From Ostreococcus lucimarinus (Eukaryota): a DNA stretch of 64,000 nucleotides. The stretch lies in assembly GCA_000092065.1 (NCBI GenBank), contig CP000597.1. The stretch is one strand, 5' to 3'. Shown piece by piece: positions 1-64,000 of this stretch. The number at the start of each line of letters is the position of its first letter. The first letter of the stretch is position 1. The notes beneath the pieces are model-generated. The model saw only the letters and a program-made list of their open reading frames with translations, did no database searches and was not told the origin of the DNA. Made by a program: the position numbers and the translations under genes.

Positions 1-49
1 GGGCGTCGGACGGTCGATCAAGGGCGTGGGGAATCTGCAGCAGACGCTC

Positions 50-1744
50 ATGACGAACATGATGGTGAAGGTCATCGCGGGGGTGTCGGGAACGCTGAGC
101 GGGTTGTTGCTCGCGGGATTGGCGTATAAGGTGGTGGGAGGATATCAAGATGAGATAAAAGAGGCGAGGCGGGAGGTGCAGCGGCAACACCAGGAGAGGA
201 AGGCGCGATTGGCGCAGGTGAGACGATTGCTGAGCGGACCGCTGCGGGCGGCGGCGAAAGATTTGAGAAACAGATTGGAGTTTATATTAAAGGTGCCGCC
301 GAGACGTTCGAGCGGGGAACCGCCGAAGATTCGGGCGAATTATTTTGCGGCGCATTATCCCGATAATCCCAACGAAGCGGTGAATTCGACATTGTTTCGG
401 TTGTGTCGGTATTTGCACTGGGTCGAGCAGTTTCAACGCGGGGTGCAGTTGGAAGGCGTGAGCGAGCAGGACACGTGGCAGTTCGCGTTGGATCAACAGC
501 TTGATCGCGTGGCGATGGAGTTGGAGGTGAGCAACGAGCGCTACGACGCAACTGTACCGACAGAGCGTTTGACTGAGGTTTTCGCGCTCATACACGTTCG
601 TGAGGTGGAGAAGGAGAAGCGAGTCGAGGGCGACGGCGCTGACGACGGCGGAGACGAAGGTGAAAAGTTAGCGAGTAAACGGTCTATTTTTCGCCGAATC
701 GATTCCTCATTGAATGAGAAAACGACGGCAATGGAACCTTTAGAGGCTGCGGATTCGGCACCGAAGCGTCGCGTCGGACTCCTCAGCGCAGAGCCTCAGG
801 AACGTCTCAGTCGATTTCCGATGCGCTTGTTTCGCGACACGCAAGTCGCACTGGCGGAGGTTTTTGGTAAGCTCCACACACTTGAATCCGGCGCTGGTCA
901 GCCTCAACATGAAGGTAAGGTAAACCCGCACATGTTGTACACAGAGTTCGTCATGAAACTCGAAGAGGCGCAAATGCTCTACGAGCGCACCGTGGAAGAA
1001 CAAGCCTCCGAAGGTCTCGTTGATGCAGCCACAGTCTTGGTCGCGCAGCAAGAAAATCTCCAAGCCGATCCGTGGTTTAGATGGATGCTTCCGCTGCAGC
1101 TTCAAATTCGACGCTTGGCCATGCTACAGTCCCAGACGTCCAAGCTGTTAACGAGGAAGGAGGCTCGCGAACTCCTCGCCGCGAGGGCACGTTTGCGCGG
1201 CGTCCTCGACGGCTTGAACGGTTTACTTGACGTGCTCGACAGACGATTGGACGATCCGTTGTTCAACAAGCCCAAACACAATTTAAAGCAAAAGCACTTG
1301 GCGACGGCTAAAATCGCAACGAAGAAGGTAAAGTTGGAGGCGTTGAAGCGCGAAAAGTCACTGGCGCGATGGAACAAGTTGAAACAAGCGATCCCTTACG
1401 TCGCAAAGTATCGCCGCCTTCCACCTCCACCTGCGAGCAAGAGATATATCCGTTTAGTGACAGGAGATGAGTTACTGGCGTTCGTTCGACGGTATAAAGC
1501 GAAAGCCGTGGCGGGCGTCGTCTCTGCGGTGAGCACCGCCGTCGTGAGCACTGTCATCTCGAAAGTTGTCCAGCATCAAAACAAGCGGCCAAAAGCGGTT
1601 GAAATCGTGAAAACCGAGAGCGAAAGCGCTGAAAGCGAAGGCACGACTAAGGAGAAAAAGACGAACGATGAAGCAATCGAAGGTGAATTCGCACCGCCCA
1701 CGAAGACGCGTCCTAGACTTCGCAATAGTGTGAAAGTCAAGTGA
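50..1744 (+). CDS. Hypothetical membrane-anchored protein, family not recognised
   Basis: Uninterrupted ORF 26..1744. The track start is GTG and the frame has no stop back to nt 2, so the true start may lie upstream of the window. First ATG is at 50. Hydrophobic segments: VKVIAGVSGTLSGLLLAGLAY (N-terminal) and AVAGVVSAVSTAVVSTVIS (near the C-terminus). Long charged, coiled-coil-like middle. Confidence 0.5.
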   Translation: MTNMMVKVIAGVSGTLSGLLLAGLAYKVVGGYQDEIKEARREVQRQHQERKARLAQVRRLLSGPLRAAAKDLRNRLEFILKVPPRRSSGEPPKIRANYFAAHYPDNPNEAVNSTLFRLCRYLHWVEQFQRGVQLEGVSEQDTWQFALDQQLDRVAMELEVSNERYDATVPTERLTEVFALIHVREVEKEKRVEGDGADDGGDEGEKLASKRSIFRRIDSSLNEKTTAMEPLEAADSAPKRRVGLLSAEPQERLSRFPMRLFRDTQVALAEVFGKLHTLESGAGQPQHEGKVNPHMLYTEFVMKLEEAQMLYERTVEEQASEGLVDAATVLVAQQENLQADPWFRWMLPLQLQIRRLAMLQSQTSKLLTRKEARELLAARARLRGVLDGLNGLLDVLDRRLDDPLFNKPKHNLKQKHLATAKIATKKVKLEALKREKSLARWNKLKQAIPYVAKYRRLPPPPASKRYIRLVTGDELLAFVRRYKAKAVAGVVSAVSTAVVSTVISKVVQHQNKRPKAVEIVKTESESAESEGTTKEKKTNDEAIEGEFAPPTKTRPRLRNSVKVK

Positions 1745-1781
1745 AGTAGCGGCGACCCGCGCGAAATGTGTAATTAAAACG

Positions 1782-1995
1782 TAAAATCGTAAAGTCTTTG
1801 TCGCTCGTTTTCATCCTCCTTTAAGTTCTTCTAAAGTCTTCTTATTCGCAATCTTGGTCGCTCTGTTAATGGCTCCCGCGGCGTAGTATAAAATCGTAAA
1901 GTCTTTGTCGCTCGTTTTCATCCTCCTTTAAGTTCTTCTAAAGTCTTCTTATTCGCAATCTTGGTCGCTCTGTTAATGGCTCCCGCGGCGTAGTA
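1782..1995. repeat. Perfect tandem duplication, 2 x 107 bp, covering the 3' end of the minus-strand gene
   Basis: Units 1782-1888 and 1889-1995 read identically by eye. Unit 2 carries the last 25 codons plus the stop (1918-1920) of the 1918..4362 gene. Unit 1 is a silent copy in the convergent 3' spacer. Confidence 0.85.
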
Positions 1996-4362
1996 CCACT
2001 CGGCCCACTGTATGACGCCGTCGCCGTTCAAATCAGCCGCTTTGGCAATTTTCTGAACGGTCGCGTTGTGAGAGTCCCACAACTTGGCACCCGGAACGAG
2101 GGTTTCGATGAACATATCAATCGTCTTCGCGAACTGCTCTTGATTGAGGTAGGGGAACGGAAACTTTTCATCCGGATTGGACGCGTTGGCTTCAAACAAC
2201 GCGAAGACCTCTTTGTCGAAATCGATTGCAACCGCCGACCTTGTCTCCGCAGAACCTCCAGCGTTCAAACCAGTGCGAGAGCCGATGGCGAACACATCTT
2301 GCGCGAAAGCTTCGATCGCTGAAACGAGTGATTCGTTCAATGCATCCGTAACCGCCGGCCCTGCAGATTCCATCACAGTCGCTTCGGCTCTTCTACTCAA
2401 ACCCGTGTTGAGTCGATGACCGACGACGGTCACCTCAAAATCAGAAGCTACTTGAGCGACGAAAGCAAGAACAAAAGCGTAAACGTTGCCCATGATCTCT
2501 TGAACCGAAGGGATGTCAGCAAAGTCCTTGGTGATCTCCCTCAACGCTCGCGCGTCCGGACGGAAGCGGCTGAGGTCCTTGACGTCGCGCTTCGGCGCTT
2601 GGCGCACCAGCATTCGGATTCTTCGCCCGAGCATGTCGAGCTCAAAATCGGACAACACTGTAGATAAAATATCCACTATGAGTTCAAAACAGTTAATGTA
2701 CAGCAAACGCTCAATGTTATCGGGAATAGCCTTGACGTTGTACATGGGATCGCGAAGGAGGTAGTCGACAAATTCCGAAATCGCCTCTCGAGTCTGCTTT
2801 TGTGCCTTTTTTCTCGCAGCTCTGCTCGGGTCTTCATCACCGTCGATGCTCACACCCAAAATTTGACGTGCCTCCGAGGCTATGTTGCTAAAGTCGCCTC
2901 TACGAATTTCGTTCCCCATTTGCTGCAGGAGGTCGCGGGCGCTGGGTGTCTTCTTCGCGGCGTCGCCTTCGTCGAATGTCAAGGCGTCGTCGTCGAACGA
3001 CGCTGACACGTTTGCTCCGCTCGACGGACTGAGCACACGCATAGAAATGTTGAAACCCAAGTTACTCAACACGGGCTCTTTTCCTATCTCACCGAACAAG
3101 CCGGTGAGGAGGTTGATGTACGTGTCGCGCTCGATTCGTCGGGGAAGAAACACTGACGAGATGGCCATCGCTCGAGTGTCCATATATTCATCGACGCACA
3201 CTTCGATAAGTTGCTTCACCGCGCGCTGCGTCTCCAAACGATCCTCGTCGGAAAAGGAGATGTTTGCAAACGCCTCTCGAGTATCGTCGTCGTAAGGCTC
3301 TAACGCAAACTCCACGGTGAATCCTTTAATCTTTGCCTCCATCGTGAGCGCCTCGGATAACATACCCACCGCAACCTTGGCGACGTTTTCTTGGAGATGC
3401 GGGAACAGATTTGTCGGTGGCGGGGCTTTGAGCTCTTCGCGCGCAATCTTGCGGAGCGTTTGATTCGACAGATTCGGCACGATGTCTAAGTAGCCGTCGC
3501 CGCTCGCGACGAGCTTAGTCCTTCGCCCTTCCGCCATGCCATCCTCTTCGCTCGACACTTCAAAGACGAATTCCCGGTCGAAAAGTTGCAACTTGAACGT
3601 TTTTAACGTATCTTCGAACACGGTCCATCCCGTGAGCGCGCCGTTCGTGTAGAGCTTCCTTTCGAGCGGCCCGGGTAACAAGACGGGAATCCCGCTCGTT
3701 TCGCCGACGACGTCGCCGATAAACTTTGCGAGCTCCTGCTCCTTGATACCACTCTTTTCCGGAACGTGTCTGGCGTCCAGATAATCGCTCATGATCAGAG
3801 GATGCCCCAAAACGCTCGCTCCGACGAGGTTCTGTCGTAAGTTCTTCATCGCCGACGCGTACGCCGCCTTGCAAACCTCGCGATACACCTCGCTCTCCGC
3901 GAACTCCGGAACGAACGGAATATCGTACGCATCGTTAATAATCTTCGCGTAACGATCCAAAACCTTCGCCTCCGCGGATTTCTTCTTCCCTCTCGACGCC
4001 CTGGCCAGCGCCACCGCGGCGGCCCCTCCCGCGACCGCGACGCCCGCGCCCGCCGCCGCGCTCGCCCCCGCCCCGCGCGTCCCCTCCCGCGCTCGCGCTT
4101 CCGCCGCCGTCGACACCGACGCCACCATCTTCGTCCCATCGCGCGCGCGCGCCGGTCGCAATCCCTCCATCGCGTCCTTCGCCGTCCTCTTCGCGCCCTC
4201 GTCCGTCTTCTTCGCGTTCGCGTTCGCGTTCGCGTTCGCGTTCGCGCGTCCCGCGCCCCGCGCCGGTCGCCCTCGCCGATCGCGCGTCCGTCCGACCCGC
4301 GCGCGCGTCGTCGACCCGCGTCCGCCGGTCGTCGCGCGCGCGCGAGACGCTCGCGTCGCCAT
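1918..4362 (-). CDS. 814-aa protein with a C-terminal EF-hand, otherwise unassigned
   Basis: ATG at 4362 (cat 4360-4362). Long uninterrupted ORF. Canonical 12-residue EF loop DLNGDGVIQWAE at 1999-2034. Arg/Ala-rich N-terminus with an (Ala-Asn)n run, then non-repetitive protein-like sequence of moderate GC. Confidence 0.7.
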   Translation of the reverse strand: MATRASRARATTGGRGSTTRARVGRTRDRRGRPARGAGRANANANANANAKKTDEGAKRTAKDAMEGLRPARARDGTKMVASVSTAAEARAREGTRGAGASAAAGAGVAVAGGAAAVALARASRGKKKSAEAKVLDRYAKIINDAYDIPFVPEFAESEVYREVCKAAYASAMKNLRQNLVGASVLGHPLIMSDYLDARHVPEKSGIKEQELAKFIGDVVGETSGIPVLLPGPLERKLYTNGALTGWTVFEDTLKTFKLQLFDREFVFEVSSEEDGMAEGRRTKLVASGDGYLDIVPNLSNQTLRKIAREELKAPPPTNLFPHLQENVAKVAVGMLSEALTMEAKIKGFTVEFALEPYDDDTREAFANISFSDEDRLETQRAVKQLIEVCVDEYMDTRAMAISSVFLPRRIERDTYINLLTGLFGEIGKEPVLSNLGFNISMRVLSPSSGANVSASFDDDALTFDEGDAAKKTPSARDLLQQMGNEIRRGDFSNIASEARQILGVSIDGDEDPSRAARKKAQKQTREAISEFVDYLLRDPMYNVKAIPDNIERLLYINCFELIVDILSTVLSDFELDMLGRRIRMLVRQAPKRDVKDLSRFRPDARALREITKDFADIPSVQEIMGNVYAFVLAFVAQVASDFEVTVVGHRLNTGLSRRAEATVMESAGPAVTDALNESLVSAIEAFAQDVFAIGSRTGLNAGGSAETRSAVAIDFDKEVFALFEANASNPDEKFPFPYLNQEQFAKTIDMFIETLVPGAKLWDSHNATVQKIAKAADLNGDGVIQWAEWYYAAGAINRATKIANKKTLEELKGG
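4211..4246. repeat. (TTCGCG)6 hexanucleotide microsatellite inside a CDS
   Basis: Six exact hexamers. They encode the ANANANAN run near the N-terminus of the 1918..4362 protein. Confidence 0.9.
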
Positions 4363-4715
4363 CGCGTCCGCGCTCGCCCTTCGTTCGTGCGTTCGTTCGA
4401 GCGATTAATCGATCGATCGGGTCGATGAATCGATCGATTAATCGAGCGGGCGTTCGCGCGCGCGCGCGCTCGATCCGCCGTGTCGTCGCCGCGCGATCGC
4501 GCTCGATCCGCGCGCGCGCGATCGTCCTCGCGCGCGAACGTCTCGAGCTCGCCGCGCGTCCGCGCGGGGGGGAACGATCGCGCGCGACGCGGAAGAGGTC
4601 TGTGTTTTTAGGAGACGTCGATTTTCGACGCGCGACGCGCGCCGCGGAGACCGACGGCGAAACCGCGCGGGTTCGGAATGGATGACGTCGCGCTGTGTAA
4701 AACTGTGACTTTACG

Positions 4716-4817
4716 AAACTTGAAAAGACTTGAAACGCGCGACGACTGGATAAAACTTGAAAAGACTTGAAACGCGCGACGACTGGATAAAACTTGAAAA
4801 GACTTGAAACGCGCGAC
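4716..4817. repeat. 37-bp tandem repeat, about 2.75 copies, in an intergenic spacer
   Basis: Unit aaacttgaaaagacttgaaacgcgcgacgactggata starts at 4716, 4753 and 4790. Each unit contains ACTTGAAA twice. It lies between the stop of the RCC1-like gene (4956) and the start of the 1918..4362 gene (4362). Confidence 0.85.
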
Positions 4818-4955
4818 GGGCCGCGCCACCGTTTTGTAACCGCGCGCGGTCGTCGGTACGGCTGAAGTTTGTCGCGAGCGCGACGACCTCTTCCATGCAA
4901 ACGCACGACGATGGTATAGCGAGAAGGGCGGTGATTGCGAGGACGACGAGCGCGC

Positions 4956-6284
4956 TCACGTTTGAATAACGATGACTTGCGGCTGTTGCGGCGTAACGGC
5001 GACGGGAGCGCCGCGGGTGGGGATGCCGAGGCGCGCGCGGAGCTTGTCGTCGGCGCGGCGGCGCGACCTGACGCAGAGCCCGATGAGAGTCAAGATGATG
5101 ACGAACGCAATACAACCGACGGCAATACCGGCGATTTCAACGTCGCTCAACGTATCCGCGGAGCGCAACGGAACGATGGTGCCCGGAACGCCGCCGCCAC
5201 CCGAGGAGCCACCCGCGGAGACTGACGTCGTCGTCGTGATGCCCAAAACCTGGACGGGAATATTCGAGCTTGTAGTAGCGTTGTTTCCGAGCTGACCTTT
5301 GTCATTGTAACCCCAGCACTGCACCGTGTCGCCGGCGAGCGTGGCGCAATTGAAGTCGTAACCCGCGGAGACTGACGTCGCCGTCGTGATGTTGGAAACC
5401 TGGACGGGAATATTCGAGCTTGTAGTAGTGCCGTCTCCGAGCTGACTATTGACATTGACACCCCAGCACTGCACCGTGCCGTCGGCGAGCATGGCGCAAT
5501 TGTGGCTGCCACCCGCGGAGACCGACGTCGCCGTCGTGATGCCCGAAACCAGGACAGGAGTAAGTCGGTTTGTCTTAGTGCCGTCTCCGAGCCGACCGTC
5601 GAGATTGTAACCCCAGCACTGCACCGTGCCGTCGGCGAGCATGGCGCACGTGTGGGCGCCACCCGTGGAGACCGACGTCGCCGTCGTGATGCCCGAAACC
5701 AGGACAGGAGTAGGTCGGTGTGTAGTAGTGCCGTCTCCGAGCTGACCTTTGTCATTGTAACCCCAGCACTGCACCGTGCCGTCGGCGAGCGTGGCGCACG
5801 TGTGGCCGCCACCCGCGGAGACTGACGTCGCCGTCGTGATGCCCGAAACCAGGACGGGAGTAAGTCGGTTTGTAGTAGTGCCGTCTCCGAGCTGACCGTT
5901 GGCATTGTAACCCCAGCTCTGCACCGTGCCGTCGGCGAGCAGGGCGCACGTGTGGCTGCCACTCATGGAGCCACCCGCGGAGACTGACGTCGCCGTCGTG
6001 ATGCCCGAAACCAGGACGGGAGTAAGTCGGTATATAGTAGTGCCGTCAGCGAGCTGACCGTCGCCATTGCTACCCCAGCACTGCACCGTGCCGTCGGCGA
6101 GCGTGGCGCACGCGTGGTCGCCGTGTCTCGCGGAGACCGACGTCGCCGTCGTGATGTTGACAACCTGGACGGCGGTATGTCGCTCAACCTTCGACCCGTC
6201 TCCGAGCTAACCGTTGTCATTGATACCCCAGCAATACACCGCGCCGCCGATCTCGACGCACATGCGAGAGTAACCGTTACCCAT
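4956..6284 (-). CDS. RCC1-like seven-blade beta-propeller protein with C-terminal TM anchor; reading frame interrupted by an in-frame TAG at 6207-6209
   Basis: Repeated (Q)CWG(Y/V/S)N..GQLGDGTT blades with a 150-162 bp nucleotide period; the ccccagcact motif occurs at 5311, 5461, 5611, 5761, 5911, 6073 and 6227. TM segment IAGIAVGCIAFVIILTLIGLCV precedes a basic tail. The clean ORF is 4956..6086. Blade 1 and an ATG at 6284 continue in the same frame beyond the TAG. Confidence 0.6.
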
Positions 6285-6803
6285 CGCGCGCGATTCGAAA
6301 ACCCTTCGATCGCCCGCTCGCCCGCGGCTCGTCCGCGCCGCGCGCGTCGCCCGTCGCGCACCGCCCGGGTCTCTCGCGCCGCGCGCGTCGCGATCGGTTC
6401 CTCTCGCACCGACGGTCGCGCGCGCGAGTCCGGCGACGGCGCGCGCGCGACGCGACGCGACGGCGAAAACTCAAAACCCAACGCGGGCGTCCGAGTCCGA
6501 GTCGACGCCCCGTCGACGCGTCGTGTCTGACGCGTAAAATGTTAGAAATCTGAAGAGTAAAATATGACGTATAGCTTTCCCTAGTTAACCTATAATTGTA
6601 ATCATCATCACTCATCGACGCACTAGGCCCGATTGCTCACGATCATATAAGGTATAGCTCGCAAAAACGGGCCTTTTCTGAAACTCGATTTTTGCTAGGG
6701 TTTAGCGACTCCGGTTTTCCGACGGAGGAATTGCGTGCGGGTAGTTCGCATCGTCGGTACTCGTCGACGCCACTCGTCGTTGCGCGAGTTGATCGATATA
6801 CTC

Positions 6804-7085
6804 ATGGGCGCGTGCTTCGGGCGATTCATGGGAGAGACCCAGGCGGAAGAATGGGAACGAAAGCAACGAAAGCTCGAGAAGAAACGAGCCAAGGATGAAC
6901 AGTGCAAACGGGACAACGAAATTTTAAAGGCTGTCTTCAAGGAGGAGGTTCGGGACCTCATCGGTGGCATTCCGGTGCTTCAAAACTTCATCGAGCGACG
7001 GTCGGGGCGAAAAATTACGGCTCGCACAAAAGATGAGAAGATGCGTGACCATGAGGCAGCGCAACGTATAGGGAAGCCCGTTTAA
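6804..7085 (+). CDS. Small hypothetical protein (93 aa) starting MGAC (possible N-acylation)
   Basis: ATG at 6804 inside ORF 6735..7085. Lys/Glu-rich, non-Arg-biased composition unlike the spurious GC-driven ORFs. No family recognised. Confidence 0.35.
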   Translation: MGACFGRFMGETQAEEWERKQRKLEKKRAKDEQCKRDNEILKAVFKEEVRDLIGGIPVLQNFIERRSGRKITARTKDEKMRDHEAAQRIGKPV

Positions 7086-7861
7086 GGCCCGCGGCCTAAC
7101 TGACCGCCAGTAGCTCGCATAAAACGTGACGTGTGATCGCGCGGGGTCGGGTCGAATCCGACGACGCGACGCGCGCGCGAGGCTCGATCGCGCGATTTCT
7201 TCGAAAAAGCGCGCGTTCGGGCGAAAGCGTTCCCCATCGCCGCGCCCCGCGCGCGATAAAAAGAGCAGCATAGGGTTAGGGTTCGGCGACGCCGGCGATC
7301 CGACGATCGCGCGCCGCCGGGCGACGCACGCGCGCGCGCGCGCGCGCGCGGCGTCGACGTCGGGCGCGCGCGGTCGAGGCGCGCGCGATCGGATCGCGAC
7401 GAGGTACGGGCGCGCGTGAAGGGACACCTTCGGTGACGCGAGCGTCGAATCGCGATCGCGAACACGCGCCGCGCGGGTCGACGTTCGTTCGACGCGCGCG
7501 GTGCGGCGGAAAATCGGACGACGCGCGACGACCACCGGGCGAAAATCCCCGGGCGCTGCGGCAGAGAGTGTCGGGTCGCGATGACCAGGACCTGGACGCG
7601 CTCGCGCGCGGGAAACCGCGAGCGGGACGTCGAGTAACTCGCCGAGGCACAGTCATGTGTCCACCGCGGAGACAACGCGGGAACTCAACGGGGTTTACTC
7701 TGAACGCTGACGCCCTCCCCAGTCGTGACGATGCGAACAGGACGCGCGAGAAAACGCGAGGGAACGCGCGAAACGCGGCGTTTGTGAACGCCCGCACTCG
7801 ACGAAAGAATTGTTTTTCGGCGAGAGGCAAACTAATTAACGCTCTAAACGCTTCGACGGAG

Positions 7862-8875
7862 CTACTCGGAGACGGCGCCGTCTTCGTCTTCGTCTTCGTC
7901 TTCGTCTTCGCCGTCTTCGACTCGATCGTCGCCGATTTTTACGCCGTGGCGCGATAAAATATCGATCGCGCACTCGGTCCATATTTGTTTTTTGTCGCCG
8001 TCGCTCACGAAGGCGAACAAGACGTCGTCGACGAGCTCGAACTCGTCCTCCGCGGCGCGCGCGTAGGCGAGCGCGCCGTCGAAGATGACGTCCAGCGCGC
8101 TCGCGCGTCTTCGAGCGCGAGCCTCGTTCGCGGCGGTTTCGTCGCTCAACTCTCTCACGACGAGCTTATCTATGATTCTACGCGCCAGTTTTTCAAATTC
8201 CGCCTTCAACGACGCCTCGACGGCGAGTCGATGCGCCTCGTACAGCGTCCTCGCGCGCGCCTCCCCTCCGCGCAATCTCGACACGTCGTCCCGACCCATG
8301 GGATCGCCCACCAAGTCCCGTCGAAACGCTTCGTCGTACGAACGCGCGTACGTCTTCACGCGTTCGGCGCACAACGCCTGAAACGCCGCCTCCGCCTCGT
8401 CGTCCAACAATCGCTCCTTCCGAAACCGCGCCTCGCGTTCATCCCTTCGCCGTCGTTCGCTCGCCTCCGACTCCCTCGCCCTCAACGCTCGCGCCCTCCG
8501 CGCGTCCGCGTCCGCCTCGTCTTCCCCCCGCGCCGCCCTTCGTCTCTTCTCCCCCTCCCTCTTCTCCTCCGCCGCGCGTCGCCGCAGCGCGTCGAACGCC
8601 GCGCGTCGCTCCGAGTGCGTCTTCAGCGCGCGAAACCGCGCGTCGCGCCGCATCTTCATCAGCGCGCGCTCCCAGCGCGCGTCCGCGAGTCCGTCGCCCA
8701 GCCGCGCGCGCACCATCGCCTCGAACGCCTCGACGTCCGCGCGCTTTTCCGTCGTCGCGCGTCGCCACTGCGCGTCGAAATTCGACGATTCGTCGTCGCG
8801 CGTCCCGTCGGTCGCGTCGTCGTCGTACGCGTCCGGGTCGAGGACGACGCCCGCGGCGTCGGCCGCCGTCGCCAT
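7862..8875 (-). CDS. FF-domain protein (PRP40 / transcription-elongation-regulator-like FF repeats, no WW domain seen)
   Basis: ATG at 8875. FF-like motifs: W..ALMKMRRDARFRALKTHSERRAAFDAL, and AAFQALCAERVKTYARSYDEAFRRDL. Acidic (ED)n tail encoded by a (TCTTCG)n run near 7880-7915. Confidence 0.6.
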   Translation of the reverse strand: MATAADAAGVVLDPDAYDDDATDGTRDDESSNFDAQWRRATTEKRADVEAFEAMVRARLGDGLADARWERALMKMRRDARFRALKTHSERRAAFDALRRRAAEEKREGEKRRRAARGEDEADADARRARALRARESEASERRRRDEREARFRKERLLDDEAEAAFQALCAERVKTYARSYDEAFRRDLVGDPMGRDDVSRLRGGEARARTLYEAHRLAVEASLKAEFEKLARRIIDKLVVRELSDETAANEARARRRASALDVIFDGALAYARAAEDEFELVDDVLFAFVSDGDKKQIWTECAIDILSRHGVKIGDDRVEDGEDEDEDEDEDGAVSE

Positions 8876-9071
8876 CGCCGCGGCGCGGAGTGGCGCGCGT
8901 CGCCGCCTCGTCACTGACACCCATACCCACACGTCCGAACACTCTCGATTTATTTATCGGCCCAACATCAAAAAAGCGTCGCTGGATCACGTACGCCGGT
9001 GCGCGCGAACGCGATGAAGGATTCAGGTCAACTCGCTTTTCCCGCGCGCGCGCACACGACGACGCGCGGCG

Positions 9072-11618
9072 ATGTCGCCGCCCGACGCGCGCGCGGGCGC
9101 GCGCCTGCGCGTCGCCACCATGTTCACCGGCGCCGGCGCGATCGACTACGGGTGCGTCGCGCGCGACGCGCGACGGCGCGACGGCGCGGGAAACGCGCGA
9201 AACGCAAAACCGAACGCCGAACGAACGCGAACGACGACGACGACGGATTCGACGCGCGACGACGACGACGACGACGCGCGACGACGCGAGATCGGGACGA
9301 CAAGGGGAGGATGGCGCGCGAAGACGCGAAGGCGCGCGCGACGGGAGCCCCGGGAGGACGAACGCGCGACTGACGAGACGCGAATTCGGGACGCGCGCGC
9401 GACCAGGCTGACGCGGGCGGGGCACGAGGTGACGCTGCAGTGCGAACGCGACGAGCGCGCGCGGGCGGTGCTGGACGCGCGATTTCAGGGCGTGCGACGG
9501 GCGAGGGAAGCGAGCGAGATCGAGGCGCTGCCGAGGGACGTGGACGTGCTGGTGTGCGGATTGATGACGAGGGAGTACGAGGGGTCGTGGCGAGAGTCGT
9601 GGACGAGAGACGGCGCGGCGGGGGCGCTGAAACACGCGCTGAGGCTGGGGGCGAGCGCGCGCGTGCCGTGGTTGGTGATCGAAGCGAGAGGGAAGATATT
9701 AGATCGTGGAGTCGATGGGAGCGAGGCGCCGTTGATTCATGAGTTTGTGAGCGAGCTGGAGCGAGCGGGGTACGCGTGGGCGCATCGCACGGTGGCGGCG
9801 GCGGCGTTCGGGGTGCCGGATGTCGCCGCGCGGGTGTTGCTCGTCGCCAGTAGATGCGGGGATCCGAGAGATGTGTTATTGACAGAAGACGCGGGGGCGT
9901 TGAAAGTCGATGCGAGGGATCCCGCGGATGAGCACACGTTTGTGTTTAATCGGCACCCCGAACGAGGGTTGTGCGCGTACGCCGACGTGTGCGAAGGATT
10001 TCATCCCGAGCCTGAGGCGTGCATGCTCACCGCCGCGGGTGGTTTGATGCCGCTCACCGTGCATGACGCTGAAAGATTGCAAGGATTGCCTCCGGGATGG
10101 ACGATGACGACGAGACCGAGCGTTCAAGGAAGTCAAGGGGAGGAGCTCACGGCGCGTTGGGACGCTTTGGCGAAGACGTACGGATGCGTCCCAAGTTCAT
10201 ATTGGCTGGGAACTCGGTTAGCGGACCCGTATGCTTTGAAATTTTCTGCCGATGCGGTTCCATTTAGAGAGTCTGTGCCGCACGCTTGGCCGGGGGCGGC
10301 GTACAACGTTGGACACGGGCGTGCGAGCGCCTTGTGCTCGCCGTTTGTCCGTGAAATCACGGAGTTGCCGTGTCTCGGCACGTTTATTTCCACGTCCTTT
10401 TTCGAAGGCGGTCCGCTGGTGCCGAAAGAGACCGCCGTGGCGTGCGCGCGCGTGCTTAGAGAGTCTGGCTGGGAGGTCCCTCCCCAGCTAGAGGCTTTGG
10501 AAAACGGCGAGGGAGAGATCGCCGTCGTCGAGCCGCGGGTGAAGAACGAACAGGCGCCTGCGGTCGAGCCACTGACGATAGCGACTCCGGCGGCACGGGC
10601 GCAGACCTCTCGCTACGATGAGTTTGTTTCAGCGCCACCGGCTTTGGTCGAACGCACGTTGCCTTTGATAAAGACGAAGAGCGGACATTTAATCGTCGAC
10701 CAAGACGAGGTGAAACGTTCGTCCAATTTTCCCATCGACATCGAGGCGAAGCGGTACAAGAGAAGCATCACGCCATCGTCGGCGGATATCGAGCCTGGAT
10801 CGCCAGGATCAACTCCGGGAACCATGACGTTCATCGCCGGCGTCGGTTTAGCTGCGCCAAGACGAAACCAGCTCGTTTGGGCCAAGCTCCCAGGTCATCC
10901 ATTTTGGCCGGGATTGCGAGCGGATTTGGACAAGGACTTCATCCCAGCGGATGCTCTCGCGATGGCGAGAGAAAACGAAGTACTCGTCGTGTTCTTTGGA
11001 GAAAATTCATTCGGTTGGCTGCGGGCGGAGCATTGCTTAGATTTTACCGAGCACTACGCATCGAAGAGTCGGGATCCGGCGAGGAACAAGGCGCGCTTCC
11101 AAGCGGCGGTGAAGCAAGCGAACGAGGAGCTGCAAATACGAGAGACGTTGCACGAGCGCGATAGATTACGTAAAATGGCGACGCAAAGTACTGCGCATAA
11201 GTTCCGTTCGCGCGGTGGCTCACCCATGCCCGAATTGAAGGGTTGTACGTGCAAGTCGTGCACGAGCATCTCCGCCGACGGTTCGGAATCGCCCAAGTGC
11301 ATACGTGTAGAAGCCGCCGAGAAGGCTAGTCGAGGTCACACAGGCGCCAAGCTTACGATTCAAGGTAGAACTATCATCGGTAAGCAAATTTTGGTGTTTT
11401 GGCCTCTCGACCGAGCGTCATATCCGGGTAAAATAGTCGATTACGATCCCGTCGAGCTTAGACATTGCGTCGAGTATGCCGAAGACGGCGTTAAAGAATT
11501 CTTGTCGCTGTGGAAGGAAGATGTAACATTACCGCCGGGTGAAAGACTCGGCCCGACTCTTCCAGAAGCAGATGAAGCTGGTGCTGATTTGTTGCTGGGA
11601 CTCACGGCGAGAGGATAA
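9072..11618 (+). CDS. DNA (cytosine-5) methyltransferase-fold protein with degenerate catalytic motifs, fused to PWWP and Tudor-like domains
   Basis: ATG at 9072. Motif I MFTGAGAIDYG. At the motif IV position, VDVLVCGLMTREY (9552-9578) has no Pro-Cys. Motif VI is IEAR (ENV-like). Motif VIII is FGVPDVAARVLLVAS (the Q.R.R pattern is degraded). Motif IX/X is AERLQGLPPGWT. PWWP: LVWAKLPGHPFWPG at 10869-10913. C-terminal SH3-fold/Tudor-like GKQILVFWPLDRASYPGKIVDYDP at about 11379-11530. Confidence 0.8.
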   Translation: MSPPDARAGARLRVATMFTGAGAIDYGCVARDARRRDGAGNARNAKPNAERTRTTTTTDSTRDDDDDDARRREIGTTRGGWRAKTRRRARREPREDERATDETRIRDARATRLTRAGHEVTLQCERDERARAVLDARFQGVRRAREASEIEALPRDVDVLVCGLMTREYEGSWRESWTRDGAAGALKHALRLGASARVPWLVIEARGKILDRGVDGSEAPLIHEFVSELERAGYAWAHRTVAAAAFGVPDVAARVLLVASRCGDPRDVLLTEDAGALKVDARDPADEHTFVFNRHPERGLCAYADVCEGFHPEPEACMLTAAGGLMPLTVHDAERLQGLPPGWTMTTRPSVQGSQGEELTARWDALAKTYGCVPSSYWLGTRLADPYALKFSADAVPFRESVPHAWPGAAYNVGHGRASALCSPFVREITELPCLGTFISTSFFEGGPLVPKETAVACARVLRESGWEVPPQLEALENGEGEIAVVEPRVKNEQAPAVEPLTIATPAARAQTSRYDEFVSAPPALVERTLPLIKTKSGHLIVDQDEVKRSSNFPIDIEAKRYKRSITPSSADIEPGSPGSTPGTMTFIAGVGLAAPRRNQLVWAKLPGHPFWPGLRADLDKDFIPADALAMARENEVLVVFFGENSFGWLRAEHCLDFTEHYASKSRDPARNKARFQAAVKQANEELQIRETLHERDRLRKMATQSTAHKFRSRGGSPMPELKGCTCKSCTSISADGSESPKCIRVEAAEKASRGHTGAKLTIQGRTIIGKQILVFWPLDRASYPGKIVDYDPVELRHCVEYAEDGVKEFLSLWKEDVTLPPGERLGPTLPEADEAGADLLLGLTARG

Positions 11619-11702
11619 TGATATAGCCGCACGTCACGAACGATACGATCCGAAGATTTTTGTGATAACAAAGCCTGTCTGTACTAAAAGCTTACTTCGC
11701 CG

Positions 11703-13058
11703 CTAAGCTGACGCGGATTCGAAGGTATCGTATATCGAGTCGCTCGATTCGACGTGCTTGAGCGTTTCGTTTACTGTTGTGAAGTGCTCGATTTCGTCGC
11801 TCTGATCGAACGCGGCTGCGCGTTTGACGGAGCTCTCGCTCAATTCAAATGTGTCCAATCGAGAAAGAAACGACGGTGACAAAGAGGTATCGTTCGTCGA
11901 TGGCGACACGATATCATCGGAGACGTGATTCAAGTACGATCGCGTCGCCTTCTGTACGTCCGCTGTGGCTCGCGTCACGCGATCCATGGCATCTATCATC
12001 ACTTTGGCCATCGCGCGACCCTCCTCCGTGGAGACGTCGACAGAGTTGAAAGCCACCATGTTCTCGGGCCTGAGAATCGATGCATTCATAATTTCAGCCA
12101 TATTCTTGCGCATGTCAATAAGCTCGTCTTCGTACTCGCGCGTCACTCGCATTCGCTCCTCGTGCTCAGCCACGAGCTGCTCGCTCAAGTCCCGAATCTT
12201 TGTCTCGTACAAGCGCGTTGACCTCGGCGATGTTGCGCCGCGAAGTCGCTCGATTTCCCTTGCCCGCTCCTCGCTAATCTCATTGATCTTCTCTAATTCC
12301 CATCGAAGTTCTGTAATAGTTTCCCAATCATCGATCGTCATCGTCGCCGGCCGCCCGTCGATCGGCTCGTTCGACTTGCGCTTCTGCTTGGTTTCTCTCG
12401 CGTTTGGCTCGCGCTTCTGCTCAATTTCACTCGCGCTCGCCAAACTCGCTCGACTCGCCTTTCTGCTCGATTTCTTCGCCGCCGTCTCCATCTCCCGTTG
12501 CGCTAGTCGCACCGCGCGCGCGCGCGTCTCCTCGCTCTGACAATACGCCACCGCCCCGGGTCCCAACTTTCTCGCAAACGAAATCGCCGTCGCCGCGCCG
12601 CTCGCCGCATTCGCTCGCACTTCGCACGTCCAATACATCACCGCCAACGCATCAAACGTCGCCTGAAACTCCCCTCGCTCGACACCATCGACCGATATCG
12701 CATTTGCCGGCACCCGCTCTCTCGCTAAAATCCCTCGCAGCGTCTGAAACGGGTGTTTCATCGCCGCGGCGCCGCCGCGCGTCGACGCGCTCGTCCCCGC
12801 TCGCGACGTCCCCGTCAACGCCTCGAACGATTCCGGCCACGCGCGCGCGGCGCACGCCAACGCTCCGACACTACGTTTTAGATCACTCCACACCAGCGCG
12901 CTCGTATCGCTCTCGCCCCCACGCGTCGCGCGCACGGCGTCGACGCTTCGCCGCGCGAACTCGAGCAGTTCAGATTTCCCAACCTCAATCCCCGTCTCCG
13001 TCGTCCGCGCGCGCGTCGACGCGCTGTTCGACGCGCCGTTCGATGCGACGTCGCGCAT
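11703..13058 (-). CDS. Hypothetical coiled-coil protein (451 aa)
   Basis: ATG at 13058. Long ORF with a heptad-like central region (ELEKINEISEERAREIERLR...EHEERMRVTREYEDELIDMRKNM). No family recognised. Confidence 0.55.
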   Translation of the reverse strand: MRDVASNGASNSASTRARTTETGIEVGKSELLEFARRSVDAVRATRGGESDTSALVWSDLKRSVGALACAARAWPESFEALTGTSRAGTSASTRGGAAAMKHPFQTLRGILARERVPANAISVDGVERGEFQATFDALAVMYWTCEVRANAASGAATAISFARKLGPGAVAYCQSEETRARAVRLAQREMETAAKKSSRKASRASLASASEIEQKREPNARETKQKRKSNEPIDGRPATMTIDDWETITELRWELEKINEISEERAREIERLRGATSPRSTRLYETKIRDLSEQLVAEHEERMRVTREYEDELIDMRKNMAEIMNASILRPENMVAFNSVDVSTEEGRAMAKVMIDAMDRVTRATADVQKATRSYLNHVSDDIVSPSTNDTSLSPSFLSRLDTFELSESSVKRAAAFDQSDEIEHFTTVNETLKHVESSDSIYDTFESASA

Positions 13059-13275
13059 ACTTTCGATCCGCGCGCTTCGAGCGCCCGAAATCGCCGCGCG
13101 CGCGTCACCGAGTGCGGATTTAACCGGTTTTCGCTTGAAAAAGATGCCATCTAATCTCGGCGATCGCCATCACATCGCGACGTCGCTCGCGCGCGCGACG
13201 CCTGTCGCGCCCCCGCGCGTCGCGATCGCGAAGAAATCGTAAGTTCGCGCTCGTCGACGGTGAGATCGGGACGAC

Positions 13276-16200
13276 ATGGAGTACGTCGACGCGTCAACGC
13301 TGCGAAAACTGTCGACGTCGGGTGACATCATCATCGTCGACGCGAGCTGGGCGATCGCGAACGACGTCGAGCGCGCGCGCGCGGCGCACGAGAGCGAGCG
13401 CATCCCGAACGCGACGTTTTATGATCACGACGAGGTGTGCGACCTGTCGTCGCCGCTGCCGCAGGCGTTCCCGCCGCGGGAAGCGTTCGCGCGAGGCGTC
13501 GGCGGCGGACTCGGGGCGACGAAGACGCGAGACGTGGCGATATACGCGAAAAACGGCGCGTCTTGCGCGGCGGAGGCGTGTGCGTTCGCGTTCTTGGAAT
13601 ATGGACATCGAGGACGGGTGATGGTGCTCAAGGGAGGGATGGAGGCGTGGAAGGCGGAAGGCTACGAGACGGAGGTCGGGGCGGAGACGATGCGCGAGCG
13701 GGCGACGGTGGAGTACGACGAAGACGGATCGAACGGAACGCGCGAGGGGAAGAAATCGGGATTCGTCGACGCGAAAGATTTGTTGACGAACTTGAGCACG
13801 CAGCGGTTGCAAGTGCTGGATTGCCGACAGTCGGAGGTGTTCGCGGGAGGGGCGAGAGACGCGGCGTACGTTCGGATTCAGGATCGAGCGATTCAGTTCG
13901 AGGGCTTCCGCGAAGGGCACATTCCGGGGGCGAAGAATTTACCGTACACGCGGTTGTTCGACGTCGCGGACGAAAACTTGCGAGAAATATTCGAGGGCGC
14001 GGGGTTGGACCTGTCCATGCCCGTGGCCGTGGTCGGTTCGGGGGGCGTCGACGCGGCGCCGATGGTGGCGTCAGCGCTCACGCGCGCCGGGTGCGCCGAC
14101 GCCGTGGTGCTAAAGAACGGTATGTGTGCGTGGTGCACGGCGCAAGGGAGCTCGTATCCGATGTCCATCGCTAGCACTTCTCCGCACGCTTCGCACAACG
14201 AAAAGCGCCTGATCGTTTGGGCGGTGACTCGATCGCGCGGCACCGCGCTCGAACGCTCGTTCTCTATGCACTCCGAGGCGATGGTCATGCACGAGTTACT
14301 CACGGAGCCGTGCTTGAAGGAGAATAATCCGGAAAATTACGCCAAGATTGTCAGTGGACAATCTGAACATCATGTCGCGAGCAGTGGATGCAGCTATGCG
14401 ACGATGTTAGAGGTGATGACGGCGGATTACTCCGCGCAAGGACGTCCATTCTTCTTCTCCAAAGAGCTGTCGTGTTACTTTGACTTGAAGCAAATGAAGT
14501 CGAGCTGGTTAAAACGGTTCACGCACGTGGTGTTGATTCGACAACCGACGGAAACGATAGAGTCATTTTATCGCGTCTCCATTGAACACAAGGAAGGGAG
14601 CTGCTATTATGATCCATCTGAGGCTGGATTTGCGGAAGCTTTTGGTATCGTAAACGCGTTGAAGCGTATCAATGCCAAGGTTATGGTCGTCGACGCTGAC
14701 GCGGATTTGCTGTCGCGACCAGAGGAGACGCTCCAAGAGATGTGTTCGCTGGCAAACGTGAACTTTGAGAGTTCGATGTTGTCATGGAAGCCCGCAGAGT
14801 TGTCAACGTGGATCAAATTTCGCGGTTGGCACGACGATGCGGCGAGATCGAGCGAGTTCAAAGCTGTCGACAAGGCACCGATGCAAAACGTACCGCCGGA
14901 ACTCTGCGTCGATGCGGCGAAGCAACAACCGTATTACGACGCCATAGGGTGGGAGCGCAAAGAAACTTCCAAGCGTTGGCCGTTCTTACGCCAGCTCACG
15001 AATCCGACGCATCGGTTCTCCGTCGTCGTGTGCGCATCGGATGAAGGCGCTATGGATATGTTCCCTCGTCTTGCCGCCGCGCGTCTGAGCGGCGTCAACT
15101 TGTACGAGTTCAAGCCGAGCGAAGTTGATCAGGCGATGAATAAATGCCCGTATATTTTCGACGACCCGATCGTTCTAGTGGGCGCACACGGACCCACGCT
15201 GCACATGGCCGAGGCACTGCGCGAGCGTGCGCAGAAGGACGGAACTTTGTGCATCGTACGCATAGTTCTCGTCGACGCTTCGGCGCATCGCGTTCGACCC
15301 GAAGGATTCGAGCACAGCTGGGTCCCAGAAGATTCGCTCAAGGATCAAACCAGCATGGACGAAGTTTTACAGAGTATTTTAGTCGACATCGAAACGGCAC
15401 AAAGCAAAAGTGCGAAGGAGATGGCGGATGTGAACGCGTTAGCCTCGACGACGACGTCGGCGGCGACGCACTGGCGCTCGGGTTTGGCGACGGCGTTGCA
15501 AGACGCTCGCTCCGACAAACCTTGCGTTACAGATGCGACGAGTACGTACACGATGAAAGAAGTGTACTCGCGTGCGTATCACGTCGCAGATATGCTCACC
15601 GAACGCGGTGCGCTGAACTCTCGTGTGGGTTTGTTTGTGCAAGCCTCCGCGGCGTCGGTGTGGTGCGCCATGGGTTCACTCTTGTGTGAATCTGTGTTTT
15701 GCGAAATCCCCGCGTGGTATCGCGACACCGACCTCGAACGCGTGTTGCGTTTGAACGAGTCGAAAGTCATAATAACTTCTCGTGATCTCGTGCAGTTCGT
15801 ACCCACCGCGTACAGAGACTTGGTCGTGGTCGTCGAGGACATGGAGTACGACGTCGACTTGAGCGGCGAGCTTCATCCGGCGCTGACGCGTCCTGACACT
15901 CCCGATGCCCCCGGGTTCTCCGTACTCACCAGTGGCACTACTGGTGTGAGTAAAATTCTGTGCTGTCCACAATCCGCGCTGACGGACTCGCAATCGGTCA
16001 TTGGGCCACACATGCGTGGCGACGATGTCATGGGGAGCTTTTGGGTCTATTATTACTTCTTCATTCCGCTCCTCGCTGGTCGCACGCTGAGCGTCATCCC
16101 GAACGATTTCTTCCTCAAGCCCCGAGAGTTGATTTCGTATGTGCGAAGTCAAAAAATGACCATGCTTTACCTCAGTCCGAGTATCCTGGAGAGCTGTTTG

Positions 16201-19200
16201 TTGCACTGCACGCCGCAAGAGTTCTCCGAAGGGATGCAAGACGTGCACACAATTTTATTGACCGGTGAACGCGTGCGAAGAGAGACTCGTATGCTTCTCG
16301 CCGAGCGTCTCACCCGTACGCGTTTGATTGACGTGTACAGCACGAACGAAACGGGTGATTTGGCGATATCTGATTACGGTGGAGCGTTCTTCCTGCGTGA
16401 GGGCACGCAAGCGCGCGTGTTGACGGATGACGGCAAGCCAGCTGTTCGCGGCACCGTCGGCCAGCTTCACGTTAAAAAGAGTGGTTTGCTCGTTGGCTTC
16501 TACACGGATAACGGTTACGCGAAGATCGAAAGCGAGTGGTATCCAACTGGCGATCTCGTTCGTTGGTTAGGTCGCAACAGGTTGACTTTTGAATCTCGTC
16601 AAAAGTCGGCATACGTCAAGATTCGTGGCTTCAAGGTTTCGCCGGTCATGGTACAAGACGTCATGCTCAAGATGCCAGTGATTAAACAGGCCATCGTGAG
16701 CACGATCGGACAGTCTGACATTGACCAGCAACTCGTCGCTGCTATCTCCTTCAACAACGGTGCGCGAGCGAAGGAGAGCGAATTGCGGGCACACATGGCA
16801 GCGCACGTGCCGCACTACATGATTCCGTCGACGTTTTACGACCTCGGCAACAAAGTGTCCACAGCTACCTCTGGTAAAGTGGTCAAGCTTGATGTCGATA
16901 GGCTGGACAAAATCACCGATAGTAACGAAGTGCAACTGACTACAAAGCAAAATGAGGTCGTGGAGGTGTGGCGCCAAGTGTTAGATCAACCGGAGAAGAA
17001 CTTCGCGGCGACGGAGAGCTTTTTCGACTACGGCGGAAGCTTGAAATTTGTTGAGCTTGCGGCGGCACTTTCGAAGAAATGGGGGGTGAGTTTGACGGTT
17101 CCCGAAGTCATCGCCAAGCCGACGCTGGCTGAGATGGCCCTACTTATGGAAGATTATAAAAACGCCAAGTTTGAGCCCGAGGTCGAAGTCGCAAAGTATG
17201 ACTTTTCCGAGTTCAAGCGAGCGCCAAAGAAGAATACTGCGGCGGGCAAGAAGAATATTCTCCTTACCGGCGCTACTGGTTTTCTTGGTGCGTACTTGCT
17301 TCAAGAACTCGCCGCAAGCGATGAAATTGATCAGATTTACGCTATCGTGCGCGCAAAAGACAAGTTTGCGGCGCAAAATCGCGTGCTCGATGTCTTCCGT
17401 AAGCGCGGGCTCACGTTTACCGATCAAATAACGCAAAAGACAACGTTCATGTGTGGTGACATGTCAATGCCGTTGTACGACATACCCGAAGCCACGCTCG
17501 CGCCAGTTTTGGAAGTGATTGACGTTGTCATCAGCGGTGGCGCGGAAGTCAATATGGTGAAGTCTTATTCAGCGTTAGAAAAGGTAAACGTCGGAGGAAC
17601 GTTCAACGGGCTCGAGATCGCGTCGCGCGCCGGCGCTAGACACGTTCTCATTTCCACGCAGTATCCGCTTCCGGGTGAAGTTTCAACGGGATACCGACGA
17701 AGTAAAGAGGTCGCGGAGATGCTATGCGAGCGCGCGCAGAAAGAAGTTGGCGTTGAGTCGGCCGTTTTATTGTTTGGTGACATCGGTATTTCTCGTGCCG
17801 TCGGTTCGCTCGCGCCCGACGATGACTACATCGTCATCTTCCTCCGCGCCTGCCTCGCGACAGGTTTCTTCCCACGTACCGAGTGGGCTGTTAGTATCTT
17901 GTGCGTCGATGATTGCGTGAAGATGCTCACGTCAATCTCATTATCCGGCCAAGTCGATCGTTATGCGTTTGACGGCGTCGCGCGTGAAGTAAAGGGTAAA
18001 CTGATGCCGTTTTCTCAACTTTACGAATGGCTCTCCAAGGAGTACGCGTTGCAGCTGTGCAGCTACGATGGCTGGCTCAATGCAGTTAAGGCTGGCGCCG
18101 CCGAAGGCAACACGATCCTTCAGCGCGCGCTCCTGACGATTGATTCCATGGAAGTCGAACTCAGAGCGGAGGGTGAGCACTTCAACTCGCAGGCGGCGTC
18201 AGATGCGCTCTTCTCCGTGGACGAAGCGTGGGGTAAGAACCTCGTCGGTGCGCTAATTCTCGAACTCTACAGCGAACTTCAAAATGACGACAAAGACACC
18301 ACCATCGGCTTCGCCGCGTTGGCGCAAGGCGAAGATTTGGTTCCGTTCAAGTATCGCCTCCCAGACATGACCCCGACGTCTGTCGAGGTGAAGGTCGAGT
18401 ACTGCGGCTTGTGCGGAAGTGATGATCACTTGATCGTGGGTGACTATGGTGAATATGCGGTGTGGCCGCAAGTTTGCGGACACGAAGTCGTGGGTACGGT
18501 CACCCAAGTTGGCACGGCGGTGACGACGCTAAAAGCCGGTCAACGCGTTGGCGTCGGCTGGCAGAGCTCGTCTTGCCACGATTGCGAGTGGTGCGCGCGA
18601 GGCGATGAGCAGCTGTGCTCTAGTGTCGGTTGTACATGCTGCGAAGGTAACAAAGGTGGTTTCGCCGATCGCATGCGCTTAAACGACTCGCAATTCTGCT
18701 ACAAAATCCCAGACGCGCTGTCTTCCGCGGAAGTCGCGCCGTTGCTATGCGGTGGCCAAACCGTTTGGACGCCTTTGAACGAGCAAACGAAGTCTAGCGA
18801 TCGCGTCGGCATTCTCGGCCTCGGTGGACTCGGTCACATGGCCATCAAGTTCGCCAAGGCGCTCGGTCGAGAAGTCACCGCGATTTCGTCTTCGGCGTCG
18901 AAGCGCGCCGACGCCCTGTCGCACGGCGCGTCGCGCTTTTTGGTGCACACCAACCAAGAAGAGATGGATGCCGCCGCCTCATCGCTCGACTTCATCCTAG
19001 TCACCATCGCCACGAATAAAGAGGTGGACTTCGCGAAGTTTTTCCCCTTGTTACGCCCGCGTGGGACGATTTGTTTCGTCGGCATGTGCCCTCCCATCCA
19101 AGCCGACGTCTTCACTCTCGGCTTCACCATGAACAACATCACAACGAGTAACACCGGGGGCAAAAAGGACATGGTTCAAATGCTCGAATTCTGCGCCCGA

Positions 19201-19374
19201 CACAAGATCGGCGCCTCCGTCGCCGTGAGTCCGCTCAGCGAGATCAACACCGCCATCACGGCTTTGCGCACGGGCGAATCCCACTTCCGACACGTCCTCG
19301 TCAACGACGTCTCGAGCGGTAGTCAACACCGTCGCATGGCCAGCGCCTTCGGCAGCGGCTTCCCTTCCCGTTAA
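13276..19374 (+). CDS. Multidomain megasynthase: rhodanese x2 - sulfotransferase-like - adenylation - carrier - thioester reductase - Zn alcohol dehydrogenase
   Basis: ATG at 13276 and a single 2,032-codon ORF. Rhodanese pair spans about 13276-14150. Sulfotransferase-like PAPS motifs: VTRSRGTAL (about 14220) and VVLIRQPTETIESFYR (about 14527-14575). A-domain cores: TSGTTGVSK (15928-15954), YSTNETGD, YPTGDL, KIRGFKV, SGKVVKLD. Carrier FFDYGGSLKF with Ser codon at 17038-17040. R domain LLTGATGFLGAYL (about 17260) and YRRSK (about 17691). ADH motifs GLCGSDDH (about 18405), CGHEVVG, GLGGLGH (about 18817). Confidence 0.9.
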   Translation: MEYVDASTLRKLSTSGDIIIVDASWAIANDVERARAAHESERIPNATFYDHDEVCDLSSPLPQAFPPREAFARGVGGGLGATKTRDVAIYAKNGASCAAEACAFAFLEYGHRGRVMVLKGGMEAWKAEGYETEVGAETMRERATVEYDEDGSNGTREGKKSGFVDAKDLLTNLSTQRLQVLDCRQSEVFAGGARDAAYVRIQDRAIQFEGFREGHIPGAKNLPYTRLFDVADENLREIFEGAGLDLSMPVAVVGSGGVDAAPMVASALTRAGCADAVVLKNGMCAWCTAQGSSYPMSIASTSPHASHNEKRLIVWAVTRSRGTALERSFSMHSEAMVMHELLTEPCLKENNPENYAKIVSGQSEHHVASSGCSYATMLEVMTADYSAQGRPFFFSKELSCYFDLKQMKSSWLKRFTHVVLIRQPTETIESFYRVSIEHKEGSCYYDPSEAGFAEAFGIVNALKRINAKVMVVDADADLLSRPEETLQEMCSLANVNFESSMLSWKPAELSTWIKFRGWHDDAARSSEFKAVDKAPMQNVPPELCVDAAKQQPYYDAIGWERKETSKRWPFLRQLTNPTHRFSVVVCASDEGAMDMFPRLAAARLSGVNLYEFKPSEVDQAMNKCPYIFDDPIVLVGAHGPTLHMAEALRERAQKDGTLCIVRIVLVDASAHRVRPEGFEHSWVPEDSLKDQTSMDEVLQSILVDIETAQSKSAKEMADVNALASTTTSAATHWRSGLATALQDARSDKPCVTDATSTYTMKEVYSRAYHVADMLTERGALNSRVGLFVQASAASVWCAMGSLLCESVFCEIPAWYRDTDLERVLRLNESKVIITSRDLVQFVPTAYRDLVVVVEDMEYDVDLSGELHPALTRPDTPDAPGFSVLTSGTTGVSKILCCPQSALTDSQSVIGPHMRGDDVMGSFWVYYYFFIPLLAGRTLSVIPNDFFLKPRELISYVRSQKMTMLYLSPSILESCLLHCTPQEFSEGMQDVHTILLTGERVRRETRMLLAERLTRTRLIDVYSTNETGDLAISDYGGAFFLREGTQARVLTDDGKPAVRGTVGQLHVKKSGLLVGFYTDNGYAKIESEWYPTGDLVRWLGRNRLTFESRQKSAYVKIRGFKVSPVMVQDVMLKMPVIKQAIVSTIGQSDIDQQLVAAISFNNGARAKESELRAHMAAHVPHYMIPSTFYDLGNKVSTATSGKVVKLDVDRLDKITDSNEVQLTTKQNEVVEVWRQVLDQPEKNFAATESFFDYGGSLKFVELAAALSKKWGVSLTVPEVIAKPTLAEMALLMEDYKNAKFEPEVEVAKYDFSEFKRAPKKNTAAGKKNILLTGATGFLGAYLLQELAASDEIDQIYAIVRAKDKFAAQNRVLDVFRKRGLTFTDQITQKTTFMCGDMSMPLYDIPEATLAPVLEVIDVVISGGAEVNMVKSYSALEKVNVGGTFNGLEIASRAGARHVLISTQYPLPGEVSTGYRRSKEVAEMLCERAQKEVGVESAVLLFGDIGISRAVGSLAPDDDYIVIFLRACLATGFFPRTEWAVSILCVDDCVKMLTSISLSGQVDRYAFDGVAREVKGKLMPFSQLYEWLSKEYALQLCSYDGWLNAVKAGAAEGNTILQRALLTIDSMEVELRAEGEHFNSQAASDALFSVDEAWGKNLVGALILELYSELQNDDKDTTIGFAALAQGEDLVPFKYRLPDMTPTSVEVKVEYCGLCGSDDHLIVGDYGEYAVWPQVCGHEVVGTVTQVGTAVTTLKAGQRVGVGWQSSSCHDCEWCARGDEQLCSSVGCTCCEGNKGGFADRMRLNDSQFCYKIPDALSSAEVAPLLCGGQTVWTPLNEQTKSSDRVGILGLGGLGHMAIKFAKALGREVTAISSSASKRADALSHGASRFLVHTNQEEMDAAASSLDFILVTIATNKEVDFAKFFPLLRPRGTICFVGMCPPIQADVFTLGFTMNNITTSNTGGKKDMVQMLEFCARHKIGASVAVSPLSEINTAITALRTGESHFRHVLVNDVSSGSQHRRMASAFGSGFPSR

Positions 19375-19527
19375 ATCGCGTCATCATCGCACACGTTATT
19401 AATCCACACCTATCGCAGCCCATCGCCGCCGCCCTCCGTCGCGAACGCGTCCCGCTGGAAAATCTCCGGCTGCACTCCACAACCGATCGCGCACCTCACA
19501 TCGCGCCTCGCGCGCGCGTTCGCCGCG

Positions 19528-21192
19528 ATGGCGCCCGAGGACGCGCACGCAAACGACCATTCCGCCGCACGTTCGCAATCTGCCGAACGCGCCCGCGCGC
19601 CCGCGAACGCCGCACCCAAACGCACGAAAAGCAACAAAGGACTGAAGCTGATCAACAAACTCGCGCGAGACGCCGTGGACGACGCCGCCGGTGCGCTCAC
19701 GCGCGGGTTCAGCTTCACCAAACAACGGATTACTAAGCAAATGAAGCGCCTGAACGTCGGACGGGCGAGTCGGCGCACGAAACAAATGCGAAGACTGTGG
19801 ACAAAGGTGCACCGCGGCAACCGGTTGGGGACGGCGGACGGCGACGTGCTGACGAATCATCTCGGATTGTGCCTCCAGTTGGCGTTCACGGCGCAAAGTA
19901 GGGGTGCAAGTGGTGACGCTAGCGGTGGTGGTGAGGCGGCGGAGGAAACGGTGAAGCGGGAAGTGTATGCGGTGAAGAAGATGGAGATGGCGAACGGGGA
20001 GCTGCTGCCGAATTTCTCGTACACGGTGGAGGCGCCGAAGAAGTTCGAGGAGTTGAGGTTGTTGTGGGGAATGGATGCGCACTCGTACAGGAGTGCGTTC
20101 GCGATTCCGGATGTAAGGACGGTTTGTGATGACGTACAGACTCAGAACGGCGAGATCCGCGGGAACATGCGCACGGAAACTGGGAAGTTGGAGGCGACGT
20201 CGACGTCGTTGCGGGTGATTTCGCAGGCGCTCGCGAGCGGCAAGTCGAGGAGTTGGTTCTTTTGTAGCGAAGACGGCACACTGCTGGTGAAGACGTGCAA
20301 CGTAGCGGAAAAACGGACGCTACTGAAAATGTTGCCTGAATACACTGAGTACGTGAGAGAAAACAGCACGGTGAGCATGCTGCCGCAATTTTATGGATTG
20401 TACACGATTAAATTCAACGGCACGCGGCCGTTGTCCTTCATCGTAATGAATTATTGGTTCGCGTCGACGAAAATCATTCAGAAGAGGTTTGATCTCAAAG
20501 GTAGCACGTTCGGTCGGCGCGCAAGCGCGCGCGAGCTCGCCAAGGGCTCGGTGTGTATTTATAAAGACAACGATTTTCGCGAGGAGGACGCCGTGCACAC
20601 GCGACATTCGCAAAATATTTGCGACGTATTGAAGAAGGACAGCGAGTTTCTTGCCAAGAGAAATCTCATAGACTATTCACTAGTATTCGGCGAGTACCAA
20701 GCGGTGACGCCAACAGATATTTTCGAGGCTAACAAGGCGTTTGAAGAGTTTGAGACGGATCATGCGGATTGGAAGGACCAGCGCGCCGCCGCCGTCGCCG
20801 TCGCCGAATCCGACGAAGGCAAGAGCGACACGAATAGCTTGGCGGACAGCGATGCCGTATCCGAAAAAAGCGAAGAGTTCTTGATGTTGGAAAAAGCCTC
20901 GATGTTCACTCCATTCTTGCACGACGTCGCGCGCTTGAACCAGTTGCGCATGGTGAACAAACCCAAGGGCGCGGTGTTTTGCGGCATCATCGACATCTTG
21001 ACTGAGTGGGGACCGAGGAAGAAGTTGGAGCGATTTTTCACCAGCCAAATTTGCTGCGGTCGGGACGTTTCGTGTCAACGACCCGATGTCTACGCGAAGC
21101 GATTCAGCGCTTTCATGAATCAGAATGTCTTCCTCCCCGCGATTGAGCGCGCAACTGCAGACGACGTCGGGTTCACGCTCGCGGAGCGCTGA
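19528..21192 (+). CDS. PIP5K: Phosphatidylinositol phosphate kinase (PIP5K-type catalytic core)
   Basis: ATG at 19528. PIPK core motifs: GKSRSWFFCSEDGTLLVKT, LLKMLPEYTEYV, MLPQFYGLYTIKF, FIVMNY, FDLKGSTFGRRAS, LIDYSLV, GIIDILTEWGPRKKLE. Confidence 0.85.
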   Translation: MAPEDAHANDHSAARSQSAERARAPANAAPKRTKSNKGLKLINKLARDAVDDAAGALTRGFSFTKQRITKQMKRLNVGRASRRTKQMRRLWTKVHRGNRLGTADGDVLTNHLGLCLQLAFTAQSRGASGDASGGGEAAEETVKREVYAVKKMEMANGELLPNFSYTVEAPKKFEELRLLWGMDAHSYRSAFAIPDVRTVCDDVQTQNGEIRGNMRTETGKLEATSTSLRVISQALASGKSRSWFFCSEDGTLLVKTCNVAEKRTLLKMLPEYTEYVRENSTVSMLPQFYGLYTIKFNGTRPLSFIVMNYWFASTKIIQKRFDLKGSTFGRRASARELAKGSVCIYKDNDFREEDAVHTRHSQNICDVLKKDSEFLAKRNLIDYSLVFGEYQAVTPTDIFEANKAFEEFETDHADWKDQRAAAVAVAESDEGKSDTNSLADSDAVSEKSEEFLMLEKASMFTPFLHDVARLNQLRMVNKPKGAVFCGIIDILTEWGPRKKLERFFTSQICCGRDVSCQRPDVYAKRFSAFMNQNVFLPAIERATADDVGFTLAER

Positions 21193-21266
21193 GAGTAACG
21201 CCATGTTTCGGAAAATCGAACTCGGCATCGTGTGACGACCATACCGCACAACGCCGACCACCCAAA

Positions 21267-21725
21267 ATGCCGAAAGACAATCGCGGCCTAAGCGGCGTTC
21301 GCGCCACGGCCGTCTTCCTACTGCTCCGCGCGTGGTACTGCGAAGCCGCGCGTCCGCTGCGTCCGTACGAAGCGCCGCTGGTCGCGCCTTTCGTCGCGCC
21401 GGAGGCGTTGATCAAATGGCAACCCGCGGAGTGGTCCATCGCGCTCGCCCCGTCGTCCGAAGATCCATACGTTCCATCGACGAACGCCGACGACGCCATC
21501 GTCGCCGAATCACTCGATCTCACCGACGAATCGCTCGATCTCACCGACGTTTCGCGCGTCTCCCACGGCCACGCGGCGCGTCTCTGGCGCGCGTTCGCGA
21601 ATCGCGCCCGCGACGTCTCCATCGAACCCATCGCCGCCGCGGTCGCCATCAAGCGCGAGGGTTGGACCGGCGGCTCGATACAATCTTCCGCTTCGTTCGC
21701 CGTCGTCGACGACGCGCGCGATTGA
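21267..21725 (+). CDS. Hypothetical small protein with signal-peptide-like N-terminus
   Basis: ATG at 21267. N-terminal segment AVFLLLRAWYCEA. Contains a 21-bp tandem duplication encoding ESLDLTD twice (about 21508-21549). An overlapping ORF in another frame (21332..) makes the model uncertain. Confidence 0.3.
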   Translation: MPKDNRGLSGVRATAVFLLLRAWYCEAARPLRPYEAPLVAPFVAPEALIKWQPAEWSIALAPSSEDPYVPSTNADDAIVAESLDLTDESLDLTDVSRVSHGHAARLWRAFANRARDVSIEPIAAAVAIKREGWTGGSIQSSASFAVVDDARD

Positions 21726-21856
21726 GCGCGTCGTCTCTTAATACCTCTCCGGCGACGCTTCGTCTTTTAATACCTCAGAAGTGCTTCGTCGCGAACCGTC
21801 ACCGACACTCATCGACGCTTCGTCGCGACGCCGGCGCCGTCTTCGTCGCGATCGGC

Positions 21857-22498
21857 ATGCGGCGTCGCGACAGAGACGTCCCGCGCGACGAGAATCCGCG
21901 GCGCGTCATCGACGCGCACTTCGGACGACGCGACGACGACGACGCGCCGCCGCTCCTGGACTCGAGCGAACAGCGCGACGCGCTCCGCGCCTTCGACGAC
22001 GCGATCGCGACGCATCGACGGCGCGCGAGCGCGCTGCTGGGCGCGAGCGGACTCGCGATCGGCGTGGGATGGTTTTGGGGACGGTGCGCGCTCGGCGCGC
22101 TCGGCGGCGGCGACGTGTGGGCGCGGTGCCCGGCGCACCGAAGCGTGTACGGCGAACGCGCGTCGGCCGAGGCGCTGGTGCTCGCGTGCGACGCGCTCGC
22201 GGGCGGGACGTTCGCGCTGTCCGGGGCGGGATGTTGGCGGTTGCGCGTCGGCGACGACGCCGGCGACGCGGCGGCGAGACGCGCGGGACGCGCGGCGACG
22301 CGTTTGGGCGCCGTCGCGGGGGGGCTGTGGGTCGTCGCGGCGATCGCGGCGTCGTCGTCGAGCGGCGCGACGACGTTGCAGGCGGCGGTACCGGTGGTGT
22401 ACGCGTGGCTGTGCGCGTCGGTGGCGTCGGCGACGGCGGAGCAGACGCGAACGATTCGGCGACTGCGAGCTTCGACGTACGCGCACAAAAAGGTGTGA
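21857..22498 (+). CDS. Hypothetical multi-pass membrane protein (213 aa)
   Basis: ATG at 21857 inside ORF 21332..22498. Hydrophobic segments ALLGASGLAIGVGWFWGRCALGALG and LGAVAGGLWVVAAIAA. The upstream part of this ORF looks like GC-driven noise. Confidence 0.3.
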   Translation: MRRRDRDVPRDENPRRVIDAHFGRRDDDDAPPLLDSSEQRDALRAFDDAIATHRRRASALLGASGLAIGVGWFWGRCALGALGGGDVWARCPAHRSVYGERASAEALVLACDALAGGTFALSGAGCWRLRVGDDAGDAAARRAGRAATRLGAVAGGLWVVAAIAASSSSGATTLQAAVPVVYAWLCASVASATAEQTRTIRRLRASTYAHKKV

Positions 22499-22575
22499 GC
22501 CGGCGGAGCGTGCGCGCGTAGAATGATAGAACGTAGATTGTAGAACGATTGACTAAGTGGTGAGCGTTATCGCGT

Positions 22576-23649
22576 TCACGCGAACCCGCCGCCGGGGTTG
22601 GAGAGCAAGCGTTCGACGGCGGCGTGGACGTTGCCGCCCGTCGCCTGCAAGGCGCGAATGTTTTCCTCTTGCGAGAAAAATCCCATGTCGTTCAATTGCG
22701 AGAGTTGCGAAGCGTACACTTCTTCGGGTGGACCCGCCGGTGCGACGGGAGGCGCGAACATCGATCCCCCGAGACCGCCGCCCAATCCACCGCCCGGCAT
22801 CGCGTCGCCGAACAACTGTTGCATTTGCGCCATCGCGCGCAAATTTTCAGGATTCATCATTTGGCGAAGAAATTCCGGATTGGAGAGCGTCTCGCGCATT
22901 TGCGGGTTCGCCTCCATCATTTGACGCGCCTGGGGGTGCATGTTCAGCATGGACTCTAGCATTTGCGGGTTCGACATCACGCTATCCATCGCCGCGCGCA
23001 TTTGCGGATTTTGCATCATCTCCGCCATTTGCTCAATCTGCGAAGCCCCAGCGCCGCCGCCGATACCGCCCATGGAAAATCCCCCGCCCGCGGGCGGCAT
23101 CGCGGCGCCGCCGCCGCCCGCGCCGCCGCCCGCGCCGCCCCACGGGTTCGGCAAAGGCTCATCGGGATTCACCGTCCTCGTCGCCGTCGGCGCCGCGGCG
23201 TCCATATCGCGTTCCGCCGCGCGTTCCATCGGCGCTTGCACATCCGTGTACATCCTTCGCAGCGCGTTAAATCCACCCGGCATCATTTCAATGTTCGACA
23301 TCGCGCGATCGTTATTCCGCATCTGTTCCGCCATCAAAGACGGATTCGTCATCGTATTCATCATCCGCCTCAACGTCTCCGGATCCGTCAACGCGCTCGC
23401 GAGTTCCGGATTCGCCGCCATCGCCTCCCGCATCCCGGGCTGACTCTCCATCATCTCCCTCAACGTCTCCGGCCGCTCGCTCAACAGCGCCTCCATCTGC
23501 GACCGCACGAATGGATTATTCATCAAATCGAGCGCCCCCGAACCGCCGAGCGCCGCGCCGCCGCCGCCGAATCCCCCGAACGGCGCGTCGCTCGCCGTCG
23601 CCGTCCCTCGACCGCCGATCGCCGTCGCCGCCGTCGCCGCCGCGGTCGC

Positions 23650-23700
<51 letters not shown>

Positions 23701-23946
23701 CGTCACGACGTGCACCACGCTCTCGTTCGCGCATCCGCACGCCGCCAGCGTCGCCTCGTCCCTGAGCACGCGCCCCTTAAAGATCAACCGCACGTTCGCG
23801 CTCGCGTCGATCGTCGCGTCGCTCTCGGCGAGTCGCGCGGCGACGCGCGCGCGCGCGTCGCGCACGGTGAGCGTCGTCGCGTCGACGTCCTCGAGCGTGA
23901 TTTTCGCGCCGTTCGCGCGCTTGAAGTGGAGCGCGATCGTCGACAT
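22576..23946 (-). CDS. Ubiquilin / DSK2-like shuttle factor (UBL - STI1 repeats - UBA)
   Basis: ATG at 23946. N-terminal ubiquitin-like domain (IALHFKRANGAKITLEDV...VRLIFKGRVLRDEATL). Met/Gln/Pro-rich STI1-like repeats (NPQMRAAMDSVMSNPQMLESMLN). C-terminal UBA (YASQLSQLNDMGFFSQEENIRALQATGGNVHAAVERLL). Confidence 0.85.
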
Positions 23947-24275
23947 GAGGCGCGGTCGAGCGCGTCGCGGTCGCGTCGACGCGTGCGCGCGTCGCGGTGC
24001 GCGGCGACGGCGACGCGCGCGCGCGCGACGCGACGGGGCGATGCGCGGGGTCCTACAGGCAAACAGTGAGAATGCAAATACGAGTCCAGTGGGCTTCGTA
24101 GAGTAATGATGGTGCGAACTCGAGATATAGATACACGGTGTTTGACTTTGATGGTATACGTGTCGAATGTCCGGTAACGTGTGTTTATGTTATCGCGCGC
24201 GCGCGCGACGACGCGCGCCGTCGGCGCGGTAAATCGCGACGCTCGGCGCGCGACGACGGACGACGGACGACGGCG

Positions 24276-24302
24276 ATGTCGATCACCGCGCTCACGAACA
24301 CG
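24276..24302 (+). CDS. Putative 27-nt first exon (MSITALTNT) of the organellar uL15 gene
   Basis: The uL15 ORF at 24589 has no ATG and begins right after an AG. ATG at 24276 followed by donor ACG|GTACGC at 24303 joins in phase 0 to 24589. ACTGAC branch motif lies at 24556-24561, 28 nt before the acceptor. Confidence 0.45.
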
Positions 24303-24588
24303 GTACGCATCGATTCGCGCGACGCGGCGAGCGAACGGCGCGCGCGTCGCGACGCGCGGACGCGACGCCGCGCGACGTCGCGCGTTACCCTAGGGCTTCG
24401 CGACGACGCGATGACGACGGCGCGCGGCGCGGACGCGGCGCGCGGAAGGGCGGCGCGGGACGCGCGCGCGGCGGGAAAAATTATTGCGGACGCGGCGACG
24501 GGCGATGGGCGACGGCGACGGCGAATCGAGGACGCGCGAGAGGCTGGAACGCACGACTGACGACTGAGGGTACGGCGACGCGACGCAG

Positions 24589-24803
24589 GTGTCCGCGCTC
24601 TCGTTGAGCTCGCGTGGGAACGCTCGCGGGACGTTCCGGGTGCGCGCGGTGCGACCGACGAAGAGTTTCTCTTCGGCGGTCGTCGCGTCGGATGATGAAC
24701 GATTGCGATTGCACAACTTGAGCCCGCTCAAGGGGTCGCGTCGCGAGAAGAAGCGCATCGGTCGCGGTTACGGCGCGGGTCAAGGTGGCTCTTGCGGCGA
24801 CGG
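24589..24803 (+). CDS. Organellar ribosomal protein uL15, middle exon
   Basis: Transit-like S/R/A-rich sequence followed by the uL15 signature [29 protein letters not shown]. Donor G|GTAAGT with GT at 24804-24805. Confidence 0.8.
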
Positions 24804-25006
24804 GTAAGTGGTTTTTTTGTTTTTGTGCGCGCGCTGAATCGCGCGCGCGACCTCGTTCGGACATCGCGAGACAACAGTGGATTGTTTTTGCGTGCGCGAC
24901 CTGTCGGGCAAACGCGGAACATCGCGGGACAACTGTGGTTTTTTTGTGCGCGCGACCTCGTCCTGACATCGCGAGACTGACGTACGCCCAAAATCCGGGA
25001 ACTTAG
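24804..25006 (+). other. Spliceosomal intron (203 nt, GT-AG, phase 2) composed of three degenerate internal tandem repeats
   Basis: Removing 24804-25006 joins GG|C to give ...GDG-MRGQRARSG..., matching the bacterial uL15 spacing GRG.KGQK.RSG exactly. ACTGAC at 24976-24981. Repeat units start at 24808, 24878 and 24936, each GTGG(T/A)TT.TTTG..GTGCGCGCGACCT...ACATCGCG.GAC. Confidence 0.8.
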
Positions 25007-25433
25007 CATGCGCGGTCAACGCGCAAGGAGCGGCCCTGGCGTGCGCCCCGGCTTTGAGGGCGGGCAAACACCCATGTACCGCCGCTTCCCCAAACTCAAG
25101 GGCATCGCCGGCGGCATGGGCGCCGGCAAACCGAAGTTTGTCACTGTGAACGTCGGCGACCTCGAGGCGGCCGTCCAAGCGAAGAAACTCGACGCGAGCG
25201 CCGAGATCACGATCGAAGCGCTCAAGAGCGCCGGCGTGATCAAAGCGACTGGCTACTACAGAAACTTGCCGTTGAAGGTTTTGGGTGAGGGCGAGGTGTC
25301 GGGCTTGAAGGTGAAGGCGGCCTCCTTTTCTCAAAGCGCCTCGGAGAAGCTCACCGCGGCTGGCGGTGCGGCGGAAGTTTTGCCGGCGAAGGAAAAGTGG
25401 AGTCGTCAGGCTGCCGCCGCGGCCAAGGCGTAA
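25007..25433 (+). CDS. Organellar ribosomal protein uL15, last exon
   Basis: MRGQRARSGPGVRPGFEGGQTPMYRRFPKLKG matches the conserved uL15 core (KGQ.ARSG...GFEGGQ.P..RR.PK). Stop at 25431-25433. Confidence 0.85.
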
Positions 25434-25537
25434 ACGTCTTCGTACGTTTCGTCGAGGTCGAACAATCATTCATCCTGTAGAACTGAGTCGGGCTTAACCC
25501 GCGCGCATTCAATTACAACAACCTAAAAATATCTCAA

Positions 25538-26068
25538 CTACCGACCGTCCAAAACGCTCGCGTCCACGCCGTCGAGGTTCATCTTATTGCGCACCGCCTG
25601 CGCGGGCACGCCCATCTTCAGCATCTTGAAGTAAATGGAGTACTTCGGATCGCTCGCGCGCGCGTTCGTCTCCGGCGTCGCCGCCGTCGCCGCCTCCGCC
25701 GTCGCCGCCTCCGCCGTCGCCGTCGCCGCCGTCGCCGCCGCCGCCGTCGCCGTCGCCGCCTCCGCCGTCGCCGCGTCCGCCGCGTCCGCCGCGTCCGCGC
25801 CCCGACCGTCGTCCTCGCGCGTCGCCGCCTCCGCCGTCGTCGTCGTCGTCGTCGCCGTCCCCGCCTCGAGCGCGCGCTCCAACAGCGCCGTCCTCGCCTC
25901 CGCCTCTCGCAGCGCGCGCGCCGCCGCGCCCAGCTTCGCCTCCGCGCTCGCGCACAGCGCGTCGAGCGTCGTCGCCGTCCGCGCCGCCCGCGCGTTCAGC
26001 GCGCTCGCCATCGCCTGGTCGTTCGCCGCGGGCAAGCGCGCGCGAAGTCTCGCCAGCGCGTCGCCCAT
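25538..26068 (-). CDS. WASHC3: WASH complex subunit 3 (CCDC53)-like protein
   Basis: ATG at 26068 (first ATG not overlapping the divergent neighbour). N-terminal coiled coil LDALCASAEAKLGAAARALREAEARTALLERAL resembles the CCDC53 helix (C.EEKL...R...E..L..L..KL). C-terminal DPKYSIYFKMLKMGVPAQAVRNKMNLDGVDASVL resembles human DPRYARYLKMVQVGVPVMAIRNKMISEGLDPDLL. Ala/Thr low-complexity linker. Confidence 0.5.
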   Translation of the reverse strand: MGDALARLRARLPAANDQAMASALNARAARTATTLDALCASAEAKLGAAARALREAEARTALLERALEAGTATTTTTTAEAATREDDGRGADAADAADAATAEAATATAAAATAATATAEAATAEAATAATPETNARASDPKYSIYFKMLKMGVPAQAVRNKMNLDGVDASVLDGR

Positions 26069-26133
26069 GCGTCGGTCGTCGCGCGCGCGTCGCGACGTGC
26101 GGACGACGCGCGCGTTCGAATTCAAACGCGCGC

Positions 26134-26188
26134 GGCATCGCTCGACGCGCGCGGCATCGCTCGACGCGCGCGGCATCGCTCGACGCGC
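26134..26188. repeat. 19-bp tandem repeat x3 in a bidirectional promoter spacer
   Basis: ggcatcgctcgacgcgcgc starts at 26134, 26153 and 26172. It lies between start codons 26068 (-) and 26238 (+). Confidence 0.8.
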
Positions 26189-26237
26189 CGTCTTCGCGCC
26201 GACGCGCGCGTCGGCGGGCGCCATAATACACGTCGCG

Positions 26238-26930
26238 ATGTCGGCGTCGCCGCGATTGAGCGCGGTGCGGCTCGCGGCGAGCGTCGAGGCGCGCATCGAC
26301 GAGACGCGCGAATCGATCGAACACGTGCGAATCGCGTGCGAAGCGGCGACGGAGGCGGCGCGGATCGCCGAACGGGACGCGAGAGGGTCGTCGAAGGCGC
26401 TGCGAGCGAAGGTGGAGGCGCTGTGCGAGCTGAAGCGGGAGAAGCTGGCGCGGGTGGACGCGCTGGAGGCGCTGCGGCGAGAGTACGAGTGCGCGGCGAC
26501 GACGGAGTTTAATTTTGAGGAATACCTGACGAAGAAGACGAAACATTACGCGAGTAAGCGTCGACAAGAGTTGGAATACTTGATAGCGTTCGATGAGGCG
26601 GTGCGGGGGGTGGATGGGGACGATTTGGACGCGGATTTGGTGTTGGACGAAGAAGACGGGACGGCGGGGGCGAGAAACGCGAAGTGTCCGCTGACGGCGA
26701 AACGGATCGAGGCGATCGATGAGCCGGTGGAGGATAAGATGGGATTCATCTACGAGAAGGACGCGATCATGAGGTACATCGGGTCGAAAAAATCGGTGGA
26801 TTGCCCAGAGGCGGGGACGAGGCACAAGGTGAGTAAGGCGGATCTCAAGCCTTCGCGGACGGCGCTCAAGATGAAACAAAGAGCCGAGGGACTGGACGAG
26901 GACGATTCCGGGCAGTTACTGTCGCCGTGA
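26238..26930 (+). CDS. NSE2: NSE2/MMS21-like SP-RING protein (SMC5/6 SUMO ligase family) with degenerate zinc ligands
   Basis: ATG at 26238. N-terminal coiled coil. SP-RING-like KCPLTAKRIEAIDEPVEDKMGFIYEKDAIMRYIGSKKSVDCPEAGTRHKV at about 26681-26831, compared with human [30 protein letters not shown]...CPQIGCSH. Confidence 0.6.
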   Translation: MSASPRLSAVRLAASVEARIDETRESIEHVRIACEAATEAARIAERDARGSSKALRAKVEALCELKREKLARVDALEALRREYECAATTEFNFEEYLTKKTKHYASKRRQELEYLIAFDEAVRGVDGDDLDADLVLDEEDGTAGARNAKCPLTAKRIEAIDEPVEDKMGFIYEKDAIMRYIGSKKSVDCPEAGTRHKVSKADLKPSRTALKMKQRAEGLDEDDSGQLLSP

Positions 26931-27048
26931 GCGAGCGCGCGAGCGAGCGAGCACGAAACGATGTACGACCGATCGCGCGACCACATAGGAGAGGAAAAAT
27001 ATGTTATTAGATGTGATTATTACCGAGAACAGAAAAATTCACGCCCCA

Positions 27049-28773
27049 CTAATAAAGACCGATCACCTTCCACCAAAGACCGCCGAAGACGAGCCAGATG
27101 AGAACGTTGGCGACGCCACAGATGGCGCCGATGCGGAAGTAATCCTTAAGCTCGACGAAGCCGGCGCCGAAGTAGCACGCGGATTGCCCCGAGGCGTAGT
27201 GCGTGATGCCGCCGAAGAGGTTGGTGTGGAAAGCCATGGTGAGGCCGACCAATATGGGCGGCGCGCCGGCAGCCATCATCATCGCCATGAACGCCGTGGA
27301 AAGCGCGGCGACTTGCGCGGTTTGAGACGCGAACAAGTAGTGAATGGAAAAGTAGCAACCGTGGAGCAAAAGCATGACTTGCGGCCACGCCAAGTTGGCC
27401 GCCGTCAATGCGCCGGCGACGGTGGTGGAGAGATAATCGATGAAACCCAGGGCGTTGAGCTGACCAGACATACCGATCAAGACGGCGAACCACAACAACG
27501 TATCCCAAGCGCCCTTTTCGTTCAAGCACTCGGCCCAGGAAATGACGCCGGAGATGAGTTGAAGGGACATCCCGAACATGGCGGCGACGACGGGCGCGAT
27601 GCCAAAGGGTTGGAAAATCCACATGAACACCGTGATGCTCATCGTAGCGACGACCATGAGCTCATCTTGAGACAAAGGACCGAGTTCTTTCAGCTTTGCC
27701 GCCGCCTCCGCGGGAGCGTCGGGCGTGCTTTGCACCTCCGGTGGGTACAACTTGTACACCAAGAGCGGGGTGACGAGCAAACCGATGATCGCCGGGACGC
27801 ACGCCGCCTTGAACCACGTGATCCACGGCGAAGCGACGATGATGCCGAGAGAAGCCGCGAGCTTGAGACTCAACAAGTTTTGAGCCGCCGCGGTCATGCA
27901 CATCGCGCTCGAGTGTCCGCTCGATTGCAGTTGCGTTTGCACCAAAAACGCCCCGAGCTTGCGCGACGTCGGCCCCGGCTCTGACCCCGCCTGCTTGGCG
28001 AGGGACGTGATGATGGGCAAGTACACCCCACCCGCGCGCGCCGTCGTGGACGGCATCGCGGGCGCGAGCAAAGCCTCAGAGATGGTCAGACCGTAAGACA
28101 GACCGAGCGTAGACTTGCCGAGCGCGCGCACGAACATCGTCGCCACGCGGTCGCCCAACCCCGTGCGCACGAAACCGCGCGCGAAGAAGAACGCGAGCAC
28201 GATGAGCCAAATCACATCATTCGTCATCGCTCCGAACGCCGCTTGAAAGCTCAGCGTCTTCGTCACCACCGCCGTGGTCAACCCGACGAACGCCCACGCC
28301 CCCACCGGCAACGGCCCCAACACGAGCCCGCAAATCGTCGACAAAAAAATGCTCAACAGCGCCCACGCCTGCGGCACGACCGCCTCCGGTCGCGGCACAA
28401 TAAAGTTCACCACCAACCCCACGCCCACGGACGCGGCGAGCGGGACCAAATTCGCTCCCTTCCACACGAACGGCGTCGCCGCCGCGCTCGCGTTCGCCGC
28501 GCGCGCCGCGCCCGCGACCACCGCCTCTCGCCGTCGCGCTCGCGTCGCGCCCGCCGCGCCTCGCGCGCTCGCGCACGTCGCACACGCGCACGCGCGCGCG
28601 TGCGCGTCTCCGCGCGTCGTCGGCAGCGCCATCGTCGTCGCCGTCGTCGTCGTTCGCGCGCGTCGTCCCGTCGTCGTCGTCGTCGTTCGCGCGCGTCGTC
28701 CCTTCGTCGCGCCGTCGCGCGCGCGCGCGTCGACGCGCGCGCCGATCGCTCTCGCGCTCATCACCGCGCGCAT
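27049..28773 (-). CDS. DiT: Plastidic 2-oxoglutarate/malate (dicarboxylate) translocator, DASS/DiT family
   Basis: ATG at 28773 (MRAVMSARAIG, Thr/Arg-rich transit-like leader). About 12 TM segments with DiT-type conserved blocks: FARGFVRTGLGDRVA, APAMPSTTARAGGVYLPII, HTNLFGGITHYASGQSA. The upstream part of ORF 27049..29352 is Arg-rich noise. Confidence 0.9.
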   Translation of the reverse strand: MRAVMSARAIGARVDARARDGATKGRRARTTTTTTGRRARTTTTATTMALPTTRGDAHARACACATCASARGAAGATRARRREAVVAGAARAANASAAATPFVWKGANLVPLAASVGVGLVVNFIVPRPEAVVPQAWALLSIFLSTICGLVLGPLPVGAWAFVGLTTAVVTKTLSFQAAFGAMTNDVIWLIVLAFFFARGFVRTGLGDRVATMFVRALGKSTLGLSYGLTISEALLAPAMPSTTARAGGVYLPIITSLAKQAGSEPGPTSRKLGAFLVQTQLQSSGHSSAMCMTAAAQNLLSLKLAASLGIIVASPWITWFKAACVPAIIGLLVTPLLVYKLYPPEVQSTPDAPAEAAAKLKELGPLSQDELMVVATMSITVFMWIFQPFGIAPVVAAMFGMSLQLISGVISWAECLNEKGAWDTLLWFAVLIGMSGQLNALGFIDYLSTTVAGALTAANLAWPQVMLLLHGCYFSIHYLFASQTAQVAALSTAFMAMMMAAGAPPILVGLTMAFHTNLFGGITHYASGQSACYFGAGFVELKDYFRIGAICGVANVLIWLVFGGLWWKVIGLY

Positions 28774-29022
28774 CGTTCGCGTCGAGCGTCGCGCGCGCGC
28801 GTGTGCGGCGTCGCGCGCGTCGAGGTCGTTAGGGCAAATCGAGGCCCCCTCGGAGATAAATGCCGGGAATCGCGTATTCGACGCGTTCGAACGCCGTGTA
28901 TATATATCCGAATGTCCGAATTCATACATCACCGCGCACTGAATGCCCACACGAAGGCGCGCCGACGTCGCCCGCCCCCGCGCCGCGCGCGCGCGCGTCG
29001 CCACACGTCGACGCCCGTCGAC

Positions 29023-29238
29023 ATGTTCACGCTCGCGACGCGCCCGACGACGACGCGCGCGACGCGCGTCCCGACCGCGAGCCGACGCCGCTCGACCGCC
29101 GTCGCGCTGACGATGCGCGCGTCGACGACGCCGAACGCGCTCGCGCTCGGCGACACGCCGCGCCGAGTCGCGCTGCAGCGCCGACGGATGACGACGACGA
29201 CGGCGGCGGCGCCGCGAGGCGTCGTCGCGGCGACGGAG
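29023..29238 (+). CDS. Putative first exon (transit peptide) of the organellar uL22 gene
   Basis: The uL22 ORF starts right after an in-frame TAG that doubles as a 3' splice site (ttttaccgcgcgtag|GTT). ATG at 29023 through donor GAG|GTGCGC at 29239 is phase 0. TACTGAC at 29614-29620 lies 28 nt before the acceptor. The exon encodes a Thr/Arg/Ala-rich leader. Confidence 0.45.
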
Positions 29239-29647
29239 GTGCGCGCGCGCGAGCGATGCGATCGACAAAAATTTGCGCGAGCGATCGGGGAGGCGCGGGA
29301 GGCGCGGAGACGCGCGCGGCGCGCGGGGGGGGGCGAGACGACGCGCGAACAAACCCTGGATGGGGTTTCGAGGCGTCGCGCGCGATGGCGCGATGGCGCG
29401 GTGACGCGCGCGGGGGGGGCGACGCGGACGCGCGCGCGCGGTGGAGAAGAAACGAGCGCATCGCGCGGGCGATGCGGGGGACGACGCGCGCGCGAGGAAG
29501 GGGTGGGAGGCGCGAGAGAACGAGAAGGCGATAGGGTTGGCGCTCGGCGGCGAGGACGGCGAGGACGCGGGCGCGAGGGGCGCGCGCGCGATGGACGCGC
29601 GTGGGATATGGAGTACTGACGATGTGTTGATGTTTTACCGCGCGTAG

Positions 29648-30001
29648 GTTGAAGCCGAGAAGAAGGAGGCGGTGTGCTACTTGCGAGGCGTGCGCATGTC
29701 GGCGTCGAAGATTCGTCGCGTGTTGGACGTCATTCGCGGGAAGAGCTACGAGGAGTGCTTGATCATGCTTGAATTCATGCCGTACCGCTCGTGCGAACCG
29801 ATTCTTAACGCGCTGTTCTCTTGCGCGTCGAACGCGAAGAACAACATGGGGATGAACAAGGCGAAGCTGTACGTCTCGGAGTGCTACGCGGACGGCGGGG
29901 CGACGATGAAGCGTTTCCGCCCGCGCGCGCAAGGGCGTCCGTTCTCCATCCGTAAGCGCACGGCGAGCATCACGCTTAAGATGGCTGAGCGTGAAGATTG
30001 A
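29648..30001 (+). CDS. Organellar ribosomal protein uL22, main exon
   Basis: YLRGVRMSASKIRRVLDVIRGKSYEECLIMLEFMPYRSCEPI...RFRPRAQGRPFSIRKRTASITL matches plastid/bacterial uL22 (.RMS..KARRV.D.IRG.SY.EAL..L...P.RA...PRA.GR...I.K.T.HIT). Confidence 0.85.
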   Translation, partial: VEAEKKEAVCYLRGVRMSASKIRRVLDVIRGKSYEECLIMLEFMPYRSCEPILNALFSCASNAKNNMGMNKAKLYVSECYADGGATMKRFRPRAQGRPFSIRKRTASITLKMAERED

Positions 30002-30304
30002 GCGAACACACATTTATTTGGCATGAGACGTTAGTAGGCTTAGCAACGAACACACCTTAAAATCCGCGAGCGCGCTCGCGTTGTAACGCACGACGCGCGT
30101 TCATTGAATCGATCGAACGAATCACCGAATCGCCGCACCTCCGACGCCATCGCCCGAGCACGCTTCCGCGCGCGCAACCGTCTACATATTTCATTACATC
30201 ACGACGCCGCGCGACGCGCTCGCGCGCCGACGACGCGTCCTCGCCCGCGCCGCTCCGTCGCGTCGCGTCGATCGCCGCCCGACGTCCCGGCGCCGTCCTC
30301 GCGC

Positions 30305-30475
30305 CTACCGCGCGCCCTTCGCCTTGGCCTCGCGTCGCTCGATCGCGACGTCCATCTCGTCCTTTCGCACCTTCATCACGGTGTACCAGTACGCCGCCCC
30401 GCAAAACGTCAACAGCGCCCCCGCGATCGCGGCGTTCCCCGTCGCGCGCGCCGCGTGTCGCTCGCTGAACGCCAT
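30305..30475 (-). CDS. Small single-pass membrane protein (56 aa), hypothetical
   Basis: ATG at 30475 within ORF 30305..30808. MAFSERHAARATGNAAIAGALLTFCGAAYWYTVMKVRKDEMD... has one clear TM segment. The upstream part of the ORF is Arg-rich noise. Confidence 0.3.
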   Translation of the reverse strand: MAFSERHAARATGNAAIAGALLTFCGAAYWYTVMKVRKDEMDVAIERREAKAKGAR

Positions 30476-31239
30476 CTCGCGCGCGCGCGTCGAGCGATGC
30501 TTCGCGCGTGTCGACGCGCCGCGCGCCGCGGACGCCGTCGCGCGACGCGAGCGACCGTCGCGCGCGTGGGAGTGGCGCGAACCGGGCTTCGTTCGTCGGA
30601 CGGCGAACGTCAGTCGTCGTCGCGCGGCGCGACGCGCGGCGCGACGCGCGGAGGCGATCGTTCGACGCGAAAAAATGTTTCGGTGCGTTCGACGCGCGCG
30701 AGGGCGCGTCGAGGACGTCGCGCGAGGTGGACGAGGGGTGAATGCGGCGACGCGCGAACGCATCCGCGCCGCCGGACGACGCGCGAATGAACGGCGTGAC
30801 GACCACACATGCCGCCCCAGTCAGACGACGTTTCGGCGTACGTGGTGATTGGTTTAAGTATACAGTCATGCACGCATGATCGGACCGTTCGTTCGCGACG
30901 TCGGCGCGGAAGGGGCGCGAGGATGGAGAGGTGGAGATGGAGGCGGCGACGACGCGGCGGCGCGGCGGCGCGGCGCGTTTTTCGTTCGTTCGTTCGTTCG
31001 TCATCTGAGCTCGGGAACGCGCGATGCGCGTCGTGAAGAATCGCGAGGAAGATCGAACGCTATTAACCCAGCTCGCTTTGAGCCTCGGCTTTGAAGAGAC
31101 TTGTTCCAAACTACACGACAATTGTCTGAGCGAAATTCGCGCCGACCCGCGCGCGGGAACGAGGAAGATGACGAACGGACGAATGAATGCATCGATGAAC
31201 GCGGGAGATGAGACGGGATGAAGTTTGTTTGTTTCGCGC

Positions 31240-33050
31240 ACTGACGTTGGATTCGGTCGTCGCGAATTCGCGAAATCGCAGAGAACGAACGCGCTCGGAG
31301 ACGCAGAGGCGGGTGGACGTTTGTTTGGTTAAATGAGGTGCGTCTCGGACGTTCTTGTGTTTTCTCTCTTCTTCGCCGAAAAGCGAATCGTTACGGAAAT
31401 GAGGACCTCTCTTTCCCCAATTGATCGAAGATGAAAAGCATATAGAAGGCCGGTGCCACCGGCTATACTTGCCAGTATTATCTGATCCGTCAACGATTCG
31501 CCGAACGCATTCGGCGAAGAATGGTTTTTCTTTTTTCTGTGACCGAACGAGGGACGACGCGGACGACGACGCGGGCGCGACGAGCGCGCCCAAAGATTCT
31601 CTGGGGCGTCGCGCGAGTGGAGATGAGGAAATTGATGGTCCGTGTTTACGAATTACGGTGATGAGACAACAAACATCGGGTGTGACAACCCAGTTCCGAT
31701 CTGTTTACGTTCTCGAAGGCCCCCATTGGTCGATGCGTCGTCATCGTCGTCCACGTTATTCGCGTTTTCACATCACTCGTTTGTTTGCTTCGCTAAGTTG
31801 GGCACTTTACTCCGTCAGTGTTTCTTTGCCCCGTTCCCTAGAAGCTAGAACGATAGGTCGGCCCGTTGAATCGAAGCTTCGGGTTCGGTCGCGCAACTGG
31901 TTTCTCGCTATGTTTATTCGCTGCTTACCGCGGGTAAATACATTGAGGCCAGACATCTATCGATGCATTTACGATGACCATTTCGTCGCGCGGGATCGCC
32001 GAGTGGTTTGCGGGCTGTTACTTCAGGCAGCCGGGCGTGGAATCCCATCCATGTTTGGCGTTAATCAGCCCGTAAAGTAACGAGCTCGCATTCTGAGCGG
32101 CCGCGGGGAAGTTACTTACTATCTCGGCCCCGATGCAGTTTGCTCTGGAAACCGGGCTTACACCTACTTCTGCCTTACCTCTGTTTTCGAATCTCTCATC
32201 TCGCGCGTTTTCTCGGTCACTCACCGAGTTGTTTAATTTTCCCATCGCAGAAATCGCTAGCGTCGAGCTTTCCAAGACGACGCGAGCGTACACGGGTAGA
32301 AGTTTTATAGGTGCGTGCATCGTCGAACGGCGCGAATGTTTCGTTTATTTTCTATGGATGCGCGTCATGGCGAGAGTGATGAAATGGTGATGATTGCGAT
32401 GATTATAACCTCGAGGCTGTTTGTTAGAAGGCCATGTGCCTGTGCGCTCAATCACTTCAAAAACGACTTCTCCTTTCGCTGAGCAATCATCACTTCAATG
32501 TTAAGAACTCTCGTCGGCACAGCCGATGATGCAGCAATTTCGTGTGCAGCGCAGTACGTCGTCGGGGAATCTGGATTTCCAGGCGAACCTTCCTCGATCG
32601 CGGCGTATGAGAATCCGTTCTCGGCTTGGCACAAATCGCGCGGTTACGCCGCTGTCTGAGGCTTGTCGCTGACCATCTTTTTTCTTTACTCGTGGCGAAC
32701 AAATTTCACCATACTGACCCCGATCGTTTGGGTTTGCGCTCCACTCAGTACACATAGGATATAGACGGTTAGATGCATAGATGATTAGAGATTTGGTTAC
32801 GACTCGAGCGCGAACGACTTCGCGAGCGGCGCAAGGACATGACGAAATACCATTGTTTCACGACGGTCTTCTGATGCCTCGGTTTTGATGACTTGCATGG
32901 TGCTAGTACTCCGATCCTTTCTGTCGCTCGCACGTCGTTCGTACGACGAATCATTAGCGCGCGCGCGCACCGTTTGTAAAAATAACGTCGCGCACAAAAA
33001 AACTTGTCTGGCAATTTAGCGCAAAGCCGCGTCTCGTGTTACAAAAAAAC
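31240..33050. other. About 1.8-kb ORF-poor island with about 50% GC (unassigned: intron-rich or decayed gene, or non-coding RNA locus)
   Basis: Hand counts on sampled 60-nt lines gave 47-55% GC, against 70-80% in other spacers of this window. The only long ORF is 31421..32080 (+), which has a non-ATG start, atypical codon use and no recognisable family. This is the largest stretch of the window without a convincing gene. Confidence 0.4.
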
Positions 33051-33053
33051 TAA

Positions 33054-33668
33054 TCAAGGACACATCAAACTCAGCGCCGTGATGTTCCCAGTCACCGGAT
33101 TCTCCCCATCAGCCACCTTACACAGTCCCGTCAGCACATCCTTTCGCACGATCACATCCGACCAGTCACTATTCGTAAGCTTCACCTCGTCCAACTGCGC
33201 GCTGCTCACGATGGCGCCGCTAAGAATCGCGTTCGTGAAATCCGCTCCCGTCAGGTTCGCCTGCCCCAGGTTTGCGTTGCTCAAATTCGCGTTCACAAAC
33301 GTCGCGTTGGATAAATCCGCCCCGAACAGCGTGATTCCGGTCAAATTCGCGTCGTTGAAGTTCGCGCGCTTGAGCGACCCCTTCGTGAAGTACTCGCCGG
33401 TGCCCTCGAAGTTCTTCCCGCTGTAGTCGTACCCATCGCACGAGTTCGTCGCGCACTCGCTCGTCTGCGGGATCGCCAGCGCGACGGGCGCCGCGGACGC
33501 GCTCATCGCGAGCGCGGCGAGCGCGGCGACGAGCGCGGGCGCGGCGTCGGACCGCGGTGACGTCGTCGGGACGGCGCGCGGCGGGACAGCGCGCGCGCGC
33601 GGCGCGGTGACGCGGTGCGCGGGCGCGCGGGCGATGGGAGCGAACGTCGTCGTCGCGGTGGCGCGCAT
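33054..33668 (-). CDS. Thylakoid-lumen-type pentapeptide-repeat protein (TL15-like)
   Basis: ATG at 33668. Bipartite transit-like leader ending in a hydrophobic segment ALVAALAALAMSASAAPVALA. Pentapeptide run ANFNDANLTGITLFGADLSNATFVNANLSNANLGQANLTGADFTNAILSGA. Confidence 0.8.
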   Translation of the reverse strand: MRATATTTFAPIARAPAHRVTAPRARAVPPRAVPTTSPRSDAAPALVAALAALAMSASAAPVALAIPQTSECATNSCDGYDYSGKNFEGTGEYFTKGSLKRANFNDANLTGITLFGADLSNATFVNANLSNANLGQANLTGADFTNAILSGAIVSSAQLDEVKLTNSDWSDVIVRKDVLTGLCKVADGENPVTGNITALSLMCP

Positions 33669-33746
33669 TCGGCGAGCGTGGGGCGGTGCGCGCGGAGATG
33701 TGAGGTGGTTTAAAGAATCGGTGAGTTGGAGTAAAAAATGCAAGCG

Positions 33747-35132
33747 TCAACGTCGCCGCTTGACGCCGTGGATGATGGAGGCGTACAAATCGAACTGAAA
33801 GCTCGCGGCGACGTCGTCAGCGAATGGATAAGGCGCACCACAGCGGTACGCGGCGACGAGACCGGAAATGATGGCGATCTCGTGCGTGTTGACCGAAGTG
33901 TACGAGCCGGCGTAGAGCGTACGACGCTTGTTTTGGACGAAACGCCAAAAAGGTACGGCGCGCGTGAAATGCCGAACCGTGTGGCCGAATTGTCGCCACC
34001 ACTTGACGAGTAAAACGCGATTTGGGTCGATTTCGTCGCGAGTCCATCGCGATTTGTCTTTTGCGGCGTTCAAGAAGATGGATTGATACACTCGCTCGCC
34101 GTTCGCGCCCTTGGCGAACGGTTGGTACGCCGTCAGGTCGAAGCTCATCTCGCACAGCGACGGATCATCGTCGTAAGATTTGATAAAGTACATATCGCGC
34201 ACGTCTTCCGCGACTTCGTAGTGCTTCTTCATGTAAGCCTCATCGGAATGCGTGACGGAGACGTCGTCAAAGTACTCGATGTTGTTGAAAATGTGGCGCT
34301 CCATCATCGACGTCCCCGTGCCCGCATCGAGCATCGCCTTCGACTGCTCGGTGTTACACGCGAAAATCACGCGATCGCACTCTCGCACCTCGATCGCCCC
34401 TTCGGCGTTTTCAAAGTGCACTCGAACGCACTTTTTCTCGCGCTCAACCTTGACCACGCGCGCGTTCAACGTCACCCGACCCCCGTGACTCGTTATGTCC
34501 TCCCCGATCCGACGATACATCTCCGAAAACTTTGGAAACGCAAACATTTTCGGCGCTTCGCTCATAAACCGCACGGGATCGTAATCATACAACCGCAATC
34601 GATCATCGTTGAACACGCGCGCGAGCACGATGCTGCTCACCTTGCGCGTGCAGTTCCCCGTCCCAAAAAACAACGCCGTCGTCGCGTACACCATCCGATC
34701 CCGAAACGCCTTCGAGTGTCCGTGCCATCGCAGCGCTCGCTCCACGCTCACGAACGCGTACAGCGCCTCGAACCGTTTTATGCGTTTCAGCGTCTTTTCA
34801 AACCTCGCGATGTCGTCTCGCAGCGCTCGCGTCAGCGCCGTCGCCTCCCCGTGATTCCGCCAGTGCGCCTCTCCTCGCCCGAAGCTCACTCGGACGTCCA
34901 CCCAATGCGGCGTCTCCGTCCCGCACGCCTCCATGATCGCTCGCGCGTTCGCGTAGCTCGTCGCGCCGCCCTGCACGCCGTCGTTGATGGTCGTCCCGCC
35001 CACGACCTCGCTCGTCGCGACGCCGCCGAGCGCGTCGCCGCGCTCGAGCGTCTCCACGTCCGCGCCCGCGCGCGCGAGCGCGAACGACGCCGCGCACCCG
35101 GCCGCGCCGCCGCCGACGACGACGACGCGCAT
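33747..35132 (-). CDS. FAD/NAD(P)-binding oxidoreductase (amine-oxidase-fold family)
   Basis: ATG at 35132. N-terminal Rossmann dinucleotide motif MRVVVVGGGAAGCAASFALARAGADVETLERGDALGG. 461 aa of non-repetitive sequence. Confidence 0.75.
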   Translation of the reverse strand: MRVVVVGGGAAGCAASFALARAGADVETLERGDALGGVATSEVVGGTTINDGVQGGATSYANARAIMEACGTETPHWVDVRVSFGRGEAHWRNHGEATALTRALRDDIARFEKTLKRIKRFEALYAFVSVERALRWHGHSKAFRDRMVYATTALFFGTGNCTRKVSSIVLARVFNDDRLRLYDYDPVRFMSEAPKMFAFPKFSEMYRRIGEDITSHGGRVTLNARVVKVEREKKCVRVHFENAEGAIEVRECDRVIFACNTEQSKAMLDAGTGTSMMERHIFNNIEYFDDVSVTHSDEAYMKKHYEVAEDVRDMYFIKSYDDDPSLCEMSFDLTAYQPFAKGANGERVYQSIFLNAAKDKSRWTRDEIDPNRVLLVKWWRQFGHTVRHFTRAVPFWRFVQNKRRTLYAGSYTSVNTHEIAIISGLVAAYRCGAPYPFADDVAASFQFDLYASIIHGVKRRR

Positions 35133-35318
35133 CGCGCGCGTCGCTCGCGCGTCGGCGTGTCCCGACGGTTCGCGTCGCGTGACGTCACCCCGCACACGAC
35201 GACGCGCGCGCGCGCGCGCGATCGCGCGCGCGCGACGGCGGCGAGGCGCGCGCGACCGACGCGCGGCGACCGACGCGCGGCGAACGCGCGCGACGCGACG
35301 CGCGCGCGAGCGAGAGAG

Positions 35319-36767
35319 ATGGATTCGTTGGTGAATGATGACGCGGCGGCGGCGGCGGCGGCGATGACGCGCGAGGACGACGCGACGGCGGCGATCGACG
35401 GCGCGGAGACGCGCGAGACGGGCGATGGCGGTGACATCGACGCACCGCGCGCGGACGAAGCGCGGAAACCGCCGACGAATCCGAATAAGAAACGGAAGTG
35501 CGCGGTGACGTTTGCCTACGTCGGCGCCGGGTACGCGGGCATGCAGCGAAACCCGGGCGTGCGGACGATCGAGGGGGAGCTGGAGGGCGCGATCGCGCGC
35601 GCGGGAGGGATATCCGATGCGAATGCGGGCGATTTCGCGAAAGTGCAGTGGACGCGGGCGGCGAGGACGGATAAGGGGGTGTCGGCGGTGGGGCAGGTGG
35701 TGGCGCTGAAGATGGTGTTGGAACCGAGCGGGATGGTGGAGAGGATTAACGCGGCTTTGCCGGAGCGATTTGAGGTGTTTGGGATCGATCGAGTCACCGG
35801 GGGGTTTAACGCGAAGACGATGTGCGATCGGCGACGGTATGAGTACGTGATACCGACGCGGGCGTTTGATCCGAATCTCGGCGCCGAGGGCGCGGCGGAG
35901 GCGTTCGCGTTTACGGAGGAGACGCGCTCGCGGGTGGACGGTGTGCTAAAAAATTACTGCGGGACGCATAATTTTCATAACTATACGGTTAAGGTGAAAC
36001 CAACGGACGCGCAAGCGAAGCGCTACATCATAAGCTTCGAATGCTCGGCGCCGTTTGAGGTGGAGGGCGAGCAATTCGTTCGGTGCCAAGTCGTCGGGCA
36101 GTCGTTCATGTTGCACCAGATTCGCAAGCTCATCGGCACCATGCTCGCCGTCGTTCGAGGTGAGCTGACCGAGGACGACCAGAAATTTGCACTGCTCACG
36201 CACGAATTCGTGCCGACGCCCATGGCGCCCGAACTCGGGCTCTTCCTTTGCGAGTGCATCTACAAGGCGTACAACGACAAATTCGGCGGCGTGCACGAAA
36301 ACTTTGAACTGGCCAAGTACAGCGAGCGAAGCGAGTCGTTCAAGCAAACGCACGTGTACCCGCACATCGCGAAACAAGAGCGAGAGGAATCAACCATGCA
36401 AAACTGGATCCGCGACGTCCTCTGCGGGCGCGATTTACGCGACCAATTCGACGCCGCCATGGCCGCCTCGCTCGCCCGAGACGAAACCCTCGACGTCTCG
36501 CGCGTCGGCCACAGACAATCAAAGAAGCGTCAATCCCTCGAGGATTCCCGCGCCGCGCGCGCCGACGCCGACGCCTTTCGAGACGTCCTCCTCGCCGGCG
36601 CCGATCGCGCCAAGTCTCGCAAGCTCTCCGTTCGTTTCAACGACAGGAGCGCCGAAATCGACCGCGCCGCGTCCGCCGCGCGCGTCGTCCCCATCGCGCC
36701 CCCCCCGCCCCCGACTTCTCGCGCTCGCGCGCTCGACGACGCCGAGCTCAGCGACGGTTCGCTGTAA
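35319..36767 (+). CDS. PUS1: tRNA pseudouridine synthase, TruA/PUS1 family
   Basis: ATG at 35319 (the ORF 34083.. extension is antisense to the neighbouring gene). Motifs: CAVTFAYVGAGYAGMQRN, catalytic RTDKGVSA, RRYEYVIP, GTHNFHNYT, FMLHQIRKLIG. Confidence 0.85.
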   Translation: MDSLVNDDAAAAAAAMTREDDATAAIDGAETRETGDGGDIDAPRADEARKPPTNPNKKRKCAVTFAYVGAGYAGMQRNPGVRTIEGELEGAIARAGGISDANAGDFAKVQWTRAARTDKGVSAVGQVVALKMVLEPSGMVERINAALPERFEVFGIDRVTGGFNAKTMCDRRRYEYVIPTRAFDPNLGAEGAAEAFAFTEETRSRVDGVLKNYCGTHNFHNYTVKVKPTDAQAKRYIISFECSAPFEVEGEQFVRCQVVGQSFMLHQIRKLIGTMLAVVRGELTEDDQKFALLTHEFVPTPMAPELGLFLCECIYKAYNDKFGGVHENFELAKYSERSESFKQTHVYPHIAKQEREESTMQNWIRDVLCGRDLRDQFDAAMAASLARDETLDVSRVGHRQSKKRQSLEDSRAARADADAFRDVLLAGADRAKSRKLSVRFNDRSAEIDRAASAARVVPIAPPPPPTSRARALDDAELSDGSL

Positions 36768-36950
36768 CGCCCATCGACGCCCATTTTCATCGCTTCGCCT
36801 CCCTCGCGCCTCGCGTCCCGCGTCCGTCGCTCCCGCCTAACCACCCCTGACGAGTCGTGACCCATCGGGACCCCCGTCGAGTTTAAACCGTGCGCGCGAG
36901 CCGCGGGCGGTCGCGCACTTCGCGACGCGCCGTCGCGCGCTACGACGCGC

Positions 36951-39900
36951 ATGCGGCTCGACGACGGCGACGACGCGCGACGAAGGGACGCGCGCGCGGT
37001 TCGAGCGCGCGCGACGCGGACGCCGACGCGCGCGGCGACCACGCGCGGCGATGTCGTCGACGCCGCTGCCGCCGATGATGACATCGACGACGACGCCGTC
37101 GCGCGACCGGACGCGACGCGACGACGACGACGCGACGACGACGCGACGACGACGACGCGCGATGATGAGACGACGCGCGCGCGAGAGGGCGCGAGCGGAC
37201 GCCGGCGAGCGCGGGAACGAGGGAGAGCGACGAGGCGTCGTCGACGGCTCGGGACGGCGGCGGCGGCGGCGGCGACGGCGGCGTTGGCGGCGACGGTCGA
37301 GCGCGTCGGCGTGGACGCGTCGACGGCGCTCACGAAGGGGGTGGCGAGGAATGGTTTCGTGTCGTCGAGCGGGTATAAGTACTATAAGGTGAATGTGGCG
37401 TGCGTGGAGGCGGCGCAGCCGCTGACGTTGGAGCTGACGACGAGCAACGGGGACGCGAACTTGTACGTGTCTCGATCGGCGCAGCCGACGACTTCGTCGT
37501 ACGAACAGCGGAGCGTGAACGTTGGAAATGCGTTGGATTCGGTGACGATCACGAGTCCGGTGAATGGGTACTATTACGTGAGCGTGTACGGCGCGCTGTC
37601 CAGCACGTACAAGCTTCGAGCGCTCACGACGATGTTTACCGGGAAACATCCGTGCACGGGATTTCGAATCACCGATAGCGACGTCTCGAGCGTTGGCTCG
37701 GGATCTGGAAATCAGTTCATACTGCAAGAAGCGCTCACCGCGAGCGCGGCGGCGGGATTCACCGCGGATGTGTCCGTCGACGGCGACGTCATCCTCGGCG
37801 ACGCGTACACCGATTCGGTGACGGCGAAAGGAGAGCTCAAGCTCGGCGTGACGGACAGTACGTACTACGCCATCACGCGACAATCGCCGAGCGCACCGAG
37901 CAGCAACCCGGGCGGCGCTTTGTCGATCGTCGGCGCGAACGCGACCTATCAGGGGGGATCGGTAAAGATTCTCGGCGGAACGGGCGGTTCGGGGGCGGGC
38001 GGCGACGTCGTGATCGAGGCGGGGTCGGCGTCTGGCGGCAACGGTGGCGATTTGAAGTTACGTGGCGGCACGTCGAACTCAGGAACGGGCGGCGACGTCG
38101 TCATAGATGCCGGAGATAGCACGACACAAGCATCTTCGTACGAGGGCATCATTCACATAGGTCCAACTTCTGCGTCGTTTGTGCGCGTCGGCGAGAGTTC
38201 AAATAAGCAAGTTCAAACCGATATTTTCGGCGACTTGACGGTGCACGGAAATCTCTTGACAACGAATGATGTGGTGTACGCGAACAGCTACACGAGTTAC
38301 GTGCAGGTTTCAACCTCTCAAGACGGCATGTTTCATCAAGAAGTGCGCGCGCCAAAGATTACAGGTCTGGACGCGGAGGACATCACGGGCACTCCAACGA
38401 GCACGTTGACTTTAGACGCTGGCATGCGAGGGAGTCAGCAACACGTCGTGATCGCTCCGAGCGAGGCAACGGCGGTTTACATAGGTAGCAGCACATCCAC
38501 GATTCCGGTCTCGATAAGGCAAGGCGCGAACGCAGGAGACGTGCGAGTGCACGCTGATGGCAGCGGCGCGCTGTCCGTGACTTCGGCCGCAGGGCAGGAC
38601 CTGACGCTCGCGTCCGGCGACGACGTGGTGGTGACCACCGCGGCGAGTAAGACGCTCGCGCTGAAGCAGGACTCGACGAGCATTTTGAGCTGGGACGCGG
38701 CCGGCGCTGTGACTGTGAACTCCGTGAGCGGGCAGGACCTGACGCTGAGCACGGGCGGTAGCGCGGCCGTGACTGTGGACTCGACCGGGCAGGTGGGCAT
38801 CGGGACGACGACGCCGGGGAAGACGCTGGACGTCACCGGGACGGCGCGCGTGAGTGGCGCGACGACGCTGAGTAGCACGCTTGACGTGACTGGCGCTACG
38901 ACGCTCGCATCCGTGGGCGTGACCGGTGCGGCCACCGTCGGCGGGACTTTAGGTGTGACTGGCGCTACGACGCTCGCATCCGTGGGCGTGACCGGCGCGG
39001 CCACCGTCGGCGGGACTTTAGGTGTGACTGGCGCTACGACGCTCGCATCCGTGGGCGTGACCGGCGCGGCCACCGTCGGCACGACGCTCGGCGTGACTGG
39101 CGCTACGACGCTCACCGGCGACGTGACGATGAGCAACGACTTGACCGTGAGCGGTGCGCTTACTGTGACATCTGATGCCGCTGTGAGTTTGACCTCTGCA
39201 AGTGGTTCGGACGTGAGCTTGACGAGCGCCGGTACGGGTGGCATCGTGTTGACGTCGACGGACGACATCACGCTCGATGCTGCCGATGATGTGACGATCG
39301 ATGCCGCCGGTGCTTTGTCTTTGGAGCAGGGCGGGACGAGTATTTTGAGCTGGACCGACACCGGCGCTGTGACTTTGAACTCCTTAGGCGGGCAGACCCT
39401 GAGCGTGTCGAGCCTCAGCTCGGCCGGGAACGCGGGCGCCGTGAGCGTGTCCGGCGGCACGACGACTGGGACGTCCTCGAACACCGGCGGCGACTTGACG
39501 CTGCAATCTGGCGGCGCGCCCGCTGGCAGCGTGAACGGTGACGTTCTGGTGGACTCGGCCACTGGTCTAGGCACCGCCGGCTCGATCACGCTTCGCCAGG
39601 GGGTGGGCGGTGAGCGTGTTTCTGTGGACGCGAACGGCGCCGTGAGTCTGGACACGCACTCCGGGCAGGACCTGACGCTGAGCACGGGCGGTAGCGCGGC
39701 CGTGACTGTGGACTCGACCGGGCAGGTGGGCATCGGGACGACGACGCCGGGGAAGACGCTGGACGTCACCGGGACGGCGCGCGTGAGTGGCGCGACGACG
39801 CTGAGTAGCACGCTTGGCGTGACTGGCGCTACGACGCTCGCATCCGTGGGCGTGACCGGTGCGGCCACCGTCGGCGGGACTTTAGGTGTGACTGGCGCTA

Positions 39901-42900
39901 CGACGCTCGCATCCGTGGGCGTGACCGGCGCGGCCACCGTCGGCACGACGCTCGGCGTGACTGGCGCTACGACGCTCACCGGCGACGTGACGATGAGCAA
40001 CGACTTGACCGTGAGCGGTGCGCTTACTGTGACATCTGATGCCGCTGTGAGTTTGACCTCTGCAAGTGGTTCGGACGTGAGCTTGACGAGCGCCGGTACG
40101 GGTGGCATCGTGTTGACGTCGACGGACGACATCACGCTCGATGCTGCCGATGATGTGACGATCGATGCCGCCGGTGCTTTGTCTTTGGAGCAGGGCGGGA
40201 CGAGTATTTTGAGCTGGACCGACACCGGCGCTGTGACTTTGAACTCCTTAGGCGGGCAGACCCTGAGCGTGTCGAGCCTCAGCTCGGCCGGGAACGCGGG
40301 CGCCGTGAGCGTGTCCGGCGGCACGACGACTGGGACGTCCTCGAACACCGGCGGCGACTTGACGCTGCAATCTGGCGGCGCGCCCGCTGGCAGCGTGAAC
40401 GGTGACGTTCTGGTGGACTCGGCCACTGGTCTAGGCACCGCCGGCTCGATCACGCTTCGCCAGGGGGTGGGCGGTGAGCGTGTTTCTGTGGACGCGAACG
40501 GCGCCGTGAGTCTGGACACGCACTCCGGGCAGGACCTGACGCTGAGCACGGGCGGTAGCGCGGCCGTGACTGTGGACTCGACCGGGCAGGTGGGCATCGG
40601 GACGACGACGCCGGGGAAGACGCTGGACGTCACCGGGACGGCGCGCGTGAGTGGCGCGACGACGCTGAGTAGCACGCTTGGCGTGACTGGCGCTACGACG
40701 CTCGCATCCGTGGGCGTGACCGGTGCGGCCACCGTCGGCGGGACTTTAGGTGTGACTGGCGCTACGACGCTCGGCGGGACTTTAGGTGTGACTGGCGCTA
40801 CGACGCTCGCATCCGTGGGCGTGACCGGCGCGGCCACCGTCGGCACGACGCTTGGCGTGACTGGCGCTACGACGCTCGGCGGGACTTTAGGTGTGACTGG
40901 CGCTACGACGCTCGCATCCGTGGGCGTGACCGGCGCGGCCACCGTCGGCACGACGCTCGGCGTGACTGGCGCTACGACGCTCGCATCTGTGGGCGTGACC
41001 GGTGCGGCCACCGTCGGCGGGACTTTAGGTGTGACTGGCGCTACGACGCTCACCGGCGACGTGACGATGAGCAACGACTTGACCGTGAGCGGTGCGCTTA
41101 CTGTGACATCTGATGCCGCTGTGAGTTTGACCTCTGCAAGTGGTTCGGACGTGAGCTTGACGAGCGCCGGTACGGGTGGCATCGTGTTGACGTCGACGGA
41201 CGACATCACGCTCGATGCTGCCGATGATGTGACGATCGATGCCGCCGGTGCTTTGTCTTTGGAGCAGGGCGGGACGAGTATTTTGAGCTGGACCGACACC
41301 GGCGCTGTGACTTTGAACTCCTTAGGCGGGCAGACCCTGAGCGTGTCGAGCCTCAGCTCGGCCGGGAACGCGGGCGCCGTGAGCGTGTCCGGCGGCACGA
41401 CGACTGGGACGTCCTCGAACACCGGCGGCGACTTGACGCTGCAATCTGGCGGCGCGCCCGCTGGCAGCGTGAACGGTGACGTTCTGGTGGACTCGGCCAC
41501 TGGTCTAGGCACCGCCGGCTCGATCACGCTTCGCCAGGGGGTGGGCGGTGAGCGTGTTTCTGTGGACGCGAACGGCGCCGTGAGTCTGGACACGCACTCC
41601 GGGCAGGACCTGACGCTGAGCACGGGCGGTAGCGCGGCCGTGACTGTGGACTCGACCGGGCAGGTGGGCATCGGGACGACGACGCCGGGGAAGACGCTGG
41701 ACGTCACCGGGACGGCGCGCGTGAGTGGCGCGACGACGCTGAGTAGCACGCTTGGCGTGACTGGCGCTACGACGCTCGCATCCGTGGGCGTGACCGGTGC
41801 GGCCACCGTCGGCGGGACTTTAGGTGTGACTGGCGCTACGACGCTCGGCGGGACTTTAGGTGTGACTGGCGCTACGACGCTCGCATCCGTGGGCGTGACC
41901 GGTGCGGCCACCGTCGGCGGGACTTTAGGTGTGACTGGCGCTACGACGCTCGGCACGACGCTCGGCGTGACTGGCGCTACGACGCTCGCATCCGTGGGCG
42001 TGACCGGCGCGGCCACCGTCGGCACGACGCTCGGCGTGACTGGCGCTACGACGCTCACCGGCGACGTGACGATGAGCAACGACTTGACCGTGAGCGGTGC
42101 GCTTACTGTGACATCTGATGCCGCTGTGAGTTTGACCTCTGCAAGTGGTTCGGACGTGAGCTTGACGAGCGCCGGTACGGGTGGCATCGTGTTGACGTCG
42201 ACGGACGACATCACGCTCGATGCTGCCGATGATGTGACGATCGATGCCGCCGGTGCTTTGTCTTTGGAGCAGGGCGGGACGAGTATTTTGAGCTGGACCG
42301 ACACCGGCGCTGTGACTTTGAACTCCTTAGGCGGGCAGACCCTGAGCGTGTCGAGCCTCAGCTCGGCCGGGAACGCGGGCGCCGTGAGCGTGTCCGGCGG
42401 CACGACGACTGGGACGTCCTCGAACACCGGCGGCGACTTGACGCTGCAATCTGGCGGCGCGCCCGCTGGCAGCGTGAACGGTGACGTTCTGGTGGACTCG
42501 GCCACTGGTCTAGGCACCGCCGGCTCGATCACGCTTCGCCAGGGGGTGGGCGGTGAGCGTGTTTCTGTGGACGCGAACGGCGCCGTGAGTCTGGACACGC
42601 ACTCCGGGCAGGACCTGACGCTGAGCACGGGCGGTAGCGCGGCCGTGACTGTGGACTCGACCGGGCAGGTGGGCATCGGGACGACGACGCCGGGGAAGAC
42701 GCTGGACGTCACCGGGACGGCGCGCGTGAGTGGCGCGACGACGCTGAGTAGCACGCTTGGCGTGACTGGCGCTACGACGCTCGGCGGGACTTTAGGTGTG
42801 ACTGGCGCTACGACGCTCGCATCCGTGGGCGTGACCGGCGCGGCCACCGTCGGCACGACGCTCGGCGTGACTGGCGCTACGACGCTCGCATCCGTGGGCG

Positions 42901-45900
42901 TGACCGGCGCGGCCACCGTCGGCACGACGCTCGGCGTGACTGGCGCTACGACGCTCACCGGCGACGTGACGATGAGCAACGACTTGACCGTGAGCGGTGC
43001 GCTTACTGTGACATCTGATGCCGCTGTGAGTTTGACCTCTGCAAGTGGTTCGGACGTGAGCTTGACGAGCGCCGGTACGGGTGGCATCGTGTTGACGTCG
43101 ACGGACGACATCACGCTCGATGCTGCCGATGATGTGACGATCGATGCCGCCGGTGCTTTGTCTTTGGAGCAGGGCGGGACGAGTATTTTGAGCTGGACCG
43201 ACACCGGCGCTGTGACTTTGAACTCCTTAGGCGGGCAGACCCTGAGCGTGTCGAGCCTCAGCTCGGCCGGGAACGCGGGCGCCGTGAGCGTGTCCGGCGG
43301 CACGACGACTGGGACGTCCTCGAACACCGGCGGCGACTTGACGCTGCAATCTGGCGGCGCGCCCGCTGGCAGCGTGAACGGTGACGTTCTGGTGGACTCG
43401 GCCACTGGTCTAGGCACCGCCGGCTCGATCACGCTTCGCCAGGGGGTGGGCGGTGAGCGTGTTTCTGTGGACGCGAACGGCGCCGTGAGTCTGGACACGC
43501 ACTCCGGGCAGGACCTGACGCTGAGCACGGGCGGTAGCGCGGCCGTGACTGTGGACTCGACCGGGCAGGTGGGCATCGGGACGACGACGCCGGGGAAGAC
43601 GCTGGACGTCACCGGGACGGCGCGCGTGAGTGGCGCGACGACGCTGAGTAGCACGCTTGGCGTGACTGGCGCTACGACGCTCGCATCCGTGGGCGTGACC
43701 GGTGCGGCCACCGTCGGCGGGACTTTAGGTGTGACTGGCGCTACGACGCTCGCATCCGTGGGCGTGACCGGCGCGGCCACCGTCGGCACGACGCTCGGCG
43801 TGACTGGCGCTACGACGCTCGCATCCGTGGGCGTGACCGGCGCGGCCACCGTCGGCACGACGCTTGGCGTGACTGGCGCTACGACGCTCGGCGGGACTTT
43901 AGGTGTGACTGGCGCTACGACGCTCGCATCCGTGGGCGTGACCGGCGCGGCCACCGTCGGCACGACGCTCGGCGTGACTGGCGCTACGACGCTCGCATCT
44001 GTGGGCGTGACCGGTGCGGCCACCGTCGGCGGGACTTTAGGTGTGACTGGCGCTACGACGCTCACCGGCGACGTGACGATGAGCAACGACTTGACCGTGA
44101 GCGGTGCGCTTACTGTGACATCTGATGCCGCTGTGAGTTTGACCTCTGCAAGTGGTTCGGACGTGAGCTTGACGAGCGCCGGTACGGGTGGCATCGTGTT
44201 GACGTCGACGGACGACATCACGCTCGATGCTGCCGATGATGTGACGATCGATGCCGCCGGTGCTTTGTCTTTGGAGCAGGGCGGGACGAGTATTTTGAGC
44301 TGGACCGACACCGGCGCTGTGACTTTGAACTCCTTAGGCGGGCAGACCCTGAGCGTGTCGAGCCTCAGCTCGGCCGGGAACGCGGGCGCCGTGAGCGTGT
44401 CCGGCGGCACGACGACTGGGACGTCCTCGAACACCGGCGGCGACTTGACGCTGCAATCTGGCGGCGCGCCCGCTGGCAGCGTGAACGGTGACGTTCTGGT
44501 GGACTCGGCCACTGGTCTAGGCACCGCCGGCTCGATCACGCTTCGCCAGGGGGTGGGCGGTGAGCGTGTTTCTGTGGACGCGAACGGCGCCGTGAGTCTG
44601 GACACGCACTCCGGGCAGGACCTGACGCTGAGCACGGGCGGTAGCGCGGCCGTGACTGTGGACTCGACCGGGCAGGTGGGCATCGGGACGACGACGCCGG
44701 GGAAGACGCTGGACGTCACCGGGACGGCGCGCGTGAGTGGCGCGACGACGCTGAGTAGCACGCTTGACGTGACTGGCGTTACGACGCTCGCATCCGTGGG
44801 CGTGACCGGTGCGGCCACCGTCGGCACGACGCTCGGCGTGACTGGCGCTACGACGCTCGCATCCGTGGGCGTGACCGGTGCGGCCACCGTCGGCGGGACT
44901 TTAGGTGTGACTGGCGCTACGACGCTCGGCACGACGCTCGGCGTGACTGGCGCTACGACGCTCGCATCCGTGGGCGTGACCGGCGCGGCCACCGTCGGCA
45001 CGACGCTCGGCGTGACTGGCGCTACGACGCTCACCGGCGACGTGAGCGTCGGGACTTCCTCGGCTTTGAGTTTTGGTTCTGCAACCCGGCAGATGATCAA
45101 CTTATATGGAACAAACAACGCCATCGGCGTGCAATCGTCCACGATGTATTTTCGTAGTGCTTATAACTTTGCCTTTTTTGAAGGCGGCGTGTACACCAAC
45201 ACAGAGCTCGATCCGGGTTCGGGTGGCACTTTGCGCATGATGATTCAGAAAACCACGGGCAACGTCGGTATCGGGACGGCGAGTCCAGATTATGAACTCG
45301 ACGTGGTAGGCGATATCAACTTTTCTGGGAATCTCTATCAGGGTGGTTCGCTGTTTGCCTCCCCCTGGACGGAGAGCAGCGGTAACGTGTATCGCAGTAG
45401 CGGTAACGTCGGCATCGGGCTGACGAATCCGACCTACAATCTGCACGTTGCTGGAACGGGGCGCGTTAGTACGACGCTATCGGTGGGTCAAGATTTAACC
45501 ATCGACACGGCTGGCGACTTGAACTTTGCGGCGACGCATCGTCAGATGATCAACCTCCGCGTCGGCGCCGAGGGTTTCGGGATCGGGACGCAGATGGACA
45601 CGACGTACTTTCGCTCTCCGGGCCACTTTGCGTTCTACGAAGACGGAACGCACAGCACCACTGACTTGGACGCGAACGGTGGCACCGCGCGTCTGGTGAT
45701 CAGGAGCGGCGGGAAGGTGGGCATCGGGCGGACGAATCCGAGCTATGATCTCGACGTGGTAGGCGATATCAACTTTTCTGGGAATCTCTATCAGGGCGGT
45801 TCTCTGTTCCCGTCCCCCTCCCCCTGGACGGAGAGCGGCAGTAACGTGTATCGTAGTAGCGGTAACGTCGGCATCGGGCTGACGAATCCGAGCTACAAAC

Positions 45901-47045
45901 TGGACGTCACTGGAACAGGACACTTCACGGGCGCGACGACGATCGATGACCAACTCACCGTTGGCGGTAACGTATTGATCCAAAGTACAACCAATAAGAT
46001 TTCGTTTGGCAGCACAGCGCGTCAGTTTATTGAAACGAATAACGGTGGAATCGGAACGCAGTCAAAGACGCTGTATTTTCGTTCACAGGATTTTTTCGGC
46101 TTTTACAAAAATGGCGGTCACAACAGCGCCGATCTGAACCCAGGCGGAAGCGGGACTCTCCTTGTCGCCATTCGCGGTGACATCTCTGGTGCTCGAATGG
46201 CGATTGGATCTTCAGACACAGATAGTGGCTACGCTTTTAAGGTCACCGGGTCGGCGCAAGCGACCGCTGCGCTCGACGTAGGCACGACGCTTAATGTGGC
46301 GTCGTACGCGACAATTCGCGGCGACTTGCGCCTCAATACCGGTACTCAGCAAATAAATTTTGGTACCCAGCACCGTCAGGTTGCTGCGCTCGCGACTGGC
46401 GGCATCGGAACGCAGTCGAACACTGTATACTTTCGTTCACAGGACTTGTTTGGCTTTTATAAAGGTGGCGGCCATAGCTCTACCGCTCTTGATCCAGGCG
46501 GAAGCGGGACTCTCCTTGTCACCATTCGCGGTGACGTCTCTGGTCCTCGATTAGGAGTCGGAGTCACGAATCCCTCCTACGCTCTCGAAGTCAATGGAGC
46601 GGCGCACGTGTCTGGCGCACTGAGCAAGGGAAGTGGCTCTTTCAAGATCGATCATCCACTTCCTGAAATGAAAGACACGCATAATTTGTATCACTCCTTC
46701 ATCGAGGGACCACGGGCGGATCTCATCTACAGAGGCAAGGTTCGTTTGCAGAACGGTAGGGCGATGATAGACATCGATGCCGCATCAAACATGACGACAG
46801 GGACATTTGAAGCACTCAATCGCGACGTGCAGTCGTTCACGTCAAATGAAAGCGACTGGGACCCCGTCCGAGGTTCTGTCGTGGGCAACGTCCTCACCAT
46901 TGAGTGTCAAAACCCCACTTCGACGGCACTCATCAGCTGGCTTGTCATCGGTGAGCGTCACGATCAGCACATGTACGACACAGATTGGACCGATGAAAAC
47001 GGTCGTGTCGTTCCGGAACAATTGAAAAAGAGTGCGACGACGTGA
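36951..47045 (+). CDS. Giant (3,364 aa) repeat protein: PPC-like domain, nested tandem repeats, tail-fibre-like C-terminal region
   Basis: ATG at 36951. Arg/Asp leader followed by an Ala-rich hydrophobic anchor (about 37240-37300). PPC-like segment YKYYKVNV...LELTTSNGDANLYVSRS...GYYYVSVYG at about 37371-37630. Repeat array at 38730-45040. Four divergent repeats containing GNVGIG...P.Y.LDV.GDINFSGNLYQGG at 45040-46560. C-terminal FKIDHPLPEMKDTHNLYHSFIEGPRADLIYRGK. Confidence 0.85.
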   Translation: MRLDDGDDARRRDARAVRARATRTPTRAATTRGDVVDAAAADDDIDDDAVARPDATRRRRRDDDATTTTRDDETTRAREGASGRRRARERGRATRRRRRLGTAAAAAATAALAATVERVGVDASTALTKGVARNGFVSSSGYKYYKVNVACVEAAQPLTLELTTSNGDANLYVSRSAQPTTSSYEQRSVNVGNALDSVTITSPVNGYYYVSVYGALSSTYKLRALTTMFTGKHPCTGFRITDSDVSSVGSGSGNQFILQEALTASAAAGFTADVSVDGDVILGDAYTDSVTAKGELKLGVTDSTYYAITRQSPSAPSSNPGGALSIVGANATYQGGSVKILGGTGGSGAGGDVVIEAGSASGGNGGDLKLRGGTSNSGTGGDVVIDAGDSTTQASSYEGIIHIGPTSASFVRVGESSNKQVQTDIFGDLTVHGNLLTTNDVVYANSYTSYVQVSTSQDGMFHQEVRAPKITGLDAEDITGTPTSTLTLDAGMRGSQQHVVIAPSEATAVYIGSSTSTIPVSIRQGANAGDVRVHADGSGALSVTSAAGQDLTLASGDDVVVTTAASKTLALKQDSTSILSWDAAGAVTVNSVSGQDLTLSTGGSAAVTVDSTGQVGIGTTTPGKTLDVTGTARVSGATTLSSTLDVTGATTLASVGVTGAATVGGTLGVTGATTLASVGVTGAATVGGTLGVTGATTLASVGVTGAATVGTTLGVTGATTLTGDVTMSNDLTVSGALTVTSDAAVSLTSASGSDVSLTSAGTGGIVLTSTDDITLDAADDVTIDAAGALSLEQGGTSILSWTDTGAVTLNSLGGQTLSVSSLSSAGNAGAVSVSGGTTTGTSSNTGGDLTLQSGGAPAGSVNGDVLVDSATGLGTAGSITLRQGVGGERVSVDANGAVSLDTHSGQDLTLSTGGSAAVTVDSTGQVGIGTTTPGKTLDVTGTARVSGATTLSSTLGVTGATTLASVGVTGAATVGGTLGVTGATTLASVGVTGAATVGTTLGVTGATTLTGDVTMSNDLTVSGALTVTSDAAVSLTSASGSDVSLTSAGTGGIVLTSTDDITLDAADDVTIDAAGALSLEQGGTSILSWTDTGAVTLNSLGGQTLSVSSLSSAGNAGAVSVSGGTTTGTSSNTGGDLTLQSGGAPAGSVNGDVLVDSATGLGTAGSITLRQGVGGERVSVDANGAVSLDTHSGQDLTLSTGGSAAVTVDSTGQVGIGTTTPGKTLDVTGTARVSGATTLSSTLGVTGATTLASVGVTGAATVGGTLGVTGATTLGGTLGVTGATTLASVGVTGAATVGTTLGVTGATTLGGTLGVTGATTLASVGVTGAATVGTTLGVTGATTLASVGVTGAATVGGTLGVTGATTLTGDVTMSNDLTVSGALTVTSDAAVSLTSASGSDVSLTSAGTGGIVLTSTDDITLDAADDVTIDAAGALSLEQGGTSILSWTDTGAVTLNSLGGQTLSVSSLSSAGNAGAVSVSGGTTTGTSSNTGGDLTLQSGGAPAGSVNGDVLVDSATGLGTAGSITLRQGVGGERVSVDANGAVSLDTHSGQDLTLSTGGSAAVTVDSTGQVGIGTTTPGKTLDVTGTARVSGATTLSSTLGVTGATTLASVGVTGAATVGGTLGVTGATTLGGTLGVTGATTLASVGVTGAATVGGTLGVTGATTLGTTLGVTGATTLASVGVTGAATVGTTLGVTGATTLTGDVTMSNDLTVSGALTVTSDAAVSLTSASGSDVSLTSAGTGGIVLTSTDDITLDAADDVTIDAAGALSLEQGGTSILSWTDTGAVTLNSLGGQTLSVSSLSSAGNAGAVSVSGGTTTGTSSNTGGDLTLQSGGAPAGSVNGDVLVDSATGLGTAGSITLRQGVGGERVSVDANGAVSLDTHSGQDLTLSTGGSAAVTVDSTGQVGIGTTTPGKTLDVTGTARVSGATTLSSTLGVTGATTLGGTLGVTGATTLASVGVTGAATVGTTLGVTGATTLASVGVTGAATVGTTLGVTGATTLTGDVTMSNDLTVSGALTVTSDAAVSLTSASGSDVSLTSAGTGGIVLTSTDDITLDAADDVTIDAAGALSLEQGGTSILSWTDTGAVTLNSLGGQTLSVSSLSSAGNAGAVSVSGGTTTGTSSNTGGDLTLQSGGAPAGSVNGDVLVDSATGLGTAGSITLRQGVGGERVSVDANGAVSLDTHSGQDLTLSTGGSAAVTVDSTGQVGIGTTTPGKTLDVTGTARVSGATTLSSTLGVTGATTLASVGVTGAATVGGTLGVTGATTLASVGVTGAATVGTTLGVTGATTLASVGVTGAATVGTTLGVTGATTLGGTLGVTGATTLASVGVTGAATVGTTLGVTGATTLASVGVTGAATVGGTLGVTGATTLTGDVTMSNDLTVSGALTVTSDAAVSLTSASGSDVSLTSAGTGGIVLTSTDDITLDAADDVTIDAAGALSLEQGGTSILSWTDTGAVTLNSLGGQTLSVSSLSSAGNAGAVSVSGGTTTGTSSNTGGDLTLQSGGAPAGSVNGDVLVDSATGLGTAGSITLRQGVGGERVSVDANGAVSLDTHSGQDLTLSTGGSAAVTVDSTGQVGIGTTTPGKTLDVTGTARVSGATTLSSTLDVTGVTTLASVGVTGAATVGTTLGVTGATTLASVGVTGAATVGGTLGVTGATTLGTTLGVTGATTLASVGVTGAATVGTTLGVTGATTLTGDVSVGTSSALSFGSATRQMINLYGTNNAIGVQSSTMYFRSAYNFAFFEGGVYTNTELDPGSGGTLRMMIQKTTGNVGIGTASPDYELDVVGDINFSGNLYQGGSLFASPWTESSGNVYRSSGNVGIGLTNPTYNLHVAGTGRVSTTLSVGQDLTIDTAGDLNFAATHRQMINLRVGAEGFGIGTQMDTTYFRSPGHFAFYEDGTHSTTDLDANGGTARLVIRSGGKVGIGRTNPSYDLDVVGDINFSGNLYQGGSLFPSPSPWTESGSNVYRSSGNVGIGLTNPSYKLDVTGTGHFTGATTIDDQLTVGGNVLIQSTTNKISFGSTARQFIETNNGGIGTQSKTLYFRSQDFFGFYKNGGHNSADLNPGGSGTLLVAIRGDISGARMAIGSSDTDSGYAFKVTGSAQATAALDVGTTLNVASYATIRGDLRLNTGTQQINFGTQHRQVAALATGGIGTQSNTVYFRSQDLFGFYKGGGHSSTALDPGGSGTLLVTIRGDVSGPRLGVGVTNPSYALEVNGAAHVSGALSKGSGSFKIDHPLPEMKDTHNLYHSFIEGPRADLIYRGKVRLQNGRAMIDIDAASNMTTGTFEALNRDVQSFTSNESDWDPVRGSVVGNVLTIECQNPTSTALISWLVIGERHDQHMYDTDWTDENGRVVPEQLKKSATT
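38730..45040 (+). repeat. Near-identical nested tandem array inside the giant CDS (6 full units plus 1 partial)
   Basis: The QDLTLSTGGSAAVTVDSTGQVGIGTTTPGKTLDVTG landmark recurs at 38730, 39663, 40527, 41601, 42606, 43506 and 44613. Unit lengths are 933, 864, 1074, 1005, 900 and 1107 bp. All length differences are sums of 69-bp (ASVGVTGAATVGGTLGVTGATTL) and 36-bp (GGTLGVTGATTL) sub-repeats. Units are almost identical at nucleotide level by eye. Confidence 0.9.
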
Positions 47046-47163
47046 ACGCGCGTCAGTGTAACACTGACAAACGAGTCGCCGAAACACGCACCTTGAAAAC
47101 GCACGCACGATCAACGGCAAAACGTTACGGCTGTGTGGCGCATTGAGTCTTAATATTGTAAAT

Positions 47164-50100
47164 CTATAGTCTAAAAGATAGCTTTGCGAACTCTCCGTCG
47201 GACACCGCGTCGCTCGTCTGCCCCCCCGTCGCGCCGTCATCGCTCGTTTCGCTTCCGAGCAACGAAGACGCCTTTCGCCGGCGCTCAGGCGAATCGTCCG
47301 CGTCCCGAAAATCGTAGAGATAATCGCTATGCCTTGCATAATGCACCCGCGTCGCTTCTTCTCCTGAGGCATTAAATCTATACGACTCGGGAGAAAATGA
47401 TGACTGAGCGAATCTGTCCTCATCTGACGCGCTCTCTTCGGCGTCGTACGATTCACCCATGGAATACGCCAGTTCGCTCGGTTCACGTTCACTCAGTCCA
47501 TCATTCGGTGTATTCAGCCCTGGTTGGCGTCCACTAGATGGGTCTTTCATCTCAAACGCGTAATGATCGTCATCCGAGTCAGCATCCGTGGAAGATGCGT
47601 AAGCACGCCGCGACTCAAACCTGTTCTCACCAAAAAATGCGGCGCCGCGTAGAGGTTCCGGTGGTTCCAGTTCTAGTTCGGGTTCCGGTTCCGGTCGCAC
47701 TTCCCGTTCTGCTGTCACATCCGTCTCTGGTGCGAGATCTAAGATGGACTGGTTCCGTCCGGGCACGACGTTACCCTGCTCTCCATTCGTCTCGAATGCG
47801 GCGAGCGTCGCGACGTGATCGCGAGCGACACTCCCGCCTCGGTGACCCTTTACGACGGCACGTTCTTCCTGAGCGCTGTGGGTGAATCTCTCAATCACGC
47901 TACGCGCTTTGGTTGATGCGTCAAATAACGCGCCACCAGGTTCGCGCGACCGCACGACTTTCTTTTTAATTCTGATTGCGAGTCGTCGAAGCTGAATCGT
48001 GTGCTTGATAATTTCCACCACCTCCTCGGTGTCGTACAGTCCCTCGTCGTCCGCTGATACTGAGAATCTTTCGAGAATGATCGCCACAAATAAATTTCCG
48101 AGCAAAAATATAGAGATGATGACAAATGATATAAAGTATGGGACCGCAGCAGCGTTATACGAGCAGTCGATGCTGGATTCCAACATGAACGGTGCTTCTG
48201 TGCGTAAGCACGCCTCTGTTTGGTACACCTCGCCGAACGTGCCAACCCAGCCACCCGTGTACACCCCGATGAGAGATGAGCAAGCTGTGGTGAATCGTTG
48301 AAAGTTCGAGTACTTCGATAGCACGCCGCCTTCGAAAGGGCCGGTTTCATCGCCGAAAAGTGAAACACCCATGATGGCGTACGAAAAGATCGCGAGGGAC
48401 GATAGCGCGGCGACGTTTCCGACACCCGGAAGACTCATTATGAACGTGTTGAAGAGCGACCGCAGCCCAGAATGTGCCTTTACCAGTTTCAGTAATCTCA
48501 ACAATCTCACCAATTGTAGGTAATTCATGACACCGCCTGCGTTTAGACTTTGTCCGATCGCCTGTACGATGGAAACTACGACGACGAAGGCGTCCAGCCA
48601 ATTCCAATAATTCCTAAAGTAACGCGTCCGACCTTGCGCCATGAGCAAAAGCATCATTTCCAAAGAGTACACCGCAGTGAACGCGATAGACATGCAGAAG
48701 TGAGCATATTCTGCTGAACTGCTCATATTCGCCGTTTGTGTCAAGAGCTCGATTAAATTTGCGCACACTACCACGAGGATGAAGTACGCAAACTTTTTCG
48801 GCTTTGAGATATGATGCGCAAGTAGACGAGCTCGCGACCAAAGGCTTTTGCCTGGCGGCGGTACGATTCTGCGCCATGCCTCTGAATCTTGCGTGCTTGC
48901 ACGTAGTATAGCCTGCTGCCAGCGCCGCTGCGCTGGGGTGACAAACGTAAGCTTGTCTTGCGAAGCCATCTTGTTAAAGTTGTCCACGAGCGCCGTGACT
49001 AATAAATTCAACCAAAAGAAATTCCCGATGGCGACCGTCAATACAAAATAAAGAGCGGCGGCTTGGTTGTTATCTGTTTTCAAGCCGGTCCCGACGCCTG
49101 TGGTATCCATGGCGACCCACATGATTTCTTGCCAGTCATCGCCGGCGTGCAGTAGAAACGTCGATAAAAGTGCAGCGCCAAAGTTATCAAAGTTGAACTT
49201 TGCATTTCGCCACTTTCCTCCCGCTGCCTCGCACGTTGCTTGTGTAGTGTAGCTACTCGCATCATTCACCACTCGACACGACCAAAACTTACCCATAAAG
49301 AGCTCCATACCAAGAAGTGCGAAAATTGACATGGAAACTAAACCGATGAAGCACACGTAACTTACGGCTGGGATCGCGGAAAGTACAGTGTTAACGACAA
49401 GGCGGAGACCAGGGAAACGACGAATGGATCGAAGCGGGCGCATGATTCGCAAAAGTCGAAGTGCTCGCACGCTTCCGCTGCCATCGTCTGCCGCGGTGAG
49501 CGAAATGATTGATGTAAAGACGACGACGCCATCGAGAATGTTGAAGGAATTCTTCAGATACGCAGTCGGTCGCTCGTACAACCCGTAGGCGAATAACTTT
49601 AATACCATCTCTGCGCCAAATAAAGTCGTAAAAGTAATATCAACCGCGGTGTACACTTTTGCAGTATGAGATCCCGCCACTGGCCAAGTCTTTGTTTCTG
49701 TCGCGAGTAACACGCTACCAGCGATGATCATGCATAGAATGGCGTTCTCAAAGAGGTTGTGTGAAACAATTTTGTGCACCAAGTATTTGTATCTCTCGAC
49801 GGGAATCGTATCGTCGTACAGCGGTATAAAGTCGCCATCTTTTGTGACGATCACGCCCGGTATCTCTGACGACTGTTTCTTCACGCGTGAGGAGATGGAT
49901 CTCGTGATTGTCGCCGCCCAAGGACCGTGCGCGTCAAAGACGACATGCTCGTCTTCCTTACTCTTATCCTCGATGCTTAAACGATTGTTTTGCGCCGCAA
50001 ATCTTTTCGTCATACTGTGCCTAATAGAACTTTTGATAGAGCTAGTCACCCCGAACGCTTTGTCTTGATAGTCTTGATACTCCACAAACTTTGGCGTCAG

Positions 50101-52740
50101 GCGAAGTTGAGCCTCCTTAAGAGCGTGCTCGCTTATGGTCAGTACTTGCGCCGGTGTCTTCAACTTGAATCCGATCGAATCTAGAAATATCCTGCACGCA
50201 GCAACATCTTCGACTGTTTGCTTTCTCAAGCGGTCCTTCTTGACCTGCGCGAGCTTGCCACCGTGATCCGGAGGCTTTAATGCTGCGAGTACGGATGAAA
50301 TCGCCGTAGGCGTACTGCCATCGGCCGTCTTTAAACTCTTTTTCGCTTGCGATTGTATTGCTTGTTCGGCACATTCTTGTTTCCTGGCCGCATCCAAAAG
50401 ATTAAACTTGAAGCTCGTATCACCTCTGTCTTTTATCGAGTCGCCGCGCTTGCTGCGCGCATGTTTTCGCAACGTACTCCTGAATGCGTTCGCCGCGAAT
50501 GTCATGTTTTGCAGTACCCGTTTCGCTTTCCGATTCGGATCTAGCACGATATCACCCGCACGTTCGATGGCAGACCTCAGTCTGCCATCTTCAAGCTCGT
50601 CTTGCGCGCGTTGCTCTTCCTCGATGTCGACGAGCGAACACGAGTCGATTAAAATCCCGAGCACGAGCGACAAGATGACGGTGGATAAAAAAATCCACGC
50701 GATGGTGTACAGAACGACGACGTCGTTACCGGACGCTACCATAGTATTCCACGCGACAACAAACGAGTCCTCTCCCGTGGCGACAACAAACAGCGTCAAC
50801 GCGCTGCGCAAAAAGTTCCTAAACGTCAAGCGCTCGTCGTCGAGCGCTCCTAACCCGGTGAAGAGTTGAAATCCGTAAATGGCAAATATGACTTGAAATA
50901 ATAGCCAAACGATCAAAAACGGCCACATGTCTTGGAAACCGAGATACGCGCTTGAAATGATCTTCCTAAATTCTCTGTTGTTTCTGATGACGCGAAACGT
51001 TCGCAGCGCCCTTCCTATTCGCAAGAGACGAATGAATGACGCGCTCACGCCTTGACTCGTCACCGCCGTACTGATGACACCGGTAAACACGATCAACCCA
51101 TCGACAACGTTTTGCTTTGAGCTCCAGTATCCTCTAAAGCCGTATCCGATGTGTTTAATCGCCATTTCTACAGCAAAACATCCGAGGAAAACATATTCTA
51201 AAATTTCAGAAGCCTTGACGAATCCCGACGACGCCGCGTGATGCTGCGACATCATCAAAATTGTATTAAATATAATAACCACCGTGATGCTGGCATCAAA
51301 ACGTCGGTCTTCAGCGATTTTCCAGCACATTTGACGCGTTGCATCAGACACAAAGAGACGAAAAAAACGCTCACCATTCTTGTGAAAGTTGTTTCCGCGT
51401 CCATCGCTTTCGCCGCGACTGAGCGCCGTCTCGTCGTCCAAGCTTTCTAGTACTTTCTCTGTCTTCGCCTGGCTCGAGTCTTCGGGCGCTTCGTCTTCGT
51501 CGCGAATACCCATTTGCGTCAACGTCGCGCAAATGACGGATGTAAAGAGTTCCATCATAAAAAACCCACCCATCAGAACGACGACGATGAACCAAAGAAA
51601 CGCCGCGGGATAGCCAACCGCGTACGCCGTGGGATTGAGCAACTCATTCCAACCGTCGATGGTCATTCCATTTAACGCGACAATTGAACTTCTCCCAGCG
51701 TTCGCAAAGCTCAGAAATCCGTCATACGGCTCGATGCCCGAATCACAGCACCACTCCGTCGCGCTTCTGTTTGTGTTCCATTCCTTGTAGTTGCACGTGC
51801 TGTCGTACTCATTTGGGTACGTTCCTTCGGCGCCCAACGCGAGAGCGCCCATCCACGCGCCGACCAAGTTCGCACACGTCTCACTCCCCGTCCCCACGGG
51901 AAACACGTAGCTCGCGTTCGTCGCTTGATCCGGCGGCGTCCCGTACCACCGTCCCGTCATCCGACCGCCGAACATCGTCACGCCGCTCACCGCGAAGAAT
52001 ATTAAAAACCACAGCAAAAACAACAGCACGTCCCCCAACAACGGCAGCGCTCGAGCGATCGTTTTCATCGCCAACCTCGCGCTGCGGTACTTCGCGAACA
52101 ACTTGAACGCGTACAACGACCGCAACAGTCGCACCGTCACCACCTGCGAGCCTCCGATCGGCATCAACATCAACGACAGCACGACGAGCGTGAAATCGAA
52201 CCGATGCCAATTCGTCGTCAAGTACGCCCCCTCGCCCAGCGCGAATCCCAGCGCCACGCTCTTCACCAGCGCCTCCGCCGCGAACACCCCCGCGACGACG
52301 TAATTCGCCGCCGTCGCCGCCGTCGCCTCCGCCGCGCCATCCCTCGCCGGTTTCACCACCGCGACGATCGCGCTCGAGCCCACGACGCACATCGCGACGA
52401 CGGCGTGAAACGCGCGCGCCTCGATCGCGCGCGCGCAGAACCGTCGCGTCGCGCCGTCGCGCCGGAACATCAACAGCGACGCGTCGTTCGCGCGCCATCG
52501 CTCGAGCGTCCTCGCGACGCGTCGCGTCACCGCGCCTCCCGCGTCGTCGTCGCCGTCGCGCGCGTCGTCGTCGTCGTCGTCGCGCGCGCGCGCGCCGTCG
52601 CGCGCGTCGCGCGCGTCGCCGTCGTCGTCGTCGTCGTCGCTCGTCGAGCTCGCGCGCGCGCTGTCGTCCACCTTCCGCGCGCGCGCCTCGCGCGCGTCGC
52701 GCGCGCGCGACACGAACGCGTCCGTGAACTGAAAGTTCAT
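47164..52740 (-). CDS. Four-domain voltage-gated cation channel (Cav/Nav superfamily)
   Basis: ATG at 52740. Four 6-TM repeats with Arg/Lys-every-third S4 helices: VRLLRSLYAFKLFAKYR, IRLLRIGRALRTFRVIR, VRALRLLRIMRPLRSIRR, LQLVRLLRLLKLVKAHSGLR. Pore loops: MTIDGWNEL, ATGEDSF, HAGDDWQEI, YTGGWVG. Confidence 0.9.
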   Translation of the reverse strand: MNFQFTDAFVSRARDAREARARKVDDSARASSTSDDDDDDGDARDARDGARARDDDDDDARDGDDDAGGAVTRRVARTLERWRANDASLLMFRRDGATRRFCARAIEARAFHAVVAMCVVGSSAIVAVVKPARDGAAEATAATAANYVVAGVFAAEALVKSVALGFALGEGAYLTTNWHRFDFTLVVLSLMLMPIGGSQVVTVRLLRSLYAFKLFAKYRSARLAMKTIARALPLLGDVLLFLLWFLIFFAVSGVTMFGGRMTGRWYGTPPDQATNASYVFPVGTGSETCANLVGAWMGALALGAEGTYPNEYDSTCNYKEWNTNRSATEWCCDSGIEPYDGFLSFANAGRSSIVALNGMTIDGWNELLNPTAYAVGYPAAFLWFIVVVLMGGFFMMELFTSVICATLTQMGIRDEDEAPEDSSQAKTEKVLESLDDETALSRGESDGRGNNFHKNGERFFRLFVSDATRQMCWKIAEDRRFDASITVVIIFNTILMMSQHHAASSGFVKASEILEYVFLGCFAVEMAIKHIGYGFRGYWSSKQNVVDGLIVFTGVISTAVTSQGVSASFIRLLRIGRALRTFRVIRNNREFRKIISSAYLGFQDMWPFLIVWLLFQVIFAIYGFQLFTGLGALDDERLTFRNFLRSALTLFVVATGEDSFVVAWNTMVASGNDVVVLYTIAWIFLSTVILSLVLGILIDSCSLVDIEEEQRAQDELEDGRLRSAIERAGDIVLDPNRKAKRVLQNMTFAANAFRSTLRKHARSKRGDSIKDRGDTSFKFNLLDAARKQECAEQAIQSQAKKSLKTADGSTPTAISSVLAALKPPDHGGKLAQVKKDRLRKQTVEDVAACRIFLDSIGFKLKTPAQVLTISEHALKEAQLRLTPKFVEYQDYQDKAFGVTSSIKSSIRHSMTKRFAAQNNRLSIEDKSKEDEHVVFDAHGPWAATITRSISSRVKKQSSEIPGVIVTKDGDFIPLYDDTIPVERYKYLVHKIVSHNLFENAILCMIIAGSVLLATETKTWPVAGSHTAKVYTAVDITFTTLFGAEMVLKLFAYGLYERPTAYLKNSFNILDGVVVFTSIISLTAADDGSGSVRALRLLRIMRPLRSIRRFPGLRLVVNTVLSAIPAVSYVCFIGLVSMSIFALLGMELFMGKFWSCRVVNDASSYTTQATCEAAGGKWRNAKFNFDNFGAALLSTFLLHAGDDWQEIMWVAMDTTGVGTGLKTDNNQAAALYFVLTVAIGNFFWLNLLVTALVDNFNKMASQDKLTFVTPAQRRWQQAILRASTQDSEAWRRIVPPPGKSLWSRARLLAHHISKPKKFAYFILVVVCANLIELLTQTANMSSSAEYAHFCMSIAFTAVYSLEMMLLLMAQGRTRYFRNYWNWLDAFVVVVSIVQAIGQSLNAGGVMNYLQLVRLLRLLKLVKAHSGLRSLFNTFIMSLPGVGNVAALSSLAIFSYAIMGVSLFGDETGPFEGGVLSKYSNFQRFTTACSSLIGVYTGGWVGTFGEVYQTEACLRTEAPFMLESSIDCSYNAAAVPYFISFVIISIFLLGNLFVAIILERFSVSADDEGLYDTEEVVEIIKHTIQLRRLAIRIKKKVVRSREPGGALFDASTKARSVIERFTHSAQEERAVVKGHRGGSVARDHVATLAAFETNGEQGNVVPGRNQSILDLAPETDVTAEREVRPEPEPELELEPPEPLRGAAFFGENRFESRRAYASSTDADSDDDHYAFEMKDPSSGRQPGLNTPNDGLSEREPSELAYSMGESYDAEESASDEDRFAQSSFSPESYRFNASGEEATRVHYARHSDYLYDFRDADDSPERRRKASSLLGSETSDDGATGGQTSDAVSDGEFAKLSFRL

Positions 52741-52976
52741 CGAATCCCGGCGCGTCGCGCGCCGCGCGTCGCGCGCGCGCGCCGCTGTGCCGACGAATCG
52801 AATCGAAACCGCATTCGCATTCGCGAATCGCGCGCGTCAGAGCGCCGCGCGACACGCCGCTCGACGCGACGCGCCGCGTCGCGACGCGCGACGCCGCGCT
52901 CGACGCGCGCGCGCGCGCGCGACGCGCTGAAAACGACGCGACGCGCTGAAAACGGCGCGTTCGATCGCGCGCGGGC

Positions 52977-53468
52977 ATGTCGCGGAAACACCTCACGGAC
53001 GAGGAGCTCGCGAGCGCGTGGCCGTACCTCACGCGCGCGCAGGTGCAGGAGTTCAAGGAGGCGTTCGATATATTCGACGTCGACGGCGGCGGGACGATCA
53101 CGGCGGAGGAGCTCGGGGAGGTGATGAAGTCGCTCGGGCAGAAACCGACGAGGGCGCAGCTGGAGGCGATGGTGCGGGAGATCGACGCGGACGGGGACGG
53201 GGCGATCGATTTTCCAGAGTTTTTGACGATGATGCTGCGGAAGATGAACGAGGGTGATCCGGAGAGGGAGCTCAGGGACGTGTTCACGGTGTTCGATAAG
53301 GATCAGAGCGGGACGATTAGCGCGGATGAGCTGAAGAGCGTGATGAAGGTCATCGGGGAGAAACTGACGGAGCAAGAGATCGAGGACGCGATTCGGTTGG
53401 CGGATACCACGGGAGACGGAGAGGTTGATTACGATGAGTTCATCGCGTTCGTGCTGTCGTCGAATTAA
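52977..53468 (+). CDS. Calmodulin-like protein with four EF-hands and a 20-aa N-terminal extension
   Basis: ATG at 52977. EF loops [48 protein letters not shown]. Colinear with calmodulin (EFKEAF.IFD...TI...ELG.VM.SLGQ.PT.A.L..M..E.DADG.G.IDFPEFL.MM). Confidence 0.9.
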
Positions 53469-53633
53469 GATGAAGCGGCGGTGGCGAGCGCGGGGAAAGC
53501 GTTGAGCTAACGACGAACGCGGAGACGCGTTCGTCGGTGTAATGGTATTCTATTGTCTTGAGCTACTCGCGCGCGCGCCCGCGCGCGCTTCTAAATCGCT
53601 AACGACGCGTTCGCGCCTCGCTTCGTCGTCGCG

Positions 53634-54038
53634 CTACGGCGCGTCACCACCACCTCGTCGCCGTCGGTCCTCGCGAAACGCCTCGACGCTCCGCTCGTAC
53701 TCGCGAGGAACGACGTACAAGAACAGGAACCACCACGCCAGGACGGCGGCGCCGACGATGGTGGTGGATAGCGTTCCGAACCAGCCGGCGACGCGCTCGT
53801 CGAGGTGGAGCACGTTCACTGGCGTCGCGGTGGCGAGCACGCCAGTGGCCACGATTGAGTACGGCTGGCACCACGCGGGTTTCGTCTTCCACATATCTGT
53901 CGGCAGATCGTCGTCGCCCTGGGACGACGCGCGAGCAGGGATGGAAACGATACGACGGTGCGCGCGCGTTCCCGGCGCACGCGCGCGGCAACGAAGCCCC
54001 GCTCGCGTGGGCGCCGGTGGGCGCGCGACGCCGCGCAT
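53634..54038 (-). CDS. Small putative plastid-targeted membrane protein, family not recognised
   Basis: ATG at 54038. Arg/Ala/Pro-rich leader, then WKTKPAWCQPYSIVATGV and a TM segment LSTTIVGAAVLAWWFLFLYVV. Confidence 0.45.
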   Translation of the reverse strand: MRGVARPPAPTRAGLRCRARAPGTRAHRRIVSIPARASSQGDDDLPTDMWKTKPAWCQPYSIVATGVLATATPVNVLHLDERVAGWFGTLSTTIVGAAVLAWWFLFLYVVPREYERSVEAFREDRRRRGGGDAP

Positions 54039-54101
54039 GGCGCTGCTAATTGTGAGGCCAACCCGGCTTCGGTTCGGTGGTGAAAGGTTCGGTGATGATT
54101 A

Positions 54102-55676
54102 TCAATTCGAGCGTCGTTGCTGCTTGCTTCTATTTTCCTGCGGGTCGTTGGCTCCTTTGTCCCCTTTATCCCCATCGCGGTGATGACGCTCGCCGCCGAA
54201 CCGCCGCTCGCCGTCGCCGCGCCCTCCTCTGCCCGCGCGCCCGCCGTCGCCGCGCCCGCCCCTGCCGCCGCGCCCGCCGTCGCCGCGCCCGCCGCCTTGG
54301 CGAAACTTACTCGGCTGGCTCAGTTTGTAATTACCATCCCTCCACATATCGCTTCGATGAATTTCGCCGATGCCTTCGAATATGATTTCTCGAAGCTCGA
54401 CGAAGTTTCGCTCGACGAGCGGTAGCGGATACTTTTCGGCGCCTTCGAGCGCATTCTCTAGCACGAAAGCTGCAGCACCGGAGGCGATCGCGAGAGCTTC
54501 TTCGGCCGAAAACTTGAAACAAATATTCCGCACGGTGTCCGCGATGTGCGGCGGTAAACTGCTCGGCTCAAAACGCGCGGCGCGAACCAACTGACCGGGC
54601 GGCAACGGCGGCGGCGCTTGGTCTCGCTCTCGCTTATGACCCGTAATTTTTGCATCAGCATTCGCCGCCGCGACGGCGGCGTACGTCGTCACCGGTGGCG
54701 GTGGTGGCGCTCCCTTGGTCGTTTGCAGCGACGGCGGCGGCGCCGCGCCCGCTTCCCAGTCCAAAGGCGTGTCGCCGGCGTTGCGCACGACGTCTTCAAA
54801 CGGCGCCCGCAGCGCGGCGTAATCTGGGGTTTGCCCATACTCCAACGTCGCGATCGCGCGTGCGAAAGTTTCTATGGCTGTCGGGCACCCGTGTTTCGGG
54901 CACAACAACGCCGGATTCTTCACGCATTTCTTCTTTTCGCGCTCGACGTTTTGCTTGCTCATCTTTTCTTCGCCCGCCTTCCAGGGCAAAACACCCTCGT
55001 GTGCTTCGACCAAGACGTACAAAGCGCTAAACAAGTCGTCACGCGCGCTCTGTTCCTTGTTTTCGTGCGCGTACACGCTCGCGTACGTCGTCGTCCCTCG
55101 AAACGTCGCGTCGTCCCGCTCCGGCAACACGTTTCCGTCGTCGTCGGTGAACTTGCGCGCCAAACCGAAATCGATCAAATACAACCGCTTCATCCCCTCT
55201 TTACCGTTCCCCACGCACACGTTCCCTGGTTTAATATCTCTGTGCACGTATCCCGCGCCGTGCATGCTCTCCAGCGCGTCCAGCATCGCGATCGCGATCG
55301 CGCACGTCGTCCTCGGCCCGAACCGTCCGCCCCGCGCGCGACTTCGCAAATCCGCCAAATTCTCCCCCACCAGTTCCATCGCCAGGAACGGCTTCCCCTC
55401 GTGCGACGATTCCAGCAGTAACTCCGCGAAGTGTTCCTTCCCCGCCATCGCTCGCATCACCCGCGCCTCTCGCGCGCTCGTCCTGTGTTCGCTCTCCACC
55501 TTGACCGCGACGCGCGCGCCGTCCCGCGTCGCGTCGTTCGCCGCGTACACCTCCGCGAACTGTCCTCGTCCCAGCTTCGGCGCCGACGCCACCGTGAACC
55601 GTCCGTCCGCGCCCAATCGCGCGCCCGGTTTCAGCAGATTGTGCGGCTGCGCGAACTGCGTCGTCGATTTGCTCAT
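54102..55676 (-). CDS. Ser/Thr protein kinase, casein kinase 1 / TTBK-like, with RGG-rich tail
   Basis: ATG at 55676. Kinase motifs LGRGQFAEVY, VAVKVE, YVHRDIKPGN, LIDFGLARKF, FRGTTTYAS. C-terminal GGGRGDGGRGGRGGRGDGGRAGRGGRG. Confidence 0.85.
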   Translation of the reverse strand: MSKSTTQFAQPHNLLKPGARLGADGRFTVASAPKLGRGQFAEVYAANDATRDGARVAVKVESEHRTSAREARVMRAMAGKEHFAELLLESSHEGKPFLAMELVGENLADLRSRARGGRFGPRTTCAIAIAMLDALESMHGAGYVHRDIKPGNVCVGNGKEGMKRLYLIDFGLARKFTDDDGNVLPERDDATFRGTTTYASVYAHENKEQSARDDLFSALYVLVEAHEGVLPWKAGEEKMSKQNVEREKKKCVKNPALLCPKHGCPTAIETFARAIATLEYGQTPDYAALRAPFEDVVRNAGDTPLDWEAGAAPPPSLQTTKGAPPPPPVTTYAAVAAANADAKITGHKRERDQAPPPLPPGQLVRAARFEPSSLPPHIADTVRNICFKFSAEEALAIASGAAAFVLENALEGAEKYPLPLVERNFVELREIIFEGIGEIHRSDMWRDGNYKLSQPSKFRQGGGRGDGGRGGRGGRGDGGRAGRGGRGDGERRFGGERHHRDGDKGDKGANDPQENRSKQQRRSN

Positions 55677-56101
55677 CGCGACGCGAATCGCTCGACCGTC
55701 GGCGATCCCGTCCCGTCGCGCCCCGTCGCGTCGCGCCCGCGTCCCGCGTCGCGTCGCGTCGCGCGCGTCGCGCGTCCGCGTTCGCTCGCGCGTCGCGCGT
55801 CGCTCGCGCGGGCGTCGCTCGCGCGGGCGTCGGATTCTGTCGTCACTCCGCGCCGCTCGGTCCGACCGTCATGAGCGACAATCCCGCGATGACGATCGTC
55901 GTCGTCTGCGTCGCGGTCACGGTGACGTTCCTCGCCGCGTGCGTCGCGCTGTTCGCGCGCGCCGAGCGCGCGCGACCGACGCCGAGGCCGAGGAAGAGGC
56001 TGAGCGCGAAGAAGCGCGCGCGCGAGCTCAAGCGACGCTCGACGCGCGAGATCGGGTGACGCGCGCGCGAAGAGCGACGACGCATGGTCGATATCGATCG
56101 A

Positions 56102-57892
56102 TTAATCATCGGCGTCGGAGGGGACGTCGTCGTCGCCGGAGGAGGAGGACGGACGGGAGGAGGCGCGCGCGCGGACGACGAAGGAAGCGTCGCGACGAGC
56201 GACGGCGTCGGGAGCGTCGCGAAGCCGGAGGACGAGGGCGAGGGAGGCGGACGCGGCGAGGGCGCCGATGAGGAAGGTGAAGGGTAAATTCCCGGCGCGG
56301 GGGGTCTGGATCCAGACGTAGACGCCGGATTTCGTGTGGAGGACGAGGTCGGTGAAACCGTCGCCGTCGACGTCTCGAGCGACGAGCGGAGCCGCGGGAG
56401 GGGAGGGGAGCTCGATCGGTGCCGTCGCGCGGTAGCCCTTGGAGTTGACGATGACCATCGAACTCGCGCCGGTGGCGATGGCGAGGTCCAAGTATCCATC
56501 GACGCGTATGGGGAACGACGTCAGCGACGGTTTGACGACGTCGTCGCTCGGCGTCCAATCCGCGGTGGTGCGAATTTGCCAACGCTTTTGCTCACCGTCT
56601 CGCGCGTTGTAACACGTCATCTCACCGCGACTGTTGAGAAAAATCGCGTCCCTTCCCATGCGATCGAGCGGTTTCGCGAGCTCGCTCGATGTTTCCGGTA
56701 ACCTGCGAAGCGAAATCGGCGAAACGACTTCGACGGCGCGAATGTCTCGCCCCGCGGCTTGCGCGGCGCGATGACCGGCCAAGCCGCTCCCGCCTCTGCA
56801 AATACTCGCACTGAGCGTGCGTCCCTCGTCGGGCACTCCCGACGTCACGGTCGCCCAACAGTGCGGAATGTCCTCGGCGCTGCGTAAGTTTCGGCCGTGC
56901 GCCTCGACGTGGTCGACGACGCCGTCGCCGTCGAGATCGACGTGCAATCCCGGACTCTTCAATTTCATTTCGCACACCTTGACGCCCGAGTACAAGTGCA
57001 ACACGTCGATGCCCTCGGCGTGATGTGAGACGACGACGTTCGGTGGTTCTCGTTTTCTCACGCGCCGCGCGTGCGTCGACGCGTGCGGCGGATGCGCGTC
57101 GTCGTCGTCGAGTCTACGTTTCGACTCGCCTTTCAGCGCGTCCAACGCGCGTCCGAACGCGCGCGTCGCCGCGTTCGACGGCACGGCTTTCGCCGCCGCC
57201 GCGCCGCGTTTGCGTTTGCCCGCGCTCGCCTTGTCGCGCGCCATCGCGTTTGCGCGAGATTTGTGTCGTCTAAAGTGCGCCAAACGCATCTTCGTATCCA
57301 CCGGGTGCCGCCACAGATGCGGTAGCCCATCCTGCACGATGCTCTCTCTAAAATCTCGACACGCGCGCTCCACGGCGCCGTCGATCTCGTCGTCGTCCAA
57401 GTTTCTCAGGCTCAACCTCGCGCGCGCGCGCCGACGGTGTTCGTCCTCGCCGCTCGTCTCCGTCCAACGCCTCGCGCCCGTGCGAGCGTCGAACGCGTAA
57501 TATTCAAACTCTCCGCCCTCCTCGTCCTCGAGAACCTCGCGCTCGACCTCATCCACCGCGTCGACCCCCCCGAATCCCCGCGTTCGTCCCCGTCGCGTCT
57601 CCATCGTCATCCGCCGCAGCGCCTCGTCGCTCAACCCGCGTCTCGCCCGTCTCTCGCGCCGCACGCCCACGACGACCAGCCCATCGTCCCCTACCTCCGT
57701 GCCCTCGTTCGTCACGACGATCGACGCCTCCGTCGCTCGCCATCGTCCCGTCGGCGCCGTCTCCGCGCGCCACAGCTCGCGCAGCCCGTCGTCGAACGCC
57801 ACCGCGCGCGCGTCTCGCGTCGCCGCCACGACGATCCCGCGCTTCTCTCGCCCCCGTCCGACGATCCCACGCTCGATGACGATCGCGCCGTA

Positions 57893-57933
<41 letters not shown>

Positions 57934-58267
57934 GCGCCAGACTCGCCGTCGCGCGCGTCGACCGCGTCCGACCAACCACCCCTCCGTACTGTTTACCCAT
58001 ACGTCTTCGCCCAAGCGCGTCCTCCCGCGCCTCGCGCGTCACGCCCTCGCGAATCCGCGCGCCCGCGACGTACGCGTGCGTCCGCGACATCGCCGGCGCG
58101 ACGCCCGCGATCGCGCGCCCCCGTTCGTCGCGTCCCGCGCCTCGGCGCGCGCCGAATCCGTCGTCGAATCGCGCGCTCGGCGCGAACGTCACGCCCTCCC
58201 GCGCGCGCGCGGCGACGAAGCACGCGAGCGCGGCGACGCACAGCGCGAGGACGTCCCTCGCGAGCAT
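56102..58267 (-). CDS. FG-GAP/VCBS-repeat type I membrane protein
   Basis: ATG at 58267 gives a signal peptide MLARDVLALCVAALACFVAARA. Ca-binding-like loops DLDGDGVVDHV and DVDGDGFTDLV. C-terminal TM segment LPFTFLIGALAASASLALVL. The upstream 230 codons of ORF 56102..58957 are antisense to the KH gene. Confidence 0.7.
57894..57932. repeat. (GTC)13 trinucleotide run encoding Asp12 in the FG-GAP gene
   Basis: Uninterrupted cgtcgtcgtc... run. The protein shows DDDDDDDDDDDD. Confidence 0.9.
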
Positions 58268-58379
58268 CGCCGCGCGCGCGCGGCGCGATTCGACGCGCGT
58301 CGACGCGCCGGCGCGTCGCGATGTGATTTCGCGCGCGCGACCGACGACGCGCGCGACGCGCGATTTCGCGACGCGCGCG

Positions 58380-58653
58380 ATGCGCGAGCGCCGCGCGTCG
58401 ACGCGAAGCGACGACGACGACGACGACGCGTGCGGCGCGAAGGCGAGCGCGGGCGACGCGGTGACGGACGCGGAAACGGCGCCGACGCGCGAAGATTCGG
58501 ATTCGGCGCGCGACGGCGCGACGACGACGCGCGACGCGCGAGCGCGCGACGACGCGCGCGACGACGACGGCGACGACGACGGCGAGGTCGCGGACGCGCG
58601 GACGCGGAAACGGCGACGCGCGGACGCGCGGGAGGGGCGGGAGGCGAGACGAC

Positions 58654-58715
<62 letters not shown>

Positions 58716-59666
58716 GCGCGGACGACGCGACGCGACGACGAGGCGGAGGACTCGGTGATCGGGGAAGACCCCGCGGTGACGGCGGCGAAAAACGCGGCGC
58801 GCGCGGGACCGACGGCGGCGGAGGCGGCGGCGGCGGCGGAGGCGGAGGCGGCGCGAAGACGCGCGGAGGAGGCGGCGAACGCGCTCGTCACGCGGACGAT
58901 CGATTGTCCGCAGAGCATGGTGGGGAGAATAATCGGTCGGGGTGGGGAGACGATCAAGGGGCTGCAAGCGTCGTCGGGAGCGCACGTCGCGATCGATCAA
59001 AACGTCGGCGAGGGCGAACCGAGGAAGATTACGATCGCGGGCGCGGCGGCGTGCGTGGACGTCGCGAGCGAGTTGGTGGAGAATTTGCTCCTGGGCACGG
59101 GCGTGGGAGGCGGGTTGTTGGTCACCCCGGGACAGATCACGCGGTCGATCGAGTGCCCGAAGGAATCGGTGGGGAAACTCATCGGGCGCGGCGGCGAGAC
59201 GATTCGCGGGATACAAACAGCCACCGGCGCGCGCATGCAAATCGATCAGACCCGTCAGCCGTGTCAGGTCATCCTCGCCGGTTCCGAGGCGTGCGTGGAA
59301 GCTGGCGCGCAGGTGGTTCAAGAAATCATCGACGGCGGCTCGACGGCGGTGTTTAACGAAATCGCTCGAGGCGGTCAAGGATTCGGCGGTCAAGGATTCG
59401 GCGGTCAAGGATACGGCGCGCAAGCCGCCGGTTGGGGCGCGCCTCAAGCGCAAGCCGCCGCCTACGCCAATCCCGCGGCGTACGCGCAGCAACAAGCGAT
59501 GTACGCGCAAATGTACGCGCAGCACTACGGGCAGCAGTACGCCGCCGTCGCCCCCGTCGCCGCCGCCAACCCGTGGCGCGCGCTCGACGACGGCAAGGGC
59601 AACGTCTACTACTACAACGCCCTCACCGGTGTGTCCCAGTGGGAGAAACCGAGCGAATTGACTTGA
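58380..59666 (+). CDS. RNA-binding protein with two KH domains and a C-terminal WW domain (FUBP/KSRP-like)
   Basis: ATG at 58380 is the most proximal in-frame ATG. KH GXXG loops VGRIIGRGGETIKGLQ and VGKLIGRGGETIRGIQ. Gly/Gln/Tyr-rich region. WW domain PWRALDDGKGNVYYYNALTGVSQWEKP. Confidence 0.75.
58656..58712. repeat. (GAC)19 trinucleotide run encoding Asp19 in the KH-domain gene
   Basis: Uninterrupted gacgacgac... run. The protein shows 19 consecutive Asp. Confidence 0.9.
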
Positions 59667-59832
59667 TTTATAGACGGTGTAATCGATGCCTCGCATCGCG
59701 CGACGGGTCCGACTCGACTTTTTCCTTCGCCGTCGCGAGTCGCCGCACTTCGCGCCTCGCGCCGCGTCGCCGCGCTCGCGCGGCGCGCGCCGATCGCCGC
59801 GCGGCGCCGCCTCTCGCGCGCGCGCATCGCGC

Positions 59833-60015
59833 ATGCGCGTCTCCTCGCGCGCGCTCGCGCCGCGCGACACCGCGCGCGGCGCGCGAGCGCGTCGAAAGCG
59901 CGTCGGCGGCGGCGCCGTCCGCGCGGTGTCGCGCTCGACCGCGCGCGAAAACCGCCGCGAGGAGCTCGTGTGCTACTGGGATTTAGATAACATGCGACCG
60001 CCGTGCGGCGTGGAG
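59833..60015 (+). CDS. NYN-domain protein, exon 1 (start uncertain)
   Basis: The frame of ORF 59686..60282 encodes ELVCYWDLDNMRPPCGVE, the typical start of a limkain-b1/MARF1-type NYN domain. Donor GAG|GTGCGT at 60016. ATG at 59833 was chosen because 59686 lies only 20 nt after the previous stop. Confidence 0.45.
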
Positions 60016-60301
60016 GTGCGTCGACGCCTCGCGCGCGGTTCGTCGACGCGTTTCGTTTGGCTCGTCGCGCGCGCGCCCGGCTTACCAGCTCCACGTTCCG
60101 AACCGAATGAACCGCGAGTTAAACGGCCGGGCAACATCGACGTCGATCATCAGAAGCTCGCTCGTCCTTTTCCGTGGGTGAATGAGTTCATGAGGTCGCG
60201 ACATTCCATCTTTGACGCGCTCGGCGCGACGCGCTCGGCGCGACGAATTTCTTCGAGCCGACGCGCGCGAACGAATTACTGACGCGCGCTTTCACTCGCA
60301 G
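60016..60301 (+). other. Spliceosomal intron (286 nt, GT-AG, phase 0) in the NYN-domain gene
   Basis: Donor GTGCGT at 60016. TACTGAC at 60277-60283. Acceptor ttcactcgcag ends at 60301. Splicing joins ...PPCGVE to ALWAARIVEAS... and restores one continuous NYN domain from two ORFs in different frames. Confidence 0.75.
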
Positions 60302-60958
60302 GCGCTTTGGGCGGCGAGAATAGTCGAAGCGTCGAAATCGTTCGCGAAGAAGTGCGTGGTTCGCGCGTACGCGAATAAGACGACGCTCTCCGCGCCGCGA
60401 TTGCGCGAACGGTTGACGCGCGCCGGCGTCGACATCGTGGAAGTGAGCGACGTCTCGCAGGCGGCGGATGAGAGGTTAATGAGCGACGTATACGTTCGCG
60501 CGCGAGACGCGAATGACGCCGGCGTGGCGAACGAGCTCGCGACGATGGTGATGACGTGCGACGCGCGATTGTCGATTTGCGTAGAACAGAGCCGCGTTCG
60601 CGGGTTGCTCACTATCGCTCTCTCGGATTATCTGCGAACGTGGCGCTCGAGACCAGAGTTCAGACACTTGTTTCAAAAGTTTGCCAAAGTCCACGCGTTG
60701 TATGACGCCAGCTCCTACGAGCGCGCTTTGCAGACGATCGCGCGGAACGGGAAGATGTTCTCACAGAGCAAACTCGCCAAATCCGCCGACGTCGCCCTGG
60801 TGTGGGATCCACGTCGCGTCATGACAGTGACGCCCGCCGAACTCAAGGTCCACAACCGAGTGCACGAGCGCGGCGACGACGATTTCGGTTCCCCCGTGGC
60901 GGCGCCCGGCGGCGTCGTCGGCACCCTTCTCGACGGCGCCATCGTGGTTTGGGCGTAA
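60302..60958 (+). CDS. NYN-domain protein, exon 2
   Basis: CVVRAYANKTTLSAPRLRERLTRAGVDIVEVSDVSQAADERLMSD fits the NYN pattern (rayan...r..l...Gv.....v....aaD..l..d). Stop at 60956-60958. Confidence 0.75.
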   Translation, partial: ALWAARIVEASKSFAKKCVVRAYANKTTLSAPRLRERLTRAGVDIVEVSDVSQAADERLMSDVYVRARDANDAGVANELATMVMTCDARLSICVEQSRVRGLLTIALSDYLRTWRSRPEFRHLFQKFAKVHALYDASSYERALQTIARNGKMFSQSKLAKSADVALVWDPRRVMTVTPAELKVHNRVHERGDDDFGSPVAAPGGVVGTLLDGAIVVWA

Positions 60959-61172
60959 CGCGCGACGAATCGAGCGTCGCTTCGGCAACGACCGCGCGCG
61001 CAAAAACGAAACATTCATTCATTCGCTCACCGATTGTTCGATTCTTCTGTATGCTGCCATGTATTCATTTGTTTGTATTGCTAAAAGTACGAAATGTAAA
61101 ATGTATAAACGCGCGACCTCGCGTCGACGAAACCGCGTCCCTCGCGCGTCCCACCCGCGTCCCTCGCGTCCC

Positions 61173-61658
61173 TCAATTCAACGTGTACAACCCGATCGCC
61201 GGTCCGATGAACCTGAACACCACCCAAAAAAATGCCAATCCTCCCGCGCCGTACAGCGACGCTTGATTCATCCAGTACATCCATCCTTTCTCTCCCGTCC
61301 ACACCGTCCACGCGCGTTCGCCCGCGGGCGTCTCTTCCCACGCCGCCGGGTCCGCCTCCCACATCGCGTACTGCCCGTTCGCTCCCGCGCGCACGCGATT
61401 CTTCTTCGCCGCGGTGTCCAGGTACCCGAACGCGGGATTCGCGCCTCGCGCGCGCGCGTCGCGCGCGTCCGCCGTCGTTTTCGCGTTCGCGCGCTTCGGT
61501 TTCAGTCTCGCCTCGAGGGCTTCGATCGAGTCTCGGTCGTCGCTCGACGCGCGGACGCGCGCGCGGGACGCGCGCGCGGACGCGCGAGACTCTTTACGCG
61601 CGCGGGGACGCGCGAGCGCGGCGCGCGGCGCGGACGGCGCGATGGAGGACGGCGACAT
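61173..61658 (-). CDS. Small putative plastid-targeted protein with one C-terminal TM helix
   Basis: ATG at 61658. Ser/Ala/Arg-rich leader. Trp-rich region WTVWTGEKGWMYWMNQASLYGAGGLAFFWVVFRFIGPAIGLY. Family not recognised. Confidence 0.45.
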   Translation of the reverse strand: MSPSSIAPSAPRAALARPRARKESRASARASRARVRASSDDRDSIEALEARLKPKRANAKTTADARDARARGANPAFGYLDTAAKKNRVRAGANGQYAMWEADPAAWEETPAGERAWTVWTGEKGWMYWMNQASLYGAGGLAFFWVVFRFIGPAIGLYTLN

Positions 61659-61720
61659 GTCGCGGCGAGGCGATAAGTGCGGGGTCGGGCGGAACGCGAG
61701 ACGCGAATACGAATACAAAG

Positions 61721-63643
61721 TCACGAAGACGGCGCGAGCGCGGCGCTGAGCTCGCGCTCGCGAGCGACGGCGTCGCGAAGCTCCTTGACGAGGGCGACGT
61801 ATTGACGCTGAAGACGGACGGCGTCGTCGTGACGCGCGCGACATTCGGCCTCGGCGTCGCGCTCGGATTTGAGCTTGGCGTCGACGAGCTTGATGTTCGC
61901 CGTGACGCCGTCCTGAATCGCGGCTAGGGCGGTGACGAGGGACGATTTCCCGGATAACGTCTCCAACGCCGGCGCGACTTGCTGCTGGACGGAGTTCAGG
62001 AGGGAGATTTCTTTTCGAAGATACTTTTTCGTGTCGGCGAGGACGTTGTACGCGGCAAAGTACTTGCGCGTTTCCTTGAGCTTGGCCTGCACGGTGTCGT
62101 AGAGCTCTTCGAAGCGACGTTCGTATTGAATCAACTCCGGACGCGTTGGGATGTCCTCGAGCTTGCGCCGCAGGAGCGCCACCGCGCGCGAGCGTTTGTT
62201 CAGCATCGCGCGTTCGCCTTCAAATTTTTCCCGTTCGCGGCGGTGCGTCGCGTCCACTTCTTCAATCTGCGCGCGCTCTTCCTCGGTGAGCGTGTGCTCG
62301 CCGCCGCGTTCGATTTCGTCTTTAAGCTCGAGCATGCGCTTTTTACACTCGGCTTTGAACTCTTTTTCGTCCGCCTTGGTGCTCGACGCTCTCTTTATCA
62401 GCGCCATGACGCGCTCGACGGATGCGCGTTGCCCGGGATCGGCGACGGATTCCATGAGACTTTTAGTCTCCGTCTCGCACTTGTCGTTGTACGCCGTCAC
62501 CTTTTCTAACTCTTCCAGCGCGGCGACGACCTCGGCTTGCGCGGCTTCGGCGCGTTGACGCGCCTCGCTCGCCGCCGCGGTCTCCGCCGCGAGCTTGCGC
62601 TCCATGGCGGCGATTTTCCGCTCCACCGCGAGCATCTTCCCCACCGTCCCACCGATCGCGATCTCCCCCCCGAACTTCTCCGCCGCCGCTAAAATTTCCT
62701 CGCCACCGCGCGCGCCTAAAATCGCGCGCGCGACGGCGCTCGAAAGCGTATCCTCGCCGTCCGCGACGGCGAGTTCGGATTCCAAATCCCGCAACGCGTT
62801 CAATTCGCTCACCGCCGCCTCGTCCTCCTCCTCGTCGTCCTCGTCCCCCCCCGCCCCCCCCGCTCCCGGCGCGACGACGAGCGCGCTCACCTTGCTCACC
62901 AACGACGCCGCGCCCTCTCGCCCGCCCTCTCCCGCCTCGCTCGCCCGCGTCGCTCCCGCCGCCTTACCCGCCCGCGTCCTCCGCCTCCATCGAGTCGCCG
63001 CCAACACCGCCGTCGCCGCGCTCGCGAACGCCTCCAACCCCGCGAGTTTATGCCCGTACTCCATCATCACCGATTTCGCCCACCGCGACGCGTTCTCTCG
63101 CGGCGGTTCCTTCCCCGCCGCGCGCTTGTACCGCCGTCTCGCGCCGTACTCTTCGCGCAGCGCGCGTCTCGCTCTCGCCGCCCGCTCGCGCGTCCGCGCC
63201 GTCCCCAGCGCCTCCCGTCCGCACGTTCGTTTGTACGCATACATCGCCCGCGCTCTCGCGTCCCGTTTTCGCCGCTCGCGCGTCTCCAACACCCGCGTTA
63301 TCAACCACCGCGCCGTCGGCAGCAGCGCGTCCGCGTCCAGTCCCCCGATCTGGTGCGCCCTGAGCGCGCCCGGCGCGCCCATGTCCCGCAGCGCGCGCTC
63401 GATCGCCTCGCACGCGCGCAATCGCTCGCCCATCGTCGCGTACAGCGCGTCGGCGTCGACGTCGTCCAGCGCGCCGTCCGCCGCGCGCACCGCCCACGCG
63501 AGCGCGCCGAGCACGCGGTCGAACGGCGCGAGCGACGCGAAGCGCGCGCGGTGGCACCCGGCGGCGACGAACAGGTCGGTGATCTCGTCGACGCGGCTCG
63601 CGTCCGTCGCGCGCGACGCCGCGATCGCGTCGTCGACCGTCAT
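61721..63643 (-). CDS. CCDC93: CCDC93-like coiled-coil protein (CCC/commander complex component)
   Basis: ATG at 63643. N-terminal EITDLFVAAGCHRARFASLAPFDRVLGALAWAV...AHQIGGLDADALLPTARWLITRVLETRE parallels human CCDC93 ([29 protein letters not shown]...[28 protein letters not shown]). Long C-terminal coiled coil. Confidence 0.7.
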   Translation of the reverse strand: MTVDDAIAASRATDASRVDEITDLFVAAGCHRARFASLAPFDRVLGALAWAVRAADGALDDVDADALYATMGERLRACEAIERALRDMGAPGALRAHQIGGLDADALLPTARWLITRVLETRERRKRDARARAMYAYKRTCGREALGTARTRERAARARRALREEYGARRRYKRAAGKEPPRENASRWAKSVMMEYGHKLAGLEAFASAATAVLAATRWRRRTRAGKAAGATRASEAGEGGREGAASLVSKVSALVVAPGAGGAGGDEDDEEEDEAAVSELNALRDLESELAVADGEDTLSSAVARAILGARGGEEILAAAEKFGGEIAIGGTVGKMLAVERKIAAMERKLAAETAAASEARQRAEAAQAEVVAALEELEKVTAYNDKCETETKSLMESVADPGQRASVERVMALIKRASSTKADEKEFKAECKKRMLELKDEIERGGEHTLTEEERAQIEEVDATHRREREKFEGERAMLNKRSRAVALLRRKLEDIPTRPELIQYERRFEELYDTVQAKLKETRKYFAAYNVLADTKKYLRKEISLLNSVQQQVAPALETLSGKSSLVTALAAIQDGVTANIKLVDAKLKSERDAEAECRARHDDAVRLQRQYVALVKELRDAVARERELSAALAPSS

Positions 63644-63706
63644 CGTTTTAATTTTAATGTAATTCGCATCCGATTCGCGCCGCGCCGCACTGTGACGCGC
63701 CTCGCG

Positions 63707-64000
63707 ATGCGCGACGTCGCGATGCGCCCGCGCGCGATCGCCAAGGCGGTCTCGCACGCGCTCGCGCACCCGACGCGCGAGTGCGCGGGCGCGCTGCTCG
63801 TCGACGCGCGCGCGATGGACGACGACGCGCGCGCGGTCGTCGACGCGCAACCGCTGTTCCACGGCGACCGCGCCGCGACGGCGTACGAGGAGATCGCGCT
63901 GGAACAGACGGCGCGGTGCGCGGCGACGCGCGGACGCGTCGTCGTCGGGACGTATCGCGCGCGCGCGCGACGAGGCGACAACGAGGACGCGACGACGAGC
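63707..64000 (+). CDS. EMC8: EMC8/EMC9 (UPF0172)-like protein, 5' partial (runs off the window)
   Basis: ATG at 63707 and open to the window end (98 codons), so absent from the ORF track. AIAKAVSHALAHPTRECAGALL, VVDAQPLFHG and VVVGTYRA parallel human EMC8 ([40 protein letters not shown]). Confidence 0.5.
   Translation, partial: MRDVAMRPRAIAKAVSHALAHPTRECAGALLVDARAMDDDARAVVDAQPLFHGDRAATAYEEIALEQTARCAATRGRVVVGTYRARARRGDNEDATTS

What the first reader, a model, noticed from the sequence alone, without database searches (positions are those of the whole stretch)
52741..52976. The voltage-gated channel and a calmodulin-like gene share a 236-bp bidirectional promoter
The channel starts at 52740 (-) and the four-EF-hand calmodulin-like gene starts at 52977 (+). 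Cav and Nav channels are classically regulated by calmodulin bound to their C-terminal tails.

The channel tail contains a basic amphipathic, IQ-like segment TIQLRRLAIRIKKKV (47956-48000). Co-regulation of a channel with a dedicated Ca2+ sensor from one promoter would form a compact excitability module. Head-to-head pairing is common in this window, however, so the adjacency could be coincidental.
Basis: inference. Interest (0 to 1): 0.5.

Follow-up and report, generated by a model that had tools for sequence, protein, structure and literature searches.

The report
Ostreococcus channel and calmodulin-like gene pair
In the tiny green alga Ostreococcus lucimarinus a four-domain voltage-gated channel gene and a calmodulin-like gene really do sit head-to-head 236 bp apart, and the pair is kept in all Ostreococcus-type relatives sampled, but the evidence points to an ordinary inherited neighbourhood rather than a proven channel-plus-sensor module.

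Summary
The channel ORF is 47164-52740 (-), the CaM-like ORF is 52977-53468 (+), the spacer is 236 bp, and TIQLRRLAIRIKKKV lies at 47956-48000. The window is Ostreococcus lucimarinus; the channel is the published 'Ostrel3' and the CaM-like protein is XP_001422109.

The divergent pair is present in every Ostreococcus-type contig examined (at least 6 lineages, channel identity 50-62%). There it is part of a roughly 10-gene collinear block. In at least 5 other GC-rich relatives the CaM-like orthologue (76-80% identical) keeps its DUF6737/kinase neighbours but faces PIG-Y/EML genes, with no channel nearby. The pairing is therefore a derived, clade-limited rearrangement.

The spacers share no specific motif and range from 178 to 764 bp. 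The channel has no canonical IQ or EF-hand-like C-terminal domain by Pfam, PDB homology or a published table. The 'IQ-like' segment is a strongly conserved basic helix directly after IVS6, and it is also conserved in homologues that are not linked to the CaM-like gene.

The CaM-like protein belongs to an ancient, highly conserved green-algal family. That pattern suggests a multi-target sensor.

Verdict: a real shared divergent promoter region, with functional coupling plausible but unproven. Interest is modest.

The parts
47164..52740 (-). Four-domain voltage-gated cation channel gene (1858 aa). It is 'Ostrel3', XP_001422214.1, of Ostreococcus lucimarinus.
   Evidence: ORF. Four Ion_trans repeats, E 5e-171. 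The S4 sequences match Ostrel3 in PMC5824947 Table S2. The best solved-structure matches are Cav3 T-type, then Nav and Cav1/2. The selectivity filter is inferred as D362/E657/D1201/G1496 from alignments to solved channels.
47944..48030 (-). Proximal C-terminal helix (residues 1571-1599, TEEVVEIIKHTIQLRRLAIRIKKKVVRSR), directly after IVS6.
   Evidence: AF2 predicts a helix here with pLDDT 60-74; the rest of the tail is below 50. It is nearly invariant among orthologues that are 51-62% identical overall. It is also conserved in unlinked homologues P0011/P0012.
47956..48000 (-).
   Evidence: Coordinates verified. The overlapping 18-residue windows starting at 1580-1581 have net charge +7 and hydrophobic moment 0.54, and the region fits 1-8-14, 1-5-10 and 1-14 spacings. 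It matches no IQ consensus.
52741..52976 (.). 236-bp divergent intergenic spacer (76% GC, CpG and CGCGAC-type low complexity). It holds both promoters and both 5' UTRs.
   Evidence: Sequence and composition. Repeats are compositional. No Rfam hit. The only word shared by orthologous spacers is CGTCGCGC, which occurs 126 times in the window.
52918..52955 (+). 19-nt tandem duplication (CGCGACGCGCTGAAAACGA/G x2), 22-59 nt upstream of the CaM-like ATG.
   Evidence: It is unique in the window and was not seen in the spacers of other species. Its function is unknown.
52977..53468 (+). Calmodulin-like gene (163 aa, four EF-hands, 16-aa N-terminal extension); XP_001422109.1 / A4S9Q9.
   Evidence: ORF, Pfam, PDB matches. 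It is 100% identical to an O. lucimarinus predicted protein and 61% identical to human CaM. EF1 has Gly at loop position 5.
53634..54038 (-). DUF6737 gene. It is the neighbour of the CaM-like gene in all clades examined except the L013/L014 type.
   Evidence: Pfam E 1.3e-12. Adjacent to the CaM-like orthologue both in channel-linked and in most channel-unlinked loci.
54102..55676 (-). Protein kinase gene, part of the conserved block on the CaM-like side.
   Evidence: Pfam Pkinase. Conserved next to DUF6737 in both groups of loci.

Best explanation
The 236-bp spacer is a typical short, CpG-rich divergent intergenic region of the compact Ostreococcus lucimarinus genome. It separates the start codons of a four-domain voltage-gated cation channel (Ostrel3, D/E/D/G pore) and a member of an ancient green-algal calmodulin-like family.

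The juxtaposition arose by a local rearrangement in the Ostreococcus-type lineage. Relative to the DUF6737-kinase block, the CaM-like gene is inverted, and a channel-bearing block replaces the PIG-Y/EML block. Since then the pair has been inherited passively as part of a collinear block of about 10 genes.

Both core promoters must fit inside, or overlap, 236 bp. Some transcriptional coupling through a shared open-chromatin region is therefore likely (inferred, not shown). No dedicated shared cis-element is conserved.

The CaM-like protein most likely acts as a general, multi-target Ca2+ sensor. The conserved basic helix after IVS6 is a feature of this channel clade whether or not the CaM-like gene is next door. 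It may bind CaM or CML proteins, or acidic lipids.

On this reading the adjacency is not evidence of a dedicated module, although it does not exclude an interaction.
For: - Gene models and domains.
- Organism and identities.
- The pair is present only in GC 55-62% Ostreococcus-type contigs, where Pentapeptide-DAO-PseudoU-channel-CaM-DUF6737-kinase-(S1FA)-FG-GAP-KH/WW is collinear.
- In at least 5 other lineages the order is FG-GAP, kinase, DUF6737, CaM-like, PIG-Y, EML with no channel, or the CaM-like gene lies beside a dynein heavy chain.
- The CaM-like gene has the opposite orientation relative to the DUF6737/kinase block in the two groups.
- Spacers are 178-292 bp, but 764 bp in L002, with GC of 54-76%. 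They share no word except CGTCGCGC, which is ubiquitous (126 copies in the window).
- Base rate: about half of O. tauri transcripts lie in bidirectional pairs (PMC4035068). There are at least 4 comparable pairs in this window.
- No canonical CaM-binding C-terminal domain.
- The post-S6 helix is conserved in unlinked homologues P0011/P0012.
- The CaM-like protein is 85-91% identical where the channel is 50-62% identical. It is still 72-78% identical in Mesostigma and Klebsormidium, with the same N-terminal extension.
Against: - Chance adjacency of these particular gene classes is a priori rare. With 4 CaM/CML genes (PMC6471108, PMC8508799), 3 four-domain channels and about 7800 genes, P is about 0.003 for any adjacency and about 0.0008 for head-to-head. 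This is a post-hoc calculation.
- The pair has survived in every Ostreococcus-type lineage sampled, including O. lucimarinus, where a 10-kb gene was inserted at the channel's other end.
- The CaM-like gene appears to have been flipped individually, so that its 5' end faces the channel.
- The tail helix is the most basic amphipathic cytosolic stretch in the channel. Its 18-residue windows reach net charge +7 and hydrophobic moment 0.54, it fits 1-8-14 and 1-5-10 spacings, and it is nearly invariant.
- CaM regulation of four-domain channels is ancestral and widespread (PMC5824947).
Confidence: 0.6

Rival explanations
1. Dedicated excitability module. The CaM-like protein is an auxiliary Ca2+-sensing subunit of this channel and binds the basic helix after IVS6. 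The head-to-head arrangement was selected in the Ostreococcus lineage so that one bidirectional promoter delivers both in matched amounts.
For: - The prior probability of chance adjacency is low, about 0.003 or less.
- The pair is retained in all Ostreococcus-type lineages sampled, down to 50% channel identity.
- The CaM-like gene is inverted so that its 5' end meets the channel's 5' end.
- The tail helix is invariant, basic, amphipathic and predicted helical.
- With three acidic pore residues (D/E/D/G), Ca2+ entry and feedback are plausible (inference).
- The genome has only 4 CaM/CML genes to serve 3 such channels.
Against: - Retention is no greater than that of the flanking genes.
- The pair is absent from at least 5 other lineages that keep the CaM-like gene.
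- The same helix is conserved in homologues whose upstream neighbour is an ABC transporter.
- The CaM-like protein evolves far more slowly than the channel, and it occurs in streptophyte algae. This is typical of a hub sensor, not a dedicated subunit.
- There is no conserved cis-element, and spacer length varies 4-fold.
- There is no IQ, pre-IQ or EF-hand-like C-terminal domain.
Confidence: 0.27
2. Transcriptional coupling only. The two genes are co-regulated because they share one nucleosome-free CpG-rich region, but their products do not interact. Any co-expression is a by-product of genome compaction.
For: The 236 bp must hold both promoters. Divergent pairs with spacers of 165-236 bp are the norm in the window and in O. 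tauri. Only generic GC-rich words are shared between orthologous spacers.
Against: No expression data were available, so even the co-regulation is untested. This reading overlaps with the best explanation and differs only in asserting co-expression.
Confidence: 0.1

Closest known systems
Calmodulin bound to the C-terminal EF-hand-like/pre-IQ/IQ module of animal Cav1/Cav2 and Nav1 channels
   Same: A four-domain voltage-gated channel and a four-EF-hand CaM-type protein. The channel has a conserved basic helix in its cytosolic C-terminus that could serve as a docking site. Ca2+ feedback on a cation channel is the proposed logic.
   Different: - This channel has no GPHH or Ca_chan_IQ domain and no IQ consensus.
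- Published analysis lists pre-IQ and IQ as 'Not identified'.
- Its helix sits about 6 residues after IVS6, where the first helix of the EF-hand-like domain lies in P0014 and in Nav. The IQ lies about 130 residues further on (the Nav/Cav positions are from my own knowledge).
- In animals the CaM genes are not linked to the channel genes.
- The partner here would be a 61%-identical CML, not CaM.
Cav3 (T-type) channels, the closest solved structures
   Same: They are the best sequence matches for domains III and IV (E 3e-70 and 1.7e-32). Neither has an IQ-type C-terminal domain, and both have Asp in the domain III pore position.
   Different: The pore here is D/E/D/G rather than E/E/D/D. The channel carries a Nav-like TFVT motif in the III-IV linker. 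CaM binding to the Cav3 gating brake is recalled from the literature only and was not tested here.
Generic bidirectional (head-to-head) gene pairs of compact genomes, such as the 2288 pairs reported for O. tauri
   Same: Divergent orientation, a spacer well under 1 kb, GC/CpG-rich sequence and no TATA-like landmarks. This is the commonest arrangement in the window.
   Different: The two products belong to classes with a known functional relationship. That is unusual for a random pair, with P about 0.003 post hoc.
Plant and algal calmodulin-like proteins (CMLs)
   Same: Four EF-hands and no other domain, 61% identity to CaM, and a CaM-like central helix ([10 protein letters not shown]).
   Different: It belongs to a distinct, deeply conserved green-algal subfamily. 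The subfamily has the N-terminal extension MS[RK][17 protein letters not shown] and Gly at EF1 loop position 5, and it runs from Ostreococcus to Mesostigma and Klebsormidium at 72-78% identity. No characterised member was found in the literature searches.

Membership tests
Bidirectional (divergent) gene pair sharing a promoter region | Head-to-head orientation with start sites less than 1 kb apart and nothing between them | tested here: met
   ATGs at 52740 (-) and 52977 (+), 236 bp apart. No Rfam family in the window. Only spurious GC-rich ORFs overlap the spacer.
Bidirectional (divergent) gene pair sharing a promoter region | Shared, conserved cis-regulatory element(s) in the spacer | tested here: not met
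   Six orthologous spacers share only CGTCGCGC-type words, which occur 126 times in the window. The 19-nt duplication is species-specific.
Bidirectional (divergent) gene pair sharing a promoter region | Correlated expression of the two genes | not testable with these tools
   No expression data are accessible. Literature searches found none for these genes.
[quoted passage not shown] | Four homologous 6-TM Ion_trans repeats in one polypeptide with R/K-rich S4 segments | tested here: met
   Four Ion_trans stretches. S4 segments are listed for Ostrel3 in PMC5824947 Table S2. All four domains align to Cav3, Nav and Cav1 structures.
[quoted passage not shown] | One selectivity residue per P-loop (EEEE, EEDD or DEKA types) | tested here: met
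   D362, E657, D1201 and G1496 align to the filter positions of Cav1.1, Cav2.2, Cav3.2 and Nav1.5. D/E/D/G is a non-standard combination, and its selectivity is unknown.
Cav/Nav C-terminal calmodulin-binding module | EF-hand-like domain (Pfam GPHH) after IVS6 | tested here: not met
   No GPHH hit at E<=0.01. Homology to solved channels ends at about residue 1566-1579. AF2 shows helices only up to about residue 1634, then disorder.
Cav/Nav C-terminal calmodulin-binding module | IQ motif [FILV]Qxxx[RK]Gxxx[RK] (and a pre-IQ) in the tail | tested here: not met
   No strict or loose IQ match at residue 1582 (IQLRRL has Leu at position 6) or elsewhere in the tail. 'Not identified' for Ostrel3 in PMC5824947 Table S3.
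Cav/Nav C-terminal calmodulin-binding module | Physical binding of CaM or a CaM-like protein | not testable with these tools
   This needs pull-down or ITC, or a complex prediction.
Canonical calmodulin | About 148 aa and at least 85-90% identical across eukaryotes, with four canonical EF loops | tested here: not met
   61% identity to human CaM over 139 aa. It has a 16-aa N-terminal extension. The EF1 loop is [12 protein letters not shown], with Gly at position 5.
Calmodulin-like proteins (CML) | Mostly EF-hands (usually four), no other domain, recognisable similarity to CaM | tested here: met
   Four EF-hand hits cover residues 25-159. Calmodulins are the top matches among solved structures. 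The literature counts 1-2 CaM and 2-3 CML genes in O. lucimarinus.

The most novel reading that the evidence does not exclude
In the Ostreococcus lineage a gene rearrangement hard-wired a Ca2+ sensor to a channel. A member of an ancient green-algal CaM-like family became the obligate auxiliary subunit of a D/E/D/G four-domain channel. It docks on a non-IQ basic helix immediately after IVS6, and the two genes are kept head-to-head so that a single 180-290-bp bidirectional promoter sets their stoichiometry. This would be a genomically encoded channel-plus-calmodulin unit in the smallest free-living eukaryote.
Probability: 0.2. Interest if true: 0.6.

Novelty: new member of a known kind. Interest (0 to 1): 0.3.

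Why it matters
If the coupling were real, it would give a minimal, genetically tractable system for studying how CaM-type sensors regulate four-domain channels without the canonical IQ domain. O. tauri supports homologous recombination (my own knowledge). It would also be a rare eukaryotic case of gene order selected for a channel-subunit pair.

As it stands, the value is mostly cautionary and descriptive. Conservation of a gene pair within a genus with strong microsynteny is not evidence of function. The work also defines a clade-specific post-S6 basic helix and an uncharacterised, deeply conserved green-algal CaM-like family. Both are worth testing.

Tried and rejected
- **IQ motif.** Strict and loose IQ regular expressions over the channel and 15 homologues gave no match at the proposed site.
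- **Promoter motifs.** A shared k-mer search across six orthologous spacers found only generic CGTCGCGC-type words. The bacterial-type promoter/terminator scan is irrelevant for a eukaryote and found nothing. Rfam found nothing in the window.
- **Uninformative context.** The contig for the distant homologue P0013 ends 268 bp upstream of the gene.
- **Naming the unlinked lineages.** S4 strings of P0011-13 do not match the Micromonas entries in the published table, and no NCBI names are attached to those clusters. I therefore describe them only as GC-rich prasinophyte-like contigs carrying dynein and EML genes. No Bathycoccus-like (about 48% GC) locus was recovered, so the state in the sister genus is unknown.
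- **Structure.** AF2 of residues 1440-1858 had a low overall confidence (mean pLDDT 47), so I use only the local helix call. A complex prediction of the CaM-like protein with the tail peptide could not be submitted, because the tool takes single window chains only.
- **Expression.** Literature searches for expression or co-expression of these genes found nothing usable.
- **Canonical CaM.** I could not check directly whether O. lucimarinus also has a canonical CaM. I rely on published counts of 1-2 CaM and 2-3 CML genes.

Full report
**1. The observation**

The ORF list gives a 1858-aa ORF at 47164..52740 (-) and a 163-aa ORF at 52977..53468 (+), both starting with ATG. The sequence between them, 52741-52976, is 236 bp and 76% GC.

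Pfam finds four Ion_trans repeats in the long protein (E 5e-171). In the short one, four EF-hands fill residues 25-159. The short protein's best matches among solved structures are calmodulins (E about 1e-53). It is 61% identical to human calmodulin over 139 residues.

Both start codons are supported by conservation:
- The CaM-like N-terminus MS[RK]KHLTDEEL is shared by all orthologues.
- Seven of 10 channel orthologues have an aligned M[ND][FL] start.

The peptide TIQLRRLAIRIKKKV is residues 1581-1595, encoded at 48000-47956.

**2. Identity of the genes**

The CaM-like protein is 100% identical to XP_001422109.1 / A4S9Q9, a 'predicted protein' of Ostreococcus lucimarinus CCE9901. The window is therefore from that genome.

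The channel's four S4 segments match 'Ostrel3' (XP_001422214.1) in the survey of four-domain channels by Pozdnyakov et al. 2018 (PMC5824947 Table S2). That survey lists three such channels for O. lucimarinus.

I aligned the P-loops to solved channels to read the selectivity positions:

| Domain | Residue here | Aligned to |
|---|---|---|
| I | D362 | Glu of Cav1.1 |
| II | E657 | Glu of Cav2.2 |
| III | D1201 | Asp of Cav3.2 |
| IV | G1496 | Ala of Nav1.5 (a gap against Cav3.2) |

The pore is therefore D/E/D/G, and its selectivity is unknown. With three acidic residues, Ca2+ permeation is plausible, but that is inference. The closest solved relatives are T-type Cav3 channels.

**3. Is the pair conserved?**

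I fetched the genomic context of channel homologues and of CaM-like orthologues. I also ran one metagenome scan with a CaM-like family alignment, followed by tblastn with block markers. Two clear groups emerge.

*Group A* has GC of 55-62% and is Ostreococcus-type.
- It comprises the window (also L021, L022, L041), L001/L023, L002/L003/L024, L004-6/L028, L010/L025/L026, L011/L012 and L029.
- In every case the CaM-like gene (79-100% identical) lies divergently next to the channel (50-62% identical).
- The flanks are collinear too: Pentapeptide-DAO-PseudoU synthase-channel-CaM-like-DUF6737-kinase-(S1FA)-FG-GAP protein-KH/WW protein. I verified this order in the window by tblastn.
- The only local difference in O. 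lucimarinus is a 3364-aa repeat-protein gene inserted between PseudoU synthase and the channel's 3' end.

*Group B* has GC of 56-67% and comprises L015, L017/18, L019, L020, L030-L040 and L043.
- The CaM-like orthologue is 76-80% identical.
- The FG-GAP, kinase, DUF6737, CaM-like part is kept, but the other neighbour is PIG-Y followed by an EML-like gene.
- No channel lies within 10 kb.

Three further points bear on the history:
- In a separate arrangement (L013/L014) the CaM-like orthologue lies tail-to-tail with a dynein heavy chain.
- Relative to the DUF6737/kinase block, the CaM-like gene points the opposite way in A and in B.
- The nearest channel homologue outside group A (P0011, 41% identity over domains III-IV) has an ABC transporter upstream and no EF-hand gene nearby.

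I conclude that the head-to-head pairing is a derived rearrangement of one clade. Within that clade its retention is no better than that of every neighbouring adjacency.

**4. The spacer as a promoter**

With 236 bp between the ATGs, both core promoters and both 5' UTRs must lie in or overlap this stretch. 'Bidirectional promoter region' is a fair geometric description.

I found nothing more specific:
- Orthologous spacers are 178-292 bp, but 764 bp in L002 (with microsatellites), and their GC ranges from 54 to 76%.
- The only word shared by all six is CGTCGCGC. It occurs 126 times in the window against 57 expected, and it marks gene 5' ends generally.
- The repeats in the spacer are compositional.
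- A 19-nt tandem duplication at 52918-52955 is unique to this species.
- No Rfam family matches anywhere in the window.

Divergent pairs with 165-236-bp spacers are the norm here. O. tauri is reported to have 2288 bidirectional pairs involving 3884 transcripts (PMC4035068). Co-expression could not be tested.

**5. The 'IQ-like' segment**

It matches no IQ consensus. IQLRRL has Leu where Arg or Lys is required, and there is no Gly at position 7.

The channel lacks the canonical calmodulin-binding C-terminal module by three tests:
- Pfam finds no GPHH or Ca_chan_IQ domain.
- Homology to all solved Cav/Nav chains stops at residue 1566-1579.
- The published table lists pre-IQ and IQ as 'Not identified' for Ostrel3, while the paralogue Ostrel2 has an IQ.

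Positionally, the segment lies where a distant homologue with a canonical C-terminal domain (P0014) has the first helix of the EF-hand-like domain. It does not lie where the IQ would be.

The segment is nevertheless notable:
- It is nearly invariant (VIKHTIQLR[RK]LAL.IK.K) among orthologues only 51-62% identical overall.
- AF2 predicts a 29-residue helix at 1571-1599 with pLDDT 60-74, directly after IVS6. Most of the remaining tail is disordered (overall confidence is low).
- It is the most basic amphipathic cytosolic stretch of the protein. Its 18-residue windows reach net charge +7 and hydrophobic moment 0.54, and it fits the permissive 1-8-14, 1-5-10 and 1-14 spacings.

The same helix is conserved in P0011/P0012 (VITTVQLRKIAKLIKSKITRKR), whose genes are not linked to the CaM-like gene. 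It is therefore a trait of the channel clade and not of the linked state. Binding of CaM or a CML is possible, and so is binding of acidic lipids. Nothing here discriminates between these.

**6. The CaM-like protein**

It belongs to a distinct and very conserved family with two hallmarks:
- The N-terminal extension MS[RK][17 protein letters not shown].
- Gly at position 5 of the EF1 loop (DxDGGG).

These hallmarks are shared from Ostreococcus to Mesostigma (78%), although the Klebsormidium member (72%) has the canonical Asp at that EF1 position; a Pyramimonas transcript is 62% identical.

Within group A it is 85-91% identical, apart from about 80% in the L029 lineage, where the channel is 50-62% identical. 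Such slow evolution, and its existence long before and far outside the linked arrangement, fit a multi-target hub sensor better than a dedicated subunit of a fast-evolving channel (inference).

**7. How surprising is the adjacency?**

Published counts give O. lucimarinus four CaM/CML genes in all (2+2 in PMC6471108, 1+3 in PMC8508799), three four-domain channels and about 7800 genes. The chance that any CaM/CML is an immediate neighbour of any such channel is about 0.003. For head-to-head only it is about 0.0008.

It is post hoc, however.

**8. Verdict**

| Explanation | Probability |
|---|---|
| Ordinary divergent pair created by a lineage-specific rearrangement and inherited with its block; likely some passive transcriptional coupling, no demonstrated functional coupling | about 0.6 |
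| Dedicated channel-plus-sensor module | about 0.25-0.3 |
| Transcriptional coupling only, products do not interact | about 0.1 |

The dedicated-module reading needs expression, binding and functional tests. In novelty terms this is a new member of a known kind, namely a bidirectional gene pair. Two descriptive by-products are worth follow-up: the clade-specific post-S6 basic helix and the uncharacterised green-algal CaM-like family.

Noticed in passing
window 36951-47045 (+): A 3364-aa ORF made largely of long near-identical repeats, with an N-terminal PPC (pre-peptidase C-terminal) domain. It lies between PseudoU synthase and the channel only in O. lucimarinus. The other Ostreococcus-type contigs have PseudoU synthase directly beside the channel's 3' end, so this looks like a species-specific 10-kb insertion.
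   Followed up: partly
window 13276-19374 (+): A 2032-aa multidomain ORF combining rhodanese, sulfotransferase, AMP-binding, phosphopantetheine-binding, NAD_binding_4 reductase and zinc alcohol dehydrogenase domains. This is an unusual NRPS-like or carboxylate-reductase-type fusion.
   Followed up: no
window 52977-53468; alignments A2/A3: The CaM-like protein defines a deeply conserved green-algal subfamily (Ostreococcus to Mesostigma, Klebsormidium, Pyramimonas). Its hallmarks are an N-terminal extension with invariant Trp (EWPYLTR; the adjacent Pro is invariant within the subfamily) and Gly at EF1 loop position 5; the Klebsormidium member has Asp at that EF1 position. No characterised member turned up in the literature searches.
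   Followed up: partly
window 47164-52740 (-), residues 362/657/1201/1496 and the C-terminus: The inferred pore is D/E/D/G, a non-standard filter. The extreme C-terminus (...[DK]LSFRL) is conserved across orthologues even though the tail before it is variable and predicted disordered.
   Followed up: partly
whole window, e.g. 52400-52980, 55700-55800, 58500-58560: Gene 5' ends and intergenic spacers are 70-76% GC and packed with CGTCGCGC and (CG)n words (126 copies against 57 expected), while gene bodies are about 50% GC. As a result many N-termini are low-complexity Asp/Arg/Ala runs, and many spurious long ORFs appear on both strands.
   Followed up: partly
L013 3676-14164; L014 2691-13179: In one GC-rich lineage the CaM-like orthologue lies tail-to-tail, 59-69 bp away, with a dynein heavy-chain gene. 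This is a third, different neighbourhood for this gene.
   Followed up: no
L015, L019, L020, L031, L033-L036, L038, L039, L043 versus window 53634-54038: The DUF6737 gene stays next to the CaM-like gene in both the channel-linked and most channel-unlinked lineages, though its orientation varies. This adjacency is older and more widespread than the channel adjacency. In group B, L015 and L019 also carry a second EF-hand gene of 231-252 aa beside it.
   Followed up: partly
window 52918-52955 (+): A perfect-but-one 19-nt tandem duplication (CGCGACGCGCTGAAAACGA/G) lies 22-59 nt upstream of the CaM-like ATG. It is unique in the window and absent from the spacers of the other species.
   Followed up: partly
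L002 7237-8000 (and L003, L024): In one Ostreococcus-type lineage the channel/CaM-like spacer has grown to 764 bp and contains (GA)n, (TA)n and (TTCG)n microsatellites. A gene caller placed a 172-aa ORF in it. This shows that spacer length is not tightly constrained.
   Followed up: no
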